Shown here piece by piece: positions 1 to 64,000 of a stretch of 64,000 nt of DNA. The translations under genes were made by a program, and so were the position numbers. Each line of letters starts with the position of its first letter. Positions within the stretch are counted from its first letter, which is position 1. The stretch lies in assembly GCA_944358675.1 (NCBI GenBank), contig CALVRN010000002.1, positions 43,955 through 107,954 of the forward strand, read 5' to 3'. The stretch is from an uncultured Bacilli bacterium (GTDB lineage Bacteria > Bacillota_I > Bacilli_A > RF39 > UBA660). Below the pieces are notes generated by a model. It was given only the letters and a program-made list of their open reading frames with translations. It did no database searches and was not told where the DNA came from.

Positions 1-89
1 TATCACACGCAATTTTATAATTTAATATTTATATGTTATAATTTAAGCAGAAACTTAAATTGTATTTTTGTTGATTGGAGGTAAAATAA

Positions 90-671
90 ATGAAAAGAAA
101 AATTTTTTTGAGTTTTAGGCCTGAATTTTTTAGGCCAATATTATATAACATGAAAATGTATGAATATAGAAAAAGATTTTGTGATGAACCAACGACAGCA
201 TATCTTTATCTAAGCGCCCCTGTACAAGAAGTAATAGGCATAATGGAATTGGGAAAACCAATACATACAGCTGAAAAAATAGACGATTATAATAAAGGTT
301 CTATTATATATGATAGAATTAAAAATTGCCTTAAAAATGGAGAAAAATTTGCTATTCCTATAGAATCTCTACAATTATTTAAACAGCCAATAAGTATAAA
401 TAAAATAAAAGAAATTGATAGTCATTTCAATGTTCCACAATGTTATTTGAATATTCAAAATTTTCCAGCAGTATATGAGTATTTAGAAAAACAAGAATTA
501 TATAATAAAGAATATATCAATTCTCACTCAAAATTATATGAAGACAATTTTTGTATGACCTGTAAGGAAATGGAAATGACAGAAGAATTTAAATTAAAAG
601 ATATTGAATATACCAAAAATAAGAAATATGATATAATTAAAGCGGGATACATAACGAGGAGGTCAAAATGA
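90..671 (+). CDS. ASCH-domain (PUA-like fold, COG4933-type) protein
   Basis: 193-aa ORF. N-terminus IFLSFRPEFFRPILYNMKMYEYRKRF...AYLYLSAPVQEVIGIMELG follows the ASCH pattern as I recall it (I.PEF..I..G.K.YEYRK ... Y.Y...PV..I.G). Its stop overlaps the next start (ATGA at 668-671). Confidence 0.55.
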   Translation: MKRKIFLSFRPEFFRPILYNMKMYEYRKRFCDEPTTAYLYLSAPVQEVIGIMELGKPIHTAEKIDDYNKGSIIYDRIKNCLKNGEKFAIPIESLQLFKQPISINKIKEIDSHFNVPQCYLNIQNFPAVYEYLEKQELYNKEYINSHSKLYEDNFCMTCKEMEMTEEFKLKDIEYTKNKKYDIIKAGYITRRSK

Positions 672-1765
672 AAAATGTATATTATCCATTAGCAGGAATG
701 AATTATATAATAGATGATTTAGCAGAAATTATAAAAAACAAAATGGACGGGAAAAAGGAAATTGTCTTATGGCTTTCGGCACAGGTTAATAGTTACCCAC
801 ATGTCGGTACTCTAACCAATTTTATTTCAGCCTTTGCATTAGCTAAACATTTCAAAAAATATTATAATGTTCCAGTAAAAATAAAAGTTGAGCTTTTAGA
901 AAGTGTTACTGGCGAAGAATTTATGATAGATGGAATTAAGTATTACAAAAATTTAAATATTGTTAAAGATAATAATGGATTAACAATTAAAGAAAAATTT
1001 TTCCCTTATTTTAAAGAGTTATTAGACAAATTAAGTAAAAAAGACAAAATAAATTATGAGGTATTATTTTTTTATGATTATCAAAAAAATCCATTAGTAA
1101 AAGAAGCACTTTATGAAGTAATACAGAACGAAAAAGAATTAAGATACACTTTAGATCCAAAAAATGGCGAAATTAGATTAAGAGTCCCATGCCCTAAATG
1201 TGGCTTAACAGAAAAACATCTTTCTAATACAAAAATTAAAGCTGTAGACAATAAAATTATTATAAATTCTTTTTGTCCAAAACATGGAAATTTTGAAGTA
1301 AAAATCGACAAAAATAGTAATGACAATTTTGATATGAATGTACCATTGCGTTATTTAGTAAAAATATTATATTTATTAAAGCAGGATAAAATTGATAATT
1401 CGTTGAATGTTATTGTTGATGGTGGCGATTGGTCTGGAATGTGGCCTTTACGAGTTTATATGGAACCATTGTTAAAAATGAAAATACATGATGTTCCAAG
1501 TATCATTTATACTCCAACGATATTAGATTGGTCAGGAAGTAAATTGTCAAAAAGAATGTACGTGGGAAATGAAGCGTACAGAGAATATTTAAAAGAAGGT
1601 CTAATTAATTATTCTGAATTTTATAATCAATATGGAGAAATCGGATTCGAAAGATTGTATAATGAAATAAATTCTTGGGTTTTATCTCCAAAGAAATTTA
1701 TTCGTGATTACACAATAGAATATATTGATGCTATTTTAAAAGATGAAAAAATAAATTATATATAA
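668..1765 (+). CDS. class I aminoacyl-tRNA-synthetase-like protein (HIGH-like and KMSKS-like signatures)
   Basis: 365-aa ORF. P-HVGT at residues 44-48 (HIGH-like) and SGSKLSKR near residue 290 (KMSKS-like; KLSKR is the GluRS-type variant), with class-I-like spacing. CPKCG-x24-CPKHG resembles a zinc knuckle. Too short for a complete synthetase and has no anticodon-binding domain. Confidence 0.5.
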   Translation: MKNVYYPLAGMNYIIDDLAEIIKNKMDGKKEIVLWLSAQVNSYPHVGTLTNFISAFALAKHFKKYYNVPVKIKVELLESVTGEEFMIDGIKYYKNLNIVKDNNGLTIKEKFFPYFKELLDKLSKKDKINYEVLFFYDYQKNPLVKEALYEVIQNEKELRYTLDPKNGEIRLRVPCPKCGLTEKHLSNTKIKAVDNKIIINSFCPKHGNFEVKIDKNSNDNFDMNVPLRYLVKILYLLKQDKIDNSLNVIVDGGDWSGMWPLRVYMEPLLKMKIHDVPSIIYTPTILDWSGSKLSKRMYVGNEAYREYLKEGLINYSEFYNQYGEIGFERLYNEINSWVLSPKKFIRDYTIEYIDAILKDEKINYI

Positions 1766-1836
1766 TATTCTAAAAACAAAACCGAAAATTTTGTTTTTTT
1801 ATGCTATAATATTGAGAAAACAATGAGGAGGTATAT

Positions 1837-3102
1837 ATGAGTAATTGTATAATGTGTGCGTCATATCAAAAATTTTATAGTGCTTTAAAAAACTTATCTG
1901 ACTTTATAAAAGCAGAAGAATTTTGCGATGTAGTTTCTTCCATTGATAGTTTTTTTTCTGAATTTAGAAATATAACATTTGTTTTGCAAAAATCATTAGA
2001 TTCTTCCAAAAATAAGAAAATATATAAGCAATTAAGAGATCAATATTTAACCAGTGATGAATTAAAATGGCTTAACGATAAGAGAGCTGAAATAATTCAT
2101 CAAAATCCCTTTAAATTAAATAAGCAAATAATGGTGAATGTATATTTTTATGGAAATAGTAATGAAATTATAAAACATAACTATACTTATGAAAATTGGG
2201 AAAATGCAAAACAATTAGAAAACGAAATTAAAGAGAAACTAAAAAAATTTAAAGCACCAGAAATATATTTGTCTATTATAATTAGATTTACTGAAAATGG
2301 TAAGGAAATAAATATTATTGATTTAATAAAGCATGGAATCGCCGATATGAATAGTTTTCTTACACAATTTAAATTATCCACCAATACTAACTGTCTTAAA
2401 TGTGAAAATATGGAATTAAAAATTTCTGAAAAAATTAAAGAAATATACATATATGAATTATGTTTAGAGAGAGATTATGAATATATACCAAGCACCAATT
2501 TACTAGAGCCTAAATCTAGAGCAAAAATGTTAGGACTTAATAATAATATAAAAAAAAAAGAAAAAAAAATTCCAATAAATAACAACTTTTTTCAAGGTAA
2601 TAATTTAAAAGATATGTTTAAAGATTTCATTTCACATCATATTCTTATTTATAAATTACAAAAACAACATATAATGCCTACTATGTTTATATTTTATAAA
2701 GATAAAACTTTTAAAATAAATTCCTTTTTGGCTGAATCAAAGGCCACATTTTATAGAGAAATAAATACCATAGCTACGCAAATAGAAAGAGAACATATTA
2801 TTGGCATTTTTGTTGTTTGGGAAAGCTATGTATTACCTACTAATATTAATTTTAATGAAAGATATGAAGAACGAGTAAAACATTCAGAAAAAACTATACT
2901 ATGTTTCTATTATATTGATAAAAGTTTAGAAGAAATATTTACCTTTGTTAATAGTGAAACAATTAAAAATGATATATATAAATCCATTAAAGAATCCAAT
3001 TTTAACAGTACTATTAATCCACATTATCAACTTTTTTATTCAATAAGATATAATTTTGCAAAAACTTATCATAAATATTTAAATCTCAAAAATTTTAAAT
3101 AA
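1837..3102 (+). CDS. hypothetical protein, no recognisable domain
   Basis: 421-aa ORF with RBS GAGGAGG 7 nt upstream and a TGcTATAAT extended -10 at 1802-1810. I recognise no motif. Confidence 0.5.
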   Translation: MSNCIMCASYQKFYSALKNLSDFIKAEEFCDVVSSIDSFFSEFRNITFVLQKSLDSSKNKKIYKQLRDQYLTSDELKWLNDKRAEIIHQNPFKLNKQIMVNVYFYGNSNEIIKHNYTYENWENAKQLENEIKEKLKKFKAPEIYLSIIIRFTENGKEINIIDLIKHGIADMNSFLTQFKLSTNTNCLKCENMELKISEKIKEIYIYELCLERDYEYIPSTNLLEPKSRAKMLGLNNNIKKKEKKIPINNNFFQGNNLKDMFKDFISHHILIYKLQKQHIMPTMFIFYKDKTFKINSFLAESKATFYREINTIATQIEREHIIGIFVVWESYVLPTNINFNERYEERVKHSEKTILCFYYIDKSLEEIFTFVNSETIKNDIYKSIKESNFNSTINPHYQLFYSIRYNFAKTYHKYLNLKNFK

Positions 3103-3226
3103 TCAGACATATAGCATTGATATTTTTATTGTAATTTAGTAAAATATTAATAGATTTGATATTTATCAATCTTGTTTTGAGCAAAAGTTCGAGATAGGCT
3201 CGACTGTGGCTCCATTGAAATTTAAA

Positions 3227-3251
3227 CTCACACATTTAAGTGTGGGTTTTT
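3227..3251 (+). terminator. intrinsic terminator hairpin
   Basis: CTCACAC-ATTTAA-GTGTGGG (7 bp including one G-U) followed by TTTTT. Lies 125 nt after the stop of the 1837-3102 gene. Confidence 0.6.
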
Positions 3252-3293
3252 ACTATGCTAAAATTTTAGTGTCAACGGATATTTTAAAAACTA

Positions 3294-3321
3294 TTGACAT
3301 TTTATAAATAAATGTTAGAAT
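3294..3321 (+). promoter_or_regulatory. sigma-A-type promoter of the synthetase-paralogue operon
   Basis: TTGACA (3294-3299), 16-nt spacer, extended -10 TGtTAGAAT (3313-3321). A second TGtTATAAT lies at 3422-3430. Confidence 0.5.
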
Positions 3322-3453
3322 ACTTATAATCATAAGAGCAAAGCTATGTGCATTTTAAAATTAATTTTCAAAAAAATTATTCCTTTATGCATAATCAATT
3401 ATTTAAAATACATTATTAAACTGTTATAATATACAAAAGGAAGTGATATATAC

Positions 3454-4479
3454 GTGATACAAGAACCAAACACTTGGAAACATCCAGATACACATTATTT
3501 AAAAGCTTTAGAAAACCCATGGTATAAAACATTAGTAAAATTAGAAAACTTGGTAACAACAGAAACAATGTATTTTTATCAAAAAAGAGGAATAATAACT
3601 ATTCATCTACCTGTAACAACAGGATCTATCTCTAGCCCAATGGGCAGAGGAAGTGACTCCTTACCAGTAAAGATAAATATAGATGGTGTTGATACTTATT
3701 TAGCAGATTCAATGCAATTTCTATTAGAATATGGTTGCCGATTAAACGAAAAAGGAGTTTATTATATCATGCCAACGTTTAGAGGTGAAAAAGCCGATGA
3801 AAGACATTTATGCCAATTTTATCATAGCGAAGCCGAAATACCTGGAAAATTAGAAGATGTCATGAAGCTAGTTAATGATTATATTAAATATTTGTCAAAA
3901 CAAATCATCAAAAAAATGGGACATGAATTGGAAGAAAAGATAGGTGATATTTCACATATAAAGAAAATTGCTAATTATGATGGTGAATTTCCACAAATAA
4001 CATTTGATGAAGCAGAAAAAAAATTAAAAAAATTACATTCCAAAGACATAAAAAAGTATATTGAATATGAAAATGGCTGGCGAAACATAACAAAAAAAGG
4101 TGAAAAAGAATTAATAAAATTATATAAAGGAATTGTTTGGGTTACTAATTATGATGAACTTGCAGTACCTTTTTATCAGCAAACTGATCAAAATATTAAG
4201 GGGACAGCTAGAAACGCAGATTTGTTAATGGGAATCGGTGAAACGGTTGGTTGTGGTGAACGACATTATAAATATACTACACTAAAAAAATCATTACAAC
4301 AGCATGAAATCAATGCCAAGGAATATGAATGGTATATAAAATTAAGAAAGAAGTATCCAATGCAAACTTCAGGCTTTGGAATGGGAATAGAGAGATTCTT
4401 AATGTGGGTATTAAAAGCAAAAGACATAAGAAACATGCAAATATGTTTAAGATTTAATGGAGAGAATATATTACCATAG
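3454..4479 (+). CDS. Asn/AspRS-type class IIb synthetase catalytic core paralogue lacking the anticodon-binding domain
   Basis: 341 aa, GTG start with RBS AAGGAAGTGA. Motif 2-like FRGEKADERHLCQFYHSEAE. Motif 3-like SGFGMGIERFLMWVL...IRNM. GCGERHY resembles the AsnRS GGSQRE region. No N-terminal OB fold. Confidence 0.7.
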   Translation: MIQEPNTWKHPDTHYLKALENPWYKTLVKLENLVTTETMYFYQKRGIITIHLPVTTGSISSPMGRGSDSLPVKINIDGVDTYLADSMQFLLEYGCRLNEKGVYYIMPTFRGEKADERHLCQFYHSEAEIPGKLEDVMKLVNDYIKYLSKQIIKKMGHELEEKIGDISHIKKIANYDGEFPQITFDEAEKKLKKLHSKDIKKYIEYENGWRNITKKGEKELIKLYKGIVWVTNYDELAVPFYQQTDQNIKGTARNADLLMGIGETVGCGERHYKYTTLKKSLQQHEINAKEYEWYIKLRKKYPMQTSGFGMGIERFLMWVLKAKDIRNMQICLRFNGENILP

Positions 4480-4489
4480 GAGCTTATAA

Positions 4490-5374
4490 ATGAAAGAATA
4501 CGTTGGTAAAGAATTAATAATAATGGCATGTTCTAACTGCAATATAAAATGCTCGCATTGCTATATTAGTTATAAAGGTAATCGAACATCAGAAGAACTT
4601 CTAGAATTAGTTAAACATTTAAAAGGAAGATATCAAATAAATATTAATGGTGCTGAAATTCTAACAAACCCAGAATATTTAAAATCTTATAAAGAAATTG
4701 GGCAACAATTCGTTCTTACAAATGGAAAAGCAATTTTGATAAATCCAAATATTATTAATATTTTAAAACATAATGGAATAACATCAGTTTCGATTTCTTA
4801 TCACTTTGGAATTCAAGATGAACTTTCACCAATCAAACTTTATGATTTAGATAAAGCCATAAATATAATTAAAAAAAGCGGTTTAGAATTTCGACTTTTA
4901 ACAACAATTACTTCTGATAATTATAAATTAATTCCATATATGTGTGCTAGAGCTTATAGTATGGGAGCACGAGGTATAAAGTTTACTAATTTCTTAAGAC
5001 AGGGTAATGCTAAAAATTTAGATAATGCAAACATATTAACAGATCAAAAAATAATAGAAGTATTTAAAAAAATAATGGAAGTAAGGCAAAAATATGATAT
5101 AAATGATTTAATTATAGAAAGATGTGGAAGTTTTGGTAAAAATCCTTTATCAAAGCATGACAATTTTTATTGTGATTGTATTACTGATTCCGTAGTATTG
5201 ACTCCGGATAATAATATTTATCCTTGTGTGTTTTTAGCACAACCAGGTTTTGAAATTGGAATATTTGAAAATGGAATTATCAAAATTGATGAAGACTTTA
5301 TTAATAATCACAAACAATGTTTAGCTAAAAGCATTTGCAATGAAAAAGTAAAAAAACTAGTAAAAAGGAGATGA
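4490..5374 (+). CDS. radical SAM enzyme with Cys-rich (SPASM/twitch-like) C-terminus
   Basis: 294 aa. CNIKCSHC = Cx3Cx2C at residues 17-24. C-terminal cysteines are CGSF...YCDC...YPCVF...QCLAKSIC. Confidence 0.8.
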   Translation: MKEYVGKELIIMACSNCNIKCSHCYISYKGNRTSEELLELVKHLKGRYQININGAEILTNPEYLKSYKEIGQQFVLTNGKAILINPNIINILKHNGITSVSISYHFGIQDELSPIKLYDLDKAINIIKKSGLEFRLLTTITSDNYKLIPYMCARAYSMGARGIKFTNFLRQGNAKNLDNANILTDQKIIEVFKKIMEVRQKYDINDLIIERCGSFGKNPLSKHDNFYCDCITDSVVLTPDNNIYPCVFLAQPGFEIGIFENGIIKIDEDFINNHKQCLAKSICNEKVKKLVKRR

Positions 5375-5379
5375 TAAGT

Positions 5380-6207
5380 ATGAAAAAAGTAAAAAAAGAA
5401 GATTTAGATAAATTAAGCTATACAGATTTTGTTTCATTAATATGTGAAGAAAATAGACCATCAGGAGGAAAATTTACAATTAGAGAAATAGCAAAAAATT
5501 CATTTATAACGAAAGATTCAAAAGTATTAGAAATTGGATGCACAAACGGATTTTCATCATTAGAAATTAATAAATTAACTAATTGCACAGTAATAGGTAT
5601 AGACATCAATGAAAACAGTGTTGATAACGCAAAAAAAAGAATTGCTGAAAATGGCCTTGATTCAAGCAGAATATCCTTTGAAGTTGGTAATGCTGAAGAA
5701 CTTCAATTTTCTGATAATGAATTTGACTTGATTATTTGTGGCAATGCCATGTCATTTGTTTCAAACAAAAGTAAAGCCATTGAAGAATTAAAAAGAGTAT
5801 TAAAGCCAAACGGTTTTATTTCAATTGTCCCTATATGGTACAAGGATATACCAGATAAAAATATTATTGACAAAGTCAACGATGAATTAGGTTTTCAAAT
5901 CAATTGTACTTTTGAACAAGACTGGAATAATTATAATAAATGGAATTTAGAATTATATTACAAAAAAGACTATAGTTTTGTAAAAAGAGCCAAAGCTGAT
6001 ATTGAAAGATATGTTGACAATATGATTGATAATAAACCACATCTAGACATATATAATGAAGAAGAAAAAAAGGTCATAAAAAACAGATGGGAAAGAACTA
6101 TGGAAGTATTTAACGACAACTTAAGTTTAACTAATTTTTCAATTATATTATTGCGTAAAAATTTAGTGAAAGAAGAAGAGGAGCTATTCATAATAAACCA
6201 AAACTAG
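5380..6207 (+). CDS. class I SAM-dependent methyltransferase
   Basis: Motif I VLEIGCTNGFSS and motif-post-I IGIDIN. The track start at 5371 abuts the RBS AAGGAG (5365-5370), so the ATG at 5380 is the more likely start. Confidence 0.8.
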   Translation: MKKVKKEDLDKLSYTDFVSLICEENRPSGGKFTIREIAKNSFITKDSKVLEIGCTNGFSSLEINKLTNCTVIGIDINENSVDNAKKRIAENGLDSSRISFEVGNAEELQFSDNEFDLIICGNAMSFVSNKSKAIEELKRVLKPNGFISIVPIWYKDIPDKNIIDKVNDELGFQINCTFEQDWNNYNKWNLELYYKKDYSFVKRAKADIERYVDNMIDNKPHLDIYNEEEKKVIKNRWERTMEVFNDNLSLTNFSIILLRKNLVKEEEELFIINQN

Positions 6208-6235
6208 ATAAATACTAATTAGGAGGAAGGATTTT

Positions 6236-7723
6236 ATGGAAAAAGCACAAAATAATGAATATGAAGTTAGAAAAATAAAATTAAAAGAATTAAAAAAGGA
6301 AATGGTGGTTTATAAGGACAAATATGATAATATAATTGATTTAAATTTAATTGAAGATTTGCCGGAAGGACAACATGTTAGAGTTGCTGGAAGAGTTGTT
6401 TCCAAAAGATCTTTTGGTAAATTAATGTTTTTAAATTTATATGATGTAAATGGAACAGCTCAAATATCAGTCGCCAAACAAGATTTAGGAGATGATTTTA
6501 ATTTATTTAAAAATAATATTGATGTTGGTGATTACATAGGTGTTGAAGGTAATATTTATATCACAAAAACAGGTATAAAAACCATAAAAACAGATAGTGG
6601 TGAATTATTAAGTAAATCATTAAGACCACTTCCTGAAAAATATCATGGCATAACAGCCCCTGATATAAAATATAGACAAAGATATTTAGATATCATTTCT
6701 AATGATTCTACAAGAAAAACATTTCAAAAAAGAATTCAAATATTAAATGATATTAAAGATTTTCTACGTTCCAATCAATTTGTAGAAGTAGAAACCCCAA
6801 TTTTACAAAATGTTGCTTCTGGGGCTAATGCAAAACCATTTATAACTAAACATAACGCTTTAGATGAGGACTTCTATTTAAGAATTGCTCCAGAATTATA
6901 TTTAAAACAAGTAGTAGAAAGTGGTTTTAATAGAGTATTTGAAATGGGTAAAAATTTTAGAAATGAAGGAATGGATGCTTCTCACTTACAAGAATTTACT
7001 ATGTTAGAGTGGTATGCAGCATATTGGGATTATTTAAAAAATATGGACTTTTTAGAGAGCTTATTAAAAACTGTAATTTCTGATGTTAATGGCAGTCTTG
7101 ATGTTCAATACCAAGGACAAGTGTTTGATTTTAGTAAATTTGAAAAAATTAATTATTCTCAAACTGTTAGTGAATTATTAAATACTGACATTTTAGAATT
7201 CAAAGATGTCGAAGAAATAAAAAAACTATTAAAAGATAACCAAATTTTCTCTGATGATGATTTAGCAGATTTAACTTCTGTTACATCAGCTATTGATTTA
7301 ATTTTTAAGAAAAAAATCAGACCTTATTTAATCCAACCCACAATTCTTTATGATTATCCAGCTTATATGATACCATTAGCTAGAAGAAACGACAATGACC
7401 CAAGAAAAATTGATATGTTTCAATTAGTAGTAAATGGCTGGGAAGTTTCAAAATGTTATTCAGAACTAATCGATCCAGAAATTCAAAGAGAAACGTTTAT
7501 TCAACAGATGATTGATAAAACAAACGGTGATGATGAAGCAATGTCAATTGATGAAGATTTTATTTTAGCCATGGAACATGGAATGCCTCCAATGTCAGGA
7601 TTAGGGTTAGGTATTGACAGGGTTGTTTCCATATTAACTGATGAACCTACTTTAAGAGATGTTATTTTATTTCCACAGATGAAAAAAAATAATCAAGCTC
7701 ATCAAAAAGTTTTAAAAAAATAG
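6236..7723 (+). CDS. lysS: lysyl-tRNA synthetase, class II, full length but divergent in motif 2
   Basis: 495 aa. N-terminal OB region (VRVAGRVVSKRSFGKLMFLNLYD), LRPLPEKYHG, RYRQRYLDII, FRNEGMD...EFTMLEWY, and motif 3 GLGLGIDRVVSILT...RDVILFP. Confidence 0.85.
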   Translation: MEKAQNNEYEVRKIKLKELKKEMVVYKDKYDNIIDLNLIEDLPEGQHVRVAGRVVSKRSFGKLMFLNLYDVNGTAQISVAKQDLGDDFNLFKNNIDVGDYIGVEGNIYITKTGIKTIKTDSGELLSKSLRPLPEKYHGITAPDIKYRQRYLDIISNDSTRKTFQKRIQILNDIKDFLRSNQFVEVETPILQNVASGANAKPFITKHNALDEDFYLRIAPELYLKQVVESGFNRVFEMGKNFRNEGMDASHLQEFTMLEWYAAYWDYLKNMDFLESLLKTVISDVNGSLDVQYQGQVFDFSKFEKINYSQTVSELLNTDILEFKDVEEIKKLLKDNQIFSDDDLADLTSVTSAIDLIFKKKIRPYLIQPTILYDYPAYMIPLARRNDNDPRKIDMFQLVVNGWEVSKCYSELIDPEIQRETFIQQMIDKTNGDDEAMSIDEDFILAMEHGMPPMSGLGLGIDRVVSILTDEPTLRDVILFPQMKKNNQAHQKVLKK

Positions 7724-7756
7724 ATATTCATCAATAGTTTAGGAGGCAAGTAAAAG

Positions 7757-8968
7757 ATGGATTATAATCAATTAGTATCTTTAAAAAAATATATTTGTTC
7801 TGATTATATTAATTATTATAAAGAAAAAGGTTATGATGAGGCACCATCATTACCACTAGATTATAAAGAAGATATCACTTTGGATTTTACCACTTGTACT
7901 ATTTGTAGAGCTAAAGAAAATATTAGAAAAGGAAAAAGAGGAAAAGATTATGTTATGATTCAGCCAGCATTACGTAACACTCATATAGATGTTTTAAGTA
8001 ATATGCATGATGAAGATTTCTTTTTTTCCTTTTTTTCAATGATGGGTGGCTTTAAATATTATTCTAACAATTCTGAAGCCAGTGTTGAATTTAGTCAAAT
8101 AATAAAAAATGAATTTGATTTTTTAAAAAAATACATGAATAATATTGTACTAACTATTCCAATACAATATAAAAACAATTTAAAAATAGATGATGAAACT
8201 ATGTCATATTTAATACATAATGGTTGTAAAATTGTGCTTTCTGAAAATGATGAAAACAATTTAAAATGGAAATATGGAATTTCCAATGTTGTTGGTTATG
8301 GAACAAGGTGGGAAATTTCAAATGGTGGAGATTTAGTAAATTGGGGAAATACAATTAATGTTTTCGTTAATAGCAAACCATTTGGTGTTGATTTTGGAGG
8401 AGGAGTCGAATCTTTAATTTATGCCTATCTAAAGTTAAAAAAATCCATTTATGCAAATGATGCTATGACAGATATGACCAAAGAATTTTGTGAAGAAGAC
8501 ACAGTAAGAGAAAAAATTATTGATTGTATTGTTTCATCAATGTGTATTATTTCAAATAAGAAAAAAATAATTTTAAGAGATAAATACATTTTAGAAACTT
8601 ATATGCGTTTACTTTATTCATTTATGATGATAACTAATCTTTCTGAAGAGGATATTTTAAAAATTGTTAATGATATTAATCAAAAGAATATTAAATTTTT
8701 ACAATTAAAAAATATGACAGAAATTTTTGCAACTTATTTACACAAGGCAAAAAGAAACTTTGACATAATTCTAAATAGTGAAAATATAAATACTGTTTTA
8801 AAATTATTTGATTTCTGTTATAATGAAAGTGATAATAATTGGATGAAGAAAAAAAGAATATTACATAATCACTGTGCCAAATATTTTGTCAACTTATCAG
8901 AAGTGGATTTATTAGCCCTTCAAAAATTCAAAGAAAAGAAATTGAAAAAAGAAAGGAAATTAGTATGA
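7757..8968 (+). CDS. AlaRS-like catalytic-domain paralogue (no editing or C-Ala domains)
   Basis: 403 aa. YINYYKEKGYDEAPSLPL..DITLDFTT....IQPALRN...FFFSFFSMMGGFKYY parallels the AlaRS N-terminal pattern F..FF..KGH...PS..L.P.DPTLLFT....Q.C.R....TFFEMLGNFSFGDYF. GVDFGGGVESL resembles DTGMGLERL. Confidence 0.6.
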   Translation: MDYNQLVSLKKYICSDYINYYKEKGYDEAPSLPLDYKEDITLDFTTCTICRAKENIRKGKRGKDYVMIQPALRNTHIDVLSNMHDEDFFFSFFSMMGGFKYYSNNSEASVEFSQIIKNEFDFLKKYMNNIVLTIPIQYKNNLKIDDETMSYLIHNGCKIVLSENDENNLKWKYGISNVVGYGTRWEISNGGDLVNWGNTINVFVNSKPFGVDFGGGVESLIYAYLKLKKSIYANDAMTDMTKEFCEEDTVREKIIDCIVSSMCIISNKKKIILRDKYILETYMRLLYSFMMITNLSEEDILKIVNDINQKNIKFLQLKNMTEIFATYLHKAKRNFDIILNSENINTVLKLFDFCYNESDNNWMKKKRILHNHCAKYFVNLSEVDLLALQKFKEKKLKKERKLV

Positions 8969-10005
8969 TTAAACCAAAAAAATTATGTAAAGGTGATACT
9001 ATCGCAATTGTCAGTCTTTCAAGTGGAACAGCTGGAGATGCATTATTTAAACATAGGTATGAGCAAGGAAAAAGAAGATTGGAAGAAGTCTTTGGACTAA
9101 AAGTTGTCACCATGCCAAACGCTTTAAAAGGAAGTGAATATCTTTCTAAACATCCAGAGGCCCGTGCTAAAGATTTTATGGATGCAATTAAAGATAAAAA
9201 TATAAAAGGCATTATAAGTAATATAGGAGGTGCTGATACTGTTAGGTTACTTCCTTACATAGATTTTGATGCAATAAAAAACAACCCCAAAGTATTTATG
9301 GGATATTCTGACACAACAGTAAATCATTTTATGATGTATAAAGCCGGTGTAACTTCATATTATGGACCATCAGTAATGGGAGAATTTGCTGAAAACTTTG
9401 AAATGCATGAATATACCAAAAAATACATAAATGAAGTACTATTTCAAAATAAAGAAAGTATTAAAATAACATCAAGCCCAAAATGGACTAGTGAATTTTT
9501 AGATTGGGCGAATGCAGAATATGATAATGTAAACAGAAAAATGAATGATGAAAAACATGGATATGAAATTTTACAAGGTCAAGGAAGTGTAGAAGGTTAT
9601 TTGCTTGGTGGCTGTTTTGATGTATTTCCGATGTTTATAGGTACAGAGATATGGCCAAAAAAGGATGATTGGAAAGGGAAAATTTTATTTTTAGAAACTA
9701 GTGAAGATGAGGTTGAACCTGATTATATTGAATACTATTTAAGAAATTTAATAGCACAAGGAATAATTGATGAAATTAATGGAATCATTATTGGAAAACC
9801 ACAAGATGAAAAATATTATGATGAATACAAAGAAGTGTATAAAAGACTTATTTCTGAAGAAGCAGGTAGACCAGATTTACCAATTTTATATAATGTAAAT
9901 ATTGGTCATACAGCTCCAATGTGCATTTTCCCTATGGGACAAAAAATAAAACTAGATCTTGATAATAAAGAAATCGTTTTTTTAGAAAAACCGATGAGTG
10001 AATAA
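8965..10005 (+). CDS. S66 serine peptidase, MccF (microcin C7 self-immunity) / LD-carboxypeptidase family
   Basis: 346 aa. KGDTIAIVSLSSG, nucleophile elbow MGYSDTT, and C-terminal NIGHTAP histidine. Size and N-terminal region resemble Firmicute MccF-like proteins. The start overlaps the previous stop (ATGA). Confidence 0.8.
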   Translation: MIKPKKLCKGDTIAIVSLSSGTAGDALFKHRYEQGKRRLEEVFGLKVVTMPNALKGSEYLSKHPEARAKDFMDAIKDKNIKGIISNIGGADTVRLLPYIDFDAIKNNPKVFMGYSDTTVNHFMMYKAGVTSYYGPSVMGEFAENFEMHEYTKKYINEVLFQNKESIKITSSPKWTSEFLDWANAEYDNVNRKMNDEKHGYEILQGQGSVEGYLLGGCFDVFPMFIGTEIWPKKDDWKGKILFLETSEDEVEPDYIEYYLRNLIAQGIIDEINGIIIGKPQDEKYYDEYKEVYKRLISEEAGRPDLPILYNVNIGHTAPMCIFPMGQKIKLDLDNKEIVFLEKPMSE

Positions 10006-10029
10006 TTTAAAGCGTATAATTATTGTTTC

Positions 10030-10058
10030 AAGCCTTGCACATTAAAGTGTAAGGCTTT
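10030..10058 (+). terminator. hairpin closing the 3454-10005 operon
   Basis: AAGCCTTGCAC-ATTAAA-GTGTAAGGCTT, an 11-bp stem with one G-U, followed by a short T-rich tail (TAT TAT). Confidence 0.55.
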
Positions 10059-10143
10059 ATTATAATAAATTAATTAATAATAAAAAACTAATATAAATGA
10101 AAAGTAATGTGATTAATTAAAGTGAATGAAAAGGAGCAACAAA

Positions 10144-10806
10144 ATGAAACAAGAAAAGAAATACTATATATATGAAATGAATGGAGTAACTCTCCAAATA
10201 ATATCAGTTATATTTTTAATTATTATGATATTTATAACTTTCTTTTTTTCTAATGAGATTATCATGACTGATAAAAATTTTGAATTAATATTTTTACTTA
10301 TCATTCCATATCTAATTCTCCACGAATTACTTCATAGTATAGCTTACGTTATTAATGGTGCCAAATTCAAAAACATTACCTATGGTGCTCATCTAGAAAA
10401 GGGGATATTATGTTGTTTATGTAAACAAAATGTGAGTAAAAGAAATATCTTAATTTCTTTACTATTCCCATTCATCATAATTGGTGTTATTACTTATATC
10501 ATAGGAATTCTTACAAACAATACTGTCTTAATTTGGTTGTCTATTTTAAATATATCAGGATGTTCAGCTGACTTAATCATGTTTTTTGATCTATTAAAAT
10601 TAAAAGACTTTGAATACTCAGAATACGATAATCCAATGGCTTTCGGATTATACACAAGTAAAGATTTAAGTAAAACCAAACTATTTGGTCTAAAATATAT
10701 TAAACAAACAAACGAATTAGAAAAACACAACTTAAAAAAAGTAAACATCAGTAAAACCAGTATAATAATTTTCATCATATTTATGGTTTTAATATTAATT
10801 TATTAA
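10144..10806 (+). CDS. polytopic membrane protein with HExxH (DUF3267-like putative zincin)
   Basis: Several hydrophobic segments and HELLHS at the start of TM2. RBS AAAGGAG favours the ATG at 10144 over the track start at 10126. Confidence 0.5.
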   Translation: MKQEKKYYIYEMNGVTLQIISVIFLIIMIFITFFFSNEIIMTDKNFELIFLLIIPYLILHELLHSIAYVINGAKFKNITYGAHLEKGILCCLCKQNVSKRNILISLLFPFIIIGVITYIIGILTNNTVLIWLSILNISGCSADLIMFFDLLKLKDFEYSEYDNPMAFGLYTSKDLSKTKLFGLKYIKQTNELEKHNLKKVNISKTSIIIFIIFMVLILIY

Positions 10807-11121
10807 AACTATTTAGTAAATAAATATAATAAACAAGTTATTGTTAAATCATCATTTGGAGAATGGCTTAACTTAAAAGATATAGAAACGCTATCAAAAT
10901 ACCAAGAAAAAATCCTGAAAATAGAATTAAAAGGATTAAAAATATGGAAAAATATATTTATATGTAATATGGACAATAAAGAATGCGATGATTATGATGA
11001 TGAAAAATCAGAAGAAAATATAGAGATTAAATGGTGAAATCACATTTTAATTGATTATGAAAGGTTATCAAAAGATAATCTTTTTTGTAAAATTTTTCCA
11101 AAAACAAAAAAATTATTCAAA

Positions 11122-11135
11122 AGAACAAATGTTCG
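11122..11135 (+). promoter_or_regulatory. LexA (SOS/Cheo) box overlapping the polymerase promoter
   Basis: AGAACAAATGTTCG matches the Gram-positive consensus CGAAC-N4-GTTCG. It lies immediately upstream of TGaTAAAAT (11136-11144) and 26 nt before the polymerase start. Confidence 0.7.
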
Positions 11136-11160
11136 TGATAAAATATAATTGGTGATATAA

Positions 11161-12648
11161 ATGGAGAAGACTTATATATGTATCGATTTAAAAAGTTTTT
11201 ATGCTTCAGTAGAATGTGTAGAAAGAGGATTAGATCCTTTAAAAACAAACCTCGTTGTTGCCGATGAAGAAAGAACAGAAAAAACCATTTGTCTTGCCGT
11301 AAGCCCATCATTAAAACAGTATGGAGTAGGTGGTAGAGCTAGACTATTTGAAGTAATATCAAAAGTAAAAGAAATAAATAAACTAAGAAAAAAACAAAAT
11401 AGTTATAAACCATTTACTGGTCAATCCTCTAATGATGATGAATTAAAAAAAGATAAAACCAAAGAATTATCTTTCATAATAGCTAAACCCAGAATGGCTC
11501 ATTATATAAATACATCAGCCAAAATCTATAGCATATATCTCAAATATTTATCAAGTGATGACATATTCGTATATTCAATTGATGAAATATTTGCCGACAT
11601 AACTAACTATTTAAAATACTATAATCTTGCCCCAGAAGAACTTGTCACCAAAATAATTAATGACATTTATAAACAAACAGGTATTACTGCCACCGCTGGC
11701 ATAGGGACCAATTTATTTCTAGCTAAAGTTGCAATGGACATCGTTGCCAAACACACAAAACCAAACAAATATGGAGTTAGAATAGCTAAGCTTAATGAAA
11801 TAACTTATCGAAAACAAATATGGTATCATAAACCAATTACCGATATTTGGCGGGTAGGTAAAGGAATAGCCAAAAGATTAGAAAAGTATGGCATCTATAC
11901 CATGGGAGATATTGCTAGATGTTCTATTCAAAACGAAGACTTACTTTATAAACTATTCGGTATAAATGCCGAACTATTAATCGATCACGCTTGGGGATAT
12001 GAGCCATGTACAATAGAGTCTATAAAATCCTATACTCCAAATAATAGATGTATAACTTCAGGTCAAGTACTTGATTGTCCATATAATTATAAAGAAACTA
12101 AATTAGTTATCTGTGAAATGGCTGATTCACTTGCCCTAGACCTTACCGCTAAAAGCCTTGTCACAGATAAACTAACCTTAACCATTGGCTATGACATTCA
12201 AAACATAAATAATAATTATGAAGGAGAAATAACCACTGACTTTTATGGAAGAAAAATCCCCAAACATGCTCATGGGACCATAACCTTAACCCATAAAACA
12301 TCATCTTCCAAAATAATTATGAATGCTTTAATAAAACTATATGATAAAATTATTAATCCCAAACTATTAATCAAAAGAATTAACCTAACCGCCATTGATG
12401 TAACAGATGAAAAATTAGAAATTCATAAAACAAAATATCATCAACTAGATTTATTTTCAGATTCAGAAAAACAAACTAACATCTTAGAAAATGAAAAAAA
12501 AGAAGAAGCAAAAGAAAGAAAACTCCAAGGAACCCTTTTAAACATTAAAGAAAAATATGGTAAAAATTCCATTTTAAAACTTATGGATTTAGAAAAAGCT
12601 GCCACCACTAAAAAGCGAAACGAACAAATAGGAGGTCATAATGCCTAA
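11161..12648 (+). CDS. Y-family (translesion) DNA polymerase, UmuC/YqjW/UvrX-like
   Basis: 495 aa. N-terminus ICIDLKSFYASVECVERGLDP...VVAD is typical of Gram-positive Y-family polymerases. Confidence 0.85.
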   Translation: MEKTYICIDLKSFYASVECVERGLDPLKTNLVVADEERTEKTICLAVSPSLKQYGVGGRARLFEVISKVKEINKLRKKQNSYKPFTGQSSNDDELKKDKTKELSFIIAKPRMAHYINTSAKIYSIYLKYLSSDDIFVYSIDEIFADITNYLKYYNLAPEELVTKIINDIYKQTGITATAGIGTNLFLAKVAMDIVAKHTKPNKYGVRIAKLNEITYRKQIWYHKPITDIWRVGKGIAKRLEKYGIYTMGDIARCSIQNEDLLYKLFGINAELLIDHAWGYEPCTIESIKSYTPNNRCITSGQVLDCPYNYKETKLVICEMADSLALDLTAKSLVTDKLTLTIGYDIQNINNNYEGEITTDFYGRKIPKHAHGTITLTHKTSSSKIIMNALIKLYDKIINPKLLIKRINLTAIDVTDEKLEIHKTKYHQLDLFSDSEKQTNILENEKKEEAKERKLQGTLLNIKEKYGKNSILKLMDLEKAATTKKRNEQIGGHNA

Positions 12649-12823
12649 CTATGATGATATTATAAATATGCCTCATCATGTATCAAAAAAAAGAAAACCA
12701 ATGTCATTAAAAAATCGTTCCGCTCAGTTTGCTCCCTTTTCGGCCTTAAAAGGTTACCAAGAAAAAATAAATGAAATCATTAGAATAAATAACAAAAAAG
12801 CAAATAAAAAATCCAAAAACTAA
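12641..12823 (+). CDS. YolD-like protein (accessory partner of Y-family polymerases)
   Basis: 60 aa. RSAQFAPFSALKGY motif. Overlaps the polymerase stop by 8 nt. Confidence 0.7.
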   Translation: MPNYDDIINMPHHVSKKRKPMSLKNRSAQFAPFSALKGYQEKINEIIRINNKKANKKSKN

Positions 12824-12890
12824 TATATTGAATAGCCTACTTTTTTATGTTATCATTTAAAGTGTTAAGTAAATAATAGGGAGGCTAAAT

Positions 12891-13544
12891 ATGGAGTATC
12901 TAATTACGTTTATCGAAGGAATCGCTTCTTTCATCTCACCATGCATATTACCTGTAATTCCAATTTATATTTCTTATTTTGCTACCGAAAGTAAAAGCAT
13001 GAAAAAATCCATCATTAATTCATTAGGCTTTGTTTGCGGATTCAGTATAATCTTTATTCTCTTAGGTGTATTTGCCGGTACTTTTGGCAAATTTGTTCAT
13101 GAGTACACAGATTATATTAATATCATCTTTGGAATATTCTTAATCATAATTGGTTTAAATTATATCGGTGTCTTATTCATCAAATTTTTAAATAAAACAA
13201 AAGGCACAAATCAAGAAAAGAAAAATTTAACATTTATAACATCAGTATTATTTGGAATAATCTTCTCATTATCATGGACCCCATGTGTCGGTGCCTTTTT
13301 ATCATCCGCTTTAATATTAGCTAGTACAACCGGCAGTGTTTTAAAAGGCGCAACCTTATTATTAATCTATTCTCTAGGACTTGCCATCCCGTTTATTGTA
13401 ACAACCTTATTCCTAGAAAAAATGAAAAGCACCTTTGACTTCATAAAGAAACATTATAATATCATAAACAAAATATCGGGAAGCATCTTAATTCTAAGTG
13501 GAGTTTGGTACACCATCACAGGAATTATCGGCATAATTGGTTAG
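12891..13544 (+). CDS. ccdA: cytochrome c biogenesis / thiol-disulfide electron transporter CcdA family
   Basis: Six hydrophobic segments. FISPCILPVIPIY and SWTPCVGAFL motifs. Confidence 0.8.
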   Translation: MEYLITFIEGIASFISPCILPVIPIYISYFATESKSMKKSIINSLGFVCGFSIIFILLGVFAGTFGKFVHEYTDYINIIFGIFLIIIGLNYIGVLFIKFLNKTKGTNQEKKNLTFITSVLFGIIFSLSWTPCVGAFLSSALILASTTGSVLKGATLLLIYSLGLAIPFIVTTLFLEKMKSTFDFIKKHYNIINKISGSILILSGVWYTITGIIGIIG

Positions 13545-13554
13545 GAGGTATAAC

Positions 13555-13992
13555 ATGAATAAAAAAGTAAAATTAATAATTGAAATCGTAATTTTTATAG
13601 CTATATTATGTGCATTCACCGGCATCTATTATTTTAGTCATAGTAACTTAGAAGAACCAGAAGAAGCTGCCAATGTCGGAATAGTTAAAGTCACTGATGA
13701 GAACTTTTCAAAAGAAGTTTTAAGTGCCGATAAACCAGTTGTCTTAGAATTTACATCTAAATCCTGTCCACCTTGTGTAGCTATGTTAACTACATTAATA
13801 GATATTGCCAAAAATAATGAAAATATCAAAATAGCAACCGTTGACATGGATGATAGTGAAAATGATGAAATCATAGAAAAATATGAAATCAGCGCTACTC
13901 CAACACTCATAATATTTGAAAATGGCAAAGTTAAAGAAACATTAGTTGGAGCCGTAAATGAAGATAAAATAATGGATGCCTTAGGAAAGTAG
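13555..13992 (+). CDS. membrane-anchored thioredoxin-like protein
   Basis: N-terminal TM, CPPC active site, thioredoxin fold pattern (ATPTLIIFENGK). RBS AGGAGG precedes the ATG at 13555. Confidence 0.75.
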   Translation: MNKKVKLIIEIVIFIAILCAFTGIYYFSHSNLEEPEEAANVGIVKVTDENFSKEVLSADKPVVLEFTSKSCPPCVAMLTTLIDIAKNNENIKIATVDMDDSENDEIIEKYEISATPTLIIFENGKVKETLVGAVNEDKIMDALGK

Positions 13993-13999
13993 GAAATAT

Positions 14000-14419
14000 A
14001 TGAAAAAAATAGATAAAAAGTTGATAGTATTTATAGTATTATTACTCGTAGCATTTGGCGTTATAGTTTTCTTAATCGATTCTAAAAACACCAAAACCTT
14101 AACCTGCACAGCCGAAGGCACCTCATCTAATATTAAAACAAAATCAAACCTAGAAATAAAAGTCAATAATAAAAAGATAAAAGATATGGTATTTACCGTT
14201 AATATGATTTTCCCAGAAGACCTTTTAGATCAAAGACAAAATTATGTTAATATGATAAGACAAACTAAACCTTATATGAGCGCCTCTGTAACCGATGATG
14301 GAATTAGATTTGTAACCAAAGAACATGGTGGTAGTTTCATAGGAATAGACACCACCCAAGAAATAACCATCTCCGAATTAAAACAAGTTTTAGAAGTGCA
14401 AGGCTATACATGTAAATAA
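14000..14419 (+). CDS. small membrane-anchored hypothetical protein
   Basis: 139-aa ORF with an N-terminal TM/signal anchor. No motif recognised. Confidence 0.4.
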   Translation: MKKIDKKLIVFIVLLLVAFGVIVFLIDSKNTKTLTCTAEGTSSNIKTKSNLEIKVNNKKIKDMVFTVNMIFPEDLLDQRQNYVNMIRQTKPYMSASVTDDGIRFVTKEHGGSFIGIDTTQEITISELKQVLEVQGYTCK

Positions 14420-14449
14420 AAGACAATCCTAAATCCTAGAATTGTCTTT

Positions 14450-15217
14450 TTAATTAATCTCATCAATAATTTCTAACCCAGTCATTTCACACGGAATATT
14501 AAATCTTTTTATATAACTTTTATCAAAATTTTTAAAATTGTTCATTCCAATATCATACACCTGCATATCCACACCATGTAACTTAAGAACAAAAACACTT
14601 TCTTTTGTATAAGCACCATAAGGATAAGCAAAAACCTTTAAATCTTGCTTTCCTAAATGCTTTTCAATCAAATCATAAGATTTCTTAACATCATCCTTAA
14701 GCTCTCTAACTGGTAGTCTATCATAAAACACATGTTTCGTACTATGACTAAAAATCTCAACCAAACCACTTTCATACATAATTTCACACTGTCTCCAAGA
14801 TAAATACTTTTTACCATCAATCATCTTCCCAATATTATCCGTAACTATAAAAATAGAAGCCTTCACATTATACTTTTCTAAAATCGGGAAAATATATCTG
14901 TAATTACTATAATAACCATCATCAAACGTAATTAAAATCGGTTTATTAGGAAGTTCTTTCTTCCCGTTATAAGCATCATCTAAATCTTCAAACGATAAAA
15001 AAGTATAACCATTATCTAATAATGTTTTAATATTTTCTTCAAAACTTAAAGGTGTATTTATATAATTAAAATCATCCGGATCTTCATCAGGAACCCTCAC
15101 CACAAAATCGTGATATAAAAGTATCGGAATATCTATATTTTCTCTTTTGTCTCTCTTTAAACAAATAACTCCAATAATAATTAAAACAAGAATAATTAAT
15201 ATAACTATCTTTTTCAT
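14450..15217 (-). CDS. polysaccharide deacetylase (NodB/IcaB-like), membrane anchored
   Basis: ILITFDDGYYSNY and HSTKH motifs, N-terminal TM. Several in-frame starts (15229/15223/15217); the last has the best RBS spacing. Confidence 0.75.
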   Translation of the reverse strand: MKKIVILIILVLIIIGVICLKRDKRENIDIPILLYHDFVVRVPDEDPDDFNYINTPLSFEENIKTLLDNGYTFLSFEDLDDAYNGKKELPNKPILITFDDGYYSNYRYIFPILEKYNVKASIFIVTDNIGKMIDGKKYLSWRQCEIMYESGLVEIFSHSTKHVFYDRLPVRELKDDVKKSYDLIEKHLGKQDLKVFAYPYGAYTKESVFVLKLHGVDMQVYDIGMNNFKNFDKSYIKRFNIPCEMTGLEIIDEIN

Positions 15218-15303
15218 AATCATCACCACTTTATCATATTCAAACCCTTACAAATAGTAACCATCCTTTTCCCAGCCTCATAAGATAGAGTAAAGGTGAT
15301 AGA

Positions 15304-16575
15304 ATGATTATAGTATTAATTATTTCACTTTTGTATCTTGTATTTGCTATATGTATTAATATTAATTGGATTCAAGATATTGCTTGCTATTTCGGTTATC
15401 CAATAGCTATATACCTTGTAACCTTTGTCGCTTTAATACCAGGCTTTATTTATATGTTCACACTTTTAAGCTTATTATTTATGAAAAAAGAAAGAAAACA
15501 TTGTCAAAAAAACGAATGTGATGTAACCGTATTAGTACCCGTATATAATGCTAAAAAGACCATCAAAAAAACCATCGAATCTATTACATGTCAAAAATAT
15601 CATGGAAAAATACACATAATTGCTATAGATGATGGATCGGCCGATGGTTCATTAGAATTATTAAAGAAAATAAACTGTGATAACCAAATAACTATATTAG
15701 AAACAAAACATAGAGGAAAATCCTATGCCTTAAACGAAGGACTAAAACATGTCCAAACAGATTATGTCATCACCGTAGATAGCGACACCACACTTCATCC
15801 GCTAGCACTAAAAAACATCATGAACAAACTAGTAAATTCAGAAGAAAAAGTAGTAGCTACTGCCGGAAGCATATTCGTCAAAAATGATCAAACAAACTTT
15901 GTCACTAAACTCGAGCAGTGGGATTATACCTTAGGAATTTTTGGCGTAAAACTATATCAAGGAAGCTACCATTCTACTTTAGTAGCCCAAGGTGCTTTCA
16001 GTGCCTATAAAACAAAACAAATAAAAGAAATAGGTGGCTGGAGACCATGCGTTGGTGAAGACATTGTCTTAACATGGAACCTACTATCAAAAGGTTATCA
16101 AACAAACTTTGCCAAAAACGCCGTTGCTTTCACCGAAGCCCCAGACACCTTCAAAGGACTATTTAGACAAAGAAAAAGATGGGCGAGAGGTATGATTGAA
16201 GCCTTTAAACAAACAAAAATCATAACCTCAAAAAAACTAAACCTAAAGTCAAAATTTTTAATGTGCATGAATATATTTTTCCCATTTGTCGACTTCGCAC
16301 TCTTAATATTTATCCCTCTAGGACTCATCTCCTTACTATTCCATAATAATTTATTCATGGGCCTTCTAACTCTATTAGTAATATTACTTGGTATGATATT
16401 ATGCTTAGTTATAGAAATAAAAAGACAAAATGTATTTAGAGAAATAGACTGTAAATTAGAAAAAAGAAGCATACTTGCATTCATTTTTTATGCACTATTT
16501 TATGCATTTATTCTCGCACCATTTTGTCTAACTGGATATATTAAAGAATTAGTAAATACTAAAAAAGAATGGTAA
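15304..16575 (+). CDS. family 2 glycosyltransferase, processive synthase type (IcaA/PgaC-like)
   Basis: VLVPVYNA, IDDGSADGS, VDSDT and QRKRWARG (QxxRW) motifs, with N- and C-terminal TM segments. Confidence 0.75.
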   Translation: MIIVLIISLLYLVFAICININWIQDIACYFGYPIAIYLVTFVALIPGFIYMFTLLSLLFMKKERKHCQKNECDVTVLVPVYNAKKTIKKTIESITCQKYHGKIHIIAIDDGSADGSLELLKKINCDNQITILETKHRGKSYALNEGLKHVQTDYVITVDSDTTLHPLALKNIMNKLVNSEEKVVATAGSIFVKNDQTNFVTKLEQWDYTLGIFGVKLYQGSYHSTLVAQGAFSAYKTKQIKEIGGWRPCVGEDIVLTWNLLSKGYQTNFAKNAVAFTEAPDTFKGLFRQRKRWARGMIEAFKQTKIITSKKLNLKSKFLMCMNIFFPFVDFALLIFIPLGLISLLFHNNLFMGLLTLLVILLGMILCLVIEIKRQNVFREIDCKLEKRSILAFIFYALFYAFILAPFCLTGYIKELVNTKKEW

Positions 16576-16715
16576 TAACATAGATTACAAAGTGAAAATA
16601 AAAGACTATTAAAAAGCAACTAATAACTTTTAATAGTCCTTTTTATTATAATTTTTAAAACCCAAACTTGAATCAAAACTACCAATAATATATAATTTTA
16701 TTAGAGGTGATAAAC

Positions 16716-18044
16716 ATGCATCAACAGTCACTATTTGAAATTCCTAAAAATGAGCCACTCGCATCTAGAATGCGTCCAAGAAACTTAACTGAATTTGCCG
16801 GCCAAACTCATTTAATAGGAGAGGGCAAACTACTTAGAAAAATGATTGAATCAGATAACATATCTTCCATGATTTTCTGGGGTCCACCAGGAGTCGGTAA
16901 AACCACATTAGCCAGAATAATTGCCCATGAAACAAAATCAGAATTTATCACATTCTCAGCTGTAACCTCAGGTATCAAAGAGATAAAAAAAGTTATGGAA
17001 GATGCCGAAAATAATAAGAGACTAGGTATCAAAACCATTGTCTTTGTCGATGAAATTCATAGATTTAACAAAGCTCAGCAAGATGCTTTCTTACCATTCG
17101 TTGAAAAAGGTTCAATCGTTTTAATCGGAGCCACCACCGAAAACCCATCCTTTGAAATCAATAACGCCTTACTTTCAAGATGTAGAGTATTTGTCTTAAA
17201 AGAATTATCTAGTAATGATATTTTAACCTTACTTAAAAAAGCCATTACTGATGAAAGGGGGGTTGGTAAACAAAAAATAAACATTAGAGAAGAAAACCTA
17301 AAAATAATCGCTAACTATGCCAACGGTGATGCTAGAAGTGCTTTAACTACCTTAGATATAATCATCACCAATGCTGAAGAAGATAAAAATGGCACTATTC
17401 AAGTATCTAAAGATATCATCGAAAATTGTATATCTAAAAAAGCCTTGCTATATGATAAAAACGGGGAAGAACACTACAACATCATCTCTGCCTTACATAA
17501 ATCCATGAGAAATTCTGATCCTGATGCCGCTGTTTACTGGCTTGCTAGAATGTTAGAAGCTGGTGAAGACCCAATTTATATTGCAAGAAGAATCACAAGA
17601 TTTGCCTCTGAAGACATTGGCCTTGCCGACACTAATGCACTAAACGTGGCTATTAATGTCTATCAAGCCTGCCATTTCATCGGTATGCCAGAGTGTAATG
17701 TTCATTTAACCGAAGCTGTCATCTATATGTCACTGGCCCCAAAATCAAATGCTTGTGATGTTGCTTATAGACTAGCCTCATCTGATGCTAAAAACACTTT
17801 AGCTGAACCAGTCCCATTAGTAATAAGAAATGCTCCAACCAAACTAATGAAAGACTTAAACTATGGTAAAGGCTATCAATATGCTCATGATACTAAAGAA
17901 AAACTTACAAATATGGAGTGCTTGCCACCATCTCTAAAGGGTAGAGTTTATTATAAACCAAGCATTCAAGGTAATGAAGCTAGATTCAAACAAAGATTAG
18001 AAAAAATCAAAGAGTGGAAGAAAACTCATAAACAAAATAATTAA
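16716..18044 (+). CDS. rarA: replication-associated recombination protein A (AAA+ ATPase)
   Basis: GPPGVGKTT Walker A, VFVDEIHRFNK, and C-terminal MgsA region (HYNIISALHKSMRNSDPDAA). Confidence 0.9.
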   Translation: MHQQSLFEIPKNEPLASRMRPRNLTEFAGQTHLIGEGKLLRKMIESDNISSMIFWGPPGVGKTTLARIIAHETKSEFITFSAVTSGIKEIKKVMEDAENNKRLGIKTIVFVDEIHRFNKAQQDAFLPFVEKGSIVLIGATTENPSFEINNALLSRCRVFVLKELSSNDILTLLKKAITDERGVGKQKINIREENLKIIANYANGDARSALTTLDIIITNAEEDKNGTIQVSKDIIENCISKKALLYDKNGEEHYNIISALHKSMRNSDPDAAVYWLARMLEAGEDPIYIARRITRFASEDIGLADTNALNVAINVYQACHFIGMPECNVHLTEAVIYMSLAPKSNACDVAYRLASSDAKNTLAEPVPLVIRNAPTKLMKDLNYGKGYQYAHDTKEKLTNMECLPPSLKGRVYYKPSIQGNEARFKQRLEKIKEWKKTHKQNN

Positions 18045-18061
18045 TTAGAAAGGAAATCTAT

Positions 18062-18268
18062 ATGAAAGAAATAGAATTAAAAGTAGAAGGAATGACTTGT
18101 GAAGGCTGTGAAAGACGCATCCAAAATGTCTTAATGGATATTGATGGTGTTGAAAACGCTAAAGCAAGTCACACGGACAAAAACATTAAAATCACATTAA
18201 ATAAAGATGTTGACATAAATACTTTAAAAAAAGCAATCGAAGATTTAGACTTTAAAGTAGTAGAGTAG
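18062..18268 (+). CDS. copZ: copper chaperone CopZ
   Basis: 68 aa, heavy-metal-associated fold with GMTCEGC. Confidence 0.85.
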   Translation: MKEIELKVEGMTCEGCERRIQNVLMDIDGVENAKASHTDKNIKITLNKDVDINTLKKAIEDLDFKVVE

Positions 18269-18276
18269 GTGAAATT

Positions 18277-20481
18277 ATGAAAAGAATAATTTTATCTATC
18301 GATGGCATGACTTGCTCAGCTTGTTCAAATGGCCTAGAAAAATATCTAAATAAACAAAACGGTATCTATAATGCCTCAGTTAACTTAGTTATGGCAAGTG
18401 CTACCATTGATTATGATGAAAAAATATTAGATATTCCAAAACTAGAAACATTTGTCAAAAAAGCTGGCTTCAAAAGTCTAGGTGAATTTAAAGAAATAAA
18501 ATTAAAAACTAAAAGTAAAAATGAAAAAACAAAATTAATCATCTTTACCATTCTAGCTATAATTTTAATGTATATCACAATGGGCCACATGTTAAACTTA
18601 CCACCCATTCCTTATTTAGATCCGCATAACCACATATACCCATATATGATTACTTTACTTTTACTAACTATATCCTTCTTAATTTATGGATTTGATATTA
18701 TCAAAAATGGTTATAAAAACCTAATCCACAAAACTCCTAATATGGATACTTTAGTTGGAATTGGTGTTATAACGAGTTTCCTATATAGTCTTTATAATAT
18801 GTACCTAGTCTTTAAAGGTAATCATGATGCCGTAATGAATTTATATTTTGAATCATCGGCTATTGTTATTTACTTTATAAAATTAGGTAGATTCATCGAT
18901 GGTGTAAGTAAAGATAAAACAAAAGAGGCTATTCAAAAACTAGTCACCATAACTCCAACTAAAGCCACCATCAAAAAAGGAAATATTTATAAAGAAGTAA
19001 CTTTAGATGAAATCAAGAAAGATGATATTGTCATTTGTAAAGCCGGCGAAAAAATAGCTGCCGATGGTGAAATAACCTTAGGATCAGCTCATTTTGATGA
19101 TTCATTTATAACCGGTGAAAGTAAACCTGTAAATAAAACTGTCGGTTCTAAAGTTTTAGCCGGTAGTCTAAACTATGATGGATATATTGAATATAAAGCT
19201 GAACAAATAGGCAGAGATTCGGCTGTCTCTGAAATAGTCAGATTAGTTATTGAAGCTTCAAGCACAAAACCTAAAATATCAAAAATTGCTGATAAAGTAT
19301 CAGGTATATTTGTCCCACTCGTTATAATAATTGCTATCACAACTTTAATCTTGTACCTAATTATAACTAAAGATGTATCCAAATCTATCATAACCTTTGT
19401 TACTATTTTAGTAGTCGCTTGTCCATGTAGTTTAGGCTTAGCCACACCACTCGCAATTGTCGTAAGTGAAGGCTTATGTGCTTCCAAAGGAATTTTAATT
19501 AAAAAAAGTGAAATATTAGAAAATGCTTGTAAAGTAAATACAGTAGTATTTGATAAAACCGGTACACTAACATATGGAACACTTAAAATATCACAAATAT
19601 ATAACTATAGTAATTTAACTGATGATGAATTAATTATATTAGCTGCATCTGTCGAACAAAAGTCAAATCATCCGATAAGTAAAGCTTTCATAGATTATAT
19701 AGAAAATAAAAAACTAATCAAAAAAGATGCAGAAAACTTTGAAAACTTACCAGGATATGGTATTAAAGGGAAAATAGAAAATGAAGAAATTATATTAGGT
19801 AACTCTAAATTATTAGAAAAACAAAACATCAAAAATAGTCATATAGAAGATGAAAAATCTTTAAAAAATCAAGGCAATTCTGTAGTATATATCATTAAAA
19901 ATAATAAAATTATAGCCCTTATTGGTGTAAATGACATCATAAGAGAAAACTCTAAAGATGTTATTCAAATCTTAAATAAAAATAATATTGAAACAGTCAT
20001 GCTTACAGGAGATAATAGAGAAACGGCTGAAAAAATAGCTAAAGAGTTAAGCATAACTAAAGTAATTAGTAATGTTATCCCATCCGAAAAAGCTGAAGTT
20101 ATAAAAAAATTAAAAAGTGAAAATAGATATGTCATGATGTGTGGTGATGGTATTAATGACTCTCCAGCCTTATCTTTAAGCGACATCGGTATAAGTATTA
20201 AAAGTGGAACCGATATAGCTATGGATTCATCAGATGTAATATTAACCCAAAATAATTTAAACAGCATTTTAAAATTAATAAACATCAGTAAACAAACATT
20301 AAAAATAATTAAACAAAATTTATTTTGGGCCTTCTTCTACAACACACTTATGATTCCACTTGCGATAGGAATACTAAAACCAATAGGCATTAGTATAACT
20401 CCAATGATTGCCAGCATAGCTATGGTATTTAGTAGTATCACCGTAATTTTAAATACCTTAAGATTAAAAAAATCTAAATAA
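18277..20481 (+). CDS. copA: copper-translocating P1B-type ATPase
   Basis: N-terminal GMTCSAC metal-binding domain, CPC in a TM helix, DKTGTLT, GDGINDSPAL. Confidence 0.9.
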   Translation: MKRIILSIDGMTCSACSNGLEKYLNKQNGIYNASVNLVMASATIDYDEKILDIPKLETFVKKAGFKSLGEFKEIKLKTKSKNEKTKLIIFTILAIILMYITMGHMLNLPPIPYLDPHNHIYPYMITLLLLTISFLIYGFDIIKNGYKNLIHKTPNMDTLVGIGVITSFLYSLYNMYLVFKGNHDAVMNLYFESSAIVIYFIKLGRFIDGVSKDKTKEAIQKLVTITPTKATIKKGNIYKEVTLDEIKKDDIVICKAGEKIAADGEITLGSAHFDDSFITGESKPVNKTVGSKVLAGSLNYDGYIEYKAEQIGRDSAVSEIVRLVIEASSTKPKISKIADKVSGIFVPLVIIIAITTLILYLIITKDVSKSIITFVTILVVACPCSLGLATPLAIVVSEGLCASKGILIKKSEILENACKVNTVVFDKTGTLTYGTLKISQIYNYSNLTDDELIILAASVEQKSNHPISKAFIDYIENKKLIKKDAENFENLPGYGIKGKIENEEIILGNSKLLEKQNIKNSHIEDEKSLKNQGNSVVYIIKNNKIIALIGVNDIIRENSKDVIQILNKNNIETVMLTGDNRETAEKIAKELSITKVISNVIPSEKAEVIKKLKSENRYVMMCGDGINDSPALSLSDIGISIKSGTDIAMDSSDVILTQNNLNSILKLINISKQTLKIIKQNLFWAFFYNTLMIPLAIGILKPIGISITPMIASIAMVFSSITVILNTLRLKKSK

Positions 20482-20613
20482 ATTTATAATTTTCACACAT
20501 ATAACCATATTTTGTTGGACAATATTAAAAAAGATGTTATAATTATGTAGAAAAATAGTAGTGGAAAAAATGATAGAAAGGGATCAATTATATAATTGAG
20601 AGTGTGAGAGAGT

Positions 20614-21645
20614 ATGAAGTTAGTTGCTGCCAAATGTCCAAGTTGTGGTGCAAATTTAGAAGTTAATCCAAATCAAGAAGCATTAAAATGTCAATATTGT
20701 GGTAGTGCCATATTAGTTGATGATGCCATTGCCAAATATAAATTAGAAATATCTGGTGAAGTAGAAATAAAAAACTTACCCAAAATAGAAAATTATTTAA
20801 ACTTAGCTGAAAGAGCTTATAATGTCAATAACTATGATGAGGCTTATAAATATTATGGCAAATTATTGGAACTAGTTCCAGATGATACTTTAGTATTATT
20901 TAGATATGCATTATGCAAGACTATGTTAAATAATTTTATTGATTACCCATTAAATCATTTAACAGATTCTTTTAACGAAGTAGTAGAAATGTTAAAAGAA
21001 AAGAAAACATATGATGAAGATATCGAATCATATGTTAAAGAAATATTATGTGTTATAGATGAATCATTATATGCTACAAGAAAATATTATAATTCTTATA
21101 CAATTAATGGTTCAGACCTTATTGAAATTCAAAAAAAATTAATTTCCATAATTAACTGTTATGAATCAGTACTTACAAATACTGATCAAAATAAACAGCA
21201 TATTATCAAACAGTTGGTGTCAGTTTTACAAGATGTTCTTAAGGATAAAACATATAAAACCGGAACTTCGGTATATGGTGGTAATGTGCTTAAAACATAT
21301 CAAATAAGTTTATCAAGCAAAATAGAGCTGAGTAAAAAATTAGCATATTATACAAGCTTATTACCAAAGACTGAAGTAAAAGTCGAATCTCCTAAAAAAA
21401 AGAAGAGTAATCATTCTGACATAAAAACTGGAATAATTATCTTTGATATATTTTTATGGCTATTAATTTTAGGAGCAATTATGAATCAATGGTTTGTGTC
21501 AGCTTTGATTACTTTACTTATTTTTATTATAATTACTTTCGATAAAATAACTGAAAAGATTTTTAAAAATGATTTAAAAAAGAAAAAGTATTTCCTTATA
21601 ATCATGGTGATATTACTATTTATAACCATAGGTATGAACATTTAA
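20614..21645 (+). CDS. zinc-ribbon / TPR-like protein with C-terminal TM segments
   Basis: CPSCG...CQYCG ribbon at the N-terminus and hydrophobic helices at the C-terminus. Function unknown. Confidence 0.4.
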   Translation: MKLVAAKCPSCGANLEVNPNQEALKCQYCGSAILVDDAIAKYKLEISGEVEIKNLPKIENYLNLAERAYNVNNYDEAYKYYGKLLELVPDDTLVLFRYALCKTMLNNFIDYPLNHLTDSFNEVVEMLKEKKTYDEDIESYVKEILCVIDESLYATRKYYNSYTINGSDLIEIQKKLISIINCYESVLTNTDQNKQHIIKQLVSVLQDVLKDKTYKTGTSVYGGNVLKTYQISLSSKIELSKKLAYYTSLLPKTEVKVESPKKKKSNHSDIKTGIIIFDIFLWLLILGAIMNQWFVSALITLLIFIIITFDKITEKIFKNDLKKKKYFLIIMVILLFITIGMNI

Positions 21646-21672
21646 AAAGATGAAGCCAAAAACTTCATCTTT

Positions 21673-22059
21673 TTAAGGATAATCATAACCTCCACCGTTG
21701 ATATTACACCTTTTAAGCCTATTAATCCCCATTTTAAGTCCTTTTATAAGGCCATATTTTTCCAAGACTTGAAGCATATAATTAGAACAGCTAGGTTCAA
21801 ATCTACATTTACTTCTAATACTTATTGGCGCAACCTTTTGGTATATTTTTATCGTAAAAATTATGATATATTTTAAACAAATTAAATAATATAGGCCATT
21901 TATTAATATCACTATAATAACTTTTTTACTGATAAAGAAAGTTATTAAAGAAATAATTATATCAATTAGGACAAATAATACTAATCTTTTCTTATTTATA
22001 GGAGTTTTATTATAAATTCGTTTATAATCATAACTTCTAGGGTCATCACATGTATTCAT
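21673..22059 (-). CDS. YidD-domain protein (membrane protein insertion efficiency factor family) with N-terminal TM extension
   Basis: C-terminal RFEPSCSNYMLQ...GINRLKRCN matches the YidD pattern. Confidence 0.6.
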   Translation of the reverse strand: MNTCDDPRSYDYKRIYNKTPINKKRLVLFVLIDIIISLITFFISKKVIIVILINGLYYLICLKYIIIFTIKIYQKVAPISIRSKCRFEPSCSNYMLQVLEKYGLIKGLKMGINRLKRCNINGGGYDYP

Positions 22060-22283
22060 TATCTCTCTTCTTTATAGAAAATTAACATATAACTATATCT
22101 CACTACAGGTTGTTGAAAACATCCAGGTTTTTCAGTAATTGCAATAGTTTCCATAGAATGGTACTCCCATCCTTGATTAACTTCTTTGTTAATAATATCT
22201 TCAAATAATTTTAAAGCAGCTTCTGAATTACCTTTACCTACAACAATATTTTTTGGACCTTCAACAATTTTAAATTTTTTCAT
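22059..22283 (-). CDS. small hypothetical protein (possibly DUF4177-like)
   Basis: 74-aa ORF with RBS, overlapping the downstream gene by 1 nt. Confidence 0.35.
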   Translation of the reverse strand: MKKFKIVEGPKNIVVGKGNSEAALKLFEDIINKEVNQGWEYHSMETIAITEKPGCFQQPVVRYSYMLIFYKEER

Positions 22284-22429
22284 TTCTAAAACCTCCTTAC
22301 CACAGATATTATATCATACAAATTTCACAAAAAATAAAAAAAGATAAAATTGTGTCAACATTTGTCGTAAATTAACTCATAAAAGAATAATTATGATATA
22401 ATTTGTTATAGAAAAAAAGATAGAATAAT

Positions 22430-22690
22430 CTATCTTGATTCAACAATTAATTTAATAGCAGTACGTTCCTCACCATCGATAACAATATCGGTAAAAGCAG
22501 GAATGCATATTAAATTTTTGCCACTAGGAGCGACAAAACCTCTCGCAATAGCAATTGCCTTAATAGCTTGATTCAAAGCTCCAGCTCCAATTGCTTGAAT
22601 TTCAACAGTTCCTTTCTCGCGAAAAACATTAGCTAAAGCTCCAGCCACTGAATTAGGATTGCTTTTAGCACGTACTTTAAGTGTTTCCAT
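22430..22690 (-). CDS. spoVS: stage V sporulation protein S
   Basis: METLKVRAKSNPNSVAGALA...IQAIGAGALNQAIKAIAIARGF is near-canonical SpoVS. The start is taken at METLKV rather than the longer track ORF. Confidence 0.9.
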   Translation of the reverse strand: METLKVRAKSNPNSVAGALANVFREKGTVEIQAIGAGALNQAIKAIAIARGFVAPSGKNLICIPAFTDIVIDGEERTAIKLIVESR

Positions 22691-22764
22691 GTTTATTTCC
22701 TCCTTTATCCAAATATATGAAGATAAACATCGAAACATTACAAAAATATAAAGGAGGCTTAAAA

Positions 22765-23445
22765 ATGAAAACAGTTAATATCGAAGATGAAAAAGAAAGA
22801 AGTATCTACTTTCATGATATGGCCGAAGATTCTAGATCATTAGAATTATTACTTCACACATGCTATAATAATGGTATTGTTCCGTATCTAGCAAGCAAAG
22901 GTCATAGTAAAAATAATGTTGCTTATATTATCTTAATTGTTTCTCACACTCATTTAAATACTATTGGTAGATTGATAGATCTAACCTTAGAAATTCCTGA
23001 TTGTGAATTTAACATTAAATCTAATAAAGGCAAATTATATGCTGAACTTTCATGCGATAGAAAAGATGGGGATCAACTTTTTACTAGAATTAAAGAAATA
23101 GTTGAAGAACAAACTATTGAAAATAAAACCCATAATCTAACTTTAATGAATACTATTTATAATATAGCTAAAATAATCAATAGTATAATAGAAGCCGATA
23201 TATTATTTGCTACAAATGAAACATTATATAGTCAAGGTAAATGTGGTGTATCAATTTATAAAGAAAAACAATTTAGTAAATTAAATACTAAAAAATCAGA
23301 TGATATATTAGATGTTATAAAAACATTAAAAGAAAACGCAACTCTTAATTTACCAACTATCTTCTTCTGTTCATTTGAACAGCTTAGAAACTTTTACTTT
23401 GAACTAGATGAAACAGTTTACGGAGAAAATGAAGGTGATAATTAA
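22765..23445 (+). CDS. hypothetical protein translationally coupled to sufU
   Basis: RBS AAGGAGG (22751-22757) precedes the ATG at 22765. Its TAA overlaps the sufU ATG (TAATG). No motif recognised. Confidence 0.5.
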   Translation: MKTVNIEDEKERSIYFHDMAEDSRSLELLLHTCYNNGIVPYLASKGHSKNNVAYIILIVSHTHLNTIGRLIDLTLEIPDCEFNIKSNKGKLYAELSCDRKDGDQLFTRIKEIVEEQTIENKTHNLTLMNTIYNIAKIINSIIEADILFATNETLYSQGKCGVSIYKEKQFSKLNTKKSDDILDVIKTLKENATLNLPTIFFCSFEQLRNFYFELDETVYGENEGDN

Positions 23446-23879
23446 TGGATAGTAATATCAAAAGAGAAATAATTTTAGAAAATTATCAAAATCCTAAAAA
23501 CAAAGGATTATTAAATGATAATTCATATATAAAAGTAAATATGAATAACGAAAGTTGTATAGATGAAGTAAACCTAGAAGTAAAAATAGAAGATGGTATC
23601 ATTAAAGACATTCGCTTTGATGGTGAAGCATGCGCTATATGTACCTCATCCGCATCTATTATGACAACCACATTAATAGGTAAAACAACTAAAGAAGCTG
23701 AAAATATTTTACAAAATTTTTTAAATATGTTAGATGAAAAACCATATGATGAAAACATTTTAGAAGAAGCTATTGTCTATGATGATATATCTAAAAATCC
23801 AAATAGAAAAAAATGTGCTTTATTATCATGGTGGGGCATTGAAAAAATATTAAACAAAATTAAAGAAACTTCGAAATAA
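23445..23879 (+). CDS. sufU: Fe-S cluster assembly scaffold / sulfur acceptor SufU (IscU-like)
   Basis: ILENYQNPKNKG, NESCIDEV and GEACAICTSSAS cysteine ligand pattern. Confidence 0.8.
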   Translation: MDSNIKREIILENYQNPKNKGLLNDNSYIKVNMNNESCIDEVNLEVKIEDGIIKDIRFDGEACAICTSSASIMTTTLIGKTTKEAENILQNFLNMLDEKPYDENILEEAIVYDDISKNPNRKKCALLSWWGIEKILNKIKETSK

Positions 23880-23896
23880 AATACTCGAAGTTTTTT
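23867..23896 (+). terminator. intrinsic terminator after sufU
   Basis: AACTTCGA-10 nt-TCGAAGTT, 8-bp stem, running into TTTTTT. Confidence 0.65.
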
Positions 23897-24060
23897 ATTG
23901 TCTACTTTTAGTTTATCACTACAAAATGGTAAAAATGTATTAGCAAGCTATAAAGGTCATTTTAAATTAGATAATTGTTATTATTTATTTAAAAAATTTA
24001 AAGGTTAAAACTTCTTTTTATTTTTATTAAATCATAGTATAATGTTACTAGGTGATCATC

Positions 24061-25374
24061 GTGAATAAAGAACTAGGTTTAGATGAAAATAAAATAAAAG
24101 AAATTTCAAAATTAAAAAAAGAACCAAAATGGATGACCGATTTTAGACTAAAAGCTTATAAAGCTTTTAGAGAAATACCGAATCCAAGCTTTGGCCCAGA
24201 ATTAAAAATAGATTTTGATAAAATAAATTATTATAAAAAAGTAACTGATAAAGTAGAAGATAACTGGGATAAAGTATCTTGCCCCATTAAAGACACTTTT
24301 GAAGAAGTAGGACTAATAGATGCTGAAAAAAAATACTTAAATGGTGTAGGTGCACAGTTTGAAAGTGAAGTAGTATATCACAGTATGATAAAAGAATTAG
24401 AAGAAAAAGGAGTAATCTTTTGTAGTACTGATGATGCATTAAAAAACTATCCAAATTTATTTAAAAAATACTTTAATACCTTAGTTAAATATGATGAAAA
24501 TAAATACACTGCTTTAAATGGTGCGGTATGGAGTGGGGGAACATTTATATATGTGCCAAAAGGAGTAACTATTGATAGACCATTACAAAGTTATTTTAGA
24601 TTAAACACAAAAAATATGGGACAATTTGAAAGAACATTAATAATAGTTGATGATGATAGTCATATTCATTATATGGAAGGCTGCACAGCTGTATATCATA
24701 CATCAAGCTCCCTTCATGCTGCTGTTGTTGAAATATTTGTTGGAAAAAACGCTAGCTGTAGATATACAACCATTCAAAACTGGGCTAATAACATCTATAA
24801 CTTAGTTACAAAAAGAGCTATTGTGGATGAAAATGGAACAATGGAATGGATTGATGGTAATATTGGCTCAAAAACAAATATGAAATATCCATCGTGTATT
24901 TTAAAAGGCAAAGGAGCTAAAGGAAACTGTATTTCTATAGCTGTTGCATCAAAAAACCAAATTCAAGATGCTGGAGCTAAAATGATCCATCTCGCACCCA
25001 ATACAACAAGTAAAATAATAAGTAAATCCATTGCTGCAAATGGAGGCATCAGTAACTATAGAGGAACAGTAAAAATAAATAAAGATGCAATTAATTCTAA
25101 AAGTATCATAAAATGTGATACAATAATACTAGATAATAAGTCAAAAAGTGACACAATTCCTAAAAACATTGTTGAAAATTCATCATCTTACCTAGAACAC
25201 GAAGCTACAGTTTCTAAACTAGATGAAGAAAAATTATTCTATCTAATGAGCAGGGGACTAGATGAGGAAAGAGCTAAAGAATTATTAATAATTGGTTTTA
25301 TTGATGAATTTCGAGAAAATTTACCAATGGAATATGCTGTTGAACTTAATGCTTTATTAAAAAATTACTTTTAG
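24061..25374 (+). CDS. sufB: Fe-S cluster assembly protein SufB
   Basis: Pattern typical of SufB ([58 protein letters not shown]). The GTG at 24061 follows RBS AGGTGA; the track start is 24052. Confidence 0.85.
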
Positions 25375-25387
25375 GGAGGAATAAATT

Positions 25388-25726
25388 ATGAAAAAGAAAG
25401 TAGTTTTAATCATTTTATTAATTATAGTTGTTATTGCTGCAGTAGGAGCCTTCTTATTCTTTAAAAAAACAGAAAATCAAAACAATGAATTAGAAAATAA
25501 AATGCAAACAGCAAGTAAAGCTTATTTTGAAAAATATGTCAGTGCAAAGGATAGTATCAATGTTTACAAAATAACTTTAAAAGATTTAGAAGAGGCTAAT
25601 CAAAATGGAGAAAACTATGATTTAAAAGGATTAGAAAATTGTGATAAAACAAACACATTTGCTAATGTAACTATCAATTATAAAAATGGAAAAGCAAAAA
25701 ATGCACAAGTAGAATTAAAATGTTAA
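25388..25726 (+). CDS. small membrane-anchored hypothetical protein
   Basis: 112 aa with an N-terminal hydrophobic anchor and two C-terminal Cys. Confidence 0.4.
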   Translation: MKKKVVLIILLIIVVIAAVGAFLFFKKTENQNNELENKMQTASKAYFEKYVSAKDSINVYKITLKDLEEANQNGENYDLKGLENCDKTNTFANVTINYKNGKAKNAQVELKC

Positions 25727-25894
25727 AAAACTTGTGTTTTTTTTATTCCAATAATTTTTTTAAACTAAAATAGAAAAATTAGTTTAAATGAAAAAACAAT
25801 ATTTATACAAATTAGTAAAGAAAAATAACCATTTTCCTCCTTTGCACACTTATAAATAAGCGTGTATAGTACCTGCCAAGAAAGGAGGAAATAG

Positions 25895-26224
25895 ATGTTG
25901 AATCAAATAGTTTTAGTTGGACGTTTAGCTGGAGACCCTGAATTATATGAAACAGAAAGTGGTAAAACAGTAGTAAGATTAGTTTTAGCGGTTCCAAGAG
26001 CTTATAAAAATTCTGAAGGAGAATATGAAACAGATTTTATCTACTGTAAATTATGGCAAGGCGTTGCTAAAAGAACATATGAATATTGCAATAAAGGTGA
26101 TTTAATCGGTATAAAAGGTAGAGTAGAAACATATAACTATGATACAGAAAATGGAAAAAGATACATTACTGAAGTTGTTGCTGATAAAGTTACTTTTCTA
26201 TCAAGTAAAAAACAAGGAAATTAA
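25895..26224 (+). CDS. ssb: single-stranded DNA-binding protein, short form without acidic C-terminal tail (SsbB-like)
   Basis: MLNQIVLVGRLAGDPEL...GK OB-fold signature. 109 aa ending SSKKQGN, not D-D-D-I/L-P-F. Stand-alone with TTGCAC-17-TATAGT promoter (25842-25870). Confidence 0.85.
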   Translation: MLNQIVLVGRLAGDPELYETESGKTVVRLVLAVPRAYKNSEGEYETDFIYCKLWQGVAKRTYEYCNKGDLIGIKGRVETYNYDTENGKRYITEVVADKVTFLSSKKQGN

Positions 26225-26290
26225 AATAAACCCCATTTCTTATATGTAAGAAATGGGGTTTATAGTATTTTACTAAGAATTATAAACTAA

Positions 26291-26494
26291 TCAATCATCT
26301 TTTCGAAATTCCTCATAAAATATGTCATCCGGTTTTAAATTAAATACCTTTGCGATTCTAACAGCCATTTTATATGAAAGCCTACGCTTTCCATTTTCAA
26401 TTTGCCAGTAAAACGGTTTACTAATGTGTAAATGGTCAGCCATATATTCACAAGTAAACTTATTTTGTTTACGTATCTTCTTTAATTCGTTCAT
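26291..26494 (-). CDS. XRE-family HTH regulator (Cro-like, 67 aa)
   Basis: HTH pattern IRKQNKFTCEYMADHLHISKPFYWQIENGKR. Confidence 0.8.
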   Translation of the reverse strand: MNELKKIRKQNKFTCEYMADHLHISKPFYWQIENGKRRLSYKMAVRIAKVFNLKPDDIFYEEFRKDD

Positions 26495-26652
26495 ATTCGA
26501 CCTCCTATTTTAATTAAAATAATTAACATATACATTTACATTATATATTAACTTTAGGTTAATTTCAAGAAAAATATAACACAAAGTTAGAATTAATGTA
26601 ATGTTTGCTAAATGCTGATATAATCTATGTTAACGAAAGGATAACGATAATT

Positions 26653-27021
26653 ATGGTAGCAGGACAAAGATTAAGAGAAGCTAGAAAAAAAGTAAATTTA
26701 ACTCAGGAACAATTAGCAAATATTATTGGCGTTAAAGCCGCTGAAATTTCACAGTACGAATCAAACAAAAGAACACCTCGTTGGCCAACATTCAATAAAT
26801 TATTAGATGCACTTAACATTACAGCTGATGAAGTGTTGGGTAGAGAAATGACAGTTCATGATGATGAAGGGTATGAAGTAAAACTGGCTAAAGAAGACTT
26901 AGAAATACTATCACATATTAAAGCTAACCCAAGTCTTTACAAAACTTTATTAGCCAATCCAGAAAGAAATGTTCAAGTCATCAATAATAATTTAAAAAGA
27001 ATTTTACCAGAAATAAAATAG
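26653..27021 (+). CDS. XRE-family HTH regulator with C-terminal extension
   Basis: GQRLREARKKVNLTQEQLANIIGVKAAEISQYESNKR. Divergent from the 26291-26494 gene. Confidence 0.75.
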   Translation: MVAGQRLREARKKVNLTQEQLANIIGVKAAEISQYESNKRTPRWPTFNKLLDALNITADEVLGREMTVHDDEGYEVKLAKEDLEILSHIKANPSLYKTLLANPERNVQVINNNLKRILPEIK

Positions 27022-27081
27022 TTGTAAAAAACTATTTTTCTTTTTTTCAAAATCTAGTACAATATAATTAGGAGGATAAAT

Positions 27082-28350
27082 ATGGATATATTAGATATAA
27101 TTGATAAAAAAGAAAAAGGTGAAAAACTAACCAAAGAAGAATTACAATACACCATAGATAACTATTTAAATGGAACCATTAAAGATTATCAAATGTCCGC
27201 ATTTCTCACAGAAATAGATTTACTTGGCTTATCAGATGAAGAAACAATAAATTTAACTGATATTATGTTAAAAAGTGGTGAAACTCTAGATTTAGGCTTT
27301 GATAATATTGTTGACAAACATTCAACAGGAGGTGTTGGCGATAAAACAACAATAGTACTCGCACCACTTGTTGCTTCATTAGGTGTTAAGGTCGCTAAAA
27401 TGAGTGGTAGAGGATTAGGACATACTGGTGGAACAATCGATAAATTAGAATCAATTGAAGGTTTTAAAACATCTATGACCTTAGAAAAATTCAAAAAGCA
27501 AGTTTCAGATATAAACATTGCTTTAGTTGGGCAAATGGGTAATTTAGTACCTGCCGATAAAAAAACTTATGCTTTAAGAGATGTTACCGGCACAGTAGAC
27601 TCGATTCCTCTTATAGCATCAAGTATCATGAGTAAAAAACTAGCTAGTGGAGCTTCTAGTATAGTCATTGATTTAAAAGTTGGTAGTGGAGCTTTAGTAA
27701 GTTCACTAGATGAAGCTAAAGAACTCGCTAGTATAATGGTTAAAATAGGAAAATGTTATAACAAAAAAATAGCTTGCGTTCTAACAAACATGGATGAACC
27801 TCTAGGATATGCCGTTGGAAATTCTCTTGAAGTAATTGAAGCTATAAACACCCTAAAAGGAAAAGGCCCAAAAGATCTAACAAATCTTGTCATAAATCTA
27901 GGTACTCAAATGGTATCGATGGGTTTAAATATTTCTGAAAAAGAAGCCGAAGAAAAAGTTAAAGAAAACTTATATAATGGAAAAGGTTATGAAAAAATGT
28001 TAGAATGGACTATAGCTCAAGGGGGCAACATAAATAGTATACCTGTCTCAAAAAACACTAAAATAATTAAAGCTCCAAAAGATGGTTATATCTCTTCAAT
28101 TAATGCTTTAGAAATTGGAAAATTATCTAGGAAACTAGGAGCAGGAAGGCTTACTAAAGATGATGAGATAGATTTAACTGTCGGCATAGTTTTAAACCAT
28201 AAAGTAGGAGACTATGTAAAAAAAGGAGAAACATTATTAACAGTTTTTTATAATGAAAAAGAAATAACCGATGAAGAAATATTGTCAAGTTTTAAATTTA
28301 ATGATTCTGTAATAGAGAAGCCTAAATTAATCATTGATATTATTAAATAA
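27082..28350 (+). CDS. pdp: pyrimidine-nucleoside (thymidine) phosphorylase
   Basis: DKHSTGGVGDKTT, SGRGLGHTGGTIDKLE. Confidence 0.9.
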   Translation: MDILDIIDKKEKGEKLTKEELQYTIDNYLNGTIKDYQMSAFLTEIDLLGLSDEETINLTDIMLKSGETLDLGFDNIVDKHSTGGVGDKTTIVLAPLVASLGVKVAKMSGRGLGHTGGTIDKLESIEGFKTSMTLEKFKKQVSDINIALVGQMGNLVPADKKTYALRDVTGTVDSIPLIASSIMSKKLASGASSIVIDLKVGSGALVSSLDEAKELASIMVKIGKCYNKKIACVLTNMDEPLGYAVGNSLEVIEAINTLKGKGPKDLTNLVINLGTQMVSMGLNISEKEAEEKVKENLYNGKGYEKMLEWTIAQGGNINSIPVSKNTKIIKAPKDGYISSINALEIGKLSRKLGAGRLTKDDEIDLTVGIVLNHKVGDYVKKGETLLTVFYNEKEITDEEILSSFKFNDSVIEKPKLIIDIIK

Positions 28351-28613
28351 AAAAACATTTAAAAATCTAGAAAAATCTAGATTTTTTTCAAAATAAAAAG
28401 GAAATCATAAAAAAATCTTGTATAATTATAATAGAAACACAAAAAAGGAACAGCTCCCCCTGAAAGGACTGTTCCAAATAAAAGAATAAAAAGGGGCTGG
28501 CTAGTTTACACTAGCGCCAATTCAACTAAAATTGAATTGGTGCTTAATATAATATCAGAAAAATAAAATATGTCAAGAGTTTTTAAAAACTTTTTCAAAA
28601 AGGAGGACAAAAA

Positions 28614-30596
28614 ATGAATTTAGAAGATATCAAAGGAATTGGAACAACCACTATAAAATATTTAAATGAACTTGGAATATATAATATTGATGACCTAATA
28701 AATTATTATCCATTTAGATATGAAATAATAGAAAACACAAATATAGATACATTGAATGATGGAGATAAAATAGTTATTGGTGGTATTATTGAAAACATCC
28801 CTAATATTATTCACTTTAATAGAAAATTAAATAAAATGAGTTTTCATTTAAACACTGGTAACTTTGTCACAAATATAACAATTTTTAATAGAGCATTTTT
28901 AAAAGATAAATTAAACATTGGAAATACTATTACGGTAATAGGAAAATATGATAAAAAACATAACAGCATAACTGCTAGTGATATAAAATTTGGTTTAATC
29001 GAAGAAACTTTAATTGAACCCATATACCATTCATCATTTAAAATCAGCAGCACTAAAATATCTAAAATAATCAAATCCGTTTTAAATAAAGTAAAAGCAT
29101 TAGATTATATTCCAGATAGCTTTATAGAAAAATATCATTTTATAGATAAAAATAAAGCAATAAAAATAGTTCATAACCCTACTAGTAAAGAAGAATTAAA
29201 TAAAGCTTTAGCTAGATTAAAGTATGAAGAGTTATTTATGTTCATGATGAAAATTAGTTATTTAAAAAACGCTTCTAGGAAAAGGGATGGACTTTCTAGA
29301 AATGTTTTCTATGACAAAGTTTTAGAAATAATAAATAATCTTCCATTCGAATTAACTAAAGACCAATTAAAATCAGTTAAAGATATATATGATGATTTAA
29401 TCAGTAAAAATAGAATGAATAGACTTCTTCAAGGTGATGTTGGAAGCGGTAAAACAATTGTCTCATTTATTGCACTATATATAAATTATTTAGGAGGTTA
29501 TCAAGGAGCATTAATGGCTCCAACTGAAATTTTAGCTTTCCAGCACTTTCAAAATTTTCAAAAACTTTTTCCAAATTTAAATATTGTATTATTAACCGGC
29601 AAACTAAAAGCCAAAGAAAAAAAAGAAACAAAAAAACTAATTGAAAGTGGTAAAGCTAATATAATTATCGGTACTCATGCTTTAATAAGCGAAGATGTAA
29701 CTTACAATAATTTAGGTTTAGTCATTACTGATGAACAACATCGCTTTGGAGTTGCTCAAAGAGGAAATCTAAAAAACAAAGGTATAACACCAGATATTTT
29801 ATATATGAGTGCGACCCCAATTCCAAGAACATATGCCTTAACCTTATATGGTGATATGGATATATCCAGTATCAGAACTATGCCAAGTGGTAGAAAACCA
29901 GTAAAAACATATGTCAAAACAAATAAGGAAATAAAAGATGTTTTATACATGATGTTAGATCAAATTAAAGTACACCATCAAATATATGTCATCGCTCCTT
30001 TAATCGAAGAAAGTGACAAAATAGATTTAGAAGATGTTTACAAACTAGAAGAAAAAATGAAAAAAGCATTTGGAAAAATATGTAATATCGGAATAATGCA
30101 TGGTAAAATGAATAACAAAGAAAAAGAAGAGGTCATGAATGAATTCAAACAAAATAAAATTCAAATATTAATTAGTACTACTGTTATTGAAGTTGGTGTC
30201 GATGTTGCGGGTGCCACTATGATTGTCATATTCGATAGTTATCGTTTTGGATTATCCGCTCTTCACCAATTAAGAGGAAGAGTAGGTAGAAATGATTTAG
30301 ATTCCTACTGCATTTTAATCAGTGATAAGGAAACCAAAAGACTAGAAGTTTTAACTAAAACAAATGATGGTTTTAAAGTTAGTGAAGAAGACTTTAAATT
30401 AAGAGGTGGAGGGGATATATTTGGCGTTAGACAAAGCGGCGATATGAACTTCAAACTTGCTGATATTAAAAATGATTATGATTTATTATTAAGAGCCAAA
30501 GAAGACAGTGAAAGCTTTATAAAAAGCAAAGAATATAATAATTCAAAATATAATTTCATCAAAAAATTAGTAACACATTCTGCAAACTTAGACTAA
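28614..30596 (+). CDS. recG: ATP-dependent DNA helicase RecG
   Basis: Wedge domain followed by helicase motifs GDVGSGKT, DEQHRFG, and HQLRGRVGR. Confidence 0.9.
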   Translation: MNLEDIKGIGTTTIKYLNELGIYNIDDLINYYPFRYEIIENTNIDTLNDGDKIVIGGIIENIPNIIHFNRKLNKMSFHLNTGNFVTNITIFNRAFLKDKLNIGNTITVIGKYDKKHNSITASDIKFGLIEETLIEPIYHSSFKISSTKISKIIKSVLNKVKALDYIPDSFIEKYHFIDKNKAIKIVHNPTSKEELNKALARLKYEELFMFMMKISYLKNASRKRDGLSRNVFYDKVLEIINNLPFELTKDQLKSVKDIYDDLISKNRMNRLLQGDVGSGKTIVSFIALYINYLGGYQGALMAPTEILAFQHFQNFQKLFPNLNIVLLTGKLKAKEKKETKKLIESGKANIIIGTHALISEDVTYNNLGLVITDEQHRFGVAQRGNLKNKGITPDILYMSATPIPRTYALTLYGDMDISSIRTMPSGRKPVKTYVKTNKEIKDVLYMMLDQIKVHHQIYVIAPLIEESDKIDLEDVYKLEEKMKKAFGKICNIGIMHGKMNNKEKEEVMNEFKQNKIQILISTTVIEVGVDVAGATMIVIFDSYRFGLSALHQLRGRVGRNDLDSYCILISDKETKRLEVLTKTNDGFKVSEEDFKLRGGGDIFGVRQSGDMNFKLADIKNDYDLLLRAKEDSESFIKSKEYNNSKYNFIKKLVTHSANLD

Positions 30597-30665
30597 ATGT
30601 GTCAAGTATACAAAAATGCACTAAAATTAATTGACTTTTAAATCTAAATAAATTATACTTTTTAT

Positions 30666-30757
30666 GCATAGGATAATTATTCTATGTGGCTACTGCTTAC
30701 GGAATCTAGTAAGTAGCTAACCAACCCCCTGAAGGAGCCTTTTATAGGCTCCATTTT
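30666..30757 (+). ncRNA. candidate small RNA (three hairpins with a C-rich single-stranded linker)
   Basis: TTGACT-17-TATACT promoter (30631-30659). Hairpins at 30666-30687 and 30689-30717. C-rich linker CCAACCCCCTGAAGG (30721-30735). GGAGCC-7 nt-GGCTCC hairpin followed by ATTTT. No ORF. Could instead be the recG 3' end. Confidence 0.3.
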
Positions 30758-30771
30758 ATATTTTTAAGACA

Positions 30772-30800
30772 TTGACACACACTCCCTAGGGGTATATACT
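30772..30800 (+). promoter_or_regulatory. promoter with embedded CsoR-type operator
   Basis: TTGACA-17-TATACT. The spacer contains the G/C-rich palindrome CCCTAGGG followed by GTAT (30784-30795), resembling the right half of the B. subtilis CsoR operator (GGGGTAT). Confidence 0.55.
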
Positions 30801-30816
30801 TAAAATGGAGGTTAAT

Positions 30817-31119
30817 ATGAAAGGTAGAAGAAAGAAAAACAATCATAAAATAAAATTTCAAAATCCAGAAGATAAAAAGAAAATTCTAAAAAGACTATCT
30901 GTAATTGAAGGACAAATAAGAGGAATTTCTGGTATGGTAAATGAAAATAGATATTGTAGTGACATTTTAATCCAAATAAGTTCAGCTGAAAGTGCCCTAA
31001 GAAGTTTATCTAATAATATATTAGAAAACCATATGCGCACTTGCATTGCAGAAGAGATAAAAAAAGGAAATAATGAAGCAATTGATGAAATTATGAAAAT
31101 TATAAAAAGAAATAAATAG
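30817..31119 (+). CDS. csoR: CsoR/RcnR/FrmR-family metal-sensing repressor (Cu-type C-H-C ligands)
   Basis: LKRLSVIEGQIRGISGMV, then YCSDILIQ...ENHMRTC gives the x-C-H-C fingerprint. RBS GGAGG precedes the ATG at 30817. Confidence 0.8.
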   Translation: MKGRRKKNNHKIKFQNPEDKKKILKRLSVIEGQIRGISGMVNENRYCSDILIQISSAESALRSLSNNILENHMRTCIAEEIKKGNNEAIDEIMKIIKRNK

Positions 31120-31133
31120 AAAAGAGGTAGAAT

Positions 31134-31787
31134 ATGAAATTAGCTCAAAAAATAATCTTGTGTTTAGTAGTTTTAGTAATCGGAATAATATCATTTATAT
31201 ATTTAAGACCGGAGAGTATGGAAACCCATTTTAAATTAGAATATGAAAGTTTAAATGGAAAGAATGATTATATAGATGTAAATATTCCAAGTGATAACAA
31301 TATTGTATATGCTGATTATGAACAAATATTTGACATATTAGATGGAACAGGTGTTATTTATTTTGGCTATCCAGAGTGTCCTTGGTGTCGTAATGCTGTA
31401 CCAGTATTAATCGAAGCCGCTAAAGAAGCTGAAGTTGATCAAATATATTATTTAAATAATAATGAAGATCGTGACACAAAAACATTAAAAGATGGTAAAG
31501 TGGTTACGGAAAAAGAAGGTACAGATAACTATAATAAACTATTGGAAAAATTAGGTGATAAAGCATCAACTTATGAAGGATTAGAGGATAACTCTATTAA
31601 AAGATTATATTTTCCAACCTTAGTAGTTGTTAAAAATGGTGAAATAACCGATTATATTGAAGGAACTGTAGATTCACAAAAAGATCCTCAAAAACCACTT
31701 AATGAAAAACAAAAGAAAGAATTAAAAGATAAATATACTAAAACCATGAAAAAATTAAAAACATGTAATCAAAATTCAAAATGTTAA
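31134..31787 (+). CDS. membrane-anchored thioredoxin-fold protein (CPWC)
   Basis: N-terminal TM. YFGYPECPWCRNAVPVL active-site context. Confidence 0.6.
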   Translation: MKLAQKIILCLVVLVIGIISFIYLRPESMETHFKLEYESLNGKNDYIDVNIPSDNNIVYADYEQIFDILDGTGVIYFGYPECPWCRNAVPVLIEAAKEAEVDQIYYLNNNEDRDTKTLKDGKVVTEKEGTDNYNKLLEKLGDKASTYEGLEDNSIKRLYFPTLVVVKNGEITDYIEGTVDSQKDPQKPLNEKQKKELKDKYTKTMKKLKTCNQNSKC

Positions 31788-31799
31788 AGGAGGCTAGGC

Positions 31800-32462
31800 A
31801 TGCAATTTATTGTCAAACGTGAAGTTTTAGATTTAGGCTTAAAAACATTAGGTATAGTAATAACTGATATAGATAATAAAACAAAATCAGAAGATTTCTT
31901 AAACTTTAAAACAAAAGCCAATGAAGCTCTAAAAGAAAAATATAAAAACTTTGACATTGAAACAGATTTTATTTTAAAAGGGTTTAATGAACTTCATAAA
32001 AAAATAGGTATTAAAAGAAGAAAAAACACCCCTATAGGTGAAAGCATCTTAAAACAATTTTTAAAAAATGATAAACTACTAGAAAAAAGCAAATTAATGG
32101 ACCTATATAACATAGTTACATTAGATTCAAGATTATCTATTGCTATATATGATATAGATAAAATAGAAGGTGATGTAACCTTAAAAATATTAGAAAAAAA
32201 CCAAACGTTTTTATCAGTAGATAATGAAGAAAGAATAGCAAATAAAGGCGAATATGTATATTCAGACAATAAAAATATAATATATAGATTAGAAGTTGAA
32301 CAATCTAACAAAGCTATAATTACCGAAAACACAAAAAATACATTTATAACTATTGAAGGTAATGAAGCCACAAGCAATGAATACCTAATGGAAGTAGCAA
32401 GTGAGATTATTGAATTAATAACAAGGTATTGTGGTGGAGATGCTGATATAATTTATAAATAA
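31800..32462 (+). CDS. B3/B4 tRNA-binding-domain protein (PheT B3/4-like, COG3382-type)
   Basis: Pattern ...GESILKQFLKN.KL...N.LMDLYNIVTLDSRLSIAIYDIDKIEGDVTLK resembles stand-alone B3/4 proteins. Confidence 0.55.
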   Translation: MQFIVKREVLDLGLKTLGIVITDIDNKTKSEDFLNFKTKANEALKEKYKNFDIETDFILKGFNELHKKIGIKRRKNTPIGESILKQFLKNDKLLEKSKLMDLYNIVTLDSRLSIAIYDIDKIEGDVTLKILEKNQTFLSVDNEERIANKGEYVYSDNKNIIYRLEVEQSNKAIITENTKNTFITIEGNEATSNEYLMEVASEIIELITRYCGGDADIIYK

Positions 32463-32616
32463 TTTTGACAAAAAATGACAAATTTCATTTTAAGTTTTGT
32501 TTATATTTTTAAATAGAATAATTTAAAATGTCTAAAAAAAGTAAAGTAATTGACAAAAAAAGTTGTAAACTTAAAAATGGTATGTTATAATTTTAAATAG
32601 AATGGAGGGGTTTTCA

Positions 32617-32880
32617 ATGGATGAATTACAAAAAATTAAGGTAAAAAAATCCAATGGAGAAGAAACTGAAGCCGAAGTATTACTATGCTTTGAACTAGAA
32701 AAAACTGGAAAAAAATATATTCTATACACATTTAATGAAGTTGATGATAAAAATATGGAAACAATACATGCATCAATTTTAAATGAAAATAAAGATGGAT
32801 ATCAATTAGATACTATTCCAGAAGATGAGTGGAAAGAAGTAAAAGAAGTAATGCGTGAAATTATTAGAAATGAGGAGTGA
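32617..32880 (+). CDS. DUF1292-family small protein
   Basis: GEETEAEVLLCFELEKTGKKYILYT pattern. RBS GGAGGGG precedes the ATG at 32617. Confidence 0.6.
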   Translation: MDELQKIKVKKSNGEETEAEVLLCFELEKTGKKYILYTFNEVDDKNMETIHASILNENKDGYQLDTIPEDEWKEVKEVMREIIRNEE

Positions 32881-32885
32881 TTTAA

Positions 32886-34550
32886 ATGATTCTAAAGGGT
32901 AATAAAAGTGTAAAAATAAGCCCCAATATGAAAGATAAATTAAAAAGCTTTATGTCTAAAGTAAAAGGTGGCTTAAAAACAGTAAAATACGTTCCTGGTT
33001 CTATATTTGAAGTTTTTAAAGATGTACCAAAAGCAGTCGCAGCTTTATCAACTGCTAAAAAAGAAGATGAGGAAAAACCAAAAACTAAGGATAAAAAACC
33101 AAGCACCTCAGATACTAAAGCAGATGAGAAAGATAAGGATTTAGCTAAAATAGATTCTGACACTACAAATGATGCCACTAAAACTGATACACCAGCACCA
33201 CTAGTTATACCAGTCCCAGTTCAAGAGCCTAAAATGGATGAATCAAGTACAAAAACTAAAGTTATTGAACCTAAAAAAGTTGATGTAAAAAGTATTCTAG
33301 CACAACATGATAAACAAGGAAAGTCAGAAAATACAAAAGAAAATGATCCTATCAAACCTGAAAAAGTAATTGTAGAACCTAAAAAGGATGAAAAGAAAGA
33401 ACCAGAAAAACCTAAAAAGAAGAAAAAAGACTTAAAAGATTTAACTGCATTTGACACATATAAAGAATATAAATACGCATATTTCTGGAATTATTACTTT
33501 AATAAATATGATGCCGATAATTTAGAAAAAGTTGCCAAAGACTTTGCAAAAGGTGCCGATGTTAATGCTTATAGAGATTTACTTAGCGAAGCACAATTTA
33601 ATACTAAAAGAGATGAACAATTAAAAGCTAAAGAAATTGCTGAACTCAAAAAGGCCCATGCTGAAGAACTAGATGCCGCTGAAGAAAAACGTCAAGCTGA
33701 TGTTCAAGCTGCAAAGGATGAAAGTCAAGCCGAAATTGATGATCTTACTGAAAAATTAACAACTGCTAGAGCTAAAAATAGAGTATTAAATTCTAAATTA
33801 AAAGCCGACAATGAAGCATTAGAACAAATAAAAGAAGTTATTGAACCACTTGGAATTGCTAAAATTGCTGAAATTATTTCTTCTGCAGAAGAAAAATGTG
33901 AAAACATCGATAAACGTGCTGAAGAAAGAGAAAAGGCTAAAGCAAAAGAAACTGAATCACAAGCTTCACCAGTTAAAGAAGATAGTGAAGAGCCAAAATC
34001 AATTGATGAACAAGTTAATGATATTATGAAAGATATAAATAAAAAGGTTTATCAAGATGAATCTAAAGAAGAGAAAACTACTACAGTAGAACCTCAAACA
34101 GAAGAAGACAAAAAAGATGTTTTTTCAGATTTAGCTAGTACCGTTAGCCAAGTTAGTGAACAAAAAGAAACTCAAGAAACAGCAAATCCAGAAGCACCAG
34201 TAGAAAGCTCAGTTTTAGATGATCTTAGAAATGTAGATGATATATTTCCAGAGCAATCAAATAAAGATAAAACTGTAATTTTCCATTCAAATGATCCAAA
34301 ACTTCAAGGAATTGGTAAATTCGATGATCAAAACAGAATAACTGTTGATTGGAGACCATTATCTAGTGAAAATAATAGTGAGCAAGCTTTAGATTATATG
34401 GGATATGATCCTGAAACTAGAGCAGAAATTGGCATAAAAGCTCAAGATATTGTAAATAACAGTAATGGAGAAATTTCATTTAACGAAGCTTTAGCTAAGG
34501 CTACCCAAGAATTTTCAAATGATTCAAAATCAAATGGCAAAACAAGATAA
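32886..34550 (+). CDS. large K/E/D-rich, coiled-coil-like hypothetical protein
   Basis: 554-aa uninterrupted ORF with RBS. Low-complexity charged sequence with no TM or signal peptide. Confidence 0.5.
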   Translation: MILKGNKSVKISPNMKDKLKSFMSKVKGGLKTVKYVPGSIFEVFKDVPKAVAALSTAKKEDEEKPKTKDKKPSTSDTKADEKDKDLAKIDSDTTNDATKTDTPAPLVIPVPVQEPKMDESSTKTKVIEPKKVDVKSILAQHDKQGKSENTKENDPIKPEKVIVEPKKDEKKEPEKPKKKKKDLKDLTAFDTYKEYKYAYFWNYYFNKYDADNLEKVAKDFAKGADVNAYRDLLSEAQFNTKRDEQLKAKEIAELKKAHAEELDAAEEKRQADVQAAKDESQAEIDDLTEKLTTARAKNRVLNSKLKADNEALEQIKEVIEPLGIAKIAEIISSAEEKCENIDKRAEEREKAKAKETESQASPVKEDSEEPKSIDEQVNDIMKDINKKVYQDESKEEKTTTVEPQTEEDKKDVFSDLASTVSQVSEQKETQETANPEAPVESSVLDDLRNVDDIFPEQSNKDKTVIFHSNDPKLQGIGKFDDQNRITVDWRPLSSENNSEQALDYMGYDPETRAEIGIKAQDIVNNSNGEISFNEALAKATQEFSNDSKSNGKTR

Positions 34551-34572
34551 ATAATTTTACGTAAATATTTAA

Positions 34573-34598
34573 AAGCATCGACTATTTTCGGTGCTTTT
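34573..34598 (+). terminator. intrinsic terminator
   Basis: AAGCATCG-8 nt-CGGTGCTT (one G-U) running into TTTT. Followed by TGcTATACT (34620-34628). Confidence 0.55.
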
Positions 34599-34650
34599 AT
34601 TGTAATTTAAAAGGCACTATGCTATACTATATTAGTAGGAGGAGATAACT

Positions 34651-35079
34651 TTGGAACAATGGTTAGTATGGTTAATTATCGTTATTTTACTTGCTTTAAT
34701 TGAAATTATTACTATTAATTTAACAACCATTTGGTTTGTTGTAAGCGGTATCATCGCTTTAATAGTATCACTATTTGTAGACAACTATATTGTGCAGTTT
34801 GGAATATTTGTAATATTAGGTGTAATATTATTAATTACCACTAAACCATTTTTAACTAAATTTATTAAGCAGCACAAAACTCGTACTAATATTGATAGAA
34901 TAATTGATATGACAGGTGTTGTCACTGAAAAAATAGAAAAAAACGAAGATGGAGAAGTAAAAGTTGATGGTAAAAAATGGACTGCATATGCCGACAAAGC
35001 AATAAAAAAGGGTGAATTAGTAAAAGTATTAGAAATTAAAGGGGTAAAAATAAAAGTCGAGAAAGTAGGAGAAAAATAA
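34651..35079 (+). CDS. NfeD-family membrane protein
   Basis: TTG start after AGGAGG. Three TM segments plus a C-terminal OB-like GEVKVDGKKWTAY...GELVKVLEIKG. Confidence 0.7.
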   Translation: MEQWLVWLIIVILLALIEIITINLTTIWFVVSGIIALIVSLFVDNYIVQFGIFVILGVILLITTKPFLTKFIKQHKTRTNIDRIIDMTGVVTEKIEKNEDGEVKVDGKKWTAYADKAIKKGELVKVLEIKGVKIKVEKVGEK

Positions 35080-35972
35080 TGCCAATATTAATAGTTATTT
35101 TAGTTATAATTTTTATAATTATTTTACCAAACGTTAAAGTAGTACCACAATCAATGTGTTATATCATTGAAAGATTAGGTTCTTATTATGCAACATGGAC
35201 AAATGGACTTCATTTTAAAATACCTTTTATTGATAGATTTGCCAATGTAGGAGCAATCAGTTTAAAAGAAAAGGTTCAAGATTTCCCACCACAACCAGTT
35301 ATTACAAAAGATAATGTTACAATGCAAATAGACACTGTTGTATATTATCAAATAACTGATCCAAAATTATATACTTATGGTGTTGAAAGTCCAGTAAGAG
35401 CAATAGAAAATTTAACTGCTACAACTTTAAGAAATATTATTGGTGAATTAGAATTAGACCAAACCCTAACATCTAGAGATATAATTAACTCTAAGATGAG
35501 ATCAATCTTAGATGAAGCAACTAACCCTTGGGGTATAAAGATAAACCGTGTTGAAGTTAAAAATATTTTACCACCTCATGATATTCAAGAAGCCATGGAA
35601 AAACAAATGAGAGCTGAAAGAGAAAGAAGAGAAAAAATATTACAAGCCGAAGGTGAAAAGAAATCAAGTGTCTTAATTGCTGAAGGTAATAAAGAAAGCT
35701 TAATTTTACAAGCTGAAGCCGCTAAAGAAGCTCAAATCAAAAAAGCTGAAGGTGAAGCTGAAGCTATATTAAAAAGAAGTGAAGCTGAAGCTACAGCTAT
35801 TAAAAACTTAAAAGAAGCTGGGGCAGATCAGTCGGTTTTAACTTTAAGAAGTTTTGATGCTTTGGCTAATATGGCTAATGGTCAAGCTACAAAAATAATT
35901 GTTCCTTCTAACTTGCAAGATCTAGCTACTTTAGGAACAACACTTTCTGAAATGTTTAAAGATAAAAAGTAA
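35079..35972 (+). CDS. SPFH/band-7 (stomatin/flotillin-like) protein
   Basis: N-terminal TM, SPFH core (QPVITKDNVTMQIDTVVYYQITDP) and an A/E-rich coiled-coil tail. Classic NfeD-SPFH pair. Confidence 0.85.
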   Translation: MPILIVILVIIFIIILPNVKVVPQSMCYIIERLGSYYATWTNGLHFKIPFIDRFANVGAISLKEKVQDFPPQPVITKDNVTMQIDTVVYYQITDPKLYTYGVESPVRAIENLTATTLRNIIGELELDQTLTSRDIINSKMRSILDEATNPWGIKINRVEVKNILPPHDIQEAMEKQMRAERERREKILQAEGEKKSSVLIAEGNKESLILQAEAAKEAQIKKAEGEAEAILKRSEAEATAIKNLKEAGADQSVLTLRSFDALANMANGQATKIIVPSNLQDLATLGTTLSEMFKDKK

Positions 35973-36135
35973 AAGAATTAATCTTTTGCTTTTTTTGACA
36001 TTTTCTGCGCACGCACTATTTTAAAATATTTATAGGTGATTGAAATGACTTATAAATATCATATTAATGATGAAGTAATAACTATTTATTAGTATATTTA
36101 AAAGCTATCACCCATAAAATTATATGGGTGATATC

Positions 36136-36369
36136 ATGCTGAAGGATTTGCGCACATATATTTTAGAAAATGAATTTAAAATAAATATATTAACCGGTAA
36201 AGTAGATATTGTAAATTATATAGAAATCGACCATTTTGATGACACTAAAGTAATAATAAGATATGAAAAAGGTATAGTAAAAATCAAAGGAGAAAATTTA
36301 ACCATTTCCAAATTGCTTAATGATGAATTGTTAATCCTCGGAAAAATAAAAGTAGTTGAGTTTGAGTGA
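36136..36369 (+). CDS. yqfC: sporulation protein YqfC
   Basis: About 77 aa. Pattern and position immediately upstream of and overlapping yqfD, as in Bacillus. The ATG at 36136 is preferred because 36124 lies inside a perfect hairpin. Confidence 0.65.
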   Translation: MLKDLRTYILENEFKINILTGKVDIVNYIEIDHFDDTKVIIRYEKGIVKIKGENLTISKLLNDELLILGKIKVVEFE

Positions 36370-37514
36370 TAGATAAATTAATTAGTAAAGTTTCCTTAAA
36401 TATCAAAGGAAAAAACATAAATAGATTCATCAAAAAATTAAGAAGCAAAAAAATAGACATACTATCACTAAAATATAAAGACCAAAATCAAGCTGATATT
36501 ATCATCTATAAAAAAGACTATGAAAAAGTTTTAAAAATTAAAAGTATTTACGAAGTAACTGAATTAGAAGTTTTTGGACTCATCAAAATCAAAAGAAAAA
36601 TAAAAATATCAAAACATCTAATCATTATTACCTTAATAGCCTTTATAATCTTTCTAATATTTACCCACGTTATCTTTAATGTCGAAGTCATTCATTCTAA
36701 TAAAGACATTAGAAACTTACTTCTAACAGAACTTGAAAAGGAAGGAATAAAAAAATATTCCTTTAAAAAATCATATAACCAAATTTCTAAAATAAAAGAA
36801 AACATTTTAAACAAATATAAAGACAAAATAGAGTGGTTAGAAATCGAAGAAAGTGGTACTAAATATACCATTAGAGTAGAAGAACGTACCATTGTAAAAA
36901 AAGATGAAGATAACACACCAAGAAATATCATAGCCAGCAAAGATGGAGTTTTAAAAAAAGTCATCGCTGAAAAAGGCGATATAGTCAAAGATATGAACGA
37001 CTATGTTAAAAAAGGTGACTTAATCGTAAACGGTGAATTAATCTTTAATAATAAGGTTACCGGTAAAGTAAAAGCTGAAGGCAAAGCCTATGCTGAAGTT
37101 TGGTATGTTACTAAAACTGAATATCCGTTTGCTACGTACACCGAAACTGAAACTGGTAAAGAAAAAGAAGTATATGCTATTAAATTTTTAAATCATACCT
37201 TTGAACTATCTTTAAATAAATTTAAAACCAAAAAAATAAAGGAGGAAGAAATTGTAAAACATCCTTTAATTCCAATAAAAATTGTTAAACAAAAACAAAA
37301 AGAAACCAACGTTATAGACCAAATATTAACCCCAGAAGAAGCCATAACTGAAGCTCAAGAAAAAGCCGAAGAAGATATTAAAAAAAACCTTTCAAAAGAT
37401 GAATATATCATTAGAAGTAAATATTTGAAAAGTACCGTAAAAGAGAGTATAGTAGAAGTGGAAATGTTCTTTGCGGTATATGAAGACATTACCGATTATG
37501 CGGAAATTAGGTGA
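36366..37514 (+). CDS. yqfD: sporulation protein YqfD
   Basis: 382 aa, single central TM, with typical YqfD layout and synteny. Confidence 0.75.
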   Translation: MIDKLISKVSLNIKGKNINRFIKKLRSKKIDILSLKYKDQNQADIIIYKKDYEKVLKIKSIYEVTELEVFGLIKIKRKIKISKHLIIITLIAFIIFLIFTHVIFNVEVIHSNKDIRNLLLTELEKEGIKKYSFKKSYNQISKIKENILNKYKDKIEWLEIEESGTKYTIRVEERTIVKKDEDNTPRNIIASKDGVLKKVIAEKGDIVKDMNDYVKKGDLIVNGELIFNNKVTGKVKAEGKAYAEVWYVTKTEYPFATYTETETGKEKEVYAIKFLNHTFELSLNKFKTKKIKEEEIVKHPLIPIKIVKQKQKETNVIDQILTPEEAITEAQEKAEEDIKKNLSKDEYIIRSKYLKSTVKESIVEVEMFFAVYEDITDYAEIR

Positions 37515-37520
37515 TGTAAG

Positions 37521-38132
37521 TTGATTAGAAGTAGTATTTTAGAAATATTAGGTGAAGTTTGGCCAACTATTTTAATTAGTAGTGTTATCGCCATCAGTAT
37601 GAGATTAGTATATTTAATTAAAAACAAACAAAAAATAATTTTATATAGAGAAATGCTTGCCTTAATATTTATTATTTATGTATTATGTCTATTCTATGTT
37701 GTAACCTTTGGAGATGTTGGATGGTCTAGTTCTAACTTTATTCCTTTTAAAGAAATGTTTAGATATTCTTTTGGAAGCGGACTATTCATCAAAAATGTTT
37801 TAGGAAACATAATAATGTTTGTCCCATATGGCTTTTTCGTTTCTTATTATTTAGATTTAAAAAAGCCATTATCCGCATTCTTACTAATCTTACTAGTATC
37901 CGCCTCTATTGAAACAACTCAATTATTAATCGGTAGAGTATTCGATATCGATGATATTATTTTAAACATTATTGGTGGAATGATAGGATTTGCTATATAT
38001 AAATTATTAGATCTAATCAATGACCACCTACCATCAGTATTGAAAAATCCTATTGTTTATAATATAATTATAGTGTTATGTGCTATATTTATGGCTATGT
38101 ATATGTTTAATTTAATTGAGTTAGGAGTATAA
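37521..38132 (+). CDS. VanZ-like membrane protein
   Basis: GRVFDIDDIILNIIGGMIGF motif, four to five TM segments, TTG start. Confidence 0.65.
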   Translation: MIRSSILEILGEVWPTILISSVIAISMRLVYLIKNKQKIILYREMLALIFIIYVLCLFYVVTFGDVGWSSSNFIPFKEMFRYSFGSGLFIKNVLGNIIMFVPYGFFVSYYLDLKKPLSAFLLILLVSASIETTQLLIGRVFDIDDIILNIIGGMIGFAIYKLLDLINDHLPSVLKNPIVYNIIIVLCAIFMAMYMFNLIELGV

Positions 38133-38581
38133 TGATGAATAATTTTGAAATATTCAATGAAACAGATGAAAAAATAGATATTGAGGAAGAAAAGAAAATA
38201 ATTGAATTTGCTTTAAAACACGAAAATTTAACTAATGTTACATTTAACGTAATATTTGTGGATAGTGAAAAAATTAAAGAGTTGAATAAAGATTATAGGA
38301 AAATAGATAGAGAAACCGATGTTATAAGCTTTGCTTTAGAAGATGGAGAAGCTAATATAAACTTTGAATTTGGTAGACTTTTAGGAGACATATATATATG
38401 TGTTCCAAAAATGAAAGCTCAAGCCAAAGAATATGGTCATAGTGTAGCAAGAGAAATGGGATTTTTAACAGTTCATGGATTACTTCATTTACTAGGATAT
38501 GATCACATGAATAAAGAAGAAGAAAAAGTAATGTTCACAAAACAGGAGGAGATTTTAGATGCCTACGGTCTCAAGAGATGA
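38132..38581 (+). CDS. ybeY: rRNA maturation endoribonuclease YbeY
   Basis: HGLLHLLGYDH zinc motif. Confidence 0.9.
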   Translation: MMNNFEIFNETDEKIDIEEEKKIIEFALKHENLTNVTFNVIFVDSEKIKELNKDYRKIDRETDVISFALEDGEANINFEFGRLLGDIYICVPKMKAQAKEYGHSVAREMGFLTVHGLLHLLGYDHMNKEEEKVMFTKQEEILDAYGLKR

Positions 38582-38960
38582 ATTAAAAAAGAAAGGGCTT
38601 CATAGACTATTCAAAAGTTTTACATATGCTTTTGATGGCTTAAAATACGCCTTTAAGTATGAACAAAATATCCTAGTCCATACTCTCGCAACCATTCTTG
38701 TCATTATAGCCGGAATCTTCTTTAAAATATCCCTTATGGAATGGCTAGTTTTAGCTTTAATAATCGGTTTAGTAATTGCAACTGAATTAATAAACACCAG
38801 TATTGAAGCAACTATCGATTTAGTTACTAAAGAAACCCATCCACTTGCCAAAATAGCTAAAGATACTGCCGCAGCCGCTGTTTTAGTCTTTGGACTAACT
38901 GCTATTGTCATTGGATGTATTATTTTCGTGCCAAAAATTTTAGTATTAATAGGAGGATAA
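38559..38960 (+). CDS. dgkA: diacylglycerol/undecaprenol kinase DgkA family
   Basis: 133 aa, three TM segments, ATELINTSIE motif. Confidence 0.8.
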   Translation: MPTVSRDELKKKGLHRLFKSFTYAFDGLKYAFKYEQNILVHTLATILVIIAGIFFKISLMEWLVLALIIGLVIATELINTSIEATIDLVTKETHPLAKIAKDTAAAAVLVFGLTAIVIGCIIFVPKILVLIGG

Positions 38961-38962
38961 AA

Positions 38963-39850
38963 ATGCGTTCAGGATTTGTAAGCTTTGTTGGAAGACCAAA
39001 TGTTGGTAAATCAACCTTAATAAATGAAATTGTTGGAAGTAAAATAGCTATAGTTTCTGACAAACCGCAAACAACAAGAAATATCATTCAAGGAATTTAT
39101 AACGATGATGACACTCAAATTGTGTTTGTCGATACCCCAGGTATTCATAAACCTACCCATAAACTAGGTCAAATATTAAATAGAGGAGCTTATTATAGTA
39201 TTGATGATGTCGATGTTATTTGTCTTTTAGTTGATGCGAAGGCTGGACTTGGTAAAGGTGATAAATATGTCATTGAAAGATTAAAAAAAATAGACAAACC
39301 AGTTATCTTAGTAATCAATAAAATAGATGGTTTATCTAAAGATGAAATATTCTTAAAAATAAATGAATATAAAGACCTATACAACTTTAAAGAAATAGTT
39401 CCTATATCTGCCTTAAAAAATAAAAACGTAGATGAATTAATTAAAGTAATCAAACAGTATCTAAAAGATAATATCAAATACTTTGATGACAGTATGATAA
39501 CTAATAGAAGTATGCAGTTTATGATTGCTGAAACTGTTAGAGAAAAAATATTGTGGTTAACCAAAGAAGAAGTACCACACTCAGTAACCTGTGTCGTTGA
39601 AAAAATAGTCAAAGATAAAGATAAAAACATCATTAATGTTGCTATTATTGTTGATAGAGATGCCCTAAAAAAAATCATCATCGGTAAAGGTGGCAGTATG
39701 ATTAAAAAAATTGGAACCATGGCTAGAAAAGATATAGAAAAAATTTTAGGAACTAAAGTTTACCTAGAATTATATGTTAAAACTATTGAAAAATGGCGCG
39801 ATAGAGAAAAATATCTAACAGAATTTAATTTTAATGATTTTACTGAATAA
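38963..39850 (+). CDS. era: GTPase Era
   Basis: GRPNVGKST, DTPG, NKID and a C-terminal KH domain. RBS AGGAGG precedes the ATG at 38963; the track ORF starts too early. Confidence 0.9.
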   Translation: MRSGFVSFVGRPNVGKSTLINEIVGSKIAIVSDKPQTTRNIIQGIYNDDDTQIVFVDTPGIHKPTHKLGQILNRGAYYSIDDVDVICLLVDAKAGLGKGDKYVIERLKKIDKPVILVINKIDGLSKDEIFLKINEYKDLYNFKEIVPISALKNKNVDELIKVIKQYLKDNIKYFDDSMITNRSMQFMIAETVREKILWLTKEEVPHSVTCVVEKIVKDKDKNIINVAIIVDRDALKKIIIGKGGSMIKKIGTMARKDIEKILGTKVYLELYVKTIEKWRDREKYLTEFNFNDFTE

Positions 39851-39890
39851 AAAATCAAACAAATCACCACAATATTAATAGGTGATGAAA

Positions 39891-40013
39891 ATGGACAAAA
39901 ACGATCTGTGGAATTTATTTAGATTAACTGGAAAAATAGAATATTATTTAAAATATAAAGAAAAAGAGGGAGAAGATGAATCTAGAAGAAGTAACGGGAA
40001 TAATCGCGAGTGA
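39891..40013 (+). CDS. yqzL: YqzL-like small protein (40 aa, not in ORF track)
   Basis: MDKNDLWNLFRLTGKIEYYLKYKEKE fits the YqzL pattern W..F..TG.I..YL.YK. RBS AGGTGA lies 5 nt upstream. Sits between era and recO as in B. subtilis. Confidence 0.6.
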   Translation: MDKNDLWNLFRLTGKIEYYLKYKEKEGEDESRRSNGNNRE

Positions 40014-40716
40014 AACAAACTATGGAGAAACTAGTAAAATATTAAATGTCATAACTAAAGAAAAAGGTTTAATTTCAATGATGGCTAAAGGGTGTAAAAA
40101 TCTTAAAAGTCCCTTAAGAAGTGTTTCCTCAAAATTAACCTATGGAACATTTATTATTTACTATAAAGAAAATAAAATATCTACCTTAAAAGAAGTAAGC
40201 ATTTTAGATAATTTTAAAAATCTAAAAAAAGATATCACATCTATTAGTTATGCCGCTTATATGTTGGAACTTAGTGAAGGTGTAATCAAACAAAATAATA
40301 ACCCCCATATATTTGATTTATTAATTCAAAGTTTAAAAAAAATTAACGAAGGATTTGATCCTTTAGTCATCATGAATATTTTAGAACTTAAATATTTAGA
40401 ATATCTTGGAGTAATGCCAATAATTGATTCTTGCGCTATATGCGGAAAAAAAACAGGCATTGTCACACTATCTAGTTACCGTGGTGGTTATGTTTGTAAA
40501 GACTGTTACACCAATGAAACTATGGTATCAGATAAAACTATTAAATTAATTAGAATGTTTTACTATGTTGATATTGAAAAAATATCCAAATTAGATATCA
40601 GTCCAAAATCTAAAAATGAAATCAATCACTTTTTAGATGATTACTATTCTAGATATACTGGCTTATATTTAAAAAGCAAAAATTTTATTAAAAATTTACA
40701 AAAATTAACAAATTAA
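39976..40716 (+). CDS. recO: DNA repair protein RecO
   Basis: N-terminal OB region and a CAICG...CKDC zinc motif, with synteny. Confidence 0.85.
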   Translation: MNLEEVTGIIASETNYGETSKILNVITKEKGLISMMAKGCKNLKSPLRSVSSKLTYGTFIIYYKENKISTLKEVSILDNFKNLKKDITSISYAAYMLELSEGVIKQNNNPHIFDLLIQSLKKINEGFDPLVIMNILELKYLEYLGVMPIIDSCAICGKKTGIVTLSSYRGGYVCKDCYTNETMVSDKTIKLIRMFYYVDIEKISKLDISPKSKNEINHFLDDYYSRYTGLYLKSKNFIKNLQKLTN

Positions 40717-40717
40717 C

Positions 40718-40746
40718 TTGACTAACATAAAAGAAAAACATAAAAT
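40718..40746 (+). promoter_or_regulatory. sigma-A-type promoter of the glyQS leader
   Basis: TTGACT-17-TAAAAT directly after the recO stop. Confidence 0.5.
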
Positions 40747-40749
40747 AAA

Positions 40750-40876
40750 AATGTATATTGAAAGGCGATAATCTGTGTGGAAAGCAGGGAGTCATATATT
40801 AAAGAGAGATTCTTCTAGAATAAATAAGGTGGAACCGCGGTAATACCGTCCTTATATATTGCTAGGAGTTTTTTTA
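40750..40876 (+). promoter_or_regulatory. T-box leader upstream of glyQS (compact)
   Basis: AAGGTGGAACCGCGG (40826-40840) matches the T-box sequence. T7 run at 40869-40875. GTGGAAAGCAGGGAG resembles a Stem I distal loop. A GGC triplet lies in GAAAGGCGA at 40760-40768. Confidence 0.7.
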
Positions 40877-40890
40877 TTAGGAGGTATAAC

Positions 40891-42261
40891 ATGGAAAAAA
40901 TAACAATGGACAAATTAGTAAGTATTTGTAAACAATATGGTTTCATATTTCAAGGTAGCGAAATTTATGGAGGACTTGCCAATACTTGGGATTATGGACC
41001 ACTTGGAGTAGAACTAAAAAATAATTTAAAAAAAGCTTGGTGGAAGAAATTTATCCAAGAAAGCAAACATAGCTATGGTGTTGATGCCGCTATTTTAATG
41101 AACCCAAGAGTCTGGGAAGCATCAGGCCACGTTCAAAATTTCTCAGACCCACTAATCGACTGTAAAGAATGTAAATCAAGACAAAGGGCTGACAAATTAG
41201 TTGAAGCTGTAAACCCAGAAATAGATGGTGACTCTATGAGTGATGAAGAATTATATAATTATATCATAGAAAAGGACATCAAATGCCCAAAATGTGGTAA
41301 ATCAAACTGGACTAAAATCAGACAGTTTAACTTACTTTTCGAAACAAGTAGGGGAGTTATTAAAGATGATTCATCTAAAGTTTACTTAAGAGGTGAAACA
41401 GCTCAAGGAGAATTTGTTAATTTCTTAAACGTTCAAAAATCTATGCGAACAAAATTACCATTTGGTATTGGTCAAGTAGGTAAAGCTTTCAGAAATGAAA
41501 TCACCCCAGGTAACTTCACTTTTAGAACAGTAGAATTTGAACAGATGGAGCACCAACTGTTCTGTAAAGATGAAGATTCAATGAATTTCTATGAAAATTA
41601 TAAACAAAAAGCTTGGAATTTCTTAATCAGTTTAGGCATCAAAGAAGATGATATTAGATTTAAAGATCATGAAAAATTAGTCTTCTATTGTAAAGCTGCT
41701 TGCGATATTCAGTATAGATTCCCATTCGGTTTTGATGAACTTTGGGGAACCCATCATAGAGGTACATACGACCTATCTAGACACGAAGAATATTCAGGTA
41801 GTCAAATGCGTTATTTAGACCCAGACACTAACGAAAAAATCTTACCAACTGTTGTTGAATCAAGTGTTGGAGCCGACCGCCTAGCTTTAGCTATTTTATG
41901 TAATGCTTATGAAAACGAGACCTTAGAAGATGGAACTACTAGAGAGGTTATGCATTTTCATCCTTTCTTAGCTCCTTATAAAGCCGCTATTTTACCACTT
42001 GTCAAAAAACATCATAAAGAAAAAGCCGAAGAAGTATATGATATGCTTTCTAAAGACTTCATGATAACCTATGATGAAACAGGAAACATTGGTAAAAGAT
42101 ATCGTAGACAGGATGTTGCTGGAACTCCATTTTGTATAACTGTTGATGATGAAACCATTAATAATGGTACTGTAACTGTTAGAGATAGAGATACCATGAA
42201 ACAAGATGTCATTAAAGTAGAGGATTTAAAAGATTACTTAAATGAAAAAGTAAAATTTTAA
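40891..42261 (+). CDS. glyQS: glycyl-tRNA synthetase, dimeric (GlyQS) type
   Basis: 456 aa. GLANTWDYGPLG, FRNEITPGNFTFRTVEFEQME, and a C-terminal anticodon-binding domain. Confidence 0.9.
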   Translation: MEKITMDKLVSICKQYGFIFQGSEIYGGLANTWDYGPLGVELKNNLKKAWWKKFIQESKHSYGVDAAILMNPRVWEASGHVQNFSDPLIDCKECKSRQRADKLVEAVNPEIDGDSMSDEELYNYIIEKDIKCPKCGKSNWTKIRQFNLLFETSRGVIKDDSSKVYLRGETAQGEFVNFLNVQKSMRTKLPFGIGQVGKAFRNEITPGNFTFRTVEFEQMEHQLFCKDEDSMNFYENYKQKAWNFLISLGIKEDDIRFKDHEKLVFYCKAACDIQYRFPFGFDELWGTHHRGTYDLSRHEEYSGSQMRYLDPDTNEKILPTVVESSVGADRLALAILCNAYENETLEDGTTREVMHFHPFLAPYKAAILPLVKKHHKEKAEEVYDMLSKDFMITYDETGNIGKRYRRQDVAGTPFCITVDDETINNGTVTVRDRDTMKQDVIKVEDLKDYLNEKVKF

Positions 42262-42286
42262 AACTATTTAATATTAGAAAGGAAGA

Positions 42287-43153
42287 ATGCTTGTGCGAAA
42301 AATTACATTATCCAAAAACAATTTTGTAAAAGCAATATTTACTAATATAAGTGCATATGAACTTCATAAATTATTAAATATATCCATAAGTAATATTCCT
42401 ATAATAATATTGAATAAAAATCTAATAGACTTAACTGAAGAAGATTCGGATAGTGGGGCCGCAGTATTCACAATCATTGGACAAAATAAACATTTAAAAA
42501 TTAAAAATAACAAACATCCAAAAGGTATTGATGAAAAAAAATTATCTAAAGATACTATTTTAAAAAGTCAAAAAGAAACTTTAAATCAAAAGAAAATAGA
42601 AGTTAAACATTCAAAGGAACATAAATCCATTCGTGTTTCAGAGCAAAAAAATCTATTTACTAAAGTTATTACTATAACTCCATATATTAGTCCTAAACAC
42701 AAAATGATTATGGGAGAAATTCAAAAAGATCAAATAAATAAGCTAAAACAGTTAAAGCAAAAAGAAAAACATCCAAAAGTGGCAGTTAAAAAAGTAAATC
42801 CTACTATAAAAAAGAGTGAGAATAAAATAAATAAACCATCTGTTACTTATATTTCTAAAATAGAAAAATCAAAAGAAAATACTAATAAAGTTATTAAAAA
42901 AACAAGTCAGCCAAAAATAAGTAAGGTAAAGCCAAAACAGCCAAGATATAGTCTTCAAAAGAAAAGTTCACCGGGATTAGTCGCCTTATTTAGCGCTACT
43001 ATTGCATCAGTCCTATTTAGTATTGGACTTGCTGGAATAATTGGTCATAAGAAAACACTACCAAATGTGTTAATCGCATCATCCCTTGCCATTATAGGTC
43101 TTGGAATGCTTGCTAATAAAAAAACACATAACAAAAGACTTGTAAAAAAATAA
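42287..43153 (+). CDS. K-rich hypothetical protein with C-terminal TM pair
   Basis: 288-aa ORF with RBS and two hydrophobic helices at the C-terminus. Confidence 0.4.
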   Translation: MLVRKITLSKNNFVKAIFTNISAYELHKLLNISISNIPIIILNKNLIDLTEEDSDSGAAVFTIIGQNKHLKIKNNKHPKGIDEKKLSKDTILKSQKETLNQKKIEVKHSKEHKSIRVSEQKNLFTKVITITPYISPKHKMIMGEIQKDQINKLKQLKQKEKHPKVAVKKVNPTIKKSENKINKPSVTYISKIEKSKENTNKVIKKTSQPKISKVKPKQPRYSLQKKSSPGLVALFSATIASVLFSIGLAGIIGHKKTLPNVLIASSLAIIGLGMLANKKTHNKRLVKK

Positions 43154-43185
43154 AAGATATATCAAATTCAAAATGATATATCTTT

Positions 43186-44472
43186 TTAACTATTTAAATA
43201 TTCATCTATTGCTAAAGCAATTCCTTTCGCATATCCTTTGGGATTATCCAAAATATTTTCAAGCTCTTTAACATTATCAATATAACCAAGTTCTAACAAA
43301 TATCCTTCAGCAGTATTGTTGGAATTATAATAAGGGTTTTCATCATATTTAGTATTACTACCATCCACATAAGCATGGGTCGCAATACCACCAATCTCTC
43401 TAATCATATAATAATAAGGTGTTACCCCATCATCTGAAAATCTTTGATAAATTCCATCTTCTACCTTAAACTCTTCCTTAGTAGAAGTAGAAGTTTTCCC
43501 ATATTTACAAACATTTTCAACAAATAATTTAGCTAAATCAAACTTACTATCACCAGCCACATAAACCTCTAAACCATGAGTAGAAGACATACCGCCAGGC
43601 ACATTGGTCGAATTGTGATGAAGCGCAATATTAAATTTAGACTTAGTCGCATTTGCTGTCGTTCCACTGCCCATTTTACCATAAGTAGGAACTGTATCAT
43701 CTTTACTATCTCTAGTTAATTTAACCTTATATCCTAAACTTTCTAATTCATCTTTTAAAGCCTTAGAAACTGTAAAATTAATATCAGATTCCTTATAAGC
43801 CTTACTTCTAGGGCATTCACCCAAACTATTAGGAACATCACCATTCTCACATACAATCATACCCACATCATTTCCATCATGCCCAGGATCTATTGTAATA
43901 TCATAAACATCATCAGGTAATTTAGTATTTTTAATATGAAAACCTAAAATTTCATTACCTTGATACTGATCCCAAGTAATATCAATTACTTTATTACTAT
44001 TATTTTTAGTCAAAGAATAATACGTTAAATCATTATACTTAGTATCGTTAATAAGAGGAAAATACTTAACTTCATCATCCTTATTAACCTTTATTAAAAA
44101 ATAATAAGTACCACTATCTAAATTTTCTAAGTTAATTCCATCATTTATATAATCACTTGTTTTAAAAGTATATTCATTATCGGAATTTTCAAGTTTCCAT
44201 GAAATACTTTCTTCTTTAAAACCATTAGTTAATACAAGCTTTGGATCACTTAAACTATCATCTAACTTAAAATTACCTTCAAAATTCATATGAATACCAT
44301 AAATATCATAGTAGGTAATATTCCCATTTAACGTATAATCTATCTTACTCAAAAAAGAATTATTATTTAAAAAGAAATAAAAAGTTCCTATTACCCCAAC
44401 AATCATTAAAAATAATATAATTTTTATAATAAATCTTCTTCGTTTATTTTTCCTATTTTTTCTTTTTGCCAT
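43186..44472 (-). CDS. N-acetylmuramoyl-L-alanine amidase (Amidase_3), membrane anchored
   Basis: ITIDPGHDGND, NIALHHNS, and the C-terminal LELGYIDN pattern. Confidence 0.8.
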   Translation of the reverse strand: MAKRKNRKNKRRRFIIKIILFLMIVGVIGTFYFFLNNNSFLSKIDYTLNGNITYYDIYGIHMNFEGNFKLDDSLSDPKLVLTNGFKEESISWKLENSDNEYTFKTSDYINDGINLENLDSGTYYFLIKVNKDDEVKYFPLINDTKYNDLTYYSLTKNNSNKVIDITWDQYQGNEILGFHIKNTKLPDDVYDITIDPGHDGNDVGMIVCENGDVPNSLGECPRSKAYKESDINFTVSKALKDELESLGYKVKLTRDSKDDTVPTYGKMGSGTTANATKSKFNIALHHNSTNVPGGMSSTHGLEVYVAGDSKFDLAKLFVENVCKYGKTSTSTKEEFKVEDGIYQRFSDDGVTPYYYMIREIGGIATHAYVDGSNTKYDENPYYNSNNTAEGYLLELGYIDNVKELENILDNPKGYAKGIALAIDEYLNS

Positions 44473-44663
44473 AAACCATACTTCCTTTAACTCATTATAC
44501 CAAAACTAGAGTATTAAGTTAAAAGATAAGAACAAAAATTTAGTATTATATGTCTTACTTTACACAAAATAAGAAAAGAAAACAAAAAAGCATTTTCTTT
44601 TTTTCAAAACTATGATAAAATTAAATATAGCAAAATAGTTTATAAAACTTAAGGAGGATAAAT

Positions 44664-45068
44664 ATGGGTTTAATAAAAAAAATCATGGGTGAAGAAGAAG
44701 ATGTTTTTGCTGCACCATCAAATGATCAATACTATGATTTAAAAGCGGAGGAAGCTCTAACAGAAGAAGGCGGAGCTAAAATGATTTTATTAGAACCAAG
44801 AGCTTACTCTGAATCACAGCAAATAGCTGATCACTTAAAGAAAAGAAATACTGTTGTTGTTAACTTAAAAAGAGTTACCCCTGAACAAGCAAAAAGAATA
44901 GTTGATTTCTTAAGTGGTACAATTTATGCAATTGGTGGGGATTTGCAAAAAATTGGTGGTGGAATTTTCTTATGTACACCAAATAACGTTAGTGTTCAAG
45001 GAAAAATAACTAATGATACTGAAGGAAAAGGTATTCACGATAACAATAATATAGATATAGAGTGGTAA
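44664..45068 (+). CDS. sepF: cell division protein SepF
   Basis: [28 protein letters not shown]...[17 protein letters not shown]. Confidence 0.85.
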
Positions 45069-45108
45069 AAGAATATAGGGCGCACATCGCCGAGGTGAGG
45101 TCGAGTTT

Positions 45109-45588
45109 ATGGAAAAATTTACAAGAGTCATGAGAGGTTATGATCCTGATGAAGTCAACAACTTTTTAGATCAAGTTATCAAAAGGGTCGAAAAAATGAT
45201 AGCTGACATAGATGCTAAAAACAAATTAATTGTCGATAAAAATGATGAAATTAGACGTTTAAAATCAAAATTAGAAGAAACAAATGCCCTAAAAGAAAAA
45301 CTCGAACAATATGAACGTATGGAAAGCACTTTAAATAGGGCAATCCTAATGGCTCAAAAGACCTCAGATCAATTAAAAGTTGCTGCTAGTCGTGAAAGCG
45401 AAATAATTATAGATGATGCTAAGAAAAATGCAAGTAGAATTGTCAATGATGCTTTAATGAAAGCTGAAAAAATAGAAAACGATGCTGACATGGTAAAAAG
45501 AAACATTAATGTTTTAAAACGTAGGCTTAAAAACATCATTGAATCACAACTTGACATTATAAATGACATTGATAAATTAGATATATAA
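45109..45588 (+). CDS. divIVA: DivIVA-domain cell division protein
   Basis: FTRVMRGYDPDEVNNFLDQV followed by coiled coil. Confidence 0.8.
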   Translation: MEKFTRVMRGYDPDEVNNFLDQVIKRVEKMIADIDAKNKLIVDKNDEIRRLKSKLEETNALKEKLEQYERMESTLNRAILMAQKTSDQLKVAASRESEIIIDDAKKNASRIVNDALMKAEKIENDADMVKRNINVLKRRLKNIIESQLDIINDIDKLDI

Positions 45589-45619
45589 AAGCAAAAGATA
45601 GAGACGTTATATTAAACAA

Positions 45620-45802
45620 AAGTTTAAAGAGAGTTAGTGGCGGGTGAGAACTAATAACTTTTTAATATATGGATCACTCTTGATGCTTCTTTTTGAAACA
45701 AAGTAAATAAGAACGGTAACGCGTTATAGTTATTAAGTGTATTTTTAAAATAAAATAAGGTGGTACCGCGGGAAAACTCGTCCTTAAATAGGACGTTTTT
45801 TT
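45620..45802 (+). promoter_or_regulatory. T-box riboswitch, isoleucine specifier (AUC)
   Basis: AAAGAGAG (45626-45633). ATC followed by A, then CTCT pairing back to AGAG (specifier 45673-45675). T-box AAGGTGGTACCGCGG (45757-45771). Terminator CGTCCT-5 nt-AGGACG plus T7 (45779-45802). Confidence 0.85.
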
Positions 45803-45859
45803 GTTGATTTCATTGTGAAAATAATACCTATATGCTATAATAAAAAGAAGGTGAATGAA

Positions 45860-46591
45860 ATGTTTAAATATAAAGATATTAATATAAATTATATAAGATA
45901 TGGAAACATAGAAAAACAGTCAGTCGTTTTATTACATGGCTGGGGACAAAATATTGAAATGATGAAACCAGTAGGCGATAGTTTAACAGATAACGATGTT
46001 ATTATAATAGATTTACCAGGTCATGGTAAAAGTGAAGAACCAAAAGAAGTATGGGAACTTAAAGATTTTGTAGAAATGATTCACGAATTACTTAAAACCT
46101 TAAATATTCAAAATCCAATCTTAATTGGTCATTCATTTGGTGGTAAATTAAGTTTATTATATGCGAGTATGTATCCAGTAAAAAAACTAATCCTATTTGG
46201 TAGCCCATTTAAAGTTAAGAAAAATCCAAATAGTTTAAAAGTAAAAACATTAAAAAAATTAAAAACCTTACCTGGATTAAAAAACATAGCTGAAATAATG
46301 AAAAAACATATAGGCTCTACTGATTATAGAAATGCAAGTCCAATGATGAGAGATATATTAGTAAAACATGTCAATACAGACATCACAGAAAATGTAAAAA
46401 AAATAACTTGTCCAACTATAATTATATGGGGAACTAACGATGCCGCTGTACCAATCACAGATGCATATGATTTAGAAAAATTAATCAAAGATTCAGCTGT
46501 AATTCCATATGAAGGCTGTACACATTATGCCTATTTAGAAAGACTAGGGCAAACTAATTCCATAATTAAAAACTTTATAAAGGAGAGGTAA
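45860..46591 (+). CDS. alpha/beta-fold hydrolase
   Basis: LLHGWGQN and GHSFGG nucleophile elbow. The ATG at 45860 follows RBS AAGGTGA; the track GTG start at 45815 is unlikely. Confidence 0.75.
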   Translation: MFKYKDININYIRYGNIEKQSVVLLHGWGQNIEMMKPVGDSLTDNDVIIIDLPGHGKSEEPKEVWELKDFVEMIHELLKTLNIQNPILIGHSFGGKLSLLYASMYPVKKLILFGSPFKVKKNPNSLKVKTLKKLKTLPGLKNIAEIMKKHIGSTDYRNASPMMRDILVKHVNTDITENVKKITCPTIIIWGTNDAAVPITDAYDLEKLIKDSAVIPYEGCTHYAYLERLGQTNSIIKNFIKER

Positions 46592-46592
46592 T

Positions 46593-48191
46593 ATGACCAA
46601 AGAATTTTTAATATCAGTCATTATCTATTTTATTTATGTTTTTTTAAAAAGTGGAGATTCAATGCATATGCTTCAGCAAAACAAATACAATAGAAAAAAA
46701 ACATACCTAAAATGGATAGCTAAAAATCCTACCAAAACCTTTAAAGATTATAGTATATTTTTCTTAGTATTAATAATATTTATTTTCTTTAATAATTTAC
46801 CATTATTAATGTTATGCTTTAACTTTATATATTTAGTTCTAATAGTTAACTTAATTTTAGAAAGAAAAAAATCACAAAATAAATTACCACTTAAATATAC
46901 AGCTAGAGTAAAAAGATTAGTTTTCACAAATACTATTGTCATATTATTACCAATTATTATTATGAGCTTCTTTGTAAATGAGACAAATTTAGTATACTTT
47001 TATTTAGTTTTAGGTTTAATAGCTTATTTAAATAGTATTTACATATTAATAGCTTTATTAATAAATACACCGGTAGAAAGCTTAGTTGGACTATATTTTA
47101 AACAAAAAGCTATAGCTAAAATCAAAAACATGAAATCATTAAAGGTAATAGGTATTACTGGAAGTTATGGAAAAACAAGCAGTAAAAACATTTTAAATGA
47201 CATATTAAATATCAAATATAATTCCATGCCAACCCCCAAAAACTTTAATACACCATTTGGTCTAATGATAACAATAAACAATTACTTAGATAAATTTACC
47301 GATGTCTTCATAGCCGAAATGGGTGCATGTCAAGAAGGGGATATCAAAGAACTTTGTGACTTAGTTCATCCAAAATATGGAATAATCACAAAAATAGGTG
47401 TAGCCCATCTTGCTACATTTGGCTCTAGAGAAAACATTCAAAAAACAAAATTCGAATTAATTGAATCTTTACCATCAGATGGAGTTGGAATCTTAAATGG
47501 CGATGATGAATGGCAAAGAAGTTATAAAATAAAAAACAACTGTAAAATAAAATGGATCGGTATAGATAGTATAGATGTTGATATCAGAGCTACAAACATT
47601 ACCTTAAGTCCAAGTGGTACTAAATTCGATTGTTATTTTAAAGGTGATAACAAACCATATCCATTTGAAACTAGATTACTTGGATATAACAATGTTTATA
47701 ACATTTTAGCTGGCATCGCTTTAGGTAGAGAATTTGGTATGTCTATCGAACAATTAAAGGCTGGTGTCGCTAAAGTAAAACCAGTTGAGCATCGCCTAGA
47801 ACTTAAAAAAAATGGCGATATTACAATTATTGATGATGCCTATAATTCAAATCCTACAGGAGCCAAAATGGCTTTGGATGTTTTAAAACTAATGCCTGGA
47901 AAACATATTGTTGTAACTCCAGGAATGATTGAACTAGGTTCAGAAGAATATCAAAAAAACAAAGAGTTTGGTAATCAAATAGCTGAAAGTGCTGATGAAG
48001 TAATATTAGTTGGTGCTGAAAAAACTAAACCAATATTAGAAGGCTTAAAAGAAAAAGGTTATGATGAAAATAAAATTCATATAATAAACGATGTCTTGAA
48101 AGCTTTTCCATTAATTCAAGAATTAAAAGAAAATGAAACTTATGTGTTATTAGAAAATGATTTACCAGATATATTCAATGAGAAGGAGTGA
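46593..48191 (+). CDS. murF: MurF-type Mur ligase with polytopic N-terminal membrane domain
   Basis: GITGSYGKTS P-loop at about residue 190, and IDDAYNSNPTGAKMALDVL. The first ~165 aa are about five hydrophobic helices instead of the usual MurF domain 1. Confidence 0.7.
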   Translation: MTKEFLISVIIYFIYVFLKSGDSMHMLQQNKYNRKKTYLKWIAKNPTKTFKDYSIFFLVLIIFIFFNNLPLLMLCFNFIYLVLIVNLILERKKSQNKLPLKYTARVKRLVFTNTIVILLPIIIMSFFVNETNLVYFYLVLGLIAYLNSIYILIALLINTPVESLVGLYFKQKAIAKIKNMKSLKVIGITGSYGKTSSKNILNDILNIKYNSMPTPKNFNTPFGLMITINNYLDKFTDVFIAEMGACQEGDIKELCDLVHPKYGIITKIGVAHLATFGSRENIQKTKFELIESLPSDGVGILNGDDEWQRSYKIKNNCKIKWIGIDSIDVDIRATNITLSPSGTKFDCYFKGDNKPYPFETRLLGYNNVYNILAGIALGREFGMSIEQLKAGVAKVKPVEHRLELKKNGDITIIDDAYNSNPTGAKMALDVLKLMPGKHIVVTPGMIELGSEEYQKNKEFGNQIAESADEVILVGAEKTKPILEGLKEKGYDENKIHIINDVLKAFPLIQELKENETYVLLENDLPDIFNEKE

Positions 48192-48197
48192 TTTATT

Positions 48198-49394
48198 ATG
48201 ATAAAAGTTGGAGTTATTTTTGGTGGAGATTCAGTTGAACATGAAGTAAGTATAATCTCTGCCTTGCAAGCAATGGAAAATATTGATGAAGAAAAATATG
48301 AAATAATACCAATCTATATAAGTAAGGACCGCCATTTTTATACTGGTGCCGCTTTAAGAGATATGGAAACTTATAAGTACTTTGATAACATGAAAAAATT
48401 TGTCAAAGAAATAACAATTTGTAGAAAAGGTAACGACATTGTCTTACAAAAAATAAAAGGATTCTTTGGAAGAAATGTTAATACAATTGATGTAGCTTTT
48501 CCAATAGTTCACGGAAAAGGTGTTGAAGATGGCTCATTATCTGGATTCTTAGAAACATTAGGACTTCCAGTTGTTGGACCTTCAGTACTAGGTGCAGCTT
48601 TAGGACAAGATAAAGTAGTATTAAAACAAGTCCTAGAAGCCAATAACATTAAAACTCCTAAATATACATGGTTCTACGATTATGAATATAACATGGATAA
48701 AGATAAAATAATTAAAAACATCGAAACTTTAGGTTATCCTGTAATTGTAAAACCAGCTAATTTAGGTAGTACCATTGGTATAGGAGTTGCCCATAATCAA
48801 AGTGAATTAGTAAAGGCAATTGAAGAAGCATTGGAATATGAAAAGAAAATAGTTGTTGAAGAAATGATACCAAATTTATTAGAATTAAACTGTGCAGTAT
48901 GTGGTAACTATGAATATTCAGAAACTAGTTTAATTGCCGAAATGAAAATGAAACACGAACTATTAACCTTCGAAGATAAATATTTAGGAGGATCTAAAGG
49001 AAAAGGCATGAAAACATCTGGAAAAATGCCAAATTCAATGTCTACTAGTGAATTTGAAGTTCCCGCAAACATTCCAGAAGAGATGACTAATAAAATTTAT
49101 GAAATATCAAAACAAGTATTTAGAGTACTAAATTTAAAAGGTGTTTGCCGTATAGATTATCTAGTAAATAGAGAAACTGGTGAAATATACGTTAATGAAC
49201 CAAATACAATACCAGGTTCACTCGCATTCTATCTATATAAACCAAAAGGAAAAGATTATAAAACATTAACTGATGAATTAATTAAATCAGCTATTAAAGA
49301 TTATAAAAATGAAATGCATAAAACATCTAGTTTCACTTCAAATATTTTAAGTGAATATAATGGAAGTAAAGGATTTAAAAAAGGAGCAAACTAA
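48198..49394 (+). CDS. ddl: D-alanine--D-alanine ligase family (ATP-grasp)
   Basis: VGVIFGGDSVEHEVSIISA, ATP-grasp core, NEPNTIPG. Confidence 0.85.
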   Translation: MIKVGVIFGGDSVEHEVSIISALQAMENIDEEKYEIIPIYISKDRHFYTGAALRDMETYKYFDNMKKFVKEITICRKGNDIVLQKIKGFFGRNVNTIDVAFPIVHGKGVEDGSLSGFLETLGLPVVGPSVLGAALGQDKVVLKQVLEANNIKTPKYTWFYDYEYNMDKDKIIKNIETLGYPVIVKPANLGSTIGIGVAHNQSELVKAIEEALEYEKKIVVEEMIPNLLELNCAVCGNYEYSETSLIAEMKMKHELLTFEDKYLGGSKGKGMKTSGKMPNSMSTSEFEVPANIPEEMTNKIYEISKQVFRVLNLKGVCRIDYLVNRETGEIYVNEPNTIPGSLAFYLYKPKGKDYKTLTDELIKSAIKDYKNEMHKTSSFTSNILSEYNGSKGFKKGAN

Positions 49395-49410
49395 AAGGGA
49401 GATGTATTTT

Positions 49411-52140
49411 ATGGATTATAAAGACACATTATTAATGCCAAAAACAGAATTTAAAATGCGTGGTAATTTGGCTGAAAATGAAGTTAAACAGCGCATGGAA
49501 TGGGATGAAATGGATTTATATAATCTAATCAAAAATAAAAATAAGAATAATAAACCATTCATCTTACACGATGGTCCACCTTATGCGAATGGTAATATCC
49601 ATCTAGGCCATTCTTTAAATAAAATTTTAAAAGATTTCATCAACCGCTCTAAAATGATGGAAGGATACTATGTTGAATATATTCCAGGATGGGATACTCA
49701 TGGACTACCAATTGAACAAGCCGTAACTAATAGTGGTGTTGATAGAAAGAAAATGACAGTAGCCCAGTTTAGAGAATATTGTAAAGAGTATGCTTTAAAA
49801 CAAGTAGAAACCCAAATGGATGACTTCAAAAGACTAAATGTCATTGCTGACTGGGATAACCCTTATATCACATTAAACCCAGAATATGAAGCAAGACAAA
49901 TAGAAGTATTTGCTAAAATGGCAGGGAAAGGATTAATCTTCCAAGGATTGAAACCAGTTTATTGGTCTCCAAGTAGTGAAACTGCTTTAGCTGAAGCTGA
50001 AATTGAATATAAAGATAAAACTGATCCATCAATCTATGTCGCATTTACTATAACCGAAGGAAATGATTATGTAGATGAAGGAGATAAATTAGTTATATGG
50101 ACAACAACACCATGGACATTACCTGGTAATATGGGTGTTTGTGTTGGACCAAACTTCGAATATTCTAAAGTAAAAGTAGGGGATAACAACTATATTGTCG
50201 CAACTGATTTATTAGATAATTTAATGCAAGAATTTGAATTTACAAACTATGAAAAATTATCTACCTTTAAAGGCACAGATTTAGAAAATGTAAAATATAG
50301 TCATCCATTTATGGATAGAATCTCACCCGTAGTGACTGCTGACCATGTAACTTTAGATGCTGGAACTGGTTTAGTACACACCGCTCCATCATATGGTGAA
50401 GATGATTTTAATGTTGGAAAAAAATATAACCTAGGAATGGTAAATGGAGTAAATGACCAAGGCATTTTAACTGAAGAATCAGGAATATTTGCAGGTTTAT
50501 CAGTAGAAGAAGCTAATAAAGAAATTCCAAAATGGTTAAATGAAAATGGATATTTATTAAAATTAAAGAAAATTACCCACTCATATCCACATGACTGGAG
50601 AACAAAAAAACCAATCATCTTTAGAGCCACTAAACAATGGTTCTGTAGTGTTGATAAAATAAGAGATGAAATTTTAAACGAATTAGATACAAATGTTAAA
50701 TTTCATACAGACTGGGGTAAAACAAGAATTTACAACATGATTAAAGATAGGGGAGACTGGTGTATTTCAAGACAAAGAGCTTGGGGTGTACCTATTCCAA
50801 TTTTCTATAATGAAGATGGCACACCTATTATTGATTATGATGTTATGATGCATGTTGCTTCATTATTTAGAAAACACGGTTCAAATATCTGGTTTGAAAA
50901 AGAAGCTAAAGACTTACTTCCAAAAGGATATACTAATCCAGCAAGTCCAAATGGTAACTTTAAAAAAGAAACAGATATTATGGATGTGTGGTTTGATTCT
51001 GGAACATCATGGGCTGGAACTTTATTAGAAAGAAAATTACCATACCCAGCTGATGTATACCTAGAAGGTTCAGATCAATATCGTGGATGGTTTAATTCAT
51101 CATTAATTTGTAGTATGGCTTATAGTGGTCATAGTCCATATAAAGAATTAGTATCAGCTGGATTTGTCTTAGATGGTAAAGGATTTAAGATGAGTAAAAG
51201 TATTGGTAACATCGTAAGACCAATGGATGTTGTAGGTAAACAAGGCGCTGATATTTTAAGACTATGGGTGGCTAGTGTAGACTATACAGAAGATGTTAGA
51301 TTCAGTGATGAATTACTTGCTGGAGTTAAAGAATCATATAGAAAAATTAGAAACACATATAGATTTATGTTAGGAAATTTATTTGACTTTAACCCAGACT
51401 CTGACAAAGTATCTTATGATAAATTACCAGTTTCTGATAGATATATGTTAATCGAATTAAATGACATCATTCAAAAAGTAATTAAAGAATATGATAATTA
51501 TAACTTTGATGAAATTTATAAAATAATCAATAATTATGTAAATTCATTATCTAATTTCTATTTAGATTATACAAAAGACATTTTATACATAGAAAAAGCT
51601 GATAGTGATGAAAGAAGAAGTGTTCAAACTGTTTTATATGAAATCTTAACTTCATTAATCAAATTAATGGCTCCAATTTTACCTTATACTAGCGAAGAAG
51701 TTTACAAATTACTTCCAGGTAAAAAAGAGAAAAGTGTTCATTTAGAAAACTTCCCAGAAGTAAAAACATACAAAGATGAAATTGAAATAAAAGAAATGTT
51801 TGATTTATTCTTTGGAATTAAAAATGATGTCTATAAAGCTTTAGAAGAAGCTAGAAATGAAAAAATCATTGGTAAATCATTAGAAGCCAAAGTATTCTTA
51901 AAATTACGTGATGAAGATAAAGAAACATTAAAACCAATTTTAACAAAATTAAAACAATTATTTATTGTATCAGATGTTATCTTAACTCCAGAAGAACTTA
52001 CAAAATATGAATATTGTGAAGTTAAAGTTCAAAAATTCGATGGAGAAAGATGTGAAAGATGTTGGAATTACTTTAATGAAATTGATCTAACAGATCAGTT
52101 ATGTCCAAGATGTCATGAAATCGTAAATGAAGAAAACTAG
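49411..52140 (+). CDS. ileS: isoleucyl-tRNA synthetase
   Basis: MDYKDTLLMPKTEFKMRGNL, HLGH, KMSKS, and a C-terminal CxxC...CxxC zinc finger. The start is taken at 49411, not the longer track ORF. Confidence 0.95.
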   Translation: MDYKDTLLMPKTEFKMRGNLAENEVKQRMEWDEMDLYNLIKNKNKNNKPFILHDGPPYANGNIHLGHSLNKILKDFINRSKMMEGYYVEYIPGWDTHGLPIEQAVTNSGVDRKKMTVAQFREYCKEYALKQVETQMDDFKRLNVIADWDNPYITLNPEYEARQIEVFAKMAGKGLIFQGLKPVYWSPSSETALAEAEIEYKDKTDPSIYVAFTITEGNDYVDEGDKLVIWTTTPWTLPGNMGVCVGPNFEYSKVKVGDNNYIVATDLLDNLMQEFEFTNYEKLSTFKGTDLENVKYSHPFMDRISPVVTADHVTLDAGTGLVHTAPSYGEDDFNVGKKYNLGMVNGVNDQGILTEESGIFAGLSVEEANKEIPKWLNENGYLLKLKKITHSYPHDWRTKKPIIFRATKQWFCSVDKIRDEILNELDTNVKFHTDWGKTRIYNMIKDRGDWCISRQRAWGVPIPIFYNEDGTPIIDYDVMMHVASLFRKHGSNIWFEKEAKDLLPKGYTNPASPNGNFKKETDIMDVWFDSGTSWAGTLLERKLPYPADVYLEGSDQYRGWFNSSLICSMAYSGHSPYKELVSAGFVLDGKGFKMSKSIGNIVRPMDVVGKQGADILRLWVASVDYTEDVRFSDELLAGVKESYRKIRNTYRFMLGNLFDFNPDSDKVSYDKLPVSDRYMLIELNDIIQKVIKEYDNYNFDEIYKIINNYVNSLSNFYLDYTKDILYIEKADSDERRSVQTVLYEILTSLIKLMAPILPYTSEEVYKLLPGKKEKSVHLENFPEVKTYKDEIEIKEMFDLFFGIKNDVYKALEEARNEKIIGKSLEAKVFLKLRDEDKETLKPILTKLKQLFIVSDVILTPEELTKYEYCEVKVQKFDGERCERCWNYFNEIDLTDQLCPRCHEIVNEEN

Positions 52141-52161
52141 TTCAAAAATGAACTAGTTTTT
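52137..52161. terminator. bidirectional terminator between ileS and sigK
   Basis: CTAGTTCA-AAAA-TGAACTAG 8-bp stem, with T5 on the + strand and an A-run on the other side. Confidence 0.75.
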
Positions 52162-52183
52162 ATACTTTTCTAATAGAATTAAA

Positions 52184-52876
52184 CTAACTATTTTTATTTT
52201 TAATAAATTCCCTAAGCATCTTTGTTAATGCTCTTTTTTCTATTCTTGAAACATAACTTCTAGATATTCCAAGTTCTTTCGCAATCTCTTTTTGAGTAAT
52301 TTCATCATTACCATATAATCCATATCTCTTAATAATAATCTCTTTTTCTCTATCAGTCAAAACATTAAAATATTTCTTTAATAACTTGACACTATCCTTT
52401 ATATGTATATCTAAAGCATAATCAGGCTTATCAGTTTTCAAAATATCCAAAAAAGTAATTGCATTTCCTTCTTTATCAAAACCAATAGGCTCATCAATAC
52501 TAATATTTTTATTATTTTTCTTATCAGACCTAAAAAACATCAATATTTCATTTTCAATACATCTCGCACAGTAGGTTGTAAGCCTAGTTTTGTGTTTAAA
52601 AGAATAACTATCAACACCTTTAATTAAACCTATAGTTCCAATACTAATTAAATCATCTGCCATCTCTGAACTATGATCATACTTTTTAACAATATGAGCA
52701 ACTAATCTTAAATTGTGTTCAATAAGCTTATTTCTTGCCTCCATATCACCCATATTTGCTAGCTTAATATATTTTTCCTCATCCTCCTTAGATAAGGGAT
52801 CAGGAAAAACATTATTAGAATAAGATGCTGTAAAAAGATAAAAATCTTTAAATAGCTTTTTTAAAAATTCAAACAT
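52184..52876 (-). CDS. sigK: sporulation sigma factor SigK (uninterrupted, with pro-sequence)
   Basis: NNVFPDPLSKEDEEKYI...ARNKLIEHNLRLVAHIVKKY...LISIGTIGLIKG...CIENEILM...ELGISRSYVSRIEKRAL closely parallels B. subtilis SigK. Confidence 0.88.
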   Translation of the reverse strand: MFEFLKKLFKDFYLFTASYSNNVFPDPLSKEDEEKYIKLANMGDMEARNKLIEHNLRLVAHIVKKYDHSSEMADDLISIGTIGLIKGVDSYSFKHKTRLTTYCARCIENEILMFFRSDKKNNKNISIDEPIGFDKEGNAITFLDILKTDKPDYALDIHIKDSVKLLKKYFNVLTDREKEIIIKRYGLYGNDEITQKEIAKELGISRSYVSRIEKRALTKMLREFIKNKNS

Positions 52877-52951
52877 TAAATCACACCTCTAATAAAAATA
52901 TATGTGATTAAAATACCAAAAAGAAACAAAAAAATTAAGGACAATCCTTAA

Positions 52952-53518
52952 TTATATTTGACTAATTATATTCATTAAAAATGCAAATCCCATGGATGCA
53001 GTTACAAAACAAAGTACTACACAATCTAAAAATGTTCTAGTTAAACTACCATTTGAAAAAGCAATTCCTTGTTTTGTAGCTTTAGTTAAAGATTTACCTT
53101 TACTTTGTGATTGTTCGCTGTTATCTTGAACATCTTGCTCAGGTTCATCGTATATCCTATGTAATTCAGCTTGTAAAGCTTTCAATTCAGCTAAATCAAC
53201 ACTATCAATTTCTCTTGTTTGATCTAATGGATCATTATCCACCTTCATATCGTAAGAAGGTTTATCATAAGATGAAGTATCTTGATATGAAATAGGATTT
53301 GAATCTACTTTTGATTCATAATTAAGTTCATAATTGTCAAACCCTTGATTATCTAAGCTAAAACTTTCAGAAGTATTTTTATCTTCATCATCTAATTCAT
53401 CAAATAATTTTTCAATTGCCTCTAAATTTTGACTAGTTCTAGCATCTTGTTTATCACTAGATAAATAATTACCACTATAAGCATTATAACCAAAGTCATA
53501 TGGATTTTTCTCGTTCAT
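52952..53518 (-). CDS. acidic hypothetical protein with C-terminal TM anchor
   Basis: RBS GGAGG precedes the ATG at 53518. D/E/Q/S-rich sequence with a single C-terminal helix. Confidence 0.45.
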   Translation of the reverse strand: MNEKNPYDFGYNAYSGNYLSSDKQDARTSQNLEAIEKLFDELDDEDKNTSESFSLDNQGFDNYELNYESKVDSNPISYQDTSSYDKPSYDMKVDNDPLDQTREIDSVDLAELKALQAELHRIYDEPEQDVQDNSEQSQSKGKSLTKATKQGIAFSNGSLTRTFLDCVVLCFVTASMGFAFLMNIISQI

Positions 53519-53668
53519 CTTATGGCCTCCTATTAAAATAAGTATACTACAAAAATAAACTATTTTCAATCATTTTAACTCCAGTTGACAAAAGCATAAC
53601 TACTTTTTATAATTTAGTACTTGACAATGCAAGGTAGTTAGAATATAATGTCAGTAAAGAGGTGATTT

Positions 53669-53992
53669 ATGAATTCACAATTTAAAAAAGGAGTATTAGA
53701 ATTGATAGTTTTACTCTCTGTCAATAAAAAAGACATGTATGGTTATGAATTAGTATTAGAAGTTTCAAAGGTCGTAGATGTCAATGAAGGTACAATTTAT
53801 CCATTATTAAAAAGACTAACCAATGAAAATTATTTTGAAACTTATCTCCAAGAATCAAGTGAAGGACCATCCAGAAAATATTATAAAATAACTATCTTAG
53901 GTCAAGAAAGACTTAAAGAATTAAAAGGTGGATGGAAAGAATTTAGTGATTCAGTAAATGAATTTATTAGAAGGAGCGATAATCATGAATAA
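53669..53992 (+). CDS. PadR-family transcriptional regulator
   Basis: KGVLELIVLLSV..KDMYGYEL...EGTIYPLLKRL...RKYYKIT. Confidence 0.85.
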   Translation: MNSQFKKGVLELIVLLSVNKKDMYGYELVLEVSKVVDVNEGTIYPLLKRLTNENYFETYLQESSEGPSRKYYKITILGQERLKELKGGWKEFSDSVNEFIRRSDNHE

Positions 53993-55433
53993 AGATGAAT
54001 TTTTAGAAGAATTAGAAAAGAAATTATCTATATTAAATGAAAAAGAAAGACAAGATATTATTGATGAATATAAAGATACCATTAGTGAAAAGATAAAACA
54101 CGGACAAACTGAAGAAGAAGCTGTAAGTGACTTTGGTGATTTAGATGAATTAGTAAGTGAAATTTTAGATGCTTATAAAATAAATCCAAAATATAATCAA
54201 AAAGAAGAGGGAGCATTTAGTAAGTTTACTTTAGAAGGTGAAAAAATAATCAAAAAAGGTGCGAATAAATTAGCAGACTTGACTAGAGGGTTTGCTGATA
54301 CAATAAAAAATAACGACACCGAAATGAATTTAAATCTAGCTTTTGAAATTATAATTAAAGTCTTCTTTGCTTTAATATTATTAGCTATTCTAACACTTCC
54401 ATTTAGATTCTTTATGAATTTAGGTTTCTCTTTTGCCGAAACATTCTTTAGTCCAATCAGTCTTTTAATCAAAATAGTTATTTTCATTTTATTTATCGCA
54501 CTTTATTTAAGTGTAGGTTTATTAATCATCGTTACCTTATTCAAACAATATTTCAAAAAAGATGAAAATAATGATATTTTAAAAGAAGATAGTGAAGAAA
54601 ATAAAGAAAAAAATGAAACAAAAGAAAAAGCAAACAAAACAAAAGAAAAACCTGTAAAAATTATTCATAAAAACGGCCCAACAGTTGGTTCAGTAATTTT
54701 ATTAATAGTAAAAGTATGGGTAGCTATATTTATATTATTTCCACTTTTTTGTATTGATGGTGCGACAGTTTTAGGTTTAATCTTATCTATCTTTTATTGG
54801 ATTAAGGGTATAAATCTATTAGGACTCACTTTACTATTATTAGGAATTTCATCAATATTCATATGGTTTACAATATTAATATTCAACTTAACGTTTTCTA
54901 AAGGTAAAATAAATATAATTCCATTTTTTATAGGTCTAATCATCTCTGTGTTTGGTGTACTTTTCTTTATTGATATGTTAACTAATATCGAATATATTGA
55001 TGAAGCACCAAAATCATATAAAATAGAAACAACTACTAAATCTTTTACCACTGATAAAAACATTTATATAGACTATAAATTAAACGGAGATATTACTAAA
55101 AAAACCGATAATAAAATGAAAGATAATGAAATAAAATTAAACATAAGCTATAATAATGAAAGTACCGATATTAATATTTATAATGAACCAAATTATAAAT
55201 TTCCATCCGAAGATTGTGCATACAGCGTAGATAAACATAAATGTGAAACCACATACAACTATATTTCGCTAGATTATGATTACACAAATGATTATAATAA
55301 TGAAAAAAATAGATACAATGAATTTATAGAAAATCTAAAAGATAATAAAATTTATAATTATTCTAAATTAAGTGAAGTAGATGTTGAAATTATAGCTAAT
55401 GATAAAACAATGTCATTAATCGAAACTAATTAA
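53985..55433 (+). CDS. DUF1700-type membrane protein (usual PadR partner) with long extracytoplasmic tail
   Basis: MNKDEFLEELEKKLS...ERQDIIDEYKD N-terminus, multiple TM segments. Overlaps the padR stop. Confidence 0.6.
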   Translation: MNKDEFLEELEKKLSILNEKERQDIIDEYKDTISEKIKHGQTEEEAVSDFGDLDELVSEILDAYKINPKYNQKEEGAFSKFTLEGEKIIKKGANKLADLTRGFADTIKNNDTEMNLNLAFEIIIKVFFALILLAILTLPFRFFMNLGFSFAETFFSPISLLIKIVIFILFIALYLSVGLLIIVTLFKQYFKKDENNDILKEDSEENKEKNETKEKANKTKEKPVKIIHKNGPTVGSVILLIVKVWVAIFILFPLFCIDGATVLGLILSIFYWIKGINLLGLTLLLLGISSIFIWFTILIFNLTFSKGKINIIPFFIGLIISVFGVLFFIDMLTNIEYIDEAPKSYKIETTTKSFTTDKNIYIDYKLNGDITKKTDNKMKDNEIKLNISYNNESTDINIYNEPNYKFPSEDCAYSVDKHKCETTYNYISLDYDYTNDYNNEKNRYNEFIENLKDNKIYNYSKLSEVDVEIIANDKTMSLIETN

Positions 55434-55499
55434 GAGCTAAAGCTCTTTTTTTTCATCTTAAGTTTTGTTATAATATATTTAATAGAGAAGGGGATATAA

Positions 55500-55997
55500 A
55501 TGACAAATGAAGATACATTAAACTTAAGATTAAAATTAGAATTGCAAAATCCAGTATATGACATATTAGATGAAGCTATTAAATACACAATGAAAAAACA
55601 TAGTTATAAAAAATACGACTTAGTAAAATTAATAATGATGATTTATAACAAAGACTATTCATTTATAAGTAATGCGAATGATTACCGTGACCAATTCAAA
55701 TTATTAGATGAATATTTTCAAAAAGAATATGATCATAGAGTAATTACATTTTTAATGATTAAAGCCGTATTAGATTATAAAGGAACAGACAAATATGATG
55801 AAATAACCGCTGATATTGCGAATATAGAAAACATTTTAAGAACTAAAAATAACACAAAAACAGAAGATTTATGTATATTTTCTTATCCAATAGAGAACGA
55901 AGAATATAATGACTTAATGATGAACATCGAAGCTAATCAAAATTTCAAATATGCATTAGCTATAGTCTATGATAAAATAAAAAACACCCAAAATTGA
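55500..55997 (+). CDS. hypothetical protein
   Basis: 165-aa ORF with RBS GAAGGGGA. No motif recognised. Confidence 0.4.
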   Translation: MTNEDTLNLRLKLELQNPVYDILDEAIKYTMKKHSYKKYDLVKLIMMIYNKDYSFISNANDYRDQFKLLDEYFQKEYDHRVITFLMIKAVLDYKGTDKYDEITADIANIENILRTKNNTKTEDLCIFSYPIENEEYNDLMMNIEANQNFKYALAIVYDKIKNTQN

Positions 55998-56054
55998 CAA
56001 TTGTGTAATATAGATATATAATAATGCGTAAATTTTAACGCAAAGGGTGATATT

Positions 56055-56714
56055 ATGGAAAATTCCTACTATAATGTATTAGAAACATTATTACTCATTT
56101 ACGCTTCAGATGAAGGTAAATTAAAAATCTATTTAAAGAAAAAAAACGATGAACCTTATAAAGGATATTGGACACTTCCAACCGCACCTTTAGATAACCA
56201 TACAACTTTAGAAGAAAATGCTGAAAAGATATATAAAAGCATGACTAATTTAGATGAAGGTGTAATATTTCAAAGCAAAGTATTTAGTAATTTGGACCGT
56301 GACCAAAATAATCGTATCATTGGTGTTTCTTATATCGCAATCACTGATAAAACACTAACCGATATGAAGCAAGATACTCAAGATAAAGCTTGGTTTGAAG
56401 TTGATGAACTTCCAAAATTAGGCTTTGACCATGCCCAAATAATAAAAGAAGTAAGCGAAGATGTAAAACAAAAAATCACATCCAATTATGATGATATGTT
56501 ATTATCATTCTTCCAAAGTGATTTTACTTTACCAGAATTACAAAACTTTTATGAAAATGTTTTAGGAAAACCAATTGATAGACGTAATTTTCACAAGAAA
56601 TTTGTAAACCAAGATTTAGTAATTGACACAGGTTTTAAAACATCAAAAGGTAGTGGAAGACCAGGAACTTTATACAGATTTAATATTGATAAAATGAAAG
56701 GTAAAAGAATATGA
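56055..56714 (+). CDS. Nudix-related transcriptional regulator (NrtR-like: degenerate Nudix domain + C-terminal winged helix)
   Basis: YKGYWTLPTAPLD...TLEENAE is a degenerate Nudix box. C-terminal FTLPELQNFYENVLGKPIDRRNFHKKF...GRPGTLYRF is typical of the NrtR wHTH. Confidence 0.65.
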   Translation: MENSYYNVLETLLLIYASDEGKLKIYLKKKNDEPYKGYWTLPTAPLDNHTTLEENAEKIYKSMTNLDEGVIFQSKVFSNLDRDQNNRIIGVSYIAITDKTLTDMKQDTQDKAWFEVDELPKLGFDHAQIIKEVSEDVKQKITSNYDDMLLSFFQSDFTLPELQNFYENVLGKPIDRRNFHKKFVNQDLVIDTGFKTSKGSGRPGTLYRFNIDKMKGKRI

Positions 56715-57145
56715 ATGAAAAAGGTTTCGGTATTAAAGAATTTGTTATAATAATTGCAGTTATCTTTATTTGTATGATTATTATCGTGTCATTATATCAA
56801 AGTATTTTTAAAAAAGAAGATGTCGAATTAGAAACACCAGTGAAGCAAGAACAAACAGAAAAATTAACATATAAAGAGTTAGAAAATAAATTAGAATTAG
56901 CTGCCGAAAGATATCAAAATGATAACTATTCAGGAAGCATTGAAAATCCAGAGGTTTGGACTTTAAGTTATTCTATGCTAAAAGAAGAAAAATATATTGA
57001 TAATCTTACGGATCCAAAAGATGGAGAAGAATGCAGAGGATATGTTGAATTCATCCAAGATGGTGGAAGAATTTCATATACACCGTTTTTAAAATGTGGT
57101 AAAAATTATCAAACCAAAGGTTATGATGAAAATAATTTAGATTAA
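56711..57145 (+). CDS. prepilin-type N-terminal signal protein (competence pseudopilin-like)
   Basis: KGFGIKEFVIIIAVIF: G then F at +1 and E at +5, followed by a hydrophobic helix. Confidence 0.5.
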   Translation: MNEKGFGIKEFVIIIAVIFICMIIIVSLYQSIFKKEDVELETPVKQEQTEKLTYKELENKLELAAERYQNDNYSGSIENPEVWTLSYSMLKEEKYIDNLTDPKDGEECRGYVEFIQDGGRISYTPFLKCGKNYQTKGYDENNLD

Positions 57146-57175
57146 AAAAACGTTAGAAATCAAATCTAACGTTTT

Positions 57176-58906
57176 CTAATAGAAGTTTACATATTTATGT
57201 AATTTATAAATAGTTCCATTAATTCTTAAATAAATATAATATTTACCTTGAATACCATCTTCACTAATATATCTAGAAGTAGTTATTTTTTTATCAGAAT
57301 CTTTTGCTTCTAATAAATTATATGTTTTTTTATCAAGTACATTATCTAAAATTATCTGAACATCATCACTTTCTTTAAATGTTCCTTTTACCTTTAAACC
57401 AAAAACATCCTTATAAAGAGTTATTTTATATTTATTCAAAATAGAATCATCATTTTTTGCTCCCAATAATAAATGATTTTTAACGGTAGCAGATTCTCCT
57501 AAACTTCCAAGTCTAACTCCTTGAACACCAGTATAAACATCATTCGCATATAGACTCATTTTTTTAGTATTATATAAAGTAGAATTAACATTCATACTAA
57601 TAACTCTTTTACCATTTTGAACTTCCATTAATGTATGTCCTTGTGTAATAACATAATCATCATCACCTAAAATTTCTAAATATGTCTCTTCATCAGTTGG
57701 AAGTTCATAATCATCTAATTCCTTAACAGTTCTATTTGAATAATCAATTTGATATGTAAGTAAATGTTTCTTACCATCTATTTCACTTGCAAACATCATC
57801 TTATTACCACTAATTAAATTAATTGACTCTGGTTTATTTGGATAGTCAATATCACCATTTGCTTTAAGTAAGTACTGTTTATAATCATCATCAACCTTAT
57901 CTTCATCCGCAATAACCCAGTTAATATCTAAAGTGGGGTAATCTAAATTTACAATCATATTTCCATTATATCCAGAGATAGTAATTGAATTTGTATTAAT
58001 ATCATAATTAATTGAATTCATACCAAACCAATTACCTTTTTTCTCACCAGGCAAAATATTATATAAGTCAATCTCTTTAACAATACTGCCAGTAGCTCTA
58101 TCAATTTCTACAGCCACATCTTCTGTCGTACCACGGCCATATTTATTTGAAGCTAAAAGTAAATTACCATTATTAAGTTCATAAACATCGTGATGATATC
58201 CACCAGGAATTGCATATTCATAATATACCTTACCAAGTAAATCCATCTCAATTAAACCAATGCTGTAGTTTTTACTTAAAATTTTATCACTACTAAGTAA
58301 AATATGTCCATTATTTAATCTTTGAATATCCCATTTATAATCACCAATCAAATACCATCTAACTTCACCATTTTTATCATAAGCAGCTGTATATCCGATC
58401 TCTTCAGGGGTAGTAAAATAAAATTCATCAGTATCAAAATCATTGTTAGATAAATCTGTTACTTTAGAAAAGTCATCAGGTAAAGGAGAGGTAGTAATTG
58501 TAATTTCTTTACTACTTCCACTAGCTTCTATTATAACCTTATTATCATATCCCGCATAAAGACCATAAATAGGTAAAATATGTACTTTAGTTGGAGTAAA
58601 TGTATGTTTTATATCTTCAGCCCCATCTTTTCCTTTTATTGTAACCGTAGTAGTTGTTAAATCTTTAGTTTGAAAAACAATCAAAGCTGAAAGGGGAGAG
58701 TTACCATACGGATTTAAAATAACATTAGGGTTATCGATTGTATAATTAGTATTACTTAAAATACCTTGCTCGGTTTGATGCTGGGTATATAAAATATCAC
58801 TTTCCGTATCAATCGGTTTGTTTGCCATTACGTATTCATAAATATAAATTGAAACCGCAAAAGTAATTAAAATTAATAAAACATATTTCGCAATTATTTT
58901 TCTCAT
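57176..58906 (-). CDS. aryl-sulfate sulfotransferase (ASST) family beta-propeller protein, membrane anchored
   Basis: N-terminal TM. NPYGNSPLSALIVFQT N-domain motif. Length and repeat character fit ASST. Confidence 0.65.
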   Translation of the reverse strand: MRKIIAKYVLLILITFAVSIYIYEYVMANKPIDTESDILYTQHQTEQGILSNTNYTIDNPNVILNPYGNSPLSALIVFQTKDLTTTTVTIKGKDGAEDIKHTFTPTKVHILPIYGLYAGYDNKVIIEASGSSKEITITTSPLPDDFSKVTDLSNNDFDTDEFYFTTPEEIGYTAAYDKNGEVRWYLIGDYKWDIQRLNNGHILLSSDKILSKNYSIGLIEMDLLGKVYYEYAIPGGYHHDVYELNNGNLLLASNKYGRGTTEDVAVEIDRATGSIVKEIDLYNILPGEKKGNWFGMNSINYDINTNSITISGYNGNMIVNLDYPTLDINWVIADEDKVDDDYKQYLLKANGDIDYPNKPESINLISGNKMMFASEIDGKKHLLTYQIDYSNRTVKELDDYELPTDEETYLEILGDDDYVITQGHTLMEVQNGKRVISMNVNSTLYNTKKMSLYANDVYTGVQGVRLGSLGESATVKNHLLLGAKNDDSILNKYKITLYKDVFGLKVKGTFKESDDVQIILDNVLDKKTYNLLEAKDSDKKITTSRYISEDGIQGKYYIYLRINGTIYKLHKYVNFY

Positions 58907-58915
58907 AATAACCTC

Positions 58916-59464
58916 CTAGATTAATCTAATTTCATGTTCATCGAAAAAAGGTTTATTTTTATCAATTTTATCAAAAAATAGTATACCATCTAAATGATCT
59001 ACCTCGTGCTGAAAAGCCACAGATAAATCTTCTCTGGCCCTAATAGTAATCTTATTACCATCAGGATCATATCCAGTAATTGTAATTCTCGCATATCTAG
59101 GAACATGTCCCTCAACTTCACGGTTAACACTCAAACAACCTTCACCAGTTTCTAAGGCCACCATTTCTTCAGAATGACTAATAATTTTAGGATTTACAAT
59201 AACATAATTCTTAAATTTACCTTCCTCATATTCATAAACAATTACAATAATTCTTTTTAATTTACCAAGTTGTGGAAAAGCAAGGCCCATACCAGGTCTC
59301 AAATCATACTTCTCCGCATATTTTTCTATTTGACTATATGTTAAATGTTTTATAATTTGATCTATTGTATTTTTATCTTCTTTAGATAAAGGAAGTTCAA
59401 CTTCATGACTTTTTTGTCTTAAAACCTTATGTTTTTCATCCAATATCTTTAATGGTTTAAACAT
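58916..59464 (-). CDS. def: peptide deformylase
   Basis: GLAFPQLG, EGCLS, HEVDHLDG. The start is taken at MFKPLK after RBS GGAGGT. Confidence 0.9.
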   Translation of the reverse strand: MFKPLKILDEKHKVLRQKSHEVELPLSKEDKNTIDQIIKHLTYSQIEKYAEKYDLRPGMGLAFPQLGKLKRIIVIVYEYEEGKFKNYVIVNPKIISHSEEMVALETGEGCLSVNREVEGHVPRYARITITGYDPDGNKITIRAREDLSVAFQHEVDHLDGILFFDKIDKNKPFFDEHEIRLI

Positions 59465-59889
59465 AAATATTACCTCCATATTCTATTTTATCATATTTAA
59501 TTTAAAAAAACTTAAGTTTTATAAATTTTACCGTTAAAAAGCATACGTATTATAACCTTATATATATAAAATGTCAAACCAATAAAGAATAGTATGAAAA
59601 TCATTATTAAAACTTTTATATAAAAAATATATATCTATGATTTTAATTATAAACATATATTTTAAAAAATCAAAATAGTAATTTACAATATAGTAGAAAT
59701 GAATGACATTATGGGAAAAGAAAGAGAAGTAACAATTTTAAATATTGATGAAGAAGATTTTTTCATAAAGAAATATATGACATTGATTTACTTAAAATAT
59801 AATAATTAAAATTTAAAGATAATAAAAAATCTATTAAAAAATAATCATAAATAAAAGAAGGTTACACAAAAATAAACCTTCTTTTAATA

Positions 59890-60048
59890 TTAATTATTCC
59901 AAGCTCTTGCTCCGATAATTATTACAAGTAAAATAAATAGAACTAATACGATAGCTGCGCCATAGCCTGTTCCGTATCCTCCGCCATAGCCATATCCACC
60001 ACATGGATTGCCACAGCCATAGCCTTGATACCCACCATAGTAATACAT
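59890..60048 (-). CDS. YjcZ-family tiny Gly/Tyr-rich membrane (sporulation) protein, 52 aa, not in ORF track
   Basis: MYYYGGYQGYGCGNPCGGYGYGGGYGTGYGAAIVLVLFILLVIIIGARAWNN. RBS AGGAGG lies 8 nt upstream. A hairpin (about 59852-59881) lies just past the stop. Confidence 0.7.
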   Translation of the reverse strand: MYYYGGYQGYGCGNPCGGYGYGGGYGTGYGAAIVLVLFILLVIIIGARAWNN

Positions 60049-60191
60049 ATAATACCTCCTATCTATTCTAATATAGTCTATGATAAAGTAAAAAAGCGTA
60101 TATTAAAAACACCTAATTTTATTTTTTAAAAATCAAAACTAGTAAAAAAACTTAGAATATGCTATGATTATATAAGGATAGGAGGCGAGTT

Positions 60192-61367
60192 ATGAAACAA
60201 AAGACTAGATCGTTAATCAGTCTACTTAAAGATTTAGATAAACCATTGTTAATTGCTTCAGCCGCTTTATTTATTTTTGGTCTATTAAATATCGTAACCG
60301 CCTCATCTAGAGCTGCTGTTGTAAACTATGATGTATCAATTTATTACTATTTTTATAGACAGTTAGCTTTCATAATAATTGGAATAATCGCTGGGGCTAT
60401 AATTATTAAAACAGATACCAAATACTATAAAATTATTGTTCCTGTATTATTTGTGGCAGCTATTGCTTTAAATCTCTGGGCTTTAACCTTTGAAGAATTA
60501 TCTGGATCAAAAAACTGGATTGATTTAAAGTTTATCAAACTTCAGCCCAGTGAATTTTCAAAACCAATTATTATTTGCTTACTCGCAATATTATTTGAAA
60601 AAAACTATCGTAAACTTAGAACCTTAAACATTAAACATTATGATACCATATTCACTATGATTTTAATTGCTATGATTATTCCAGCTATTGTATTTCTTCA
60701 AAAAGACTTTGGAACACTATTAATCATATTATTTATAATTTTTATGATGTTTTTATCTAGTCCTATTTTAAAAATTGATAAAATAAAAACCGTTTTAGTG
60801 ATGATAGCTTTAGGTGCACTCGCCCTTTTAGTAATGTATAGCGTTCAAGGATATATCTTGAATGATGCACGTATAAGTCGATTTACTTCGTTTCTAGACC
60901 CTTGTGGTAATTATGAAAACGGGGGATATCAAGTTTGTAATAGTTATATTGCTATTAATGATGGTGGATTATGGGGACTAGGAATTGGTAAAAGTAAACA
61001 AAAATACTCATATATCCCAGAACCACACACTGACTCAGCTTTTGCTATAATAGCTGAAGAATATGGTATATATAGAACTGTTTTTATCTTTATCTTATAT
61101 GGTATAGTTTTATATAGAATTGCTGTTATAGGTGCTAAAGCAGCTAGTTTAAGAGGTAGATATATATGTGTAGGTATTATAAGTTATATATTCATTCATA
61201 TATTTATCAATTTAGGTGGAATGTTTGGACTAATTCCATTAACTGGTGTACCACTTCCATTCTTAAGTTATGGTGGTAGTTTTGTCTTATCACTAATTGC
61301 CTCACTTGCTATCGTTCAAAGGATTTGTATAGAATCAAAAAATAAACAAATAAAAATTCCAAAATAA
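60192..61367 (+). CDS. SEDS-family peptidoglycan polymerase (FtsW/RodA/SpoVE)
   Basis: About 10 TM segments. LQPSEFSK and PEPHTDSAFAIIAEEYG motifs. Confidence 0.85.
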   Translation: MKQKTRSLISLLKDLDKPLLIASAALFIFGLLNIVTASSRAAVVNYDVSIYYYFYRQLAFIIIGIIAGAIIIKTDTKYYKIIVPVLFVAAIALNLWALTFEELSGSKNWIDLKFIKLQPSEFSKPIIICLLAILFEKNYRKLRTLNIKHYDTIFTMILIAMIIPAIVFLQKDFGTLLIILFIIFMMFLSSPILKIDKIKTVLVMIALGALALLVMYSVQGYILNDARISRFTSFLDPCGNYENGGYQVCNSYIAINDGGLWGLGIGKSKQKYSYIPEPHTDSAFAIIAEEYGIYRTVFIFILYGIVLYRIAVIGAKAASLRGRYICVGIISYIFIHIFINLGGMFGLIPLTGVPLPFLSYGGSFVLSLIASLAIVQRICIESKNKQIKIPK

Positions 61368-61417
61368 AAAGGAATTTTTATTTTTTTGTTGTATGTTAAT
61401 ATATAGAGGTGAGGTTA

Positions 61418-62095
61418 ATGAAATTTATAAACAAACACAAAGGGAAACTATTTATCTTAATATTTGTAATTTTTACATTATACACTATTTTTGATACCTA
61501 TAGTTTTAGTAATCAAACAGAAGCTAAAGAAAAAACTGAAATAGTAACTAAAAAAGAAAAAACAGAAAATACCGAAGAAAAAGAAAAAATTGAAAATGTA
61601 TTAGTAGATGTTAAAGGCGAAGTTAAAACTCCTGGAGTATATGAATTAACAAGCGAGAGTACCGTTATGGATGCTATAAATAAAGCAGGAGGACTCACTA
61701 ATAAAAGTGATACCAGTAATATTAATTTAAGTAAAAAATTAGAAGATGAAATGGTTATAATTGTTTATTCACAAAGTGAAATAAAAGAAATGAAAGAGAA
61801 AGATCAAATCGTATGCCCACCATGCAATAATGCATGTGTTACTGAAGAAGATGAAAAAGCTAAATTAGATGAAGAAAGTAAAGAAAGCAGCGCTCAAGTA
61901 ACAGGTAAAGTTAATATCAACCAAGCTGATGAGACTGCCTTACAAACACTAGATGGAATCGGTGAAGCCAAAGCTAAAGCTATCATTGAATACAGAAACA
62001 AAAATGGAAATTTTAAAACCATCGAAGACATTAAAAATGTCTCTGGAATAGGTGATAGTGTATATGAAAATATTAAAGACAATATCACCGTTTAA
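61418..62095 (+). CDS. comEA: competence protein ComEA (SLBB + helix-hairpin-helix DNA binding)
   Basis: VDVKGEVKTPGVY, VNINQADETALQTLDGIGEAKAKAIIEYR...IEDIKNVSGIG. Confidence 0.85.
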   Translation: MKFINKHKGKLFILIFVIFTLYTIFDTYSFSNQTEAKEKTEIVTKKEKTENTEEKEKIENVLVDVKGEVKTPGVYELTSESTVMDAINKAGGLTNKSDTSNINLSKKLEDEMVIIVYSQSEIKEMKEKDQIVCPPCNNACVTEEDEKAKLDEESKESSAQVTGKVNINQADETALQTLDGIGEAKAKAIIEYRNKNGNFKTIEDIKNVSGIGDSVYENIKDNITV

Positions 62096-64000
62096 TCTAG
62101 CTGTATGTCTAATACCCATAATTACTGTTATTTATACGTTTATATATATAAATAATCCACCACCAAGTAAATACTTTGGCGGGGAAAATCAAATTATAGG
62201 TTACATATATAGTATTCAAAAAAAAGAAGATAAAATAGTTTTAAAAGTAAAAGCCAAAGAAAATATTTTAATAAACTATTATGGTCAAAATTCATTTAAA
62301 TTAGGTCAAAAAATAAAAGCCATAGGAAAGATGAAAGAACCATCAAATTCCACTAACTTTTATCTTTTTGATTATAAAAATTATTTACTTTCCGAAAAAA
62401 TAAATTATACATTTACATCTGATAACATCACTGTAATTGATAATGAAATTTCTATAATATATCAGTTAAAAAATAATTTAAAAAATCATGTTCAAAATTA
62501 TAAATCAAAAGACTATTTAAACGCTTTAGTTCTAGGTGATGATAGTGACATAGCAGAAAACATAACCTCGAGTTACCAAACTAATGGCATTACTCATTTG
62601 CTGGCTATATCAGGCGCACAAATAACACTATTTTCAGCTATACTACTTTATATATTTAATAAAATATTTTCCAAAGCAGCATCATACATTCTAACCATAT
62701 CTTTCTTACTTTTATATCTTTTTATTACAAACTTTACACCATCGGTTTTAAGAGCAACTATATTTTTTATAATACTAACTATAAACAAACAGTTTAATCT
62801 AAAAATAAATACTATATCATTATTAATAATAACCATGTGTTTTCTTTTAATAATAAACCCATATTATATATACAGTTTAGGTTTTACCTTATCGTTCACT
62901 GTCTCGTTTTATCTTCTCGCATTTAAAAACATCATAAATAAGTATAAATCGTATTTCTCCAAAACACTAGTAATTTCTGTAATAGCCTTTTTGGTGGGCG
63001 CACCAATCATCATCAATAACTTCTTCGAACTAAACTTATTATCTCCATTAATTAATCTATATTTTGTTCCACTTATTACCTTCATCATCTATCCTCTCGC
63101 GCTTCTAACATTCCTATTCAAACCATTAGATAATATCTTTTTAATTCTAATTACTATTATGGAAAATGCCTCATTAAAATTATCATCCATAGACTTTTTA
63201 AATTTAACCTTATGTCATATGAATATTATATTCTTTATCGCTTATTACATCTTAATAACACTAATTTTATATAAATGGTTAAAAGGGAAAAATTATATAA
63301 TCATTTTATTCATAATTTTACTTATTCATCATAACATCAATTACTTAAATCCTATATCATCTCTAACCATGATTGATGTCGGGCAAGGAGATTCTTTTTT
63401 AATAAAATTAAAACATAATAAAGGTAATATATTAATTGATACTGGTGGCATTCCCACATATGATGATAAAGAGCCTTATGACATTGCAGAAAACATCACT
63501 ATTCCATATCTCAAAGCTGAAGGAATAGATCACCTTGACTATTTAATAATTACCCATGGTGACTTTGATCATGCGGGCATGGCTATAAATTTAATTAAAA
63601 ATTTTAAAGTAAATAAAGTTATTTTTAATAAAGGAGAATATAATGATTTAGAATTAGAAATAATTGATGTTTTAAAGAAAAAAAGAGTTCCATATTATCA
63701 AAATGCAAATGAATTAAAAATAAACAACATTAAATTATTATTCTTAAATAATAGAATTTATAATGATGAAAATGATAATTCAAGTGTCATATATGTAGAC
63801 ATTGATAAAATTAAATTATTGTTCATGGCAGATGCGACAGTAAATGCTGAAGAAGATTTACTAAAAACATATGACTTACCAAATATAGATATTTTAAAAG
63901 TAGGTCATCACGGAAGTAAAACAAGTTCTAGTAAAAAGTTCATAAATAGTATCAACCCCAAATATTCCATTATAAGTGTTGGTGAAAATAATAGCTATGG
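62064..64000 (+). CDS. comEC: DNA internalisation competence protein ComEC/Rec2, 3'-truncated by window end (not in ORF track)
   Basis: Open frame from the ATG at 62064 to the window end. NGITHLLAISGAQITLFS competence-domain motif (62583 onward). Metallo-beta-lactamase motifs MIDVGQGDS (63369) and THGDFDHAG. Confidence 0.85.
   Translation, partial: MKILKTISPFNLAVCLIPIITVIYTFIYINNPPPSKYFGGENQIIGYIYSIQKKEDKIVLKVKAKENILINYYGQNSFKLGQKIKAIGKMKEPSNSTNFYLFDYKNYLLSEKINYTFTSDNITVIDNEISIIYQLKNNLKNHVQNYKSKDYLNALVLGDDSDIAENITSSYQTNGITHLLAISGAQITLFSAILLYIFNKIFSKAASYILTISFLLLYLFITNFTPSVLRATIFFIILTINKQFNLKINTISLLIITMCFLLIINPYYIYSLGFTLSFTVSFYLLAFKNIINKYKSYFSKTLVISVIAFLVGAPIIINNFFELNLLSPLINLYFVPLITFIIYPLALLTFLFKPLDNIFLILITIMENASLKLSSIDFLNLTLCHMNIIFFIAYYILITLILYKWLKGKNYIIILFIILLIHHNINYLNPISSLTMIDVGQGDSFLIKLKHNKGNILIDTGGIPTYDDKEPYDIAENITIPYLKAEGIDHLDYLIITHGDFDHAGMAINLIKNFKVNKVIFNKGEYNDLELEIIDVLKKKRVPYYQNANELKINNIKLLFLNNRIYNDENDNSSVIYVDIDKIKLLFMADATVNAEEDLLKTYDLPNIDILKVGHHGSKTSSSKKFINSINPKYSIISVGENNSY

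Follow-up and report, generated by a model that had tools for sequence, protein, structure and literature searches.

The 64,000-nucleotide stretch of DNA analysed here (the window), from an uncultured Bacilli bacterium, carries a compact run of synthetase-derived, S-adenosylmethionine-dependent and hydrolase genes, and the question it raises is what such a combination would be for. An earlier note had proposed a biosynthesis-plus-immunity module for an aminoacyl-adenylate mimic or peptidyl-nucleotide, with truncated synthetases as ligases, a lysyl-tRNA synthetase (LysRS) as resistant target and an MccF-type peptidase as detoxifier, and had held a cell-wall peptide remodelling module to be equally conceivable. 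The features concerned are collected in Table 1.

Table 1. Features of the locus, numbered by position in the window.
Feature	Position	Strand	Basis
Class I synthetase catalytic-domain paralogue	668-1765		Foldseek: class I LysRS 1irx (3e-10), then GluRS, MetRS
Sigma-70-type promoter, TTGACA-16-TAGAAT, extended -10 TG	3294-3321	+	Consensus match only
AsnRS-derived class IIb catalytic core, asparagine-synthetase-A-like (AsnA-like)	3454-4479	+	Pfam, NCBIfam, PDB matches, motifs
Radical SAM enzyme, Cys-rich SPASM/twitch-like C-terminal part	4490-5374	+	Cys motif, Pfam, NCBIfam
Class I SAM-dependent methyltransferase	5380-6207	+	Pfam Methyltransf_31, _11, _25 (1e-23 to 1e-27)
Full-length class II LysRS	6236-7723	+	NCBIfam lysine--tRNA ligase, 548 bits (cutoff 468)
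Stand-alone AlaRS-like aminoacylation and tRNA-recognition fragment, 403 aa	7757-8968	+	AF2, Foldseek, pocket residues
S66 serine hydrolase, MccF-related group	8965-10005	+	Pfam Peptidase_S66 and S66C
Terminator-like hairpin, 11-bp stem, then TATTAT	10030-10057	+	Folding vs shuffles

All six tightly packed open reading frames of the operon were recovered with the spacing claimed for them (intergenic gaps of 10, 5, 28, 33 and -4 nt), the last being an ATGA overlap at 8965-8968 between the AlaRS-like stop codon and the S66 start. The promoter described earlier was found to be the top-scoring promoter-like match in positions 1-11200 (11/12), such matches being frequent in the AT-rich DNA of the window (97 found vs 88 expected); it lies within a 351-nt gap after the upstream gene at 1837-3102, in which no plus-strand terminator was scored. 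The closing hairpin is strong when set against shuffled sequences (dG -20 kcal/mol; z = -5.1), none of 200 of which folded equally well.

The first gene encodes, as the earlier note had it, an Asn/AspRS-type core devoid of an anticodon-binding domain: Pfam tRNA-synt_2 was matched at 7e-41, no OB or anticodon-binding domain was found by Pfam, and motifs 2 (FRGE109) and 3 (GFGMGIER307) are intact. Its best NCBIfam match was 'asparagine synthetase A' at 262 bits, under the cutoff of 322, with AsnRS at 159 bits, and its best PDB match was AsnRS 1x54 (2e-25), the AS-AR structure 1nnh being weaker (6e-14); the product is predicted to act as an amide ligase that forms an Asp/Asn-adenylate. The radical SAM assignment was upheld by the motif C17x3C21x2C24 and six more C-terminal Cys residues, Pfam Radical_SAM scoring 27.6 bits, slightly under its cutoff of 29.5, and NCBIfam giving weak matches to AhbD, NirJ2, anSME and other SPASM families. 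Pfam likewise confirmed the methyltransferase, whose start at 5380 is also used in the gene calls of locus L001, and the LysRS, which exceeds its family cutoff, retains both the OB anticodon domain and the catalytic domain with FRNE241 and GLGLGIDR455 intact. The S66 protein (motifs G-Y-S115-D and GH315) was correctly placed on the MccF side of its family, its PDB matches running from B. anthracis Ba3275 (1e-118) through MccF (1.6e-38) to the more distant LdcA (6e-18 and 4e-4). Like the other five operon proteins, it was found to have neither signal peptide nor membrane segment.

The AlaRS-like protein is weak in sequence (Pfam 21.7 bits), and its identity was recovered by the predicted fold: the AlphaFold model (pLDDT 92.6) found AlaRS catalytic fragments as its top Foldseek matches (E 3e-12, TM ~0.62). 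Residues R73, W171, N198, I200, D212 and G214 correspond to R69, W170, N212, V214, D235 and G237 of E. coli AlaRS, while motif 3 reads GVES in place of GLER, with loss of the Arg. This position is Ser or Thr in 27 of 27 aligned family members, whose pocket for alanine and adenine is maintained, and in the wider superfamily (302 representatives, all 320-430 aa) it is T, S, V or A in nearly all, with one Arg among the rows listed. With the Arg absent from every family member, a role as adenylating ligase appears unlikely for this fragment, and an aminoacyl-tRNA-dependent transferase or an aminoacyl-adenylate-binding protein is predicted instead. Retention of the pocket together with loss of the motif-3 Arg fits a transferase of the AcmF type, AcmF being a truncated AlaRS-like aminoacyl-tRNA-dependent transferase partnered by an extra full-length synthetase, AcmD (PMC12945691). 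As judged from its published description, the changes reported for AcmF (motif-3 Arg, D235 and N212) match those of the superfamily (PMC12945691), in which E stands for D235 in 102 of 128 and Q for N212 in 14; AcmF has Q and E, whereas the clade of the window retains N and D there, a point against the parallel.

Upstream, a fourth synthetase-like gene had also been counted with the block. It is indeed a class I paralogue, but with its partner at 90-671 it constitutes an independent two-gene module, no co-conservation of the pair with the six-gene block being found across the loci compared. The ASCH label given to the partner was left without support, no Pfam match to that domain appearing even at E <= 1; the sole match of this protein was PADLOC PDC-M11B.

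The six-gene block, by way of contrast with that pair, recurs as a unit in the genomes of many uncultured gut bacteria, its gene order shuffled in at least four architectures among metagenomic Bacillota: variant 1 (L003, L011, L022-25, L042-44), variant 2 (L013, L016-19, L028, L030), L006, and L009/L031 and L032. AlaRS-like identity across these loci is 38-100%, and the flanking genes vary by species. LysRS or a dead paralogue of it, the AlaRS-like protein, S66 and a methyltransferase are constant, although the methyltransferases of variants 1 and 2 are only ~30% identical. The variable parts comprise the AsnA-like gene, a radical SAM enzyme of SPASM or KamA type, an S51 peptidase and nucleotide enzymes, among them two dCTP-deaminase-like (DCD) genes and a truncated Rel (an HD-synthetase-TGS fragment). 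The AsnA-like and radical SAM genes, which the earlier note had included in the module, are thus present in the window but are optional parts (L011, L013, L006, L025, L028, L030); the radical SAM gene, missing in L011, L025 and variant 2 and replaced by a KamA-type enzyme in L009, is predicted to be an optional tailoring gene. No system-level match for the module was obtained in PADLOC or NCBIfam, and the gene combination is so far undescribed.

The variants also link the module to tRNA-Lys. L009 carries a tRNA-Lys(UUU) gene and two LysRS genes, both above the family cutoff, and the LysRS of L006 has lost motifs 2 and 3 and kept the anticodon-binding OB domain, and is catalytically dead; these two observations point to supply or binding of tRNA-Lys instead of a resistant target. 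In the window lineage the resistant-target role is doubtful, since LysRS diverges like a housekeeping synthetase (window and L003 share 70% identity in LysRS and 69% in GlyRS) and the module sits among synthetase genes, between those of LeuRS and MetRS or beside that of ArgRS or GlyRS; it occurs with its LysRS in a complete 1.26-Mb genome as well.

Hydrolases of two families have been recruited. L009, the most divergent variant, has a different S66, 25% identical to that of the window and matching the MccF of B. anthracis at 2.5e-76 and that of E. coli at 1.7e-59, and L006 carries an additional S51/PepE-like peptidase. S51 is the second microcin-C-detoxifying family known beside S66, its MccG enzymes cleaving the isoaspartyl-nucleotide of microcin C (PMC9239234). 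Taken with the co-conservation of the block, the MccF-side S66 of the window, the MccF-closer S66 of L009 and the S51 enzyme favour an aminoacyl- or peptidyl-nucleotide theme over the cell wall.

The explanation tentatively preferred is a pathway to an aminoacyl- or peptidyl-nucleotide, coupled to tRNA and equipped with a hydrolase of its own. Nucleotide enzymes in some variants also speak for it, as does, on the side of lysine chemistry, the KamA-family aminomutase adjoining LysRS in L009 and L032. The six genes would together constitute a conserved module built around tRNA-Lys and LysRS that assembles, and is able to cleave, a small compound of the aminoacyl- or peptidyl-nucleotide type, a mimic of an aminoacyl-adenylate. 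LysRS would charge tRNA-Lys, and in the window lineage may also be the ordinary cellular enzyme. The AlaRS-like fragment, though deprived of the ATP-binding Arg, would still accommodate an alanyl group, or another small aminoacyl group, beside adenosine and, like AcmF in ascamycin biosynthesis, would transfer the amino acid carried by a charged tRNA to an amine on its acceptor, a nucleoside or nucleotide-like molecule seated in the former adenylate site; its pocket is alanine-sized, a poor fit to lysine as the transferred residue. An Asp/Asn-adenylate-type step forming an amide would fall to the AsnA-like enzyme, and tailoring of the product to the methyltransferase and, where present, the radical SAM enzyme, while S66, translationally coupled to the AlaRS-like gene, would cleave the aminoacyl-nucleotide amide bond in self-protection or maturation. 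The transferase activity, its donor and acceptor, and the nature and export of the product are all putative. Counting against the pathway, no exporter, MccB/ThiF-type nucleotidyl transferase or credible precursor peptide was found in the operon or conserved beside it, as had been conceded earlier, and the window version contains no dedicated nucleoside-building genes.

Those same absences of exporter and scaffold-building genes would suit protection without synthesis, an unlikely alternative in which S66, joined by S51 in some variants, destroys imported microcin-C-like or ascamycin-like aminoacyl-nucleotide antibiotics, the AlaRS-like protein acts as decoy or substrate presenter for aminoacyl-adenylate mimics, the methyltransferase modifies drug or target, and the synthetase-gene surroundings arise from joint expression with the enzymes that are protected. 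Stand-alone MccF and MccG homologues are common as basal resistance genes (PMC9239234), the AlaRS-like gene adjoins S66 and often overlaps it, the alanyl-adenylate pocket is kept except for the ATP-binding Arg, and other synthetase genes are frequent neighbours. However, the constant LysRS linkage, the tRNA-Lys gene, the dead LysRS, the KamA aminomutase, the intact adenylate-forming AsnA-like enzyme and the radical SAM enzyme would all be left unexplained, and the AcmF signature in AlaRS-like relatives argues for catalysis and not sequestration.

A housekeeping function linked to translation is also doubtful. LysRS and the truncated Rel would here be the sole cellular copies and the AsnA-like protein an asparagine synthetase, the remaining four proteins modifying tRNA-Lys, Lys-tRNA, a translation factor or another protein, by analogy with the beta-lysylation of EF-P by EpmA and EpmB. 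The GlyRS-like divergence of LysRS, the synthetase-gene surroundings and the 1.26-Mb genome accord with this, as do the short Rel, which scores above the RelA/SpoT family cutoff and is better conserved (68-75%) than any other neighbour, the KamA/EpmB-like aminomutase beside LysRS in L009 and L032, and the anticodon-binding domain of the dead LysRS, suggestive of tRNA-Lys binding. Against it, the AlaRS-like family is rare and patchy (found in 4 species representatives out of 185,579, and forming 57 clusters at 90% identity among 5.8 billion proteins), and copies are broken in L026 (AlaRS-like split, without the rest of the block), L029 (S66), L042 (methyltransferase) and L016 (DCD gene), although these could be assembly errors. 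Turnover of components is high, with non-orthologous S66 enzymes, divergent methyltransferases and exchange of the AsnA-like and radical SAM genes for DCD genes; neither efp nor another obvious protein target was found nearby, and we know of no part played by the S66 or S51 family in RNA or protein modification. The cell-wall module once rated equally conceivable now seems highly improbable. An AlaRS-like non-Fem transferase would add L-Ala from Ala-tRNA to the stem lysine of peptidoglycan, the AsnA-like enzyme would add or amidate the cross-bridge Asx, and S66 would be an LD-carboxypeptidase; S66 is indeed the LD-carboxypeptidase family, the pocket is alanine-sized, and the organism has Mur-ligase-like, Ddl-like and amidase peptidoglycan genes. 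Both module S66 types are nevertheless much nearer MccF than LdcA, the six proteins lack export and membrane signals, no role is provided for LysRS, tRNA-Lys, KamA, the DCD genes, the methyltransferase, S51 or Rel, and a Fem/MurM, Mur ligase or lipid II enzyme was linked to the block in none of the loci examined.

To return to the preferred nucleotide pathway, the near-identical LysRS and GlyRS divergence and an undistinctive GC content make the module look vertically inherited, and this, with its synthetase neighbours and its presence in the 1.26-Mb genome, is more like core physiology than antibiotic production. The likeliest reading is still that this operon makes or disarms an amino-acid-nucleotide compound of a type that blocks protein synthesis.

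The six plus-strand ORFs that the earlier note had read as a single operon were all present at the expected positions, separated by intergenic gaps of 10, 5, 28, 33 and -4 nt, with the AlaRS-like stop codon and the S66 hydrolase start codon overlapping in the sequence ATGA. The promoter proposed for them (TTGACA-16-TAGAAT with an upstream TG) was recovered as the top-ranking promoter-like site of the first 11 kb, a consensus match only in DNA of 26-27% GC in which such matches are common, and the proposed terminator, an 11-bp hairpin (dG -20 kcal/mol; z = -5.1), was confirmed to end the operon. No signal peptides or membrane segments were detected in any of the six block proteins, and no tRNA or Rfam elements inside or beside the window operon. 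PADLOC returned only generic matches on the block (the methyltransferase with mad2 and, weakly, the radical SAM enzyme with pVip), with no match at the level of a system. A 421-aa ORF between the upstream class I synthetase-like gene and the operon went unmatched in Pfam, NCBIfam and PADLOC.

Coordinates of features in the window and in other loci compared with it (L numbers); strand is given for the six-gene block
Locus	Coordinates	Strand	Feature	Remark
Window	90-671		193-aa gene	overlaps next gene
Window	668-1765		class I synthetase-like gene	365 aa
Window	1837-3102		421-aa ORF	
Window	3102-3454		gap before block	
Window	3294-3321		promoter-like match	
Window	3454-4479	+	AsnA-like gene	
Window	4490-5374	+	radical SAM gene	
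Window	5380-6207	+	methyltransferase gene	
Window	6236-7723	+	LysRS gene	
Window	7757-8968	+	AlaRS-like gene	
Window	8965-10005	+	S66 hydrolase gene	
Window	10030-10057		terminator hairpin	
Window	45586-52140		T-box leader and four genes	
Window	45815-46591		alpha/beta hydrolase	behind T-box leader
Window	46593-48191		Mur-ligase-like gene	behind T-box leader
Window	48198-49394		D-Ala-D-Ala-ligase-like gene	behind T-box leader
Window	49351-52140		IleRS	behind T-box leader
L001	1-1080		Mob_Pre relaxase gene	just upstream of window start
L003	17931-21026		IleRS	
L006	12956-15005		degenerate LysRS paralogue, then S51 peptidase	
L009	2488-11167		block	
L009	16741-20078		ThiF/Prok-JAB fusion and separate Prok-JAB gene	
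L011	5081-6535		short Rel	
L013	6932-7492		Mob_Pre fragment	near module
L013	8476-9921		short Rel	
L013	18012-18959		serine recombinase	near module
L016	2090-2767		rve transposase	
L016	8212-8731		dCTP-deaminase-like gene	apparently split
L026	8992-9971		AlaRS-like gene	apparently split; rest of block absent
L029	620-1666		S66 gene	apparently split
L042	5392-6837		short Rel	
L042	9516-9976		methyltransferase gene	apparently split

The AlaRS-like family is small, comprising 57 clusters (90% identity), nearly all of them metagenomic, and was found in only 4 of 185,579 species representatives. Wherever enough DNA surrounded the AlaRS-like gene the same partners recurred, and the block was thereby confirmed to be co-conserved, albeit in several architectures. 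In variant 1 (the window, L003, L011, L022-25, L027 and L042-44) the order is AsnA-like, radical SAM, methyltransferase, LysRS, AlaRS-like and S66, the radical SAM gene and a preceding truncated RelA/SpoT gene (short Rel) being optional. Variant 2 (L013, L016-19, L028 and L030) runs from short Rel through AlaRS-like, S66, methyltransferase and two dCTP-deaminase-like (DCD) genes to LysRS; it lacks the AsnA-like gene, dispensable there, and is very common, 177 blocks in the collection being listed for its LysRS. The L006 variant follows the order of variant 2 with a degenerate paralogue as its LysRS, succeeded by a peptidase of the S51 (PepE/MccG) family, while L009/L031 and L032 have a shuffled order with a KamA-family aminomutase beside LysRS. 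Common to all loci with the block are a LysRS or LysRS-like protein, the AlaRS-like protein, an S66 hydrolase and a methyltransferase, and because this invariant core is kept in different gene orders while the flanking genes vary between species, chance juxtaposition of housekeeping genes was ruled out.

The module lies on the chromosome and seems to have been inherited vertically, and searches of plasmids and phages gave no match to the AlaRS-like gene. Its flanks differed even between strains with 99% identical LysRS, and genes of mobile elements were recorded just upstream of the window and in L013 and L016 (table). In most loci the module is preceded by the short Rel, a protein of about 480 aa with HD, synthetase and TGS domains only, which was the best conserved neighbour (68-75% identity); L032 has a 727-aa Rel elsewhere on its contig in place of it.

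The AlaRS-like protein had been described as a 403-aa catalytic domain devoid of editing and C-Ala domains, a description borne out both by its length and by Foldseek. The sequence signal was weak (Pfam, 21.7 bits; profile against the PDB, E = 0.003), and a confident structural model (pLDDT 92.6) returned AlaRS catalytic fragments as its first Foldseek matches (E = 3e-12; TM about 0.62), the alignment extending over fragments of 420-450 aa that comprise the aminoacylation and tRNA-recognition domains. Relative to an E. coli AlaRS sequence (match to PDB 3hxu, E = 4.7e-302), the family retains R73, W171, N198, I200, D212 and G214 as equivalents of the alanine-pocket and motif-2 residues R69, W170, N212, V214, D235 and G237, together with the adenine-binding element FFxMxG. 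Class II synthetases require the motif-3 arginine for ATP binding; in all 27 aligned family members this arginine of the GLER motif is replaced by Ser or Thr, and a role as adenylating ligase is accordingly unlikely. An exhaustive profile search yielded 302 representatives of short AlaRS-like proteins of 320-430 aa, no full-length AlaRS occurring among its best 150 matches. Within 128 remote superfamily members the motif-3 position was T, S, V or A in nearly all, the position of the Asp (D235) was E in 102, and that of the Asn (N212) was Q in 14.

Precisely these E and Q changes (N219Q and D232E), together with the loss of ATP-binding residues, are reported by a recent review for AcmF, the truncated AlaRS-like enzyme of the ascamycin cluster, which uses Ala-tRNA as donor to alanylate a nucleoside sulfamate (PMC12945691). 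On the combined grounds of the lost motif-3 arginine, the E and Q changes in the superfamily and the published changes in AcmF, the window protein is most readily regarded as a putative AcmF-like superfamily member and not as an adenylating ligase. Unlike AcmF, which has Gln and Glu at the two positions, the window clade has retained N198 and D212, its loss being that of the motif-3 arginine, a comparison made through the published AcmF substitutions. The alanine-sized pocket does not fit a transfer of lysine.

A LysRS-type gene was present in every block architecture, and the window copy proved, as claimed, to be a full-length class II LysRS (548 bits against a family cutoff of 468) in which Pfam tRNA_anti-codon (the OB anticodon domain) and tRNA-synt_2 were found, together with FRNE241 and GLGLGIDR455. 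No second LysRS was encoded within the 64-kb window. Between the window and L003, LysRS was 70% identical and the housekeeping GlyRS 69%, other synthetase genes flank the module (LeuRS and MetRS in L042-44, ArgRS in L011, GlyRS in L003), and the module occurs in a complete genome of 1.26 Mb; on these sequence-based grounds the balance tips towards the window-lineage LysRS doubling as the cell's own enzyme. For the earlier note's idea of an extra, resistant copy of the target synthetase the indirect evidence is mixed, the two LysRS genes of L009 and the dead paralogue of L006 standing beside these observations on the window lineage. In the L006 paralogue motifs 2 and 3 are gone and deletions have occurred, but the OB anticodon-binding domain is retained, which suggests that the module needs to bind tRNA-Lys. 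In L009 a single block combines a tRNA-Lys(UUU) gene, the only such gene encountered, and the first LysRS that follows it with a second LysRS, a KamA-family radical SAM enzyme, AlaRS-like, AsnA-like and MccF-type proteins and the methyltransferase; both LysRSs are full length and exceed the LysRS cutoff, the in-block copy has its closest relatives in ordinary surroundings that lack the block, and the whole could be a natural beta-lysine/tRNA-Lys system.

As for the remaining members of the block, the first gene encodes the Asn/AspRS-type core without an anticodon domain that had been recognised earlier, a class IIb core with intact motifs 2 and 3. Its best NCBIfam models, the first of them asparagine synthetase A, scored 262 bits against a cutoff of 322 and 251 bits against a cutoff of 389, and it matched AsnRS structures better than the solved structures of archaeal-type asparagine synthetase A (AS-AR), although its architecture and motifs fit AS-AR; given the intact class II motifs, this AsnA-like enzyme should form an aspartyl or asparaginyl adenylate. 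The radical SAM assignment stood (C17x3C21x2C24 plus six further C-terminal cysteines), the enzyme belonging to a SPASM-like family and not to the KamA type, and a domain search likewise confirmed the class I methyltransferase.

Equivalent searches with the S66 protein upheld its assignment to the MccF type: the leading PDB matches were Ba3275 of B. anthracis (1e-118) and MccF (1.6e-38), the LdcA entries being weaker (6e-18 and 4e-4), and the NCBIfam LdcA model scored 60 bits against a cutoff of 378, so that muramoyltetrapeptide carboxypeptidases are not its closest relatives. L009 and L032 carry a different S66 protein only about 25% identical to that of the window, which in L009 is a close homologue of authentic MccF (B. 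anthracis, 2.5e-76; E. coli, 1.7e-59), and L006 carries an S51 peptidase in addition. For S51 enzymes of the MccG type, cleavage of the isoaspartyl-nucleotide warhead of microcin C has been demonstrated, cytidylates being preferred (PMC9239234). Aminoacyl-nucleotide chemistry is thus our best guess at the theme of the module, the hydrolases being the strongest pointer to it, and the DCD genes of variant 2, the HD-synthetase-TGS Rel fragment of many loci, the AsnA-like enzyme and the lack of signal peptides and membrane segments would all fit it.

Full-text literature searches turned up no account of these genes in combination, in agreement with the earlier note, and the closest known logic is that of the AcmD/AcmF pair combined with hydrolysis of the MccF/MccG type. 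In Streptomyces sp. 80H647 resistance comes from AcmD, an additional full-length AlaRS that also provides the charged tRNA (PMC12945691); the window protein shares with AcmF the restriction to aminoacylation and tRNA-recognition domains, the defective ATP site and the adjoining gene for a full-length synthetase supplying charged tRNA, and the ascamycin cluster, the product of which is an aminoacyl-adenylate mimic, likewise encodes a hydrolase that removes the aminoacyl group. By contrast, the partner here is LysRS and not AlaRS, the block has no sulfamate, halogenase or nucleoside-building genes (none of the latter in its window version), the hydrolase is a cytoplasmic S66 enzyme in place of a secreted alpha/beta hydrolase, and the carriers are low-GC anaerobic gut Bacillota. 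With microcin C (mccABCDEF, MccG) the block shares the MccF-type S66 enzyme, represented in its most divergent variant by a close MccF homologue, and in one variant the S51 peptidase; an enzyme for an aspartyl or asparaginyl adenylate and one with a SAM-dependent methyltransferase fold recall the aspartyl-nucleotide warhead and MccD, and the cytidine-nucleotide enzymes of variant 2 recall the peptidyl-cytidylate relatives of microcin C. In a further difference from microcin C, the module was not found on plasmids, and synthetase paralogues and tRNA-Lys take the place of MccA, the MccB ThiF-like nucleotidyl transferase and the MccC exporter.

These last three components had already been named as weak points, and all proved to be unlinked to the block. 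No transporter was found in the block or conserved beside it in any locus, and no ThiF domain in the operon or linked genes of any locus. The window gap preceding the block holds only non-conserved ORFs of 21-46 aa, and ORFs of 39 aa (L003) and 49 aa (L017) were mutually unrelated and lacked a C-terminal Asn. A ubiquitin-like conjugation-type set with a ThiF/Prok-JAB fusion lies about 5.6 kb downstream of the L009 module, past three opposite-strand genes, and is probably unrelated.

Further comparisons were made with AS-AR (Asp + NH3 -> Asn) and with EpmA (beta-lysine onto EF-P), each of which, like the AsnA-like protein, is a class IIb core lacking an anticodon domain. Unlike AS-AR, the AsnA-like protein falls below the AS-A cutoffs, is closer to AsnRS and is encoded in a conserved operon with non-translational partners. 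As in EpmA/EpmB, L009 and L032 encode LysRS-family proteins beside a KamA-family lysine-aminomutase-like radical SAM enzyme. However, the EpmA/EpmB pairing of a truncated LysRS paralogue with a KamA-type aminomutase was not seen in the window, where the LysRS is full length and above the LysRS cutoff and the radical SAM enzyme is SPASM-like, KamA-type enzymes being confined to L009 and L032; efp is absent from the vicinity, and the AlaRS-like, S66 and methyltransferase proteins have no EpmA/EpmB counterpart.

The choice between a biosynthetic, a protective and a housekeeping function carries real uncertainty. The hydrolases could serve protection only, with a synthetase-like protein as decoy, a reading we regard as plausible though of low probability; much the same may be said of a housekeeping function linked to tRNA-Lys or to protein modification, against which the apparently split genes in L026, L029, L042 and L016 argue, since they point to a dispensable module, assembly errors being an alternative cause. 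A cell-wall function, which the earlier note had thought equally conceivable, is now rated weak and very improbable: the S66 types lie on the MccF side and not that of LdcA, and cell-wall chemistry hardly accounts for two independent recruitments, of MccF-type and S51 enzymes, from both families known to hydrolyse aminoacyl-nucleotides.

A more speculative and in our judgement improbable proposal is that of an intracellular brake circuit concerned with growth control or acting as a toxin-antidote pair, and not an antibiotic pathway. A non-exported aminoacyl-nucleotide made from charged tRNA-Lys, or from beta-lysyl-tRNA where a variant has a KamA aminomutase along with a second LysRS and a tRNA-Lys gene of its own, would reversibly inhibit a synthetase inside the producer; the S66 hydrolase would then act as the off-switch, and the truncated Rel would couple the brake to the stringent response. 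Tentative as it is, a tRNA-coupled aminoacyl- or peptidyl-nucleotide pathway with its own hydrolase continues to be the reading preferred here. Its further weak points are the absence of genes for building a nucleoside from the window version, the alanine-sized pocket and the seemingly vertical inheritance.

The two genes upstream of the operon require separate treatment. The class I synthetase-like product folds, as had been claimed, as a class I catalytic domain, nearest to class I LysRS (1irx, 3e-10) and then to GluRS and MetRS, with a Zn-ribbon insert (invariant C175, C178, C203 and H206), and its family comprises 114 clusters. In L038-41 the gene overlaps that for a partner of ~199 aa, near helicase, nuclease, SSB and transposase genes and with the six-gene block absent; in a more distant member (37% identity) the preceding genes are AlkZ-like, and two remote homologues carry a fused AdoMet-decarboxylase-like domain. 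Among block-bearing loci the gene occurs only in the window's own species, and the pair recurs in unrelated, mobile-looking contexts; it was therefore rejected as part of the operon, and the inclusion of a fourth synthetase-like gene in the candidate module, with which it is not co-conserved, was not sustained. Nor was the ASCH label of its neighbour, which had no Pfam ASCH match and matched solely the PADLOC candidate defence family PDC-M11B. The pair (90-1765) forms a separate module, probably mobile or defence-related. Elsewhere in the window, a T-box leader (108 bits) precedes an unusual set of four genes, the last encoding an IleRS only 32% identical to that of L003 (929 against 1031 aa); with GlyRS at 69%, this indicates that related organisms carry different IleRS types.

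Should the preferred reading be correct, the block would represent the first pathway outside the actinomycetes to join a pared-down AlaRS fragment with a full-length synthetase by way of charged tRNA, the first of the kind to be built around tRNA-Lys, and a second instance of a rare enzymatic strategy leading to a product of the aminoacyl-adenylate type. Some 300 clusters (50% identity) of short, unannotated AlaRS-like proteins would gain a function; the reading would also tie MccF/MccG-type hydrolases to peptidyl-nucleotide synthesis without a ribosomal precursor, and point to inhibitors of synthetases, or resistance to them, in common uncultured gut bacteria. Even with a housekeeping function, the module would be the sign of an undescribed process linked to tRNA-Lys, given its dead LysRS, its tRNA-Lys gene and its pairing of AlaRS-like and S66 proteins.

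What the first reader, a model, noticed from the sequence alone, without database searches (positions are those of the whole stretch)
45620..52140. Ile-specific T-box separated from ileS by three inserted genes (hydrolase, membrane MurF, Ddl)
Seen: a complete T-box leader with an AUC(A) specifier (45673-45676), a T-box sequence (45757-45771) and a strong terminator (45779-45802) lies directly after divIVA, which is exactly where B. subtilis has the ileS leader. Here, however, ileS starts 3.6 kb later (49411). Between them sit an alpha/beta hydrolase, a MurF-type ligase and a Ddl-type ligase, with gaps of 1, 6 and 16 nt and no second leader before ileS. A TTGTGA-17-TGcTATAAT promoter-like element (45813-45841) also lies downstream of the T-box terminator. 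Inference: either peptidoglycan precursor genes have been placed under uncharged-tRNA-Ile control, or the internal promoter bypasses the riboswitch and ileS regulation has been partly uncoupled. Both would be unusual.
Basis: partly seen in the sequence, partly recalled or inferred. Interest (0 to 1): 0.6.

Follow-up and report, generated by a model that had tools for sequence, protein, structure and literature searches.

The report
Ile T-box, cell-wall cassette, then ileS
A genuine isoleucine-sensing T-box riboswitch is separated from its tRNA-synthetase gene by three inserted cell-wall genes that have their own conserved promoter, and related species show the riboswitch control being eroded step by step.

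Summary
An Ile (AUC-A) T-box leader (45586-45788, Rfam 108 bits) follows divIVA. It is followed by a terminator, a TGcTATAAT promoter (P2), an alpha/beta hydrolase, a membrane-anchored MurF-type ligase, Ddl and then ileS1, with no second leader.

Across about 45 related genomes (uncultured gut Bacilli, CAG-822 / Ca. Coprosoma group):
- The ancestral layout is divIVA, T-box, ileS1.
- The hydrolase-MurF-Ddl unit is a conserved, self-promoted cassette found elsewhere in other families.
- In one clade the cassette sits exactly between the terminator U-tract and the ileS1 ribosome-binding site.
- P2 is present in 26 of 26 cassette-bearing loci.
- The T-box upstream of the cassette is still under selection: 15 compensatory pairs and an invariant specifier.
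- The T-box was reduced to a bare terminator at least twice, in species whose only ileS lies behind it. P2 must therefore be sufficient.
- The cassette was later deleted at least twice, leaving P2 in front of ileS1.
- This genome also carries a T-box-controlled ileS2 about 11 kb upstream of the window.

Best reading: a dual-input operon. P2 gives basal expression and tRNA-Ile-dependent read-through adds a boost, so control of the cell-wall genes is incidental. This is a new variant of a known kind, of moderate interest.

The parts
44664..45068 (+). sepF
   Evidence: PF04472 SepF, E 1.5e-29. It is part of the conserved sepF-divIVA-(T-box)-ileS1 synteny.
45109..45588 (+). divIVA. Its stop codon lies 2 nt before the first T-box model position.
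   Evidence: PF05103 DivIVA, E 5.9e-29; sequence.
45551..45578 (+). Candidate leader promoter P1 (TTGACA-16-TAAATT with TG), inside the divIVA coding end. Not supported by conservation.
   Evidence: Consensus scan. The -35 hexamer is not conserved in sister species (TTAGAA, TTAGAT, TTACAA). The leader may instead be read through from divIVA.
45586..45788 (+). T-box leader. Specifier AUC at 45673-45675 (+A 45676), T-box sequence at 45757-45771, antiterminator bulge UGGU.
   Evidence: RF00230 at 108.3 bits against a threshold of 93. 15 compensatory pairs among 17 species. tRNA-Ile(GAU) with discriminator A73 is present in the genome.
45779..45802 (+). Intrinsic terminator of the T-box. It probably also terminates the divIVA transcript.
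   Evidence: The hairpin and U-tract are kept in G018, G003 and G006, which lost the sensing part of the T-box; G005 has a different hairpin and U-run in its place.
45813..45841 (+). P2, an extended -10 promoter (TTGTGA-17-TGcTATAAT), 18 nt before the hydrolase ATG. The AGGTGA ribosome-binding site is at 45849-45854.
   Evidence: TGnTATAAT is present in 26 of 26 cassette-bearing loci, 15-26 nt before the start codon, while the surrounding spacer is unalignable. It is the only promoter candidate for the sole ileS in T-box-less species.
45860..46591 (+). Alpha/beta-fold hydrolase (243 aa), first gene of the cassette. Substrate unknown.
   Evidence: PF00561 and PF12146. Only weak matches to named NCBIfam equivalogs (EstV 140 bits against a cutoff of 300). 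PDB relatives are lipases and esterases. It is linked to the MurF-like gene in many families.
46593..48191 (+). Membrane-anchored MurF-type ligase (532 aa). About 4-5 hydrophobic helices occupy residues 1-170, in place of MurF domain 1. The Mur ligase middle and C-terminal domains follow.
   Evidence: PF08245 and PF02875. TIGR01143 scores 241 bits, below its cutoff of 288.6. Residues 175-476 align to E. coli MurF 1gg4 residues 92-393. Hydropathy analysis.
48198..49394 (+). D-alanine--D-alanine ligase (398 aa). It is the only ddl found in this assembly.
   Evidence: NF002528 scores 281 against a cutoff of 262, and TIGR01205 scores 247.5 against 245.65. It is the single tblastn hit in the genome.
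49411..52140 (+). ileS1, type 1 isoleucyl-tRNA synthetase (909 aa). HLGH at residue 64, KMSKS at 593, C-terminal zinc finger.
   Evidence: TIGR00392 scores 992 bits against a cutoff of 621. Motifs. The conserved ribosome-binding site AAGGAGATG sits directly after whichever gene precedes it.
52132..52161 (.). Bidirectional terminator hairpin shared by ileS1 and the convergent sigK gene.
52184..52876 (-). sigK, the conserved right-hand neighbour of ileS1.
   Evidence: NF004471 scores 310 bits against a cutoff of 252. Synteny.

Best explanation
This is a composite, dual-input operon.

Ancestral state. ileS1 lay 15-30 nt behind an Ile-specific T-box, which itself starts right after divIVA.

The insertion. 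In an ancestor of part of this genus, a self-contained cell-wall cassette landed between the terminator U-tract and the ileS1 ribosome-binding site. The cassette comprised the P2 promoter, an alpha/beta hydrolase, a membrane MurF-type ligase and Ddl, and at first also an M14 peptidase.

How it works today in this genome:
- P2 gives tRNA-independent expression of hydrolase, murF, ddl and ileS1.
- Uncharged tRNA-Ile(GAU) stabilises the antiterminator of the upstream T-box. Transcripts arriving from the divIVA side then read through and add to the operon's expression.
- The peptidoglycan genes are therefore boosted, not gated, by Ile starvation. This coupling is a by-product of where the cassette landed.
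- A second, directly T-box-controlled synthetase gene (ileS2) supplies an undiluted Ile-starvation response.

Shown here: the anatomy, the homologies, the conservation patterns and the order of evolutionary events.
Inferred: that P2 fires, that read-through occurs, and their relative strengths.
For: 1. The T-box is real and Ile-specific. The genome's tRNA-Ile(GAU) has A73, matching the UGGU bulge.
2. The ancestral layout sepF-divIVA-T-box-ileS1-sigK is seen in 10 cassette-less genus members and in other families.
3. The cassette is a unit. Hydrolase and MurF, mostly with Ddl, are linked at other loci in about 10 other families or genera. There the cassette usually has its own TGnTATAAT promoter and follows an upstream terminator.
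4. P2 occurs in 26 of 26 cassette-bearing loci at a fixed distance from the start codon, within otherwise unalignable spacer.
5. P2 is sufficient. G018, G003, G006 and G005 have no T-box. In G018, G003 and G006 only its terminator hairpin remains, and G005 has a different terminator-like hairpin; the gap is 127-174 nt. They have a single ileS, which lies behind that terminator.
6. The T-box is still selected after the insertion. Among 17 cassette-bearing species, 94% of cells are paired and 15 pairs have changes on both sides. Shuffled controls give 6.3 and slid registers give 1-3. The ATC specifier and the T-box sequence are invariant.
7. The T-box was lost at least twice on the MurF tree.
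8. The cassette was later deleted at least twice. G015/G001 and G021/G004 are nested in the cassette clade on the ileS1 tree (support 100/99). An AU test rejects cassette monophyly at p 1e-37. These species keep T-box, P2 and, clearly in G015/G001, a remnant of the hydrolase ribosome-binding site and 5' end in front of ileS1.
9. ileS1 always abuts the preceding gene, and no intervening terminator is present.
10. ileS2 with its own AUC T-box is in this genome.
Against: - There are no transcript data.
- Promoter-like hexamers are at chance frequency in this AT-rich DNA.
- A promoter for the T-box leader itself could not be established. The P1 -35 hexamer is not conserved.
- The phylogeny of events rests on one locus (the ileS1 and MurF trees), and the AU-test grouping was defined after the tree had been seen.
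- Most genomes are incomplete MAGs (68-94% complete). Absences of ileS2 or ddl in single genomes are therefore soft evidence.
Confidence: 0.75

Rival explanations
1. The T-box in this genome is a functionless relic. Transcripts from upstream always terminate at 45802, and all expression of the four genes comes from P2.
For: Sister species do without the T-box entirely. P2 is universally conserved. This genome has ileS2 under a direct T-box.
Against: The leader scores 108 bits with an intact specifier, T-box sequence and antiterminator. Among cassette-bearing species it shows 15 compensatory pairs and invariant functional motifs, while the adjacent spacer has diverged beyond alignment. That pattern indicates purifying selection acting after the insertion.
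Confidence: 0.13
2. The T-box is the main switch for the whole operon. P2 is only a chance AT-rich match, so murF, ddl and ileS1 are genuinely gated by uncharged tRNA-Ile.
For: The T-box is intact and conserved. Hexamer matches are at chance level in this DNA. In G019 a Na/Ca-exchanger gene inserted at the same junction has no room for a promoter and must be T-box-gated.
Against: TGnTATAAT occurs in 26 of 26 loci at a fixed distance. Four genomes have a bare terminator followed by P2 in front of their only ileS. P2 is retained in front of ileS1 after the cassette was deleted. The only ddl of the genome would be shut off whenever Ile is plentiful.
Confidence: 0.05
3. ileS1 has its own promoter inside the 3' end of ddl (TTCACT-18-TATAAT, 49332-49361). 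It would then be transcriptionally independent of both the T-box and P2.
For: The consensus scan gives 10 of 12 matches. The TATAAT is present in many sister species.
Against: The motif coincides with conserved Ddl codons (E-Y-N). It is absent where an M14 peptidase gene or its remnant separates ddl from ileS1, yet ileS1 there still abuts the preceding stop codon with the same ribosome-binding site.
Confidence: 0.07

Closest known systems
The divIVA-[Ile T-box]-ileS arrangement of Bacillus subtilis and Staphylococcus aureus. T-box control of ileS is conserved in at least 29 of 34 Firmicutes (PMC2494555, which cites Grundy et al. 1997).
   Same: The same leader family, the same AUC specifier logic, the same position after divIVA and the same terminator/antiterminator mechanism.
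   Different: Here 3.6 kb of unrelated cell-wall genes with their own promoter lie between the terminator and ileS1. The leader starts 2 nt after the divIVA stop codon.
The ileS1/ileS2 pair of Priestia megaterium, both preceded by T-box elements (bioRxiv 10.1101/2022.02.09.479832).
   Same: Two IleRS types in one genome, each behind an Ile T-box. ileS1 is also served by a constitutive promoter.
   Different: That paper reports the coexistence as apparently unique to Bacillaceae, whereas this is an uncultured reduced-genome gut lineage. Here ileS1 is the fourth gene of a cell-wall operon. The ileS2 here carries the GXHH (GLHH) variant of the signature motif.
T-box operons in which the synthetase is not the first gene. 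The cysteine and asparagine ligase genes are often the second gene of the operon (PMC2494555).
   Same: The leader is separated from the aaRS gene by another gene.
   Different: In those cases the intervening genes belong to the same amino-acid pathway. Here they are peptidoglycan precursor genes and bring a bypass promoter.
ddl-murF operons of Firmicutes such as S. aureus and streptococci (from my own knowledge, not tested here).
   Same: Ddl and the D-Ala-D-Ala-adding ligase are co-transcribed.
   Different: The order is murF-ddl. The unit is preceded by a hydrolase gene. The MurF has a polytopic membrane N-terminus in place of domain 1.

Membership tests
T-box leader (Rfam RF00230), transcriptional class | Covariance-model score over the curated threshold across the full model | tested here: met
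   108.3 bits against 93, model positions 1-219.
T-box leader (Rfam RF00230), transcriptional class | Stem I specifier loop with a codon followed by a purine, matching a tRNA of the organism | tested here: met
   AUC plus A at 45673-45676, at the model's specifier position. tRNA-Ile(GAU) is present. ATC is invariant in 17 species.
T-box leader (Rfam RF00230), transcriptional class | Conserved T-box sequence with a UGGN bulge complementary to the tRNA N73-CCA end | tested here: met
   AAGGUGGUACCGCGG is present. The bulge UGGU pairs with A73-CCA of tRNA-Ile.
T-box leader (Rfam RF00230), transcriptional class | Mutually exclusive antiterminator and intrinsic terminator | tested here: met
   The terminator at 45779-45802 shares its 5' arm with the 3' strand of the antiterminator.
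T-box leader (Rfam RF00230), transcriptional class | tRNA-dependent antitermination actually occurs | not testable with these tools
   This needs in vitro transcription or reporter assays.
MurF, UDP-MurNAc-tripeptide--D-Ala-D-Ala ligase (TIGR01143) | Whole-protein score over the curated cutoff, including N-terminal domain 1 | tested here: not met
   241.4 bits against a cutoff of 288.6. The match covers profile positions 65-402 only. Residues 1-170 are hydrophobic helices.
MurF, UDP-MurNAc-tripeptide--D-Ala-D-Ala ligase (TIGR01143) | Closest to MurF among Mur ligases, with the central ATP-binding and C-terminal domains present | tested here: met
   MurF is the best NCBIfam and PDB match (1gg4, E 9.5e-37), ahead of MurE, MurC and MurD. 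It is the only MurF-like gene in 8 peptidoglycan-positive related families.
D-alanine--D-alanine ligase | Score over the curated cutoffs. The D-Ala-D-Ala type scores better than the D-Lac and D-Ser types. | tested here: met
   NF002528 scores 281 against 262. TIGR01205 scores 247.5 against 245.65. The Van-type models are all far below their cutoffs.
IleRS type 1 | ileS equivalog score, HxGH and KMSKS motifs, C-terminal zinc finger | tested here: met
   TIGR00392 scores 992 against 621. HLGH at residue 64, KMSKS at 593. PF06827 is present.
IleRS type 2 (the second copy, outside the window) | About 1030 aa, full-length alignment to the MupA/MupB-type models, about 33% identity to IleRS1 | tested here: met
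   1031 aa. TIGR00392 scores 910 bits. It aligns over residues 15-1023 to MupA, scoring 901 bits, which is below the resistance-allele cutoff of 1900. It is 33% identical to ileS1.

The most novel reading that the evidence does not exclude
The coupling is adaptive rather than incidental. Under isoleucine limitation, T-box read-through would be the major source of transcripts for the genome's only Ddl and the membrane MurF. D-Ala-D-Ala addition to the cell-wall precursor would then be tuned to the charging state of tRNA-Ile, which would be a direct riboswitch link between translation capacity and wall synthesis in a reduced-genome gut symbiont.
Probability: 0.1. Interest if true: 0.65.

Novelty: new variant of a known kind. 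Interest (0 to 1): 0.4.

Why it matters
T-box leaders are normally treated as reliable indicators of what the next gene does, and as tight switches. This locus shows both assumptions failing. Annotation pipelines that transfer "Ile-related" from the specifier to the downstream genes would mislabel a hydrolase, a MurF and a Ddl.

The set of sister species forms a natural series for how riboswitch control decays:
1. A promoter-bearing cassette inserts.
2. Control becomes dual.
3. The sensor is deleted while its terminator is kept.
4. Or the cassette is deleted while its promoter is kept.

The series also shows that T-box control of the only ileS gene is dispensable in some members of this lineage. 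All of this concerns an uncultured organism and rests on comparative inference, so its reach is moderate.

Tried and rejected
- Public RNA-seq or metatranscriptome evidence was sought with the look-up of sequencing runs.
- A leader promoter P1 (45551-45578) was considered. Its -35 hexamer is not conserved in sister species, so it is left as unsupported.
- An ileS1-specific promoter in the ddl 3' end (49332-49361) is explained by conserved Ddl codons. It is absent where another gene intervenes.
- Recent horizontal arrival of the cassette was checked by composition. No G+C or skew anomaly was found across 45800-49400, and the insertion is shared by species down to about 70% protein identity, so it is old.
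- A functional link between Ile and these wall genes (tRNA-dependent cross-bridge formation) was considered. Nothing in the cassette is a Fem-type transferase.
- The hydrolase could not be assigned a substrate. It gives only generic lipase, esterase and meta-cleavage hydrolase matches.
- Literature searches for a membrane-anchored MurF, or for T-box leaders followed by bypass promoters, found nothing specific.
Full report
**1. What is in the window**

Rfam finds exactly one family in the 64 kb. It is a full-length T-box leader at 45586-45788 (+), scoring 108.3 bits against a gathering score of 93.

- The leader begins 2 nt after the divIVA stop codon (divIVA is 45109-45588; sepF is 44664-45068).
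- At the model's specifier position the sequence reads GG-AUC-A, closed by the AGAG/CUCU helix.
- The T-box sequence AAGGUGGUACCGCGG is at 45757-45771.
- The terminator CGTCCT-TAAAT-AGGACG plus T7 is at 45779-45802.
- The antiterminator bulge UGGU matches the A73-CCA end of the genome's tRNA-Ile(GAU).

Downstream features, in order:
- TTGTGA-17-TGcTATAAT at 45813-45841, called P2 here.
- An AGGTGA ribosome-binding site.
- A 243-aa alpha/beta hydrolase (45860-46591).
- A 532-aa Mur ligase (46593-48191).
- A 398-aa Ddl (48198-49394).
- A 909-aa type 1 IleRS (49411-52140).
- A bidirectional terminator (52132-52161) and the convergent sigK gene.

The gaps between the four genes are 1, 6 and 16 nt.

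**2. The three inserted genes**

- The ligase has Mur_ligase_M and Mur_ligase_C domains only. Its best family is MurF, at 241 bits, below the cutoff of 288.6. Its best solved relatives are all MurF; residues 175-476 align to E. coli MurF residues 92-393. Residues 1-170 are four to five hydrophobic helices.
- The Ddl passes two curated D-Ala-D-Ala ligase cutoffs. It is far below all D-Lac and D-Ser variant cutoffs.
- The hydrolase is generic.

In the window's own assembly (1.21 Mb, 85% complete) there is also a canonical 429-aa MurF (335 bits, over its cutoff), plus MurC, MurD and MurE. No second Ddl is present.

**3. The cassette is a conserved unit, and here it is an insertion**

Searching 40 relatives gave the following picture.

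- The membrane MurF type is found full-length (36-89% identity) in about half of the genus and in many other families of the class. It is almost always next to the hydrolase and mostly next to Ddl, and there it is not near divIVA or ileS.
- In those other contexts the hydrolase gene is usually preceded by its own TGnTATAAT and by a terminator of the upstream gene.
- In eight peptidoglycan-positive families (MraY present) this membrane MurF is the only MurF-like gene. One of these families is Turicibacter. The cassette is therefore best read as the D-Ala-D-Ala branch of those lineages, not as an oddity.
- Full-length relatives also occur in cultured Bacillales.
- The ancestral ileS1 locus in the genus and the class is sepF-divIVA-T-box-ileS1(-sigK). 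ileS1 starts 15-30 nt after the U-tract there.
- In 26 loci of one clade the cassette lies exactly between that U-tract and the conserved ileS1 ribosome-binding site AAGGAGATG. These are uncultured Bacilli, with record titles such as "Firmicutes bacterium CAG:822" and "Candidatus Coprosoma".
- Composition shows no anomaly, so the insertion is old.

**4. P2 is a real, sufficient promoter (inferred from conservation)**

TGnTATAAT is present in 26 of 26 cassette-bearing loci, 15-26 nt (mostly 17-19) before the hydrolase start. The spacer around it has diverged beyond alignment.

Four genomes of my set (G018, G003, G006, G005), and seven of 25 loci in the larger set, have no T-box between divIVA and the hydrolase. 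The gap there is only 127-174 nt. In three of the four genomes the terminator hairpin and U-run are still recognisable. These genomes have a single ileS. Their only IleRS gene therefore lies behind an unconditional terminator, with P2 as the only upstream promoter candidate.

**5. The T-box is still under selection where it is kept**

Seventeen leaders, all upstream of the cassette, were aligned and scored against the Rfam structure.
- 94% of cells are paired.
- 15 pairs have changes on both sides. Shuffles give 6.3 ± 1.7, with 0 of 500 reaching 15. Slid registers give 1-3.
- The ATC specifier, the T-box sequence and the antiterminator are invariant.

A relic would not behave like this.

**6. 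Order of events**

- On the MurF tree, T-box loss needs at least two events.
- On the ileS1 tree, the cassette-less species G015/G001 and G021/G004 are nested inside the cassette clade with 100/99 support. L088, which carries the cassette, is sister to G021/G004.
- The tree that holds all cassette loci together is rejected (AU p 1e-37). The caveat is that the grouping was named after the tree had been seen.
- Those four species have T-box, terminator and a P2 homologous to that of their cassette-bearing relatives. In G015/G001 a recognisable remnant of the hydrolase ribosome-binding site and first codons follows, fused to the ileS1 ribosome-binding site.
- The cassette was therefore deleted at least twice, and its promoter stayed behind in front of ileS1.
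- G001, G004 and G015 now have no ddl at all. G021 has a divergent cassette (about 50% identity) elsewhere.
- An M14 peptidase gene lies between ddl and ileS1 in G009 and G022. It is truncated in G018 and reduced to a roughly 90-nt remnant in L082.
- Independently, G019 has a Na/Ca-exchanger gene between the T-box and ileS1 with no room for a promoter. This junction has accepted foreign genes more than once.

**7. A second ileS**

At G000:C2:33162-36257, about 11 kb before the window, lies a 1031-aa type 2 IleRS.
- TIGR00392 scores 910 bits. The protein aligns full-length to the MupA/MupB-type models and is 33% identical to ileS1.
- It sits directly behind its own T-box (105.7 bits), with AUC at the same model position.
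- It lies among a large serine recombinase gene and other ORFs that, read by eye and not scanned against any library, look like AbiE-type and XRE-type genes.
- In the genus it was found only in G000, G020 and G013.
- Its signature motif is GLHH, the GXHH form linked to high mupirocin resistance in 10.1101/2023.01.31.526100.
- Coexistence of ileS1 and ileS2, each with a T-box, is described for Priestia megaterium and was thought to be essentially confined to Bacillaceae (10.1101/2022.02.09.479832).

**8. Mechanism proposed**

P2 provides tRNA-independent transcription of hydrolase-murF-ddl-ileS1. Transcripts coming from the divIVA side stop at 45802 unless uncharged tRNA-Ile stabilises the antiterminator. 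No conserved leader promoter was found. Read-through adds to P2 output. The wall genes are thus boosted, not gated, and this coupling is most simply a by-product of the insertion site.

Shown: anatomy, homology, conservation and the order of events.
Inferred: promoter activity, read-through and their ratio.

**9. Relation to earlier notes of this scan**

A follow-up on a sister genome (e1-761060) reached the same core reading, which I re-derived independently. New in this report:
- The repeated T-box losses that leave the terminator in place.
- The secondary cassette deletions that leave P2.
- The G019 insertion.
- ileS2 in this genome.
- The distribution of MurF, Ddl and MraY among relatives.

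**10. Verdict**

This is a new variant of a known kind (a T-box operon), of moderate interest as a natural series of riboswitch erosion and as a warning for specifier-based annotation.

Noticed in passing
G000:C2:32927-36257 (outside the window, about 11 to 7.7 kb before window position 1): There is a second isoleucyl-tRNA synthetase of type 2 (1031 aa) behind its own AUC T-box. Its signature motif is GLHH, the GXHH form associated with high mupirocin resistance. It sits among a large serine recombinase gene and ORFs that by eye look like AbiE-type and XRE-type genes. Coexistence of ileS1 and ileS2 was reported as nearly confined to Bacillaceae.
   Followed up: partly
Genomes G001, G004, G007, G010, G011, G014, G015, G017, G019 (same genus): Genus members without the cassette have no detectable ddl at all (E <= 1e-15). 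G013 also gave no ddl hit but, like G017, gave no canonical murF hit either. The other eight listed genomes keep a canonical murF, and all keep two mraY copies. Either D-Ala-D-Ala is scavenged, or their MurF uses another substrate. This fits the prediction of missing peptidoglycan steps in RF39-like orders (PMC10868615).
   Followed up: partly
window 46593-48191; L044-L052: The membrane-anchored MurF type is the only MurF-like gene in eight peptidoglycan-positive families of the class, including Turicibacter. Full-length relatives (43-50% identity) occur in cultured Bacillales such as Sinobaca, Alteribacillus, Salipaludibacillus and Paenibacillus. It is a widespread, uncharacterised MurF architecture.
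   Followed up: partly
G000:C30:94-331 (-); L101:1000-4900; L102: A high-scoring T-box (139-144 bits) with an apparent AAC (Asn) specifier lies inside a tRNA gene cluster. In the complete sister genomes it is followed by four tandem tRNA-Asn(GUU) genes and then two ORFs (497 and 485 aa) that read by eye as gatA and gatB. A T-box leader would thus sit directly upstream of tRNA genes.
   Followed up: partly
L060 (G019:C8), reverse strand, between the T-box and ileS1: A 319-aa Na+/Ca2+ exchanger family gene (PF01699) is inserted between the Ile T-box terminator and ileS1, only about 20 nt after the U-tract. This unrelated transporter appears to be fully gated by tRNA-Ile.
   Followed up: partly
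L034:4048-5501, L033:4868-6276, L037:5247-5879, L082:7736-7858: An M14-type zinc peptidase gene (462-468 aa) lies between ddl and ileS1 in some sister species. It is truncated or reduced to a remnant in others, and is absent from this window. In G005 an unassigned 308-aa gene lies between murF and ddl.
   Followed up: partly
G000:C2:1224-2144 and G000:C14:2372-3292: There are two mraY copies, both over the curated cutoff, in this genome and throughout the genus. In several relatives both flank the canonical murF within about 6 kb.
   Followed up: no
window 40749-40856: A short, sub-threshold T-box-like match (38.9 bits) lies 4.7 kb upstream of the leader studied here; another first-reader note places a compact glyQS T-box leader at this spot. 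It recurs at the same relative position in sister genomes.
   Followed up: no
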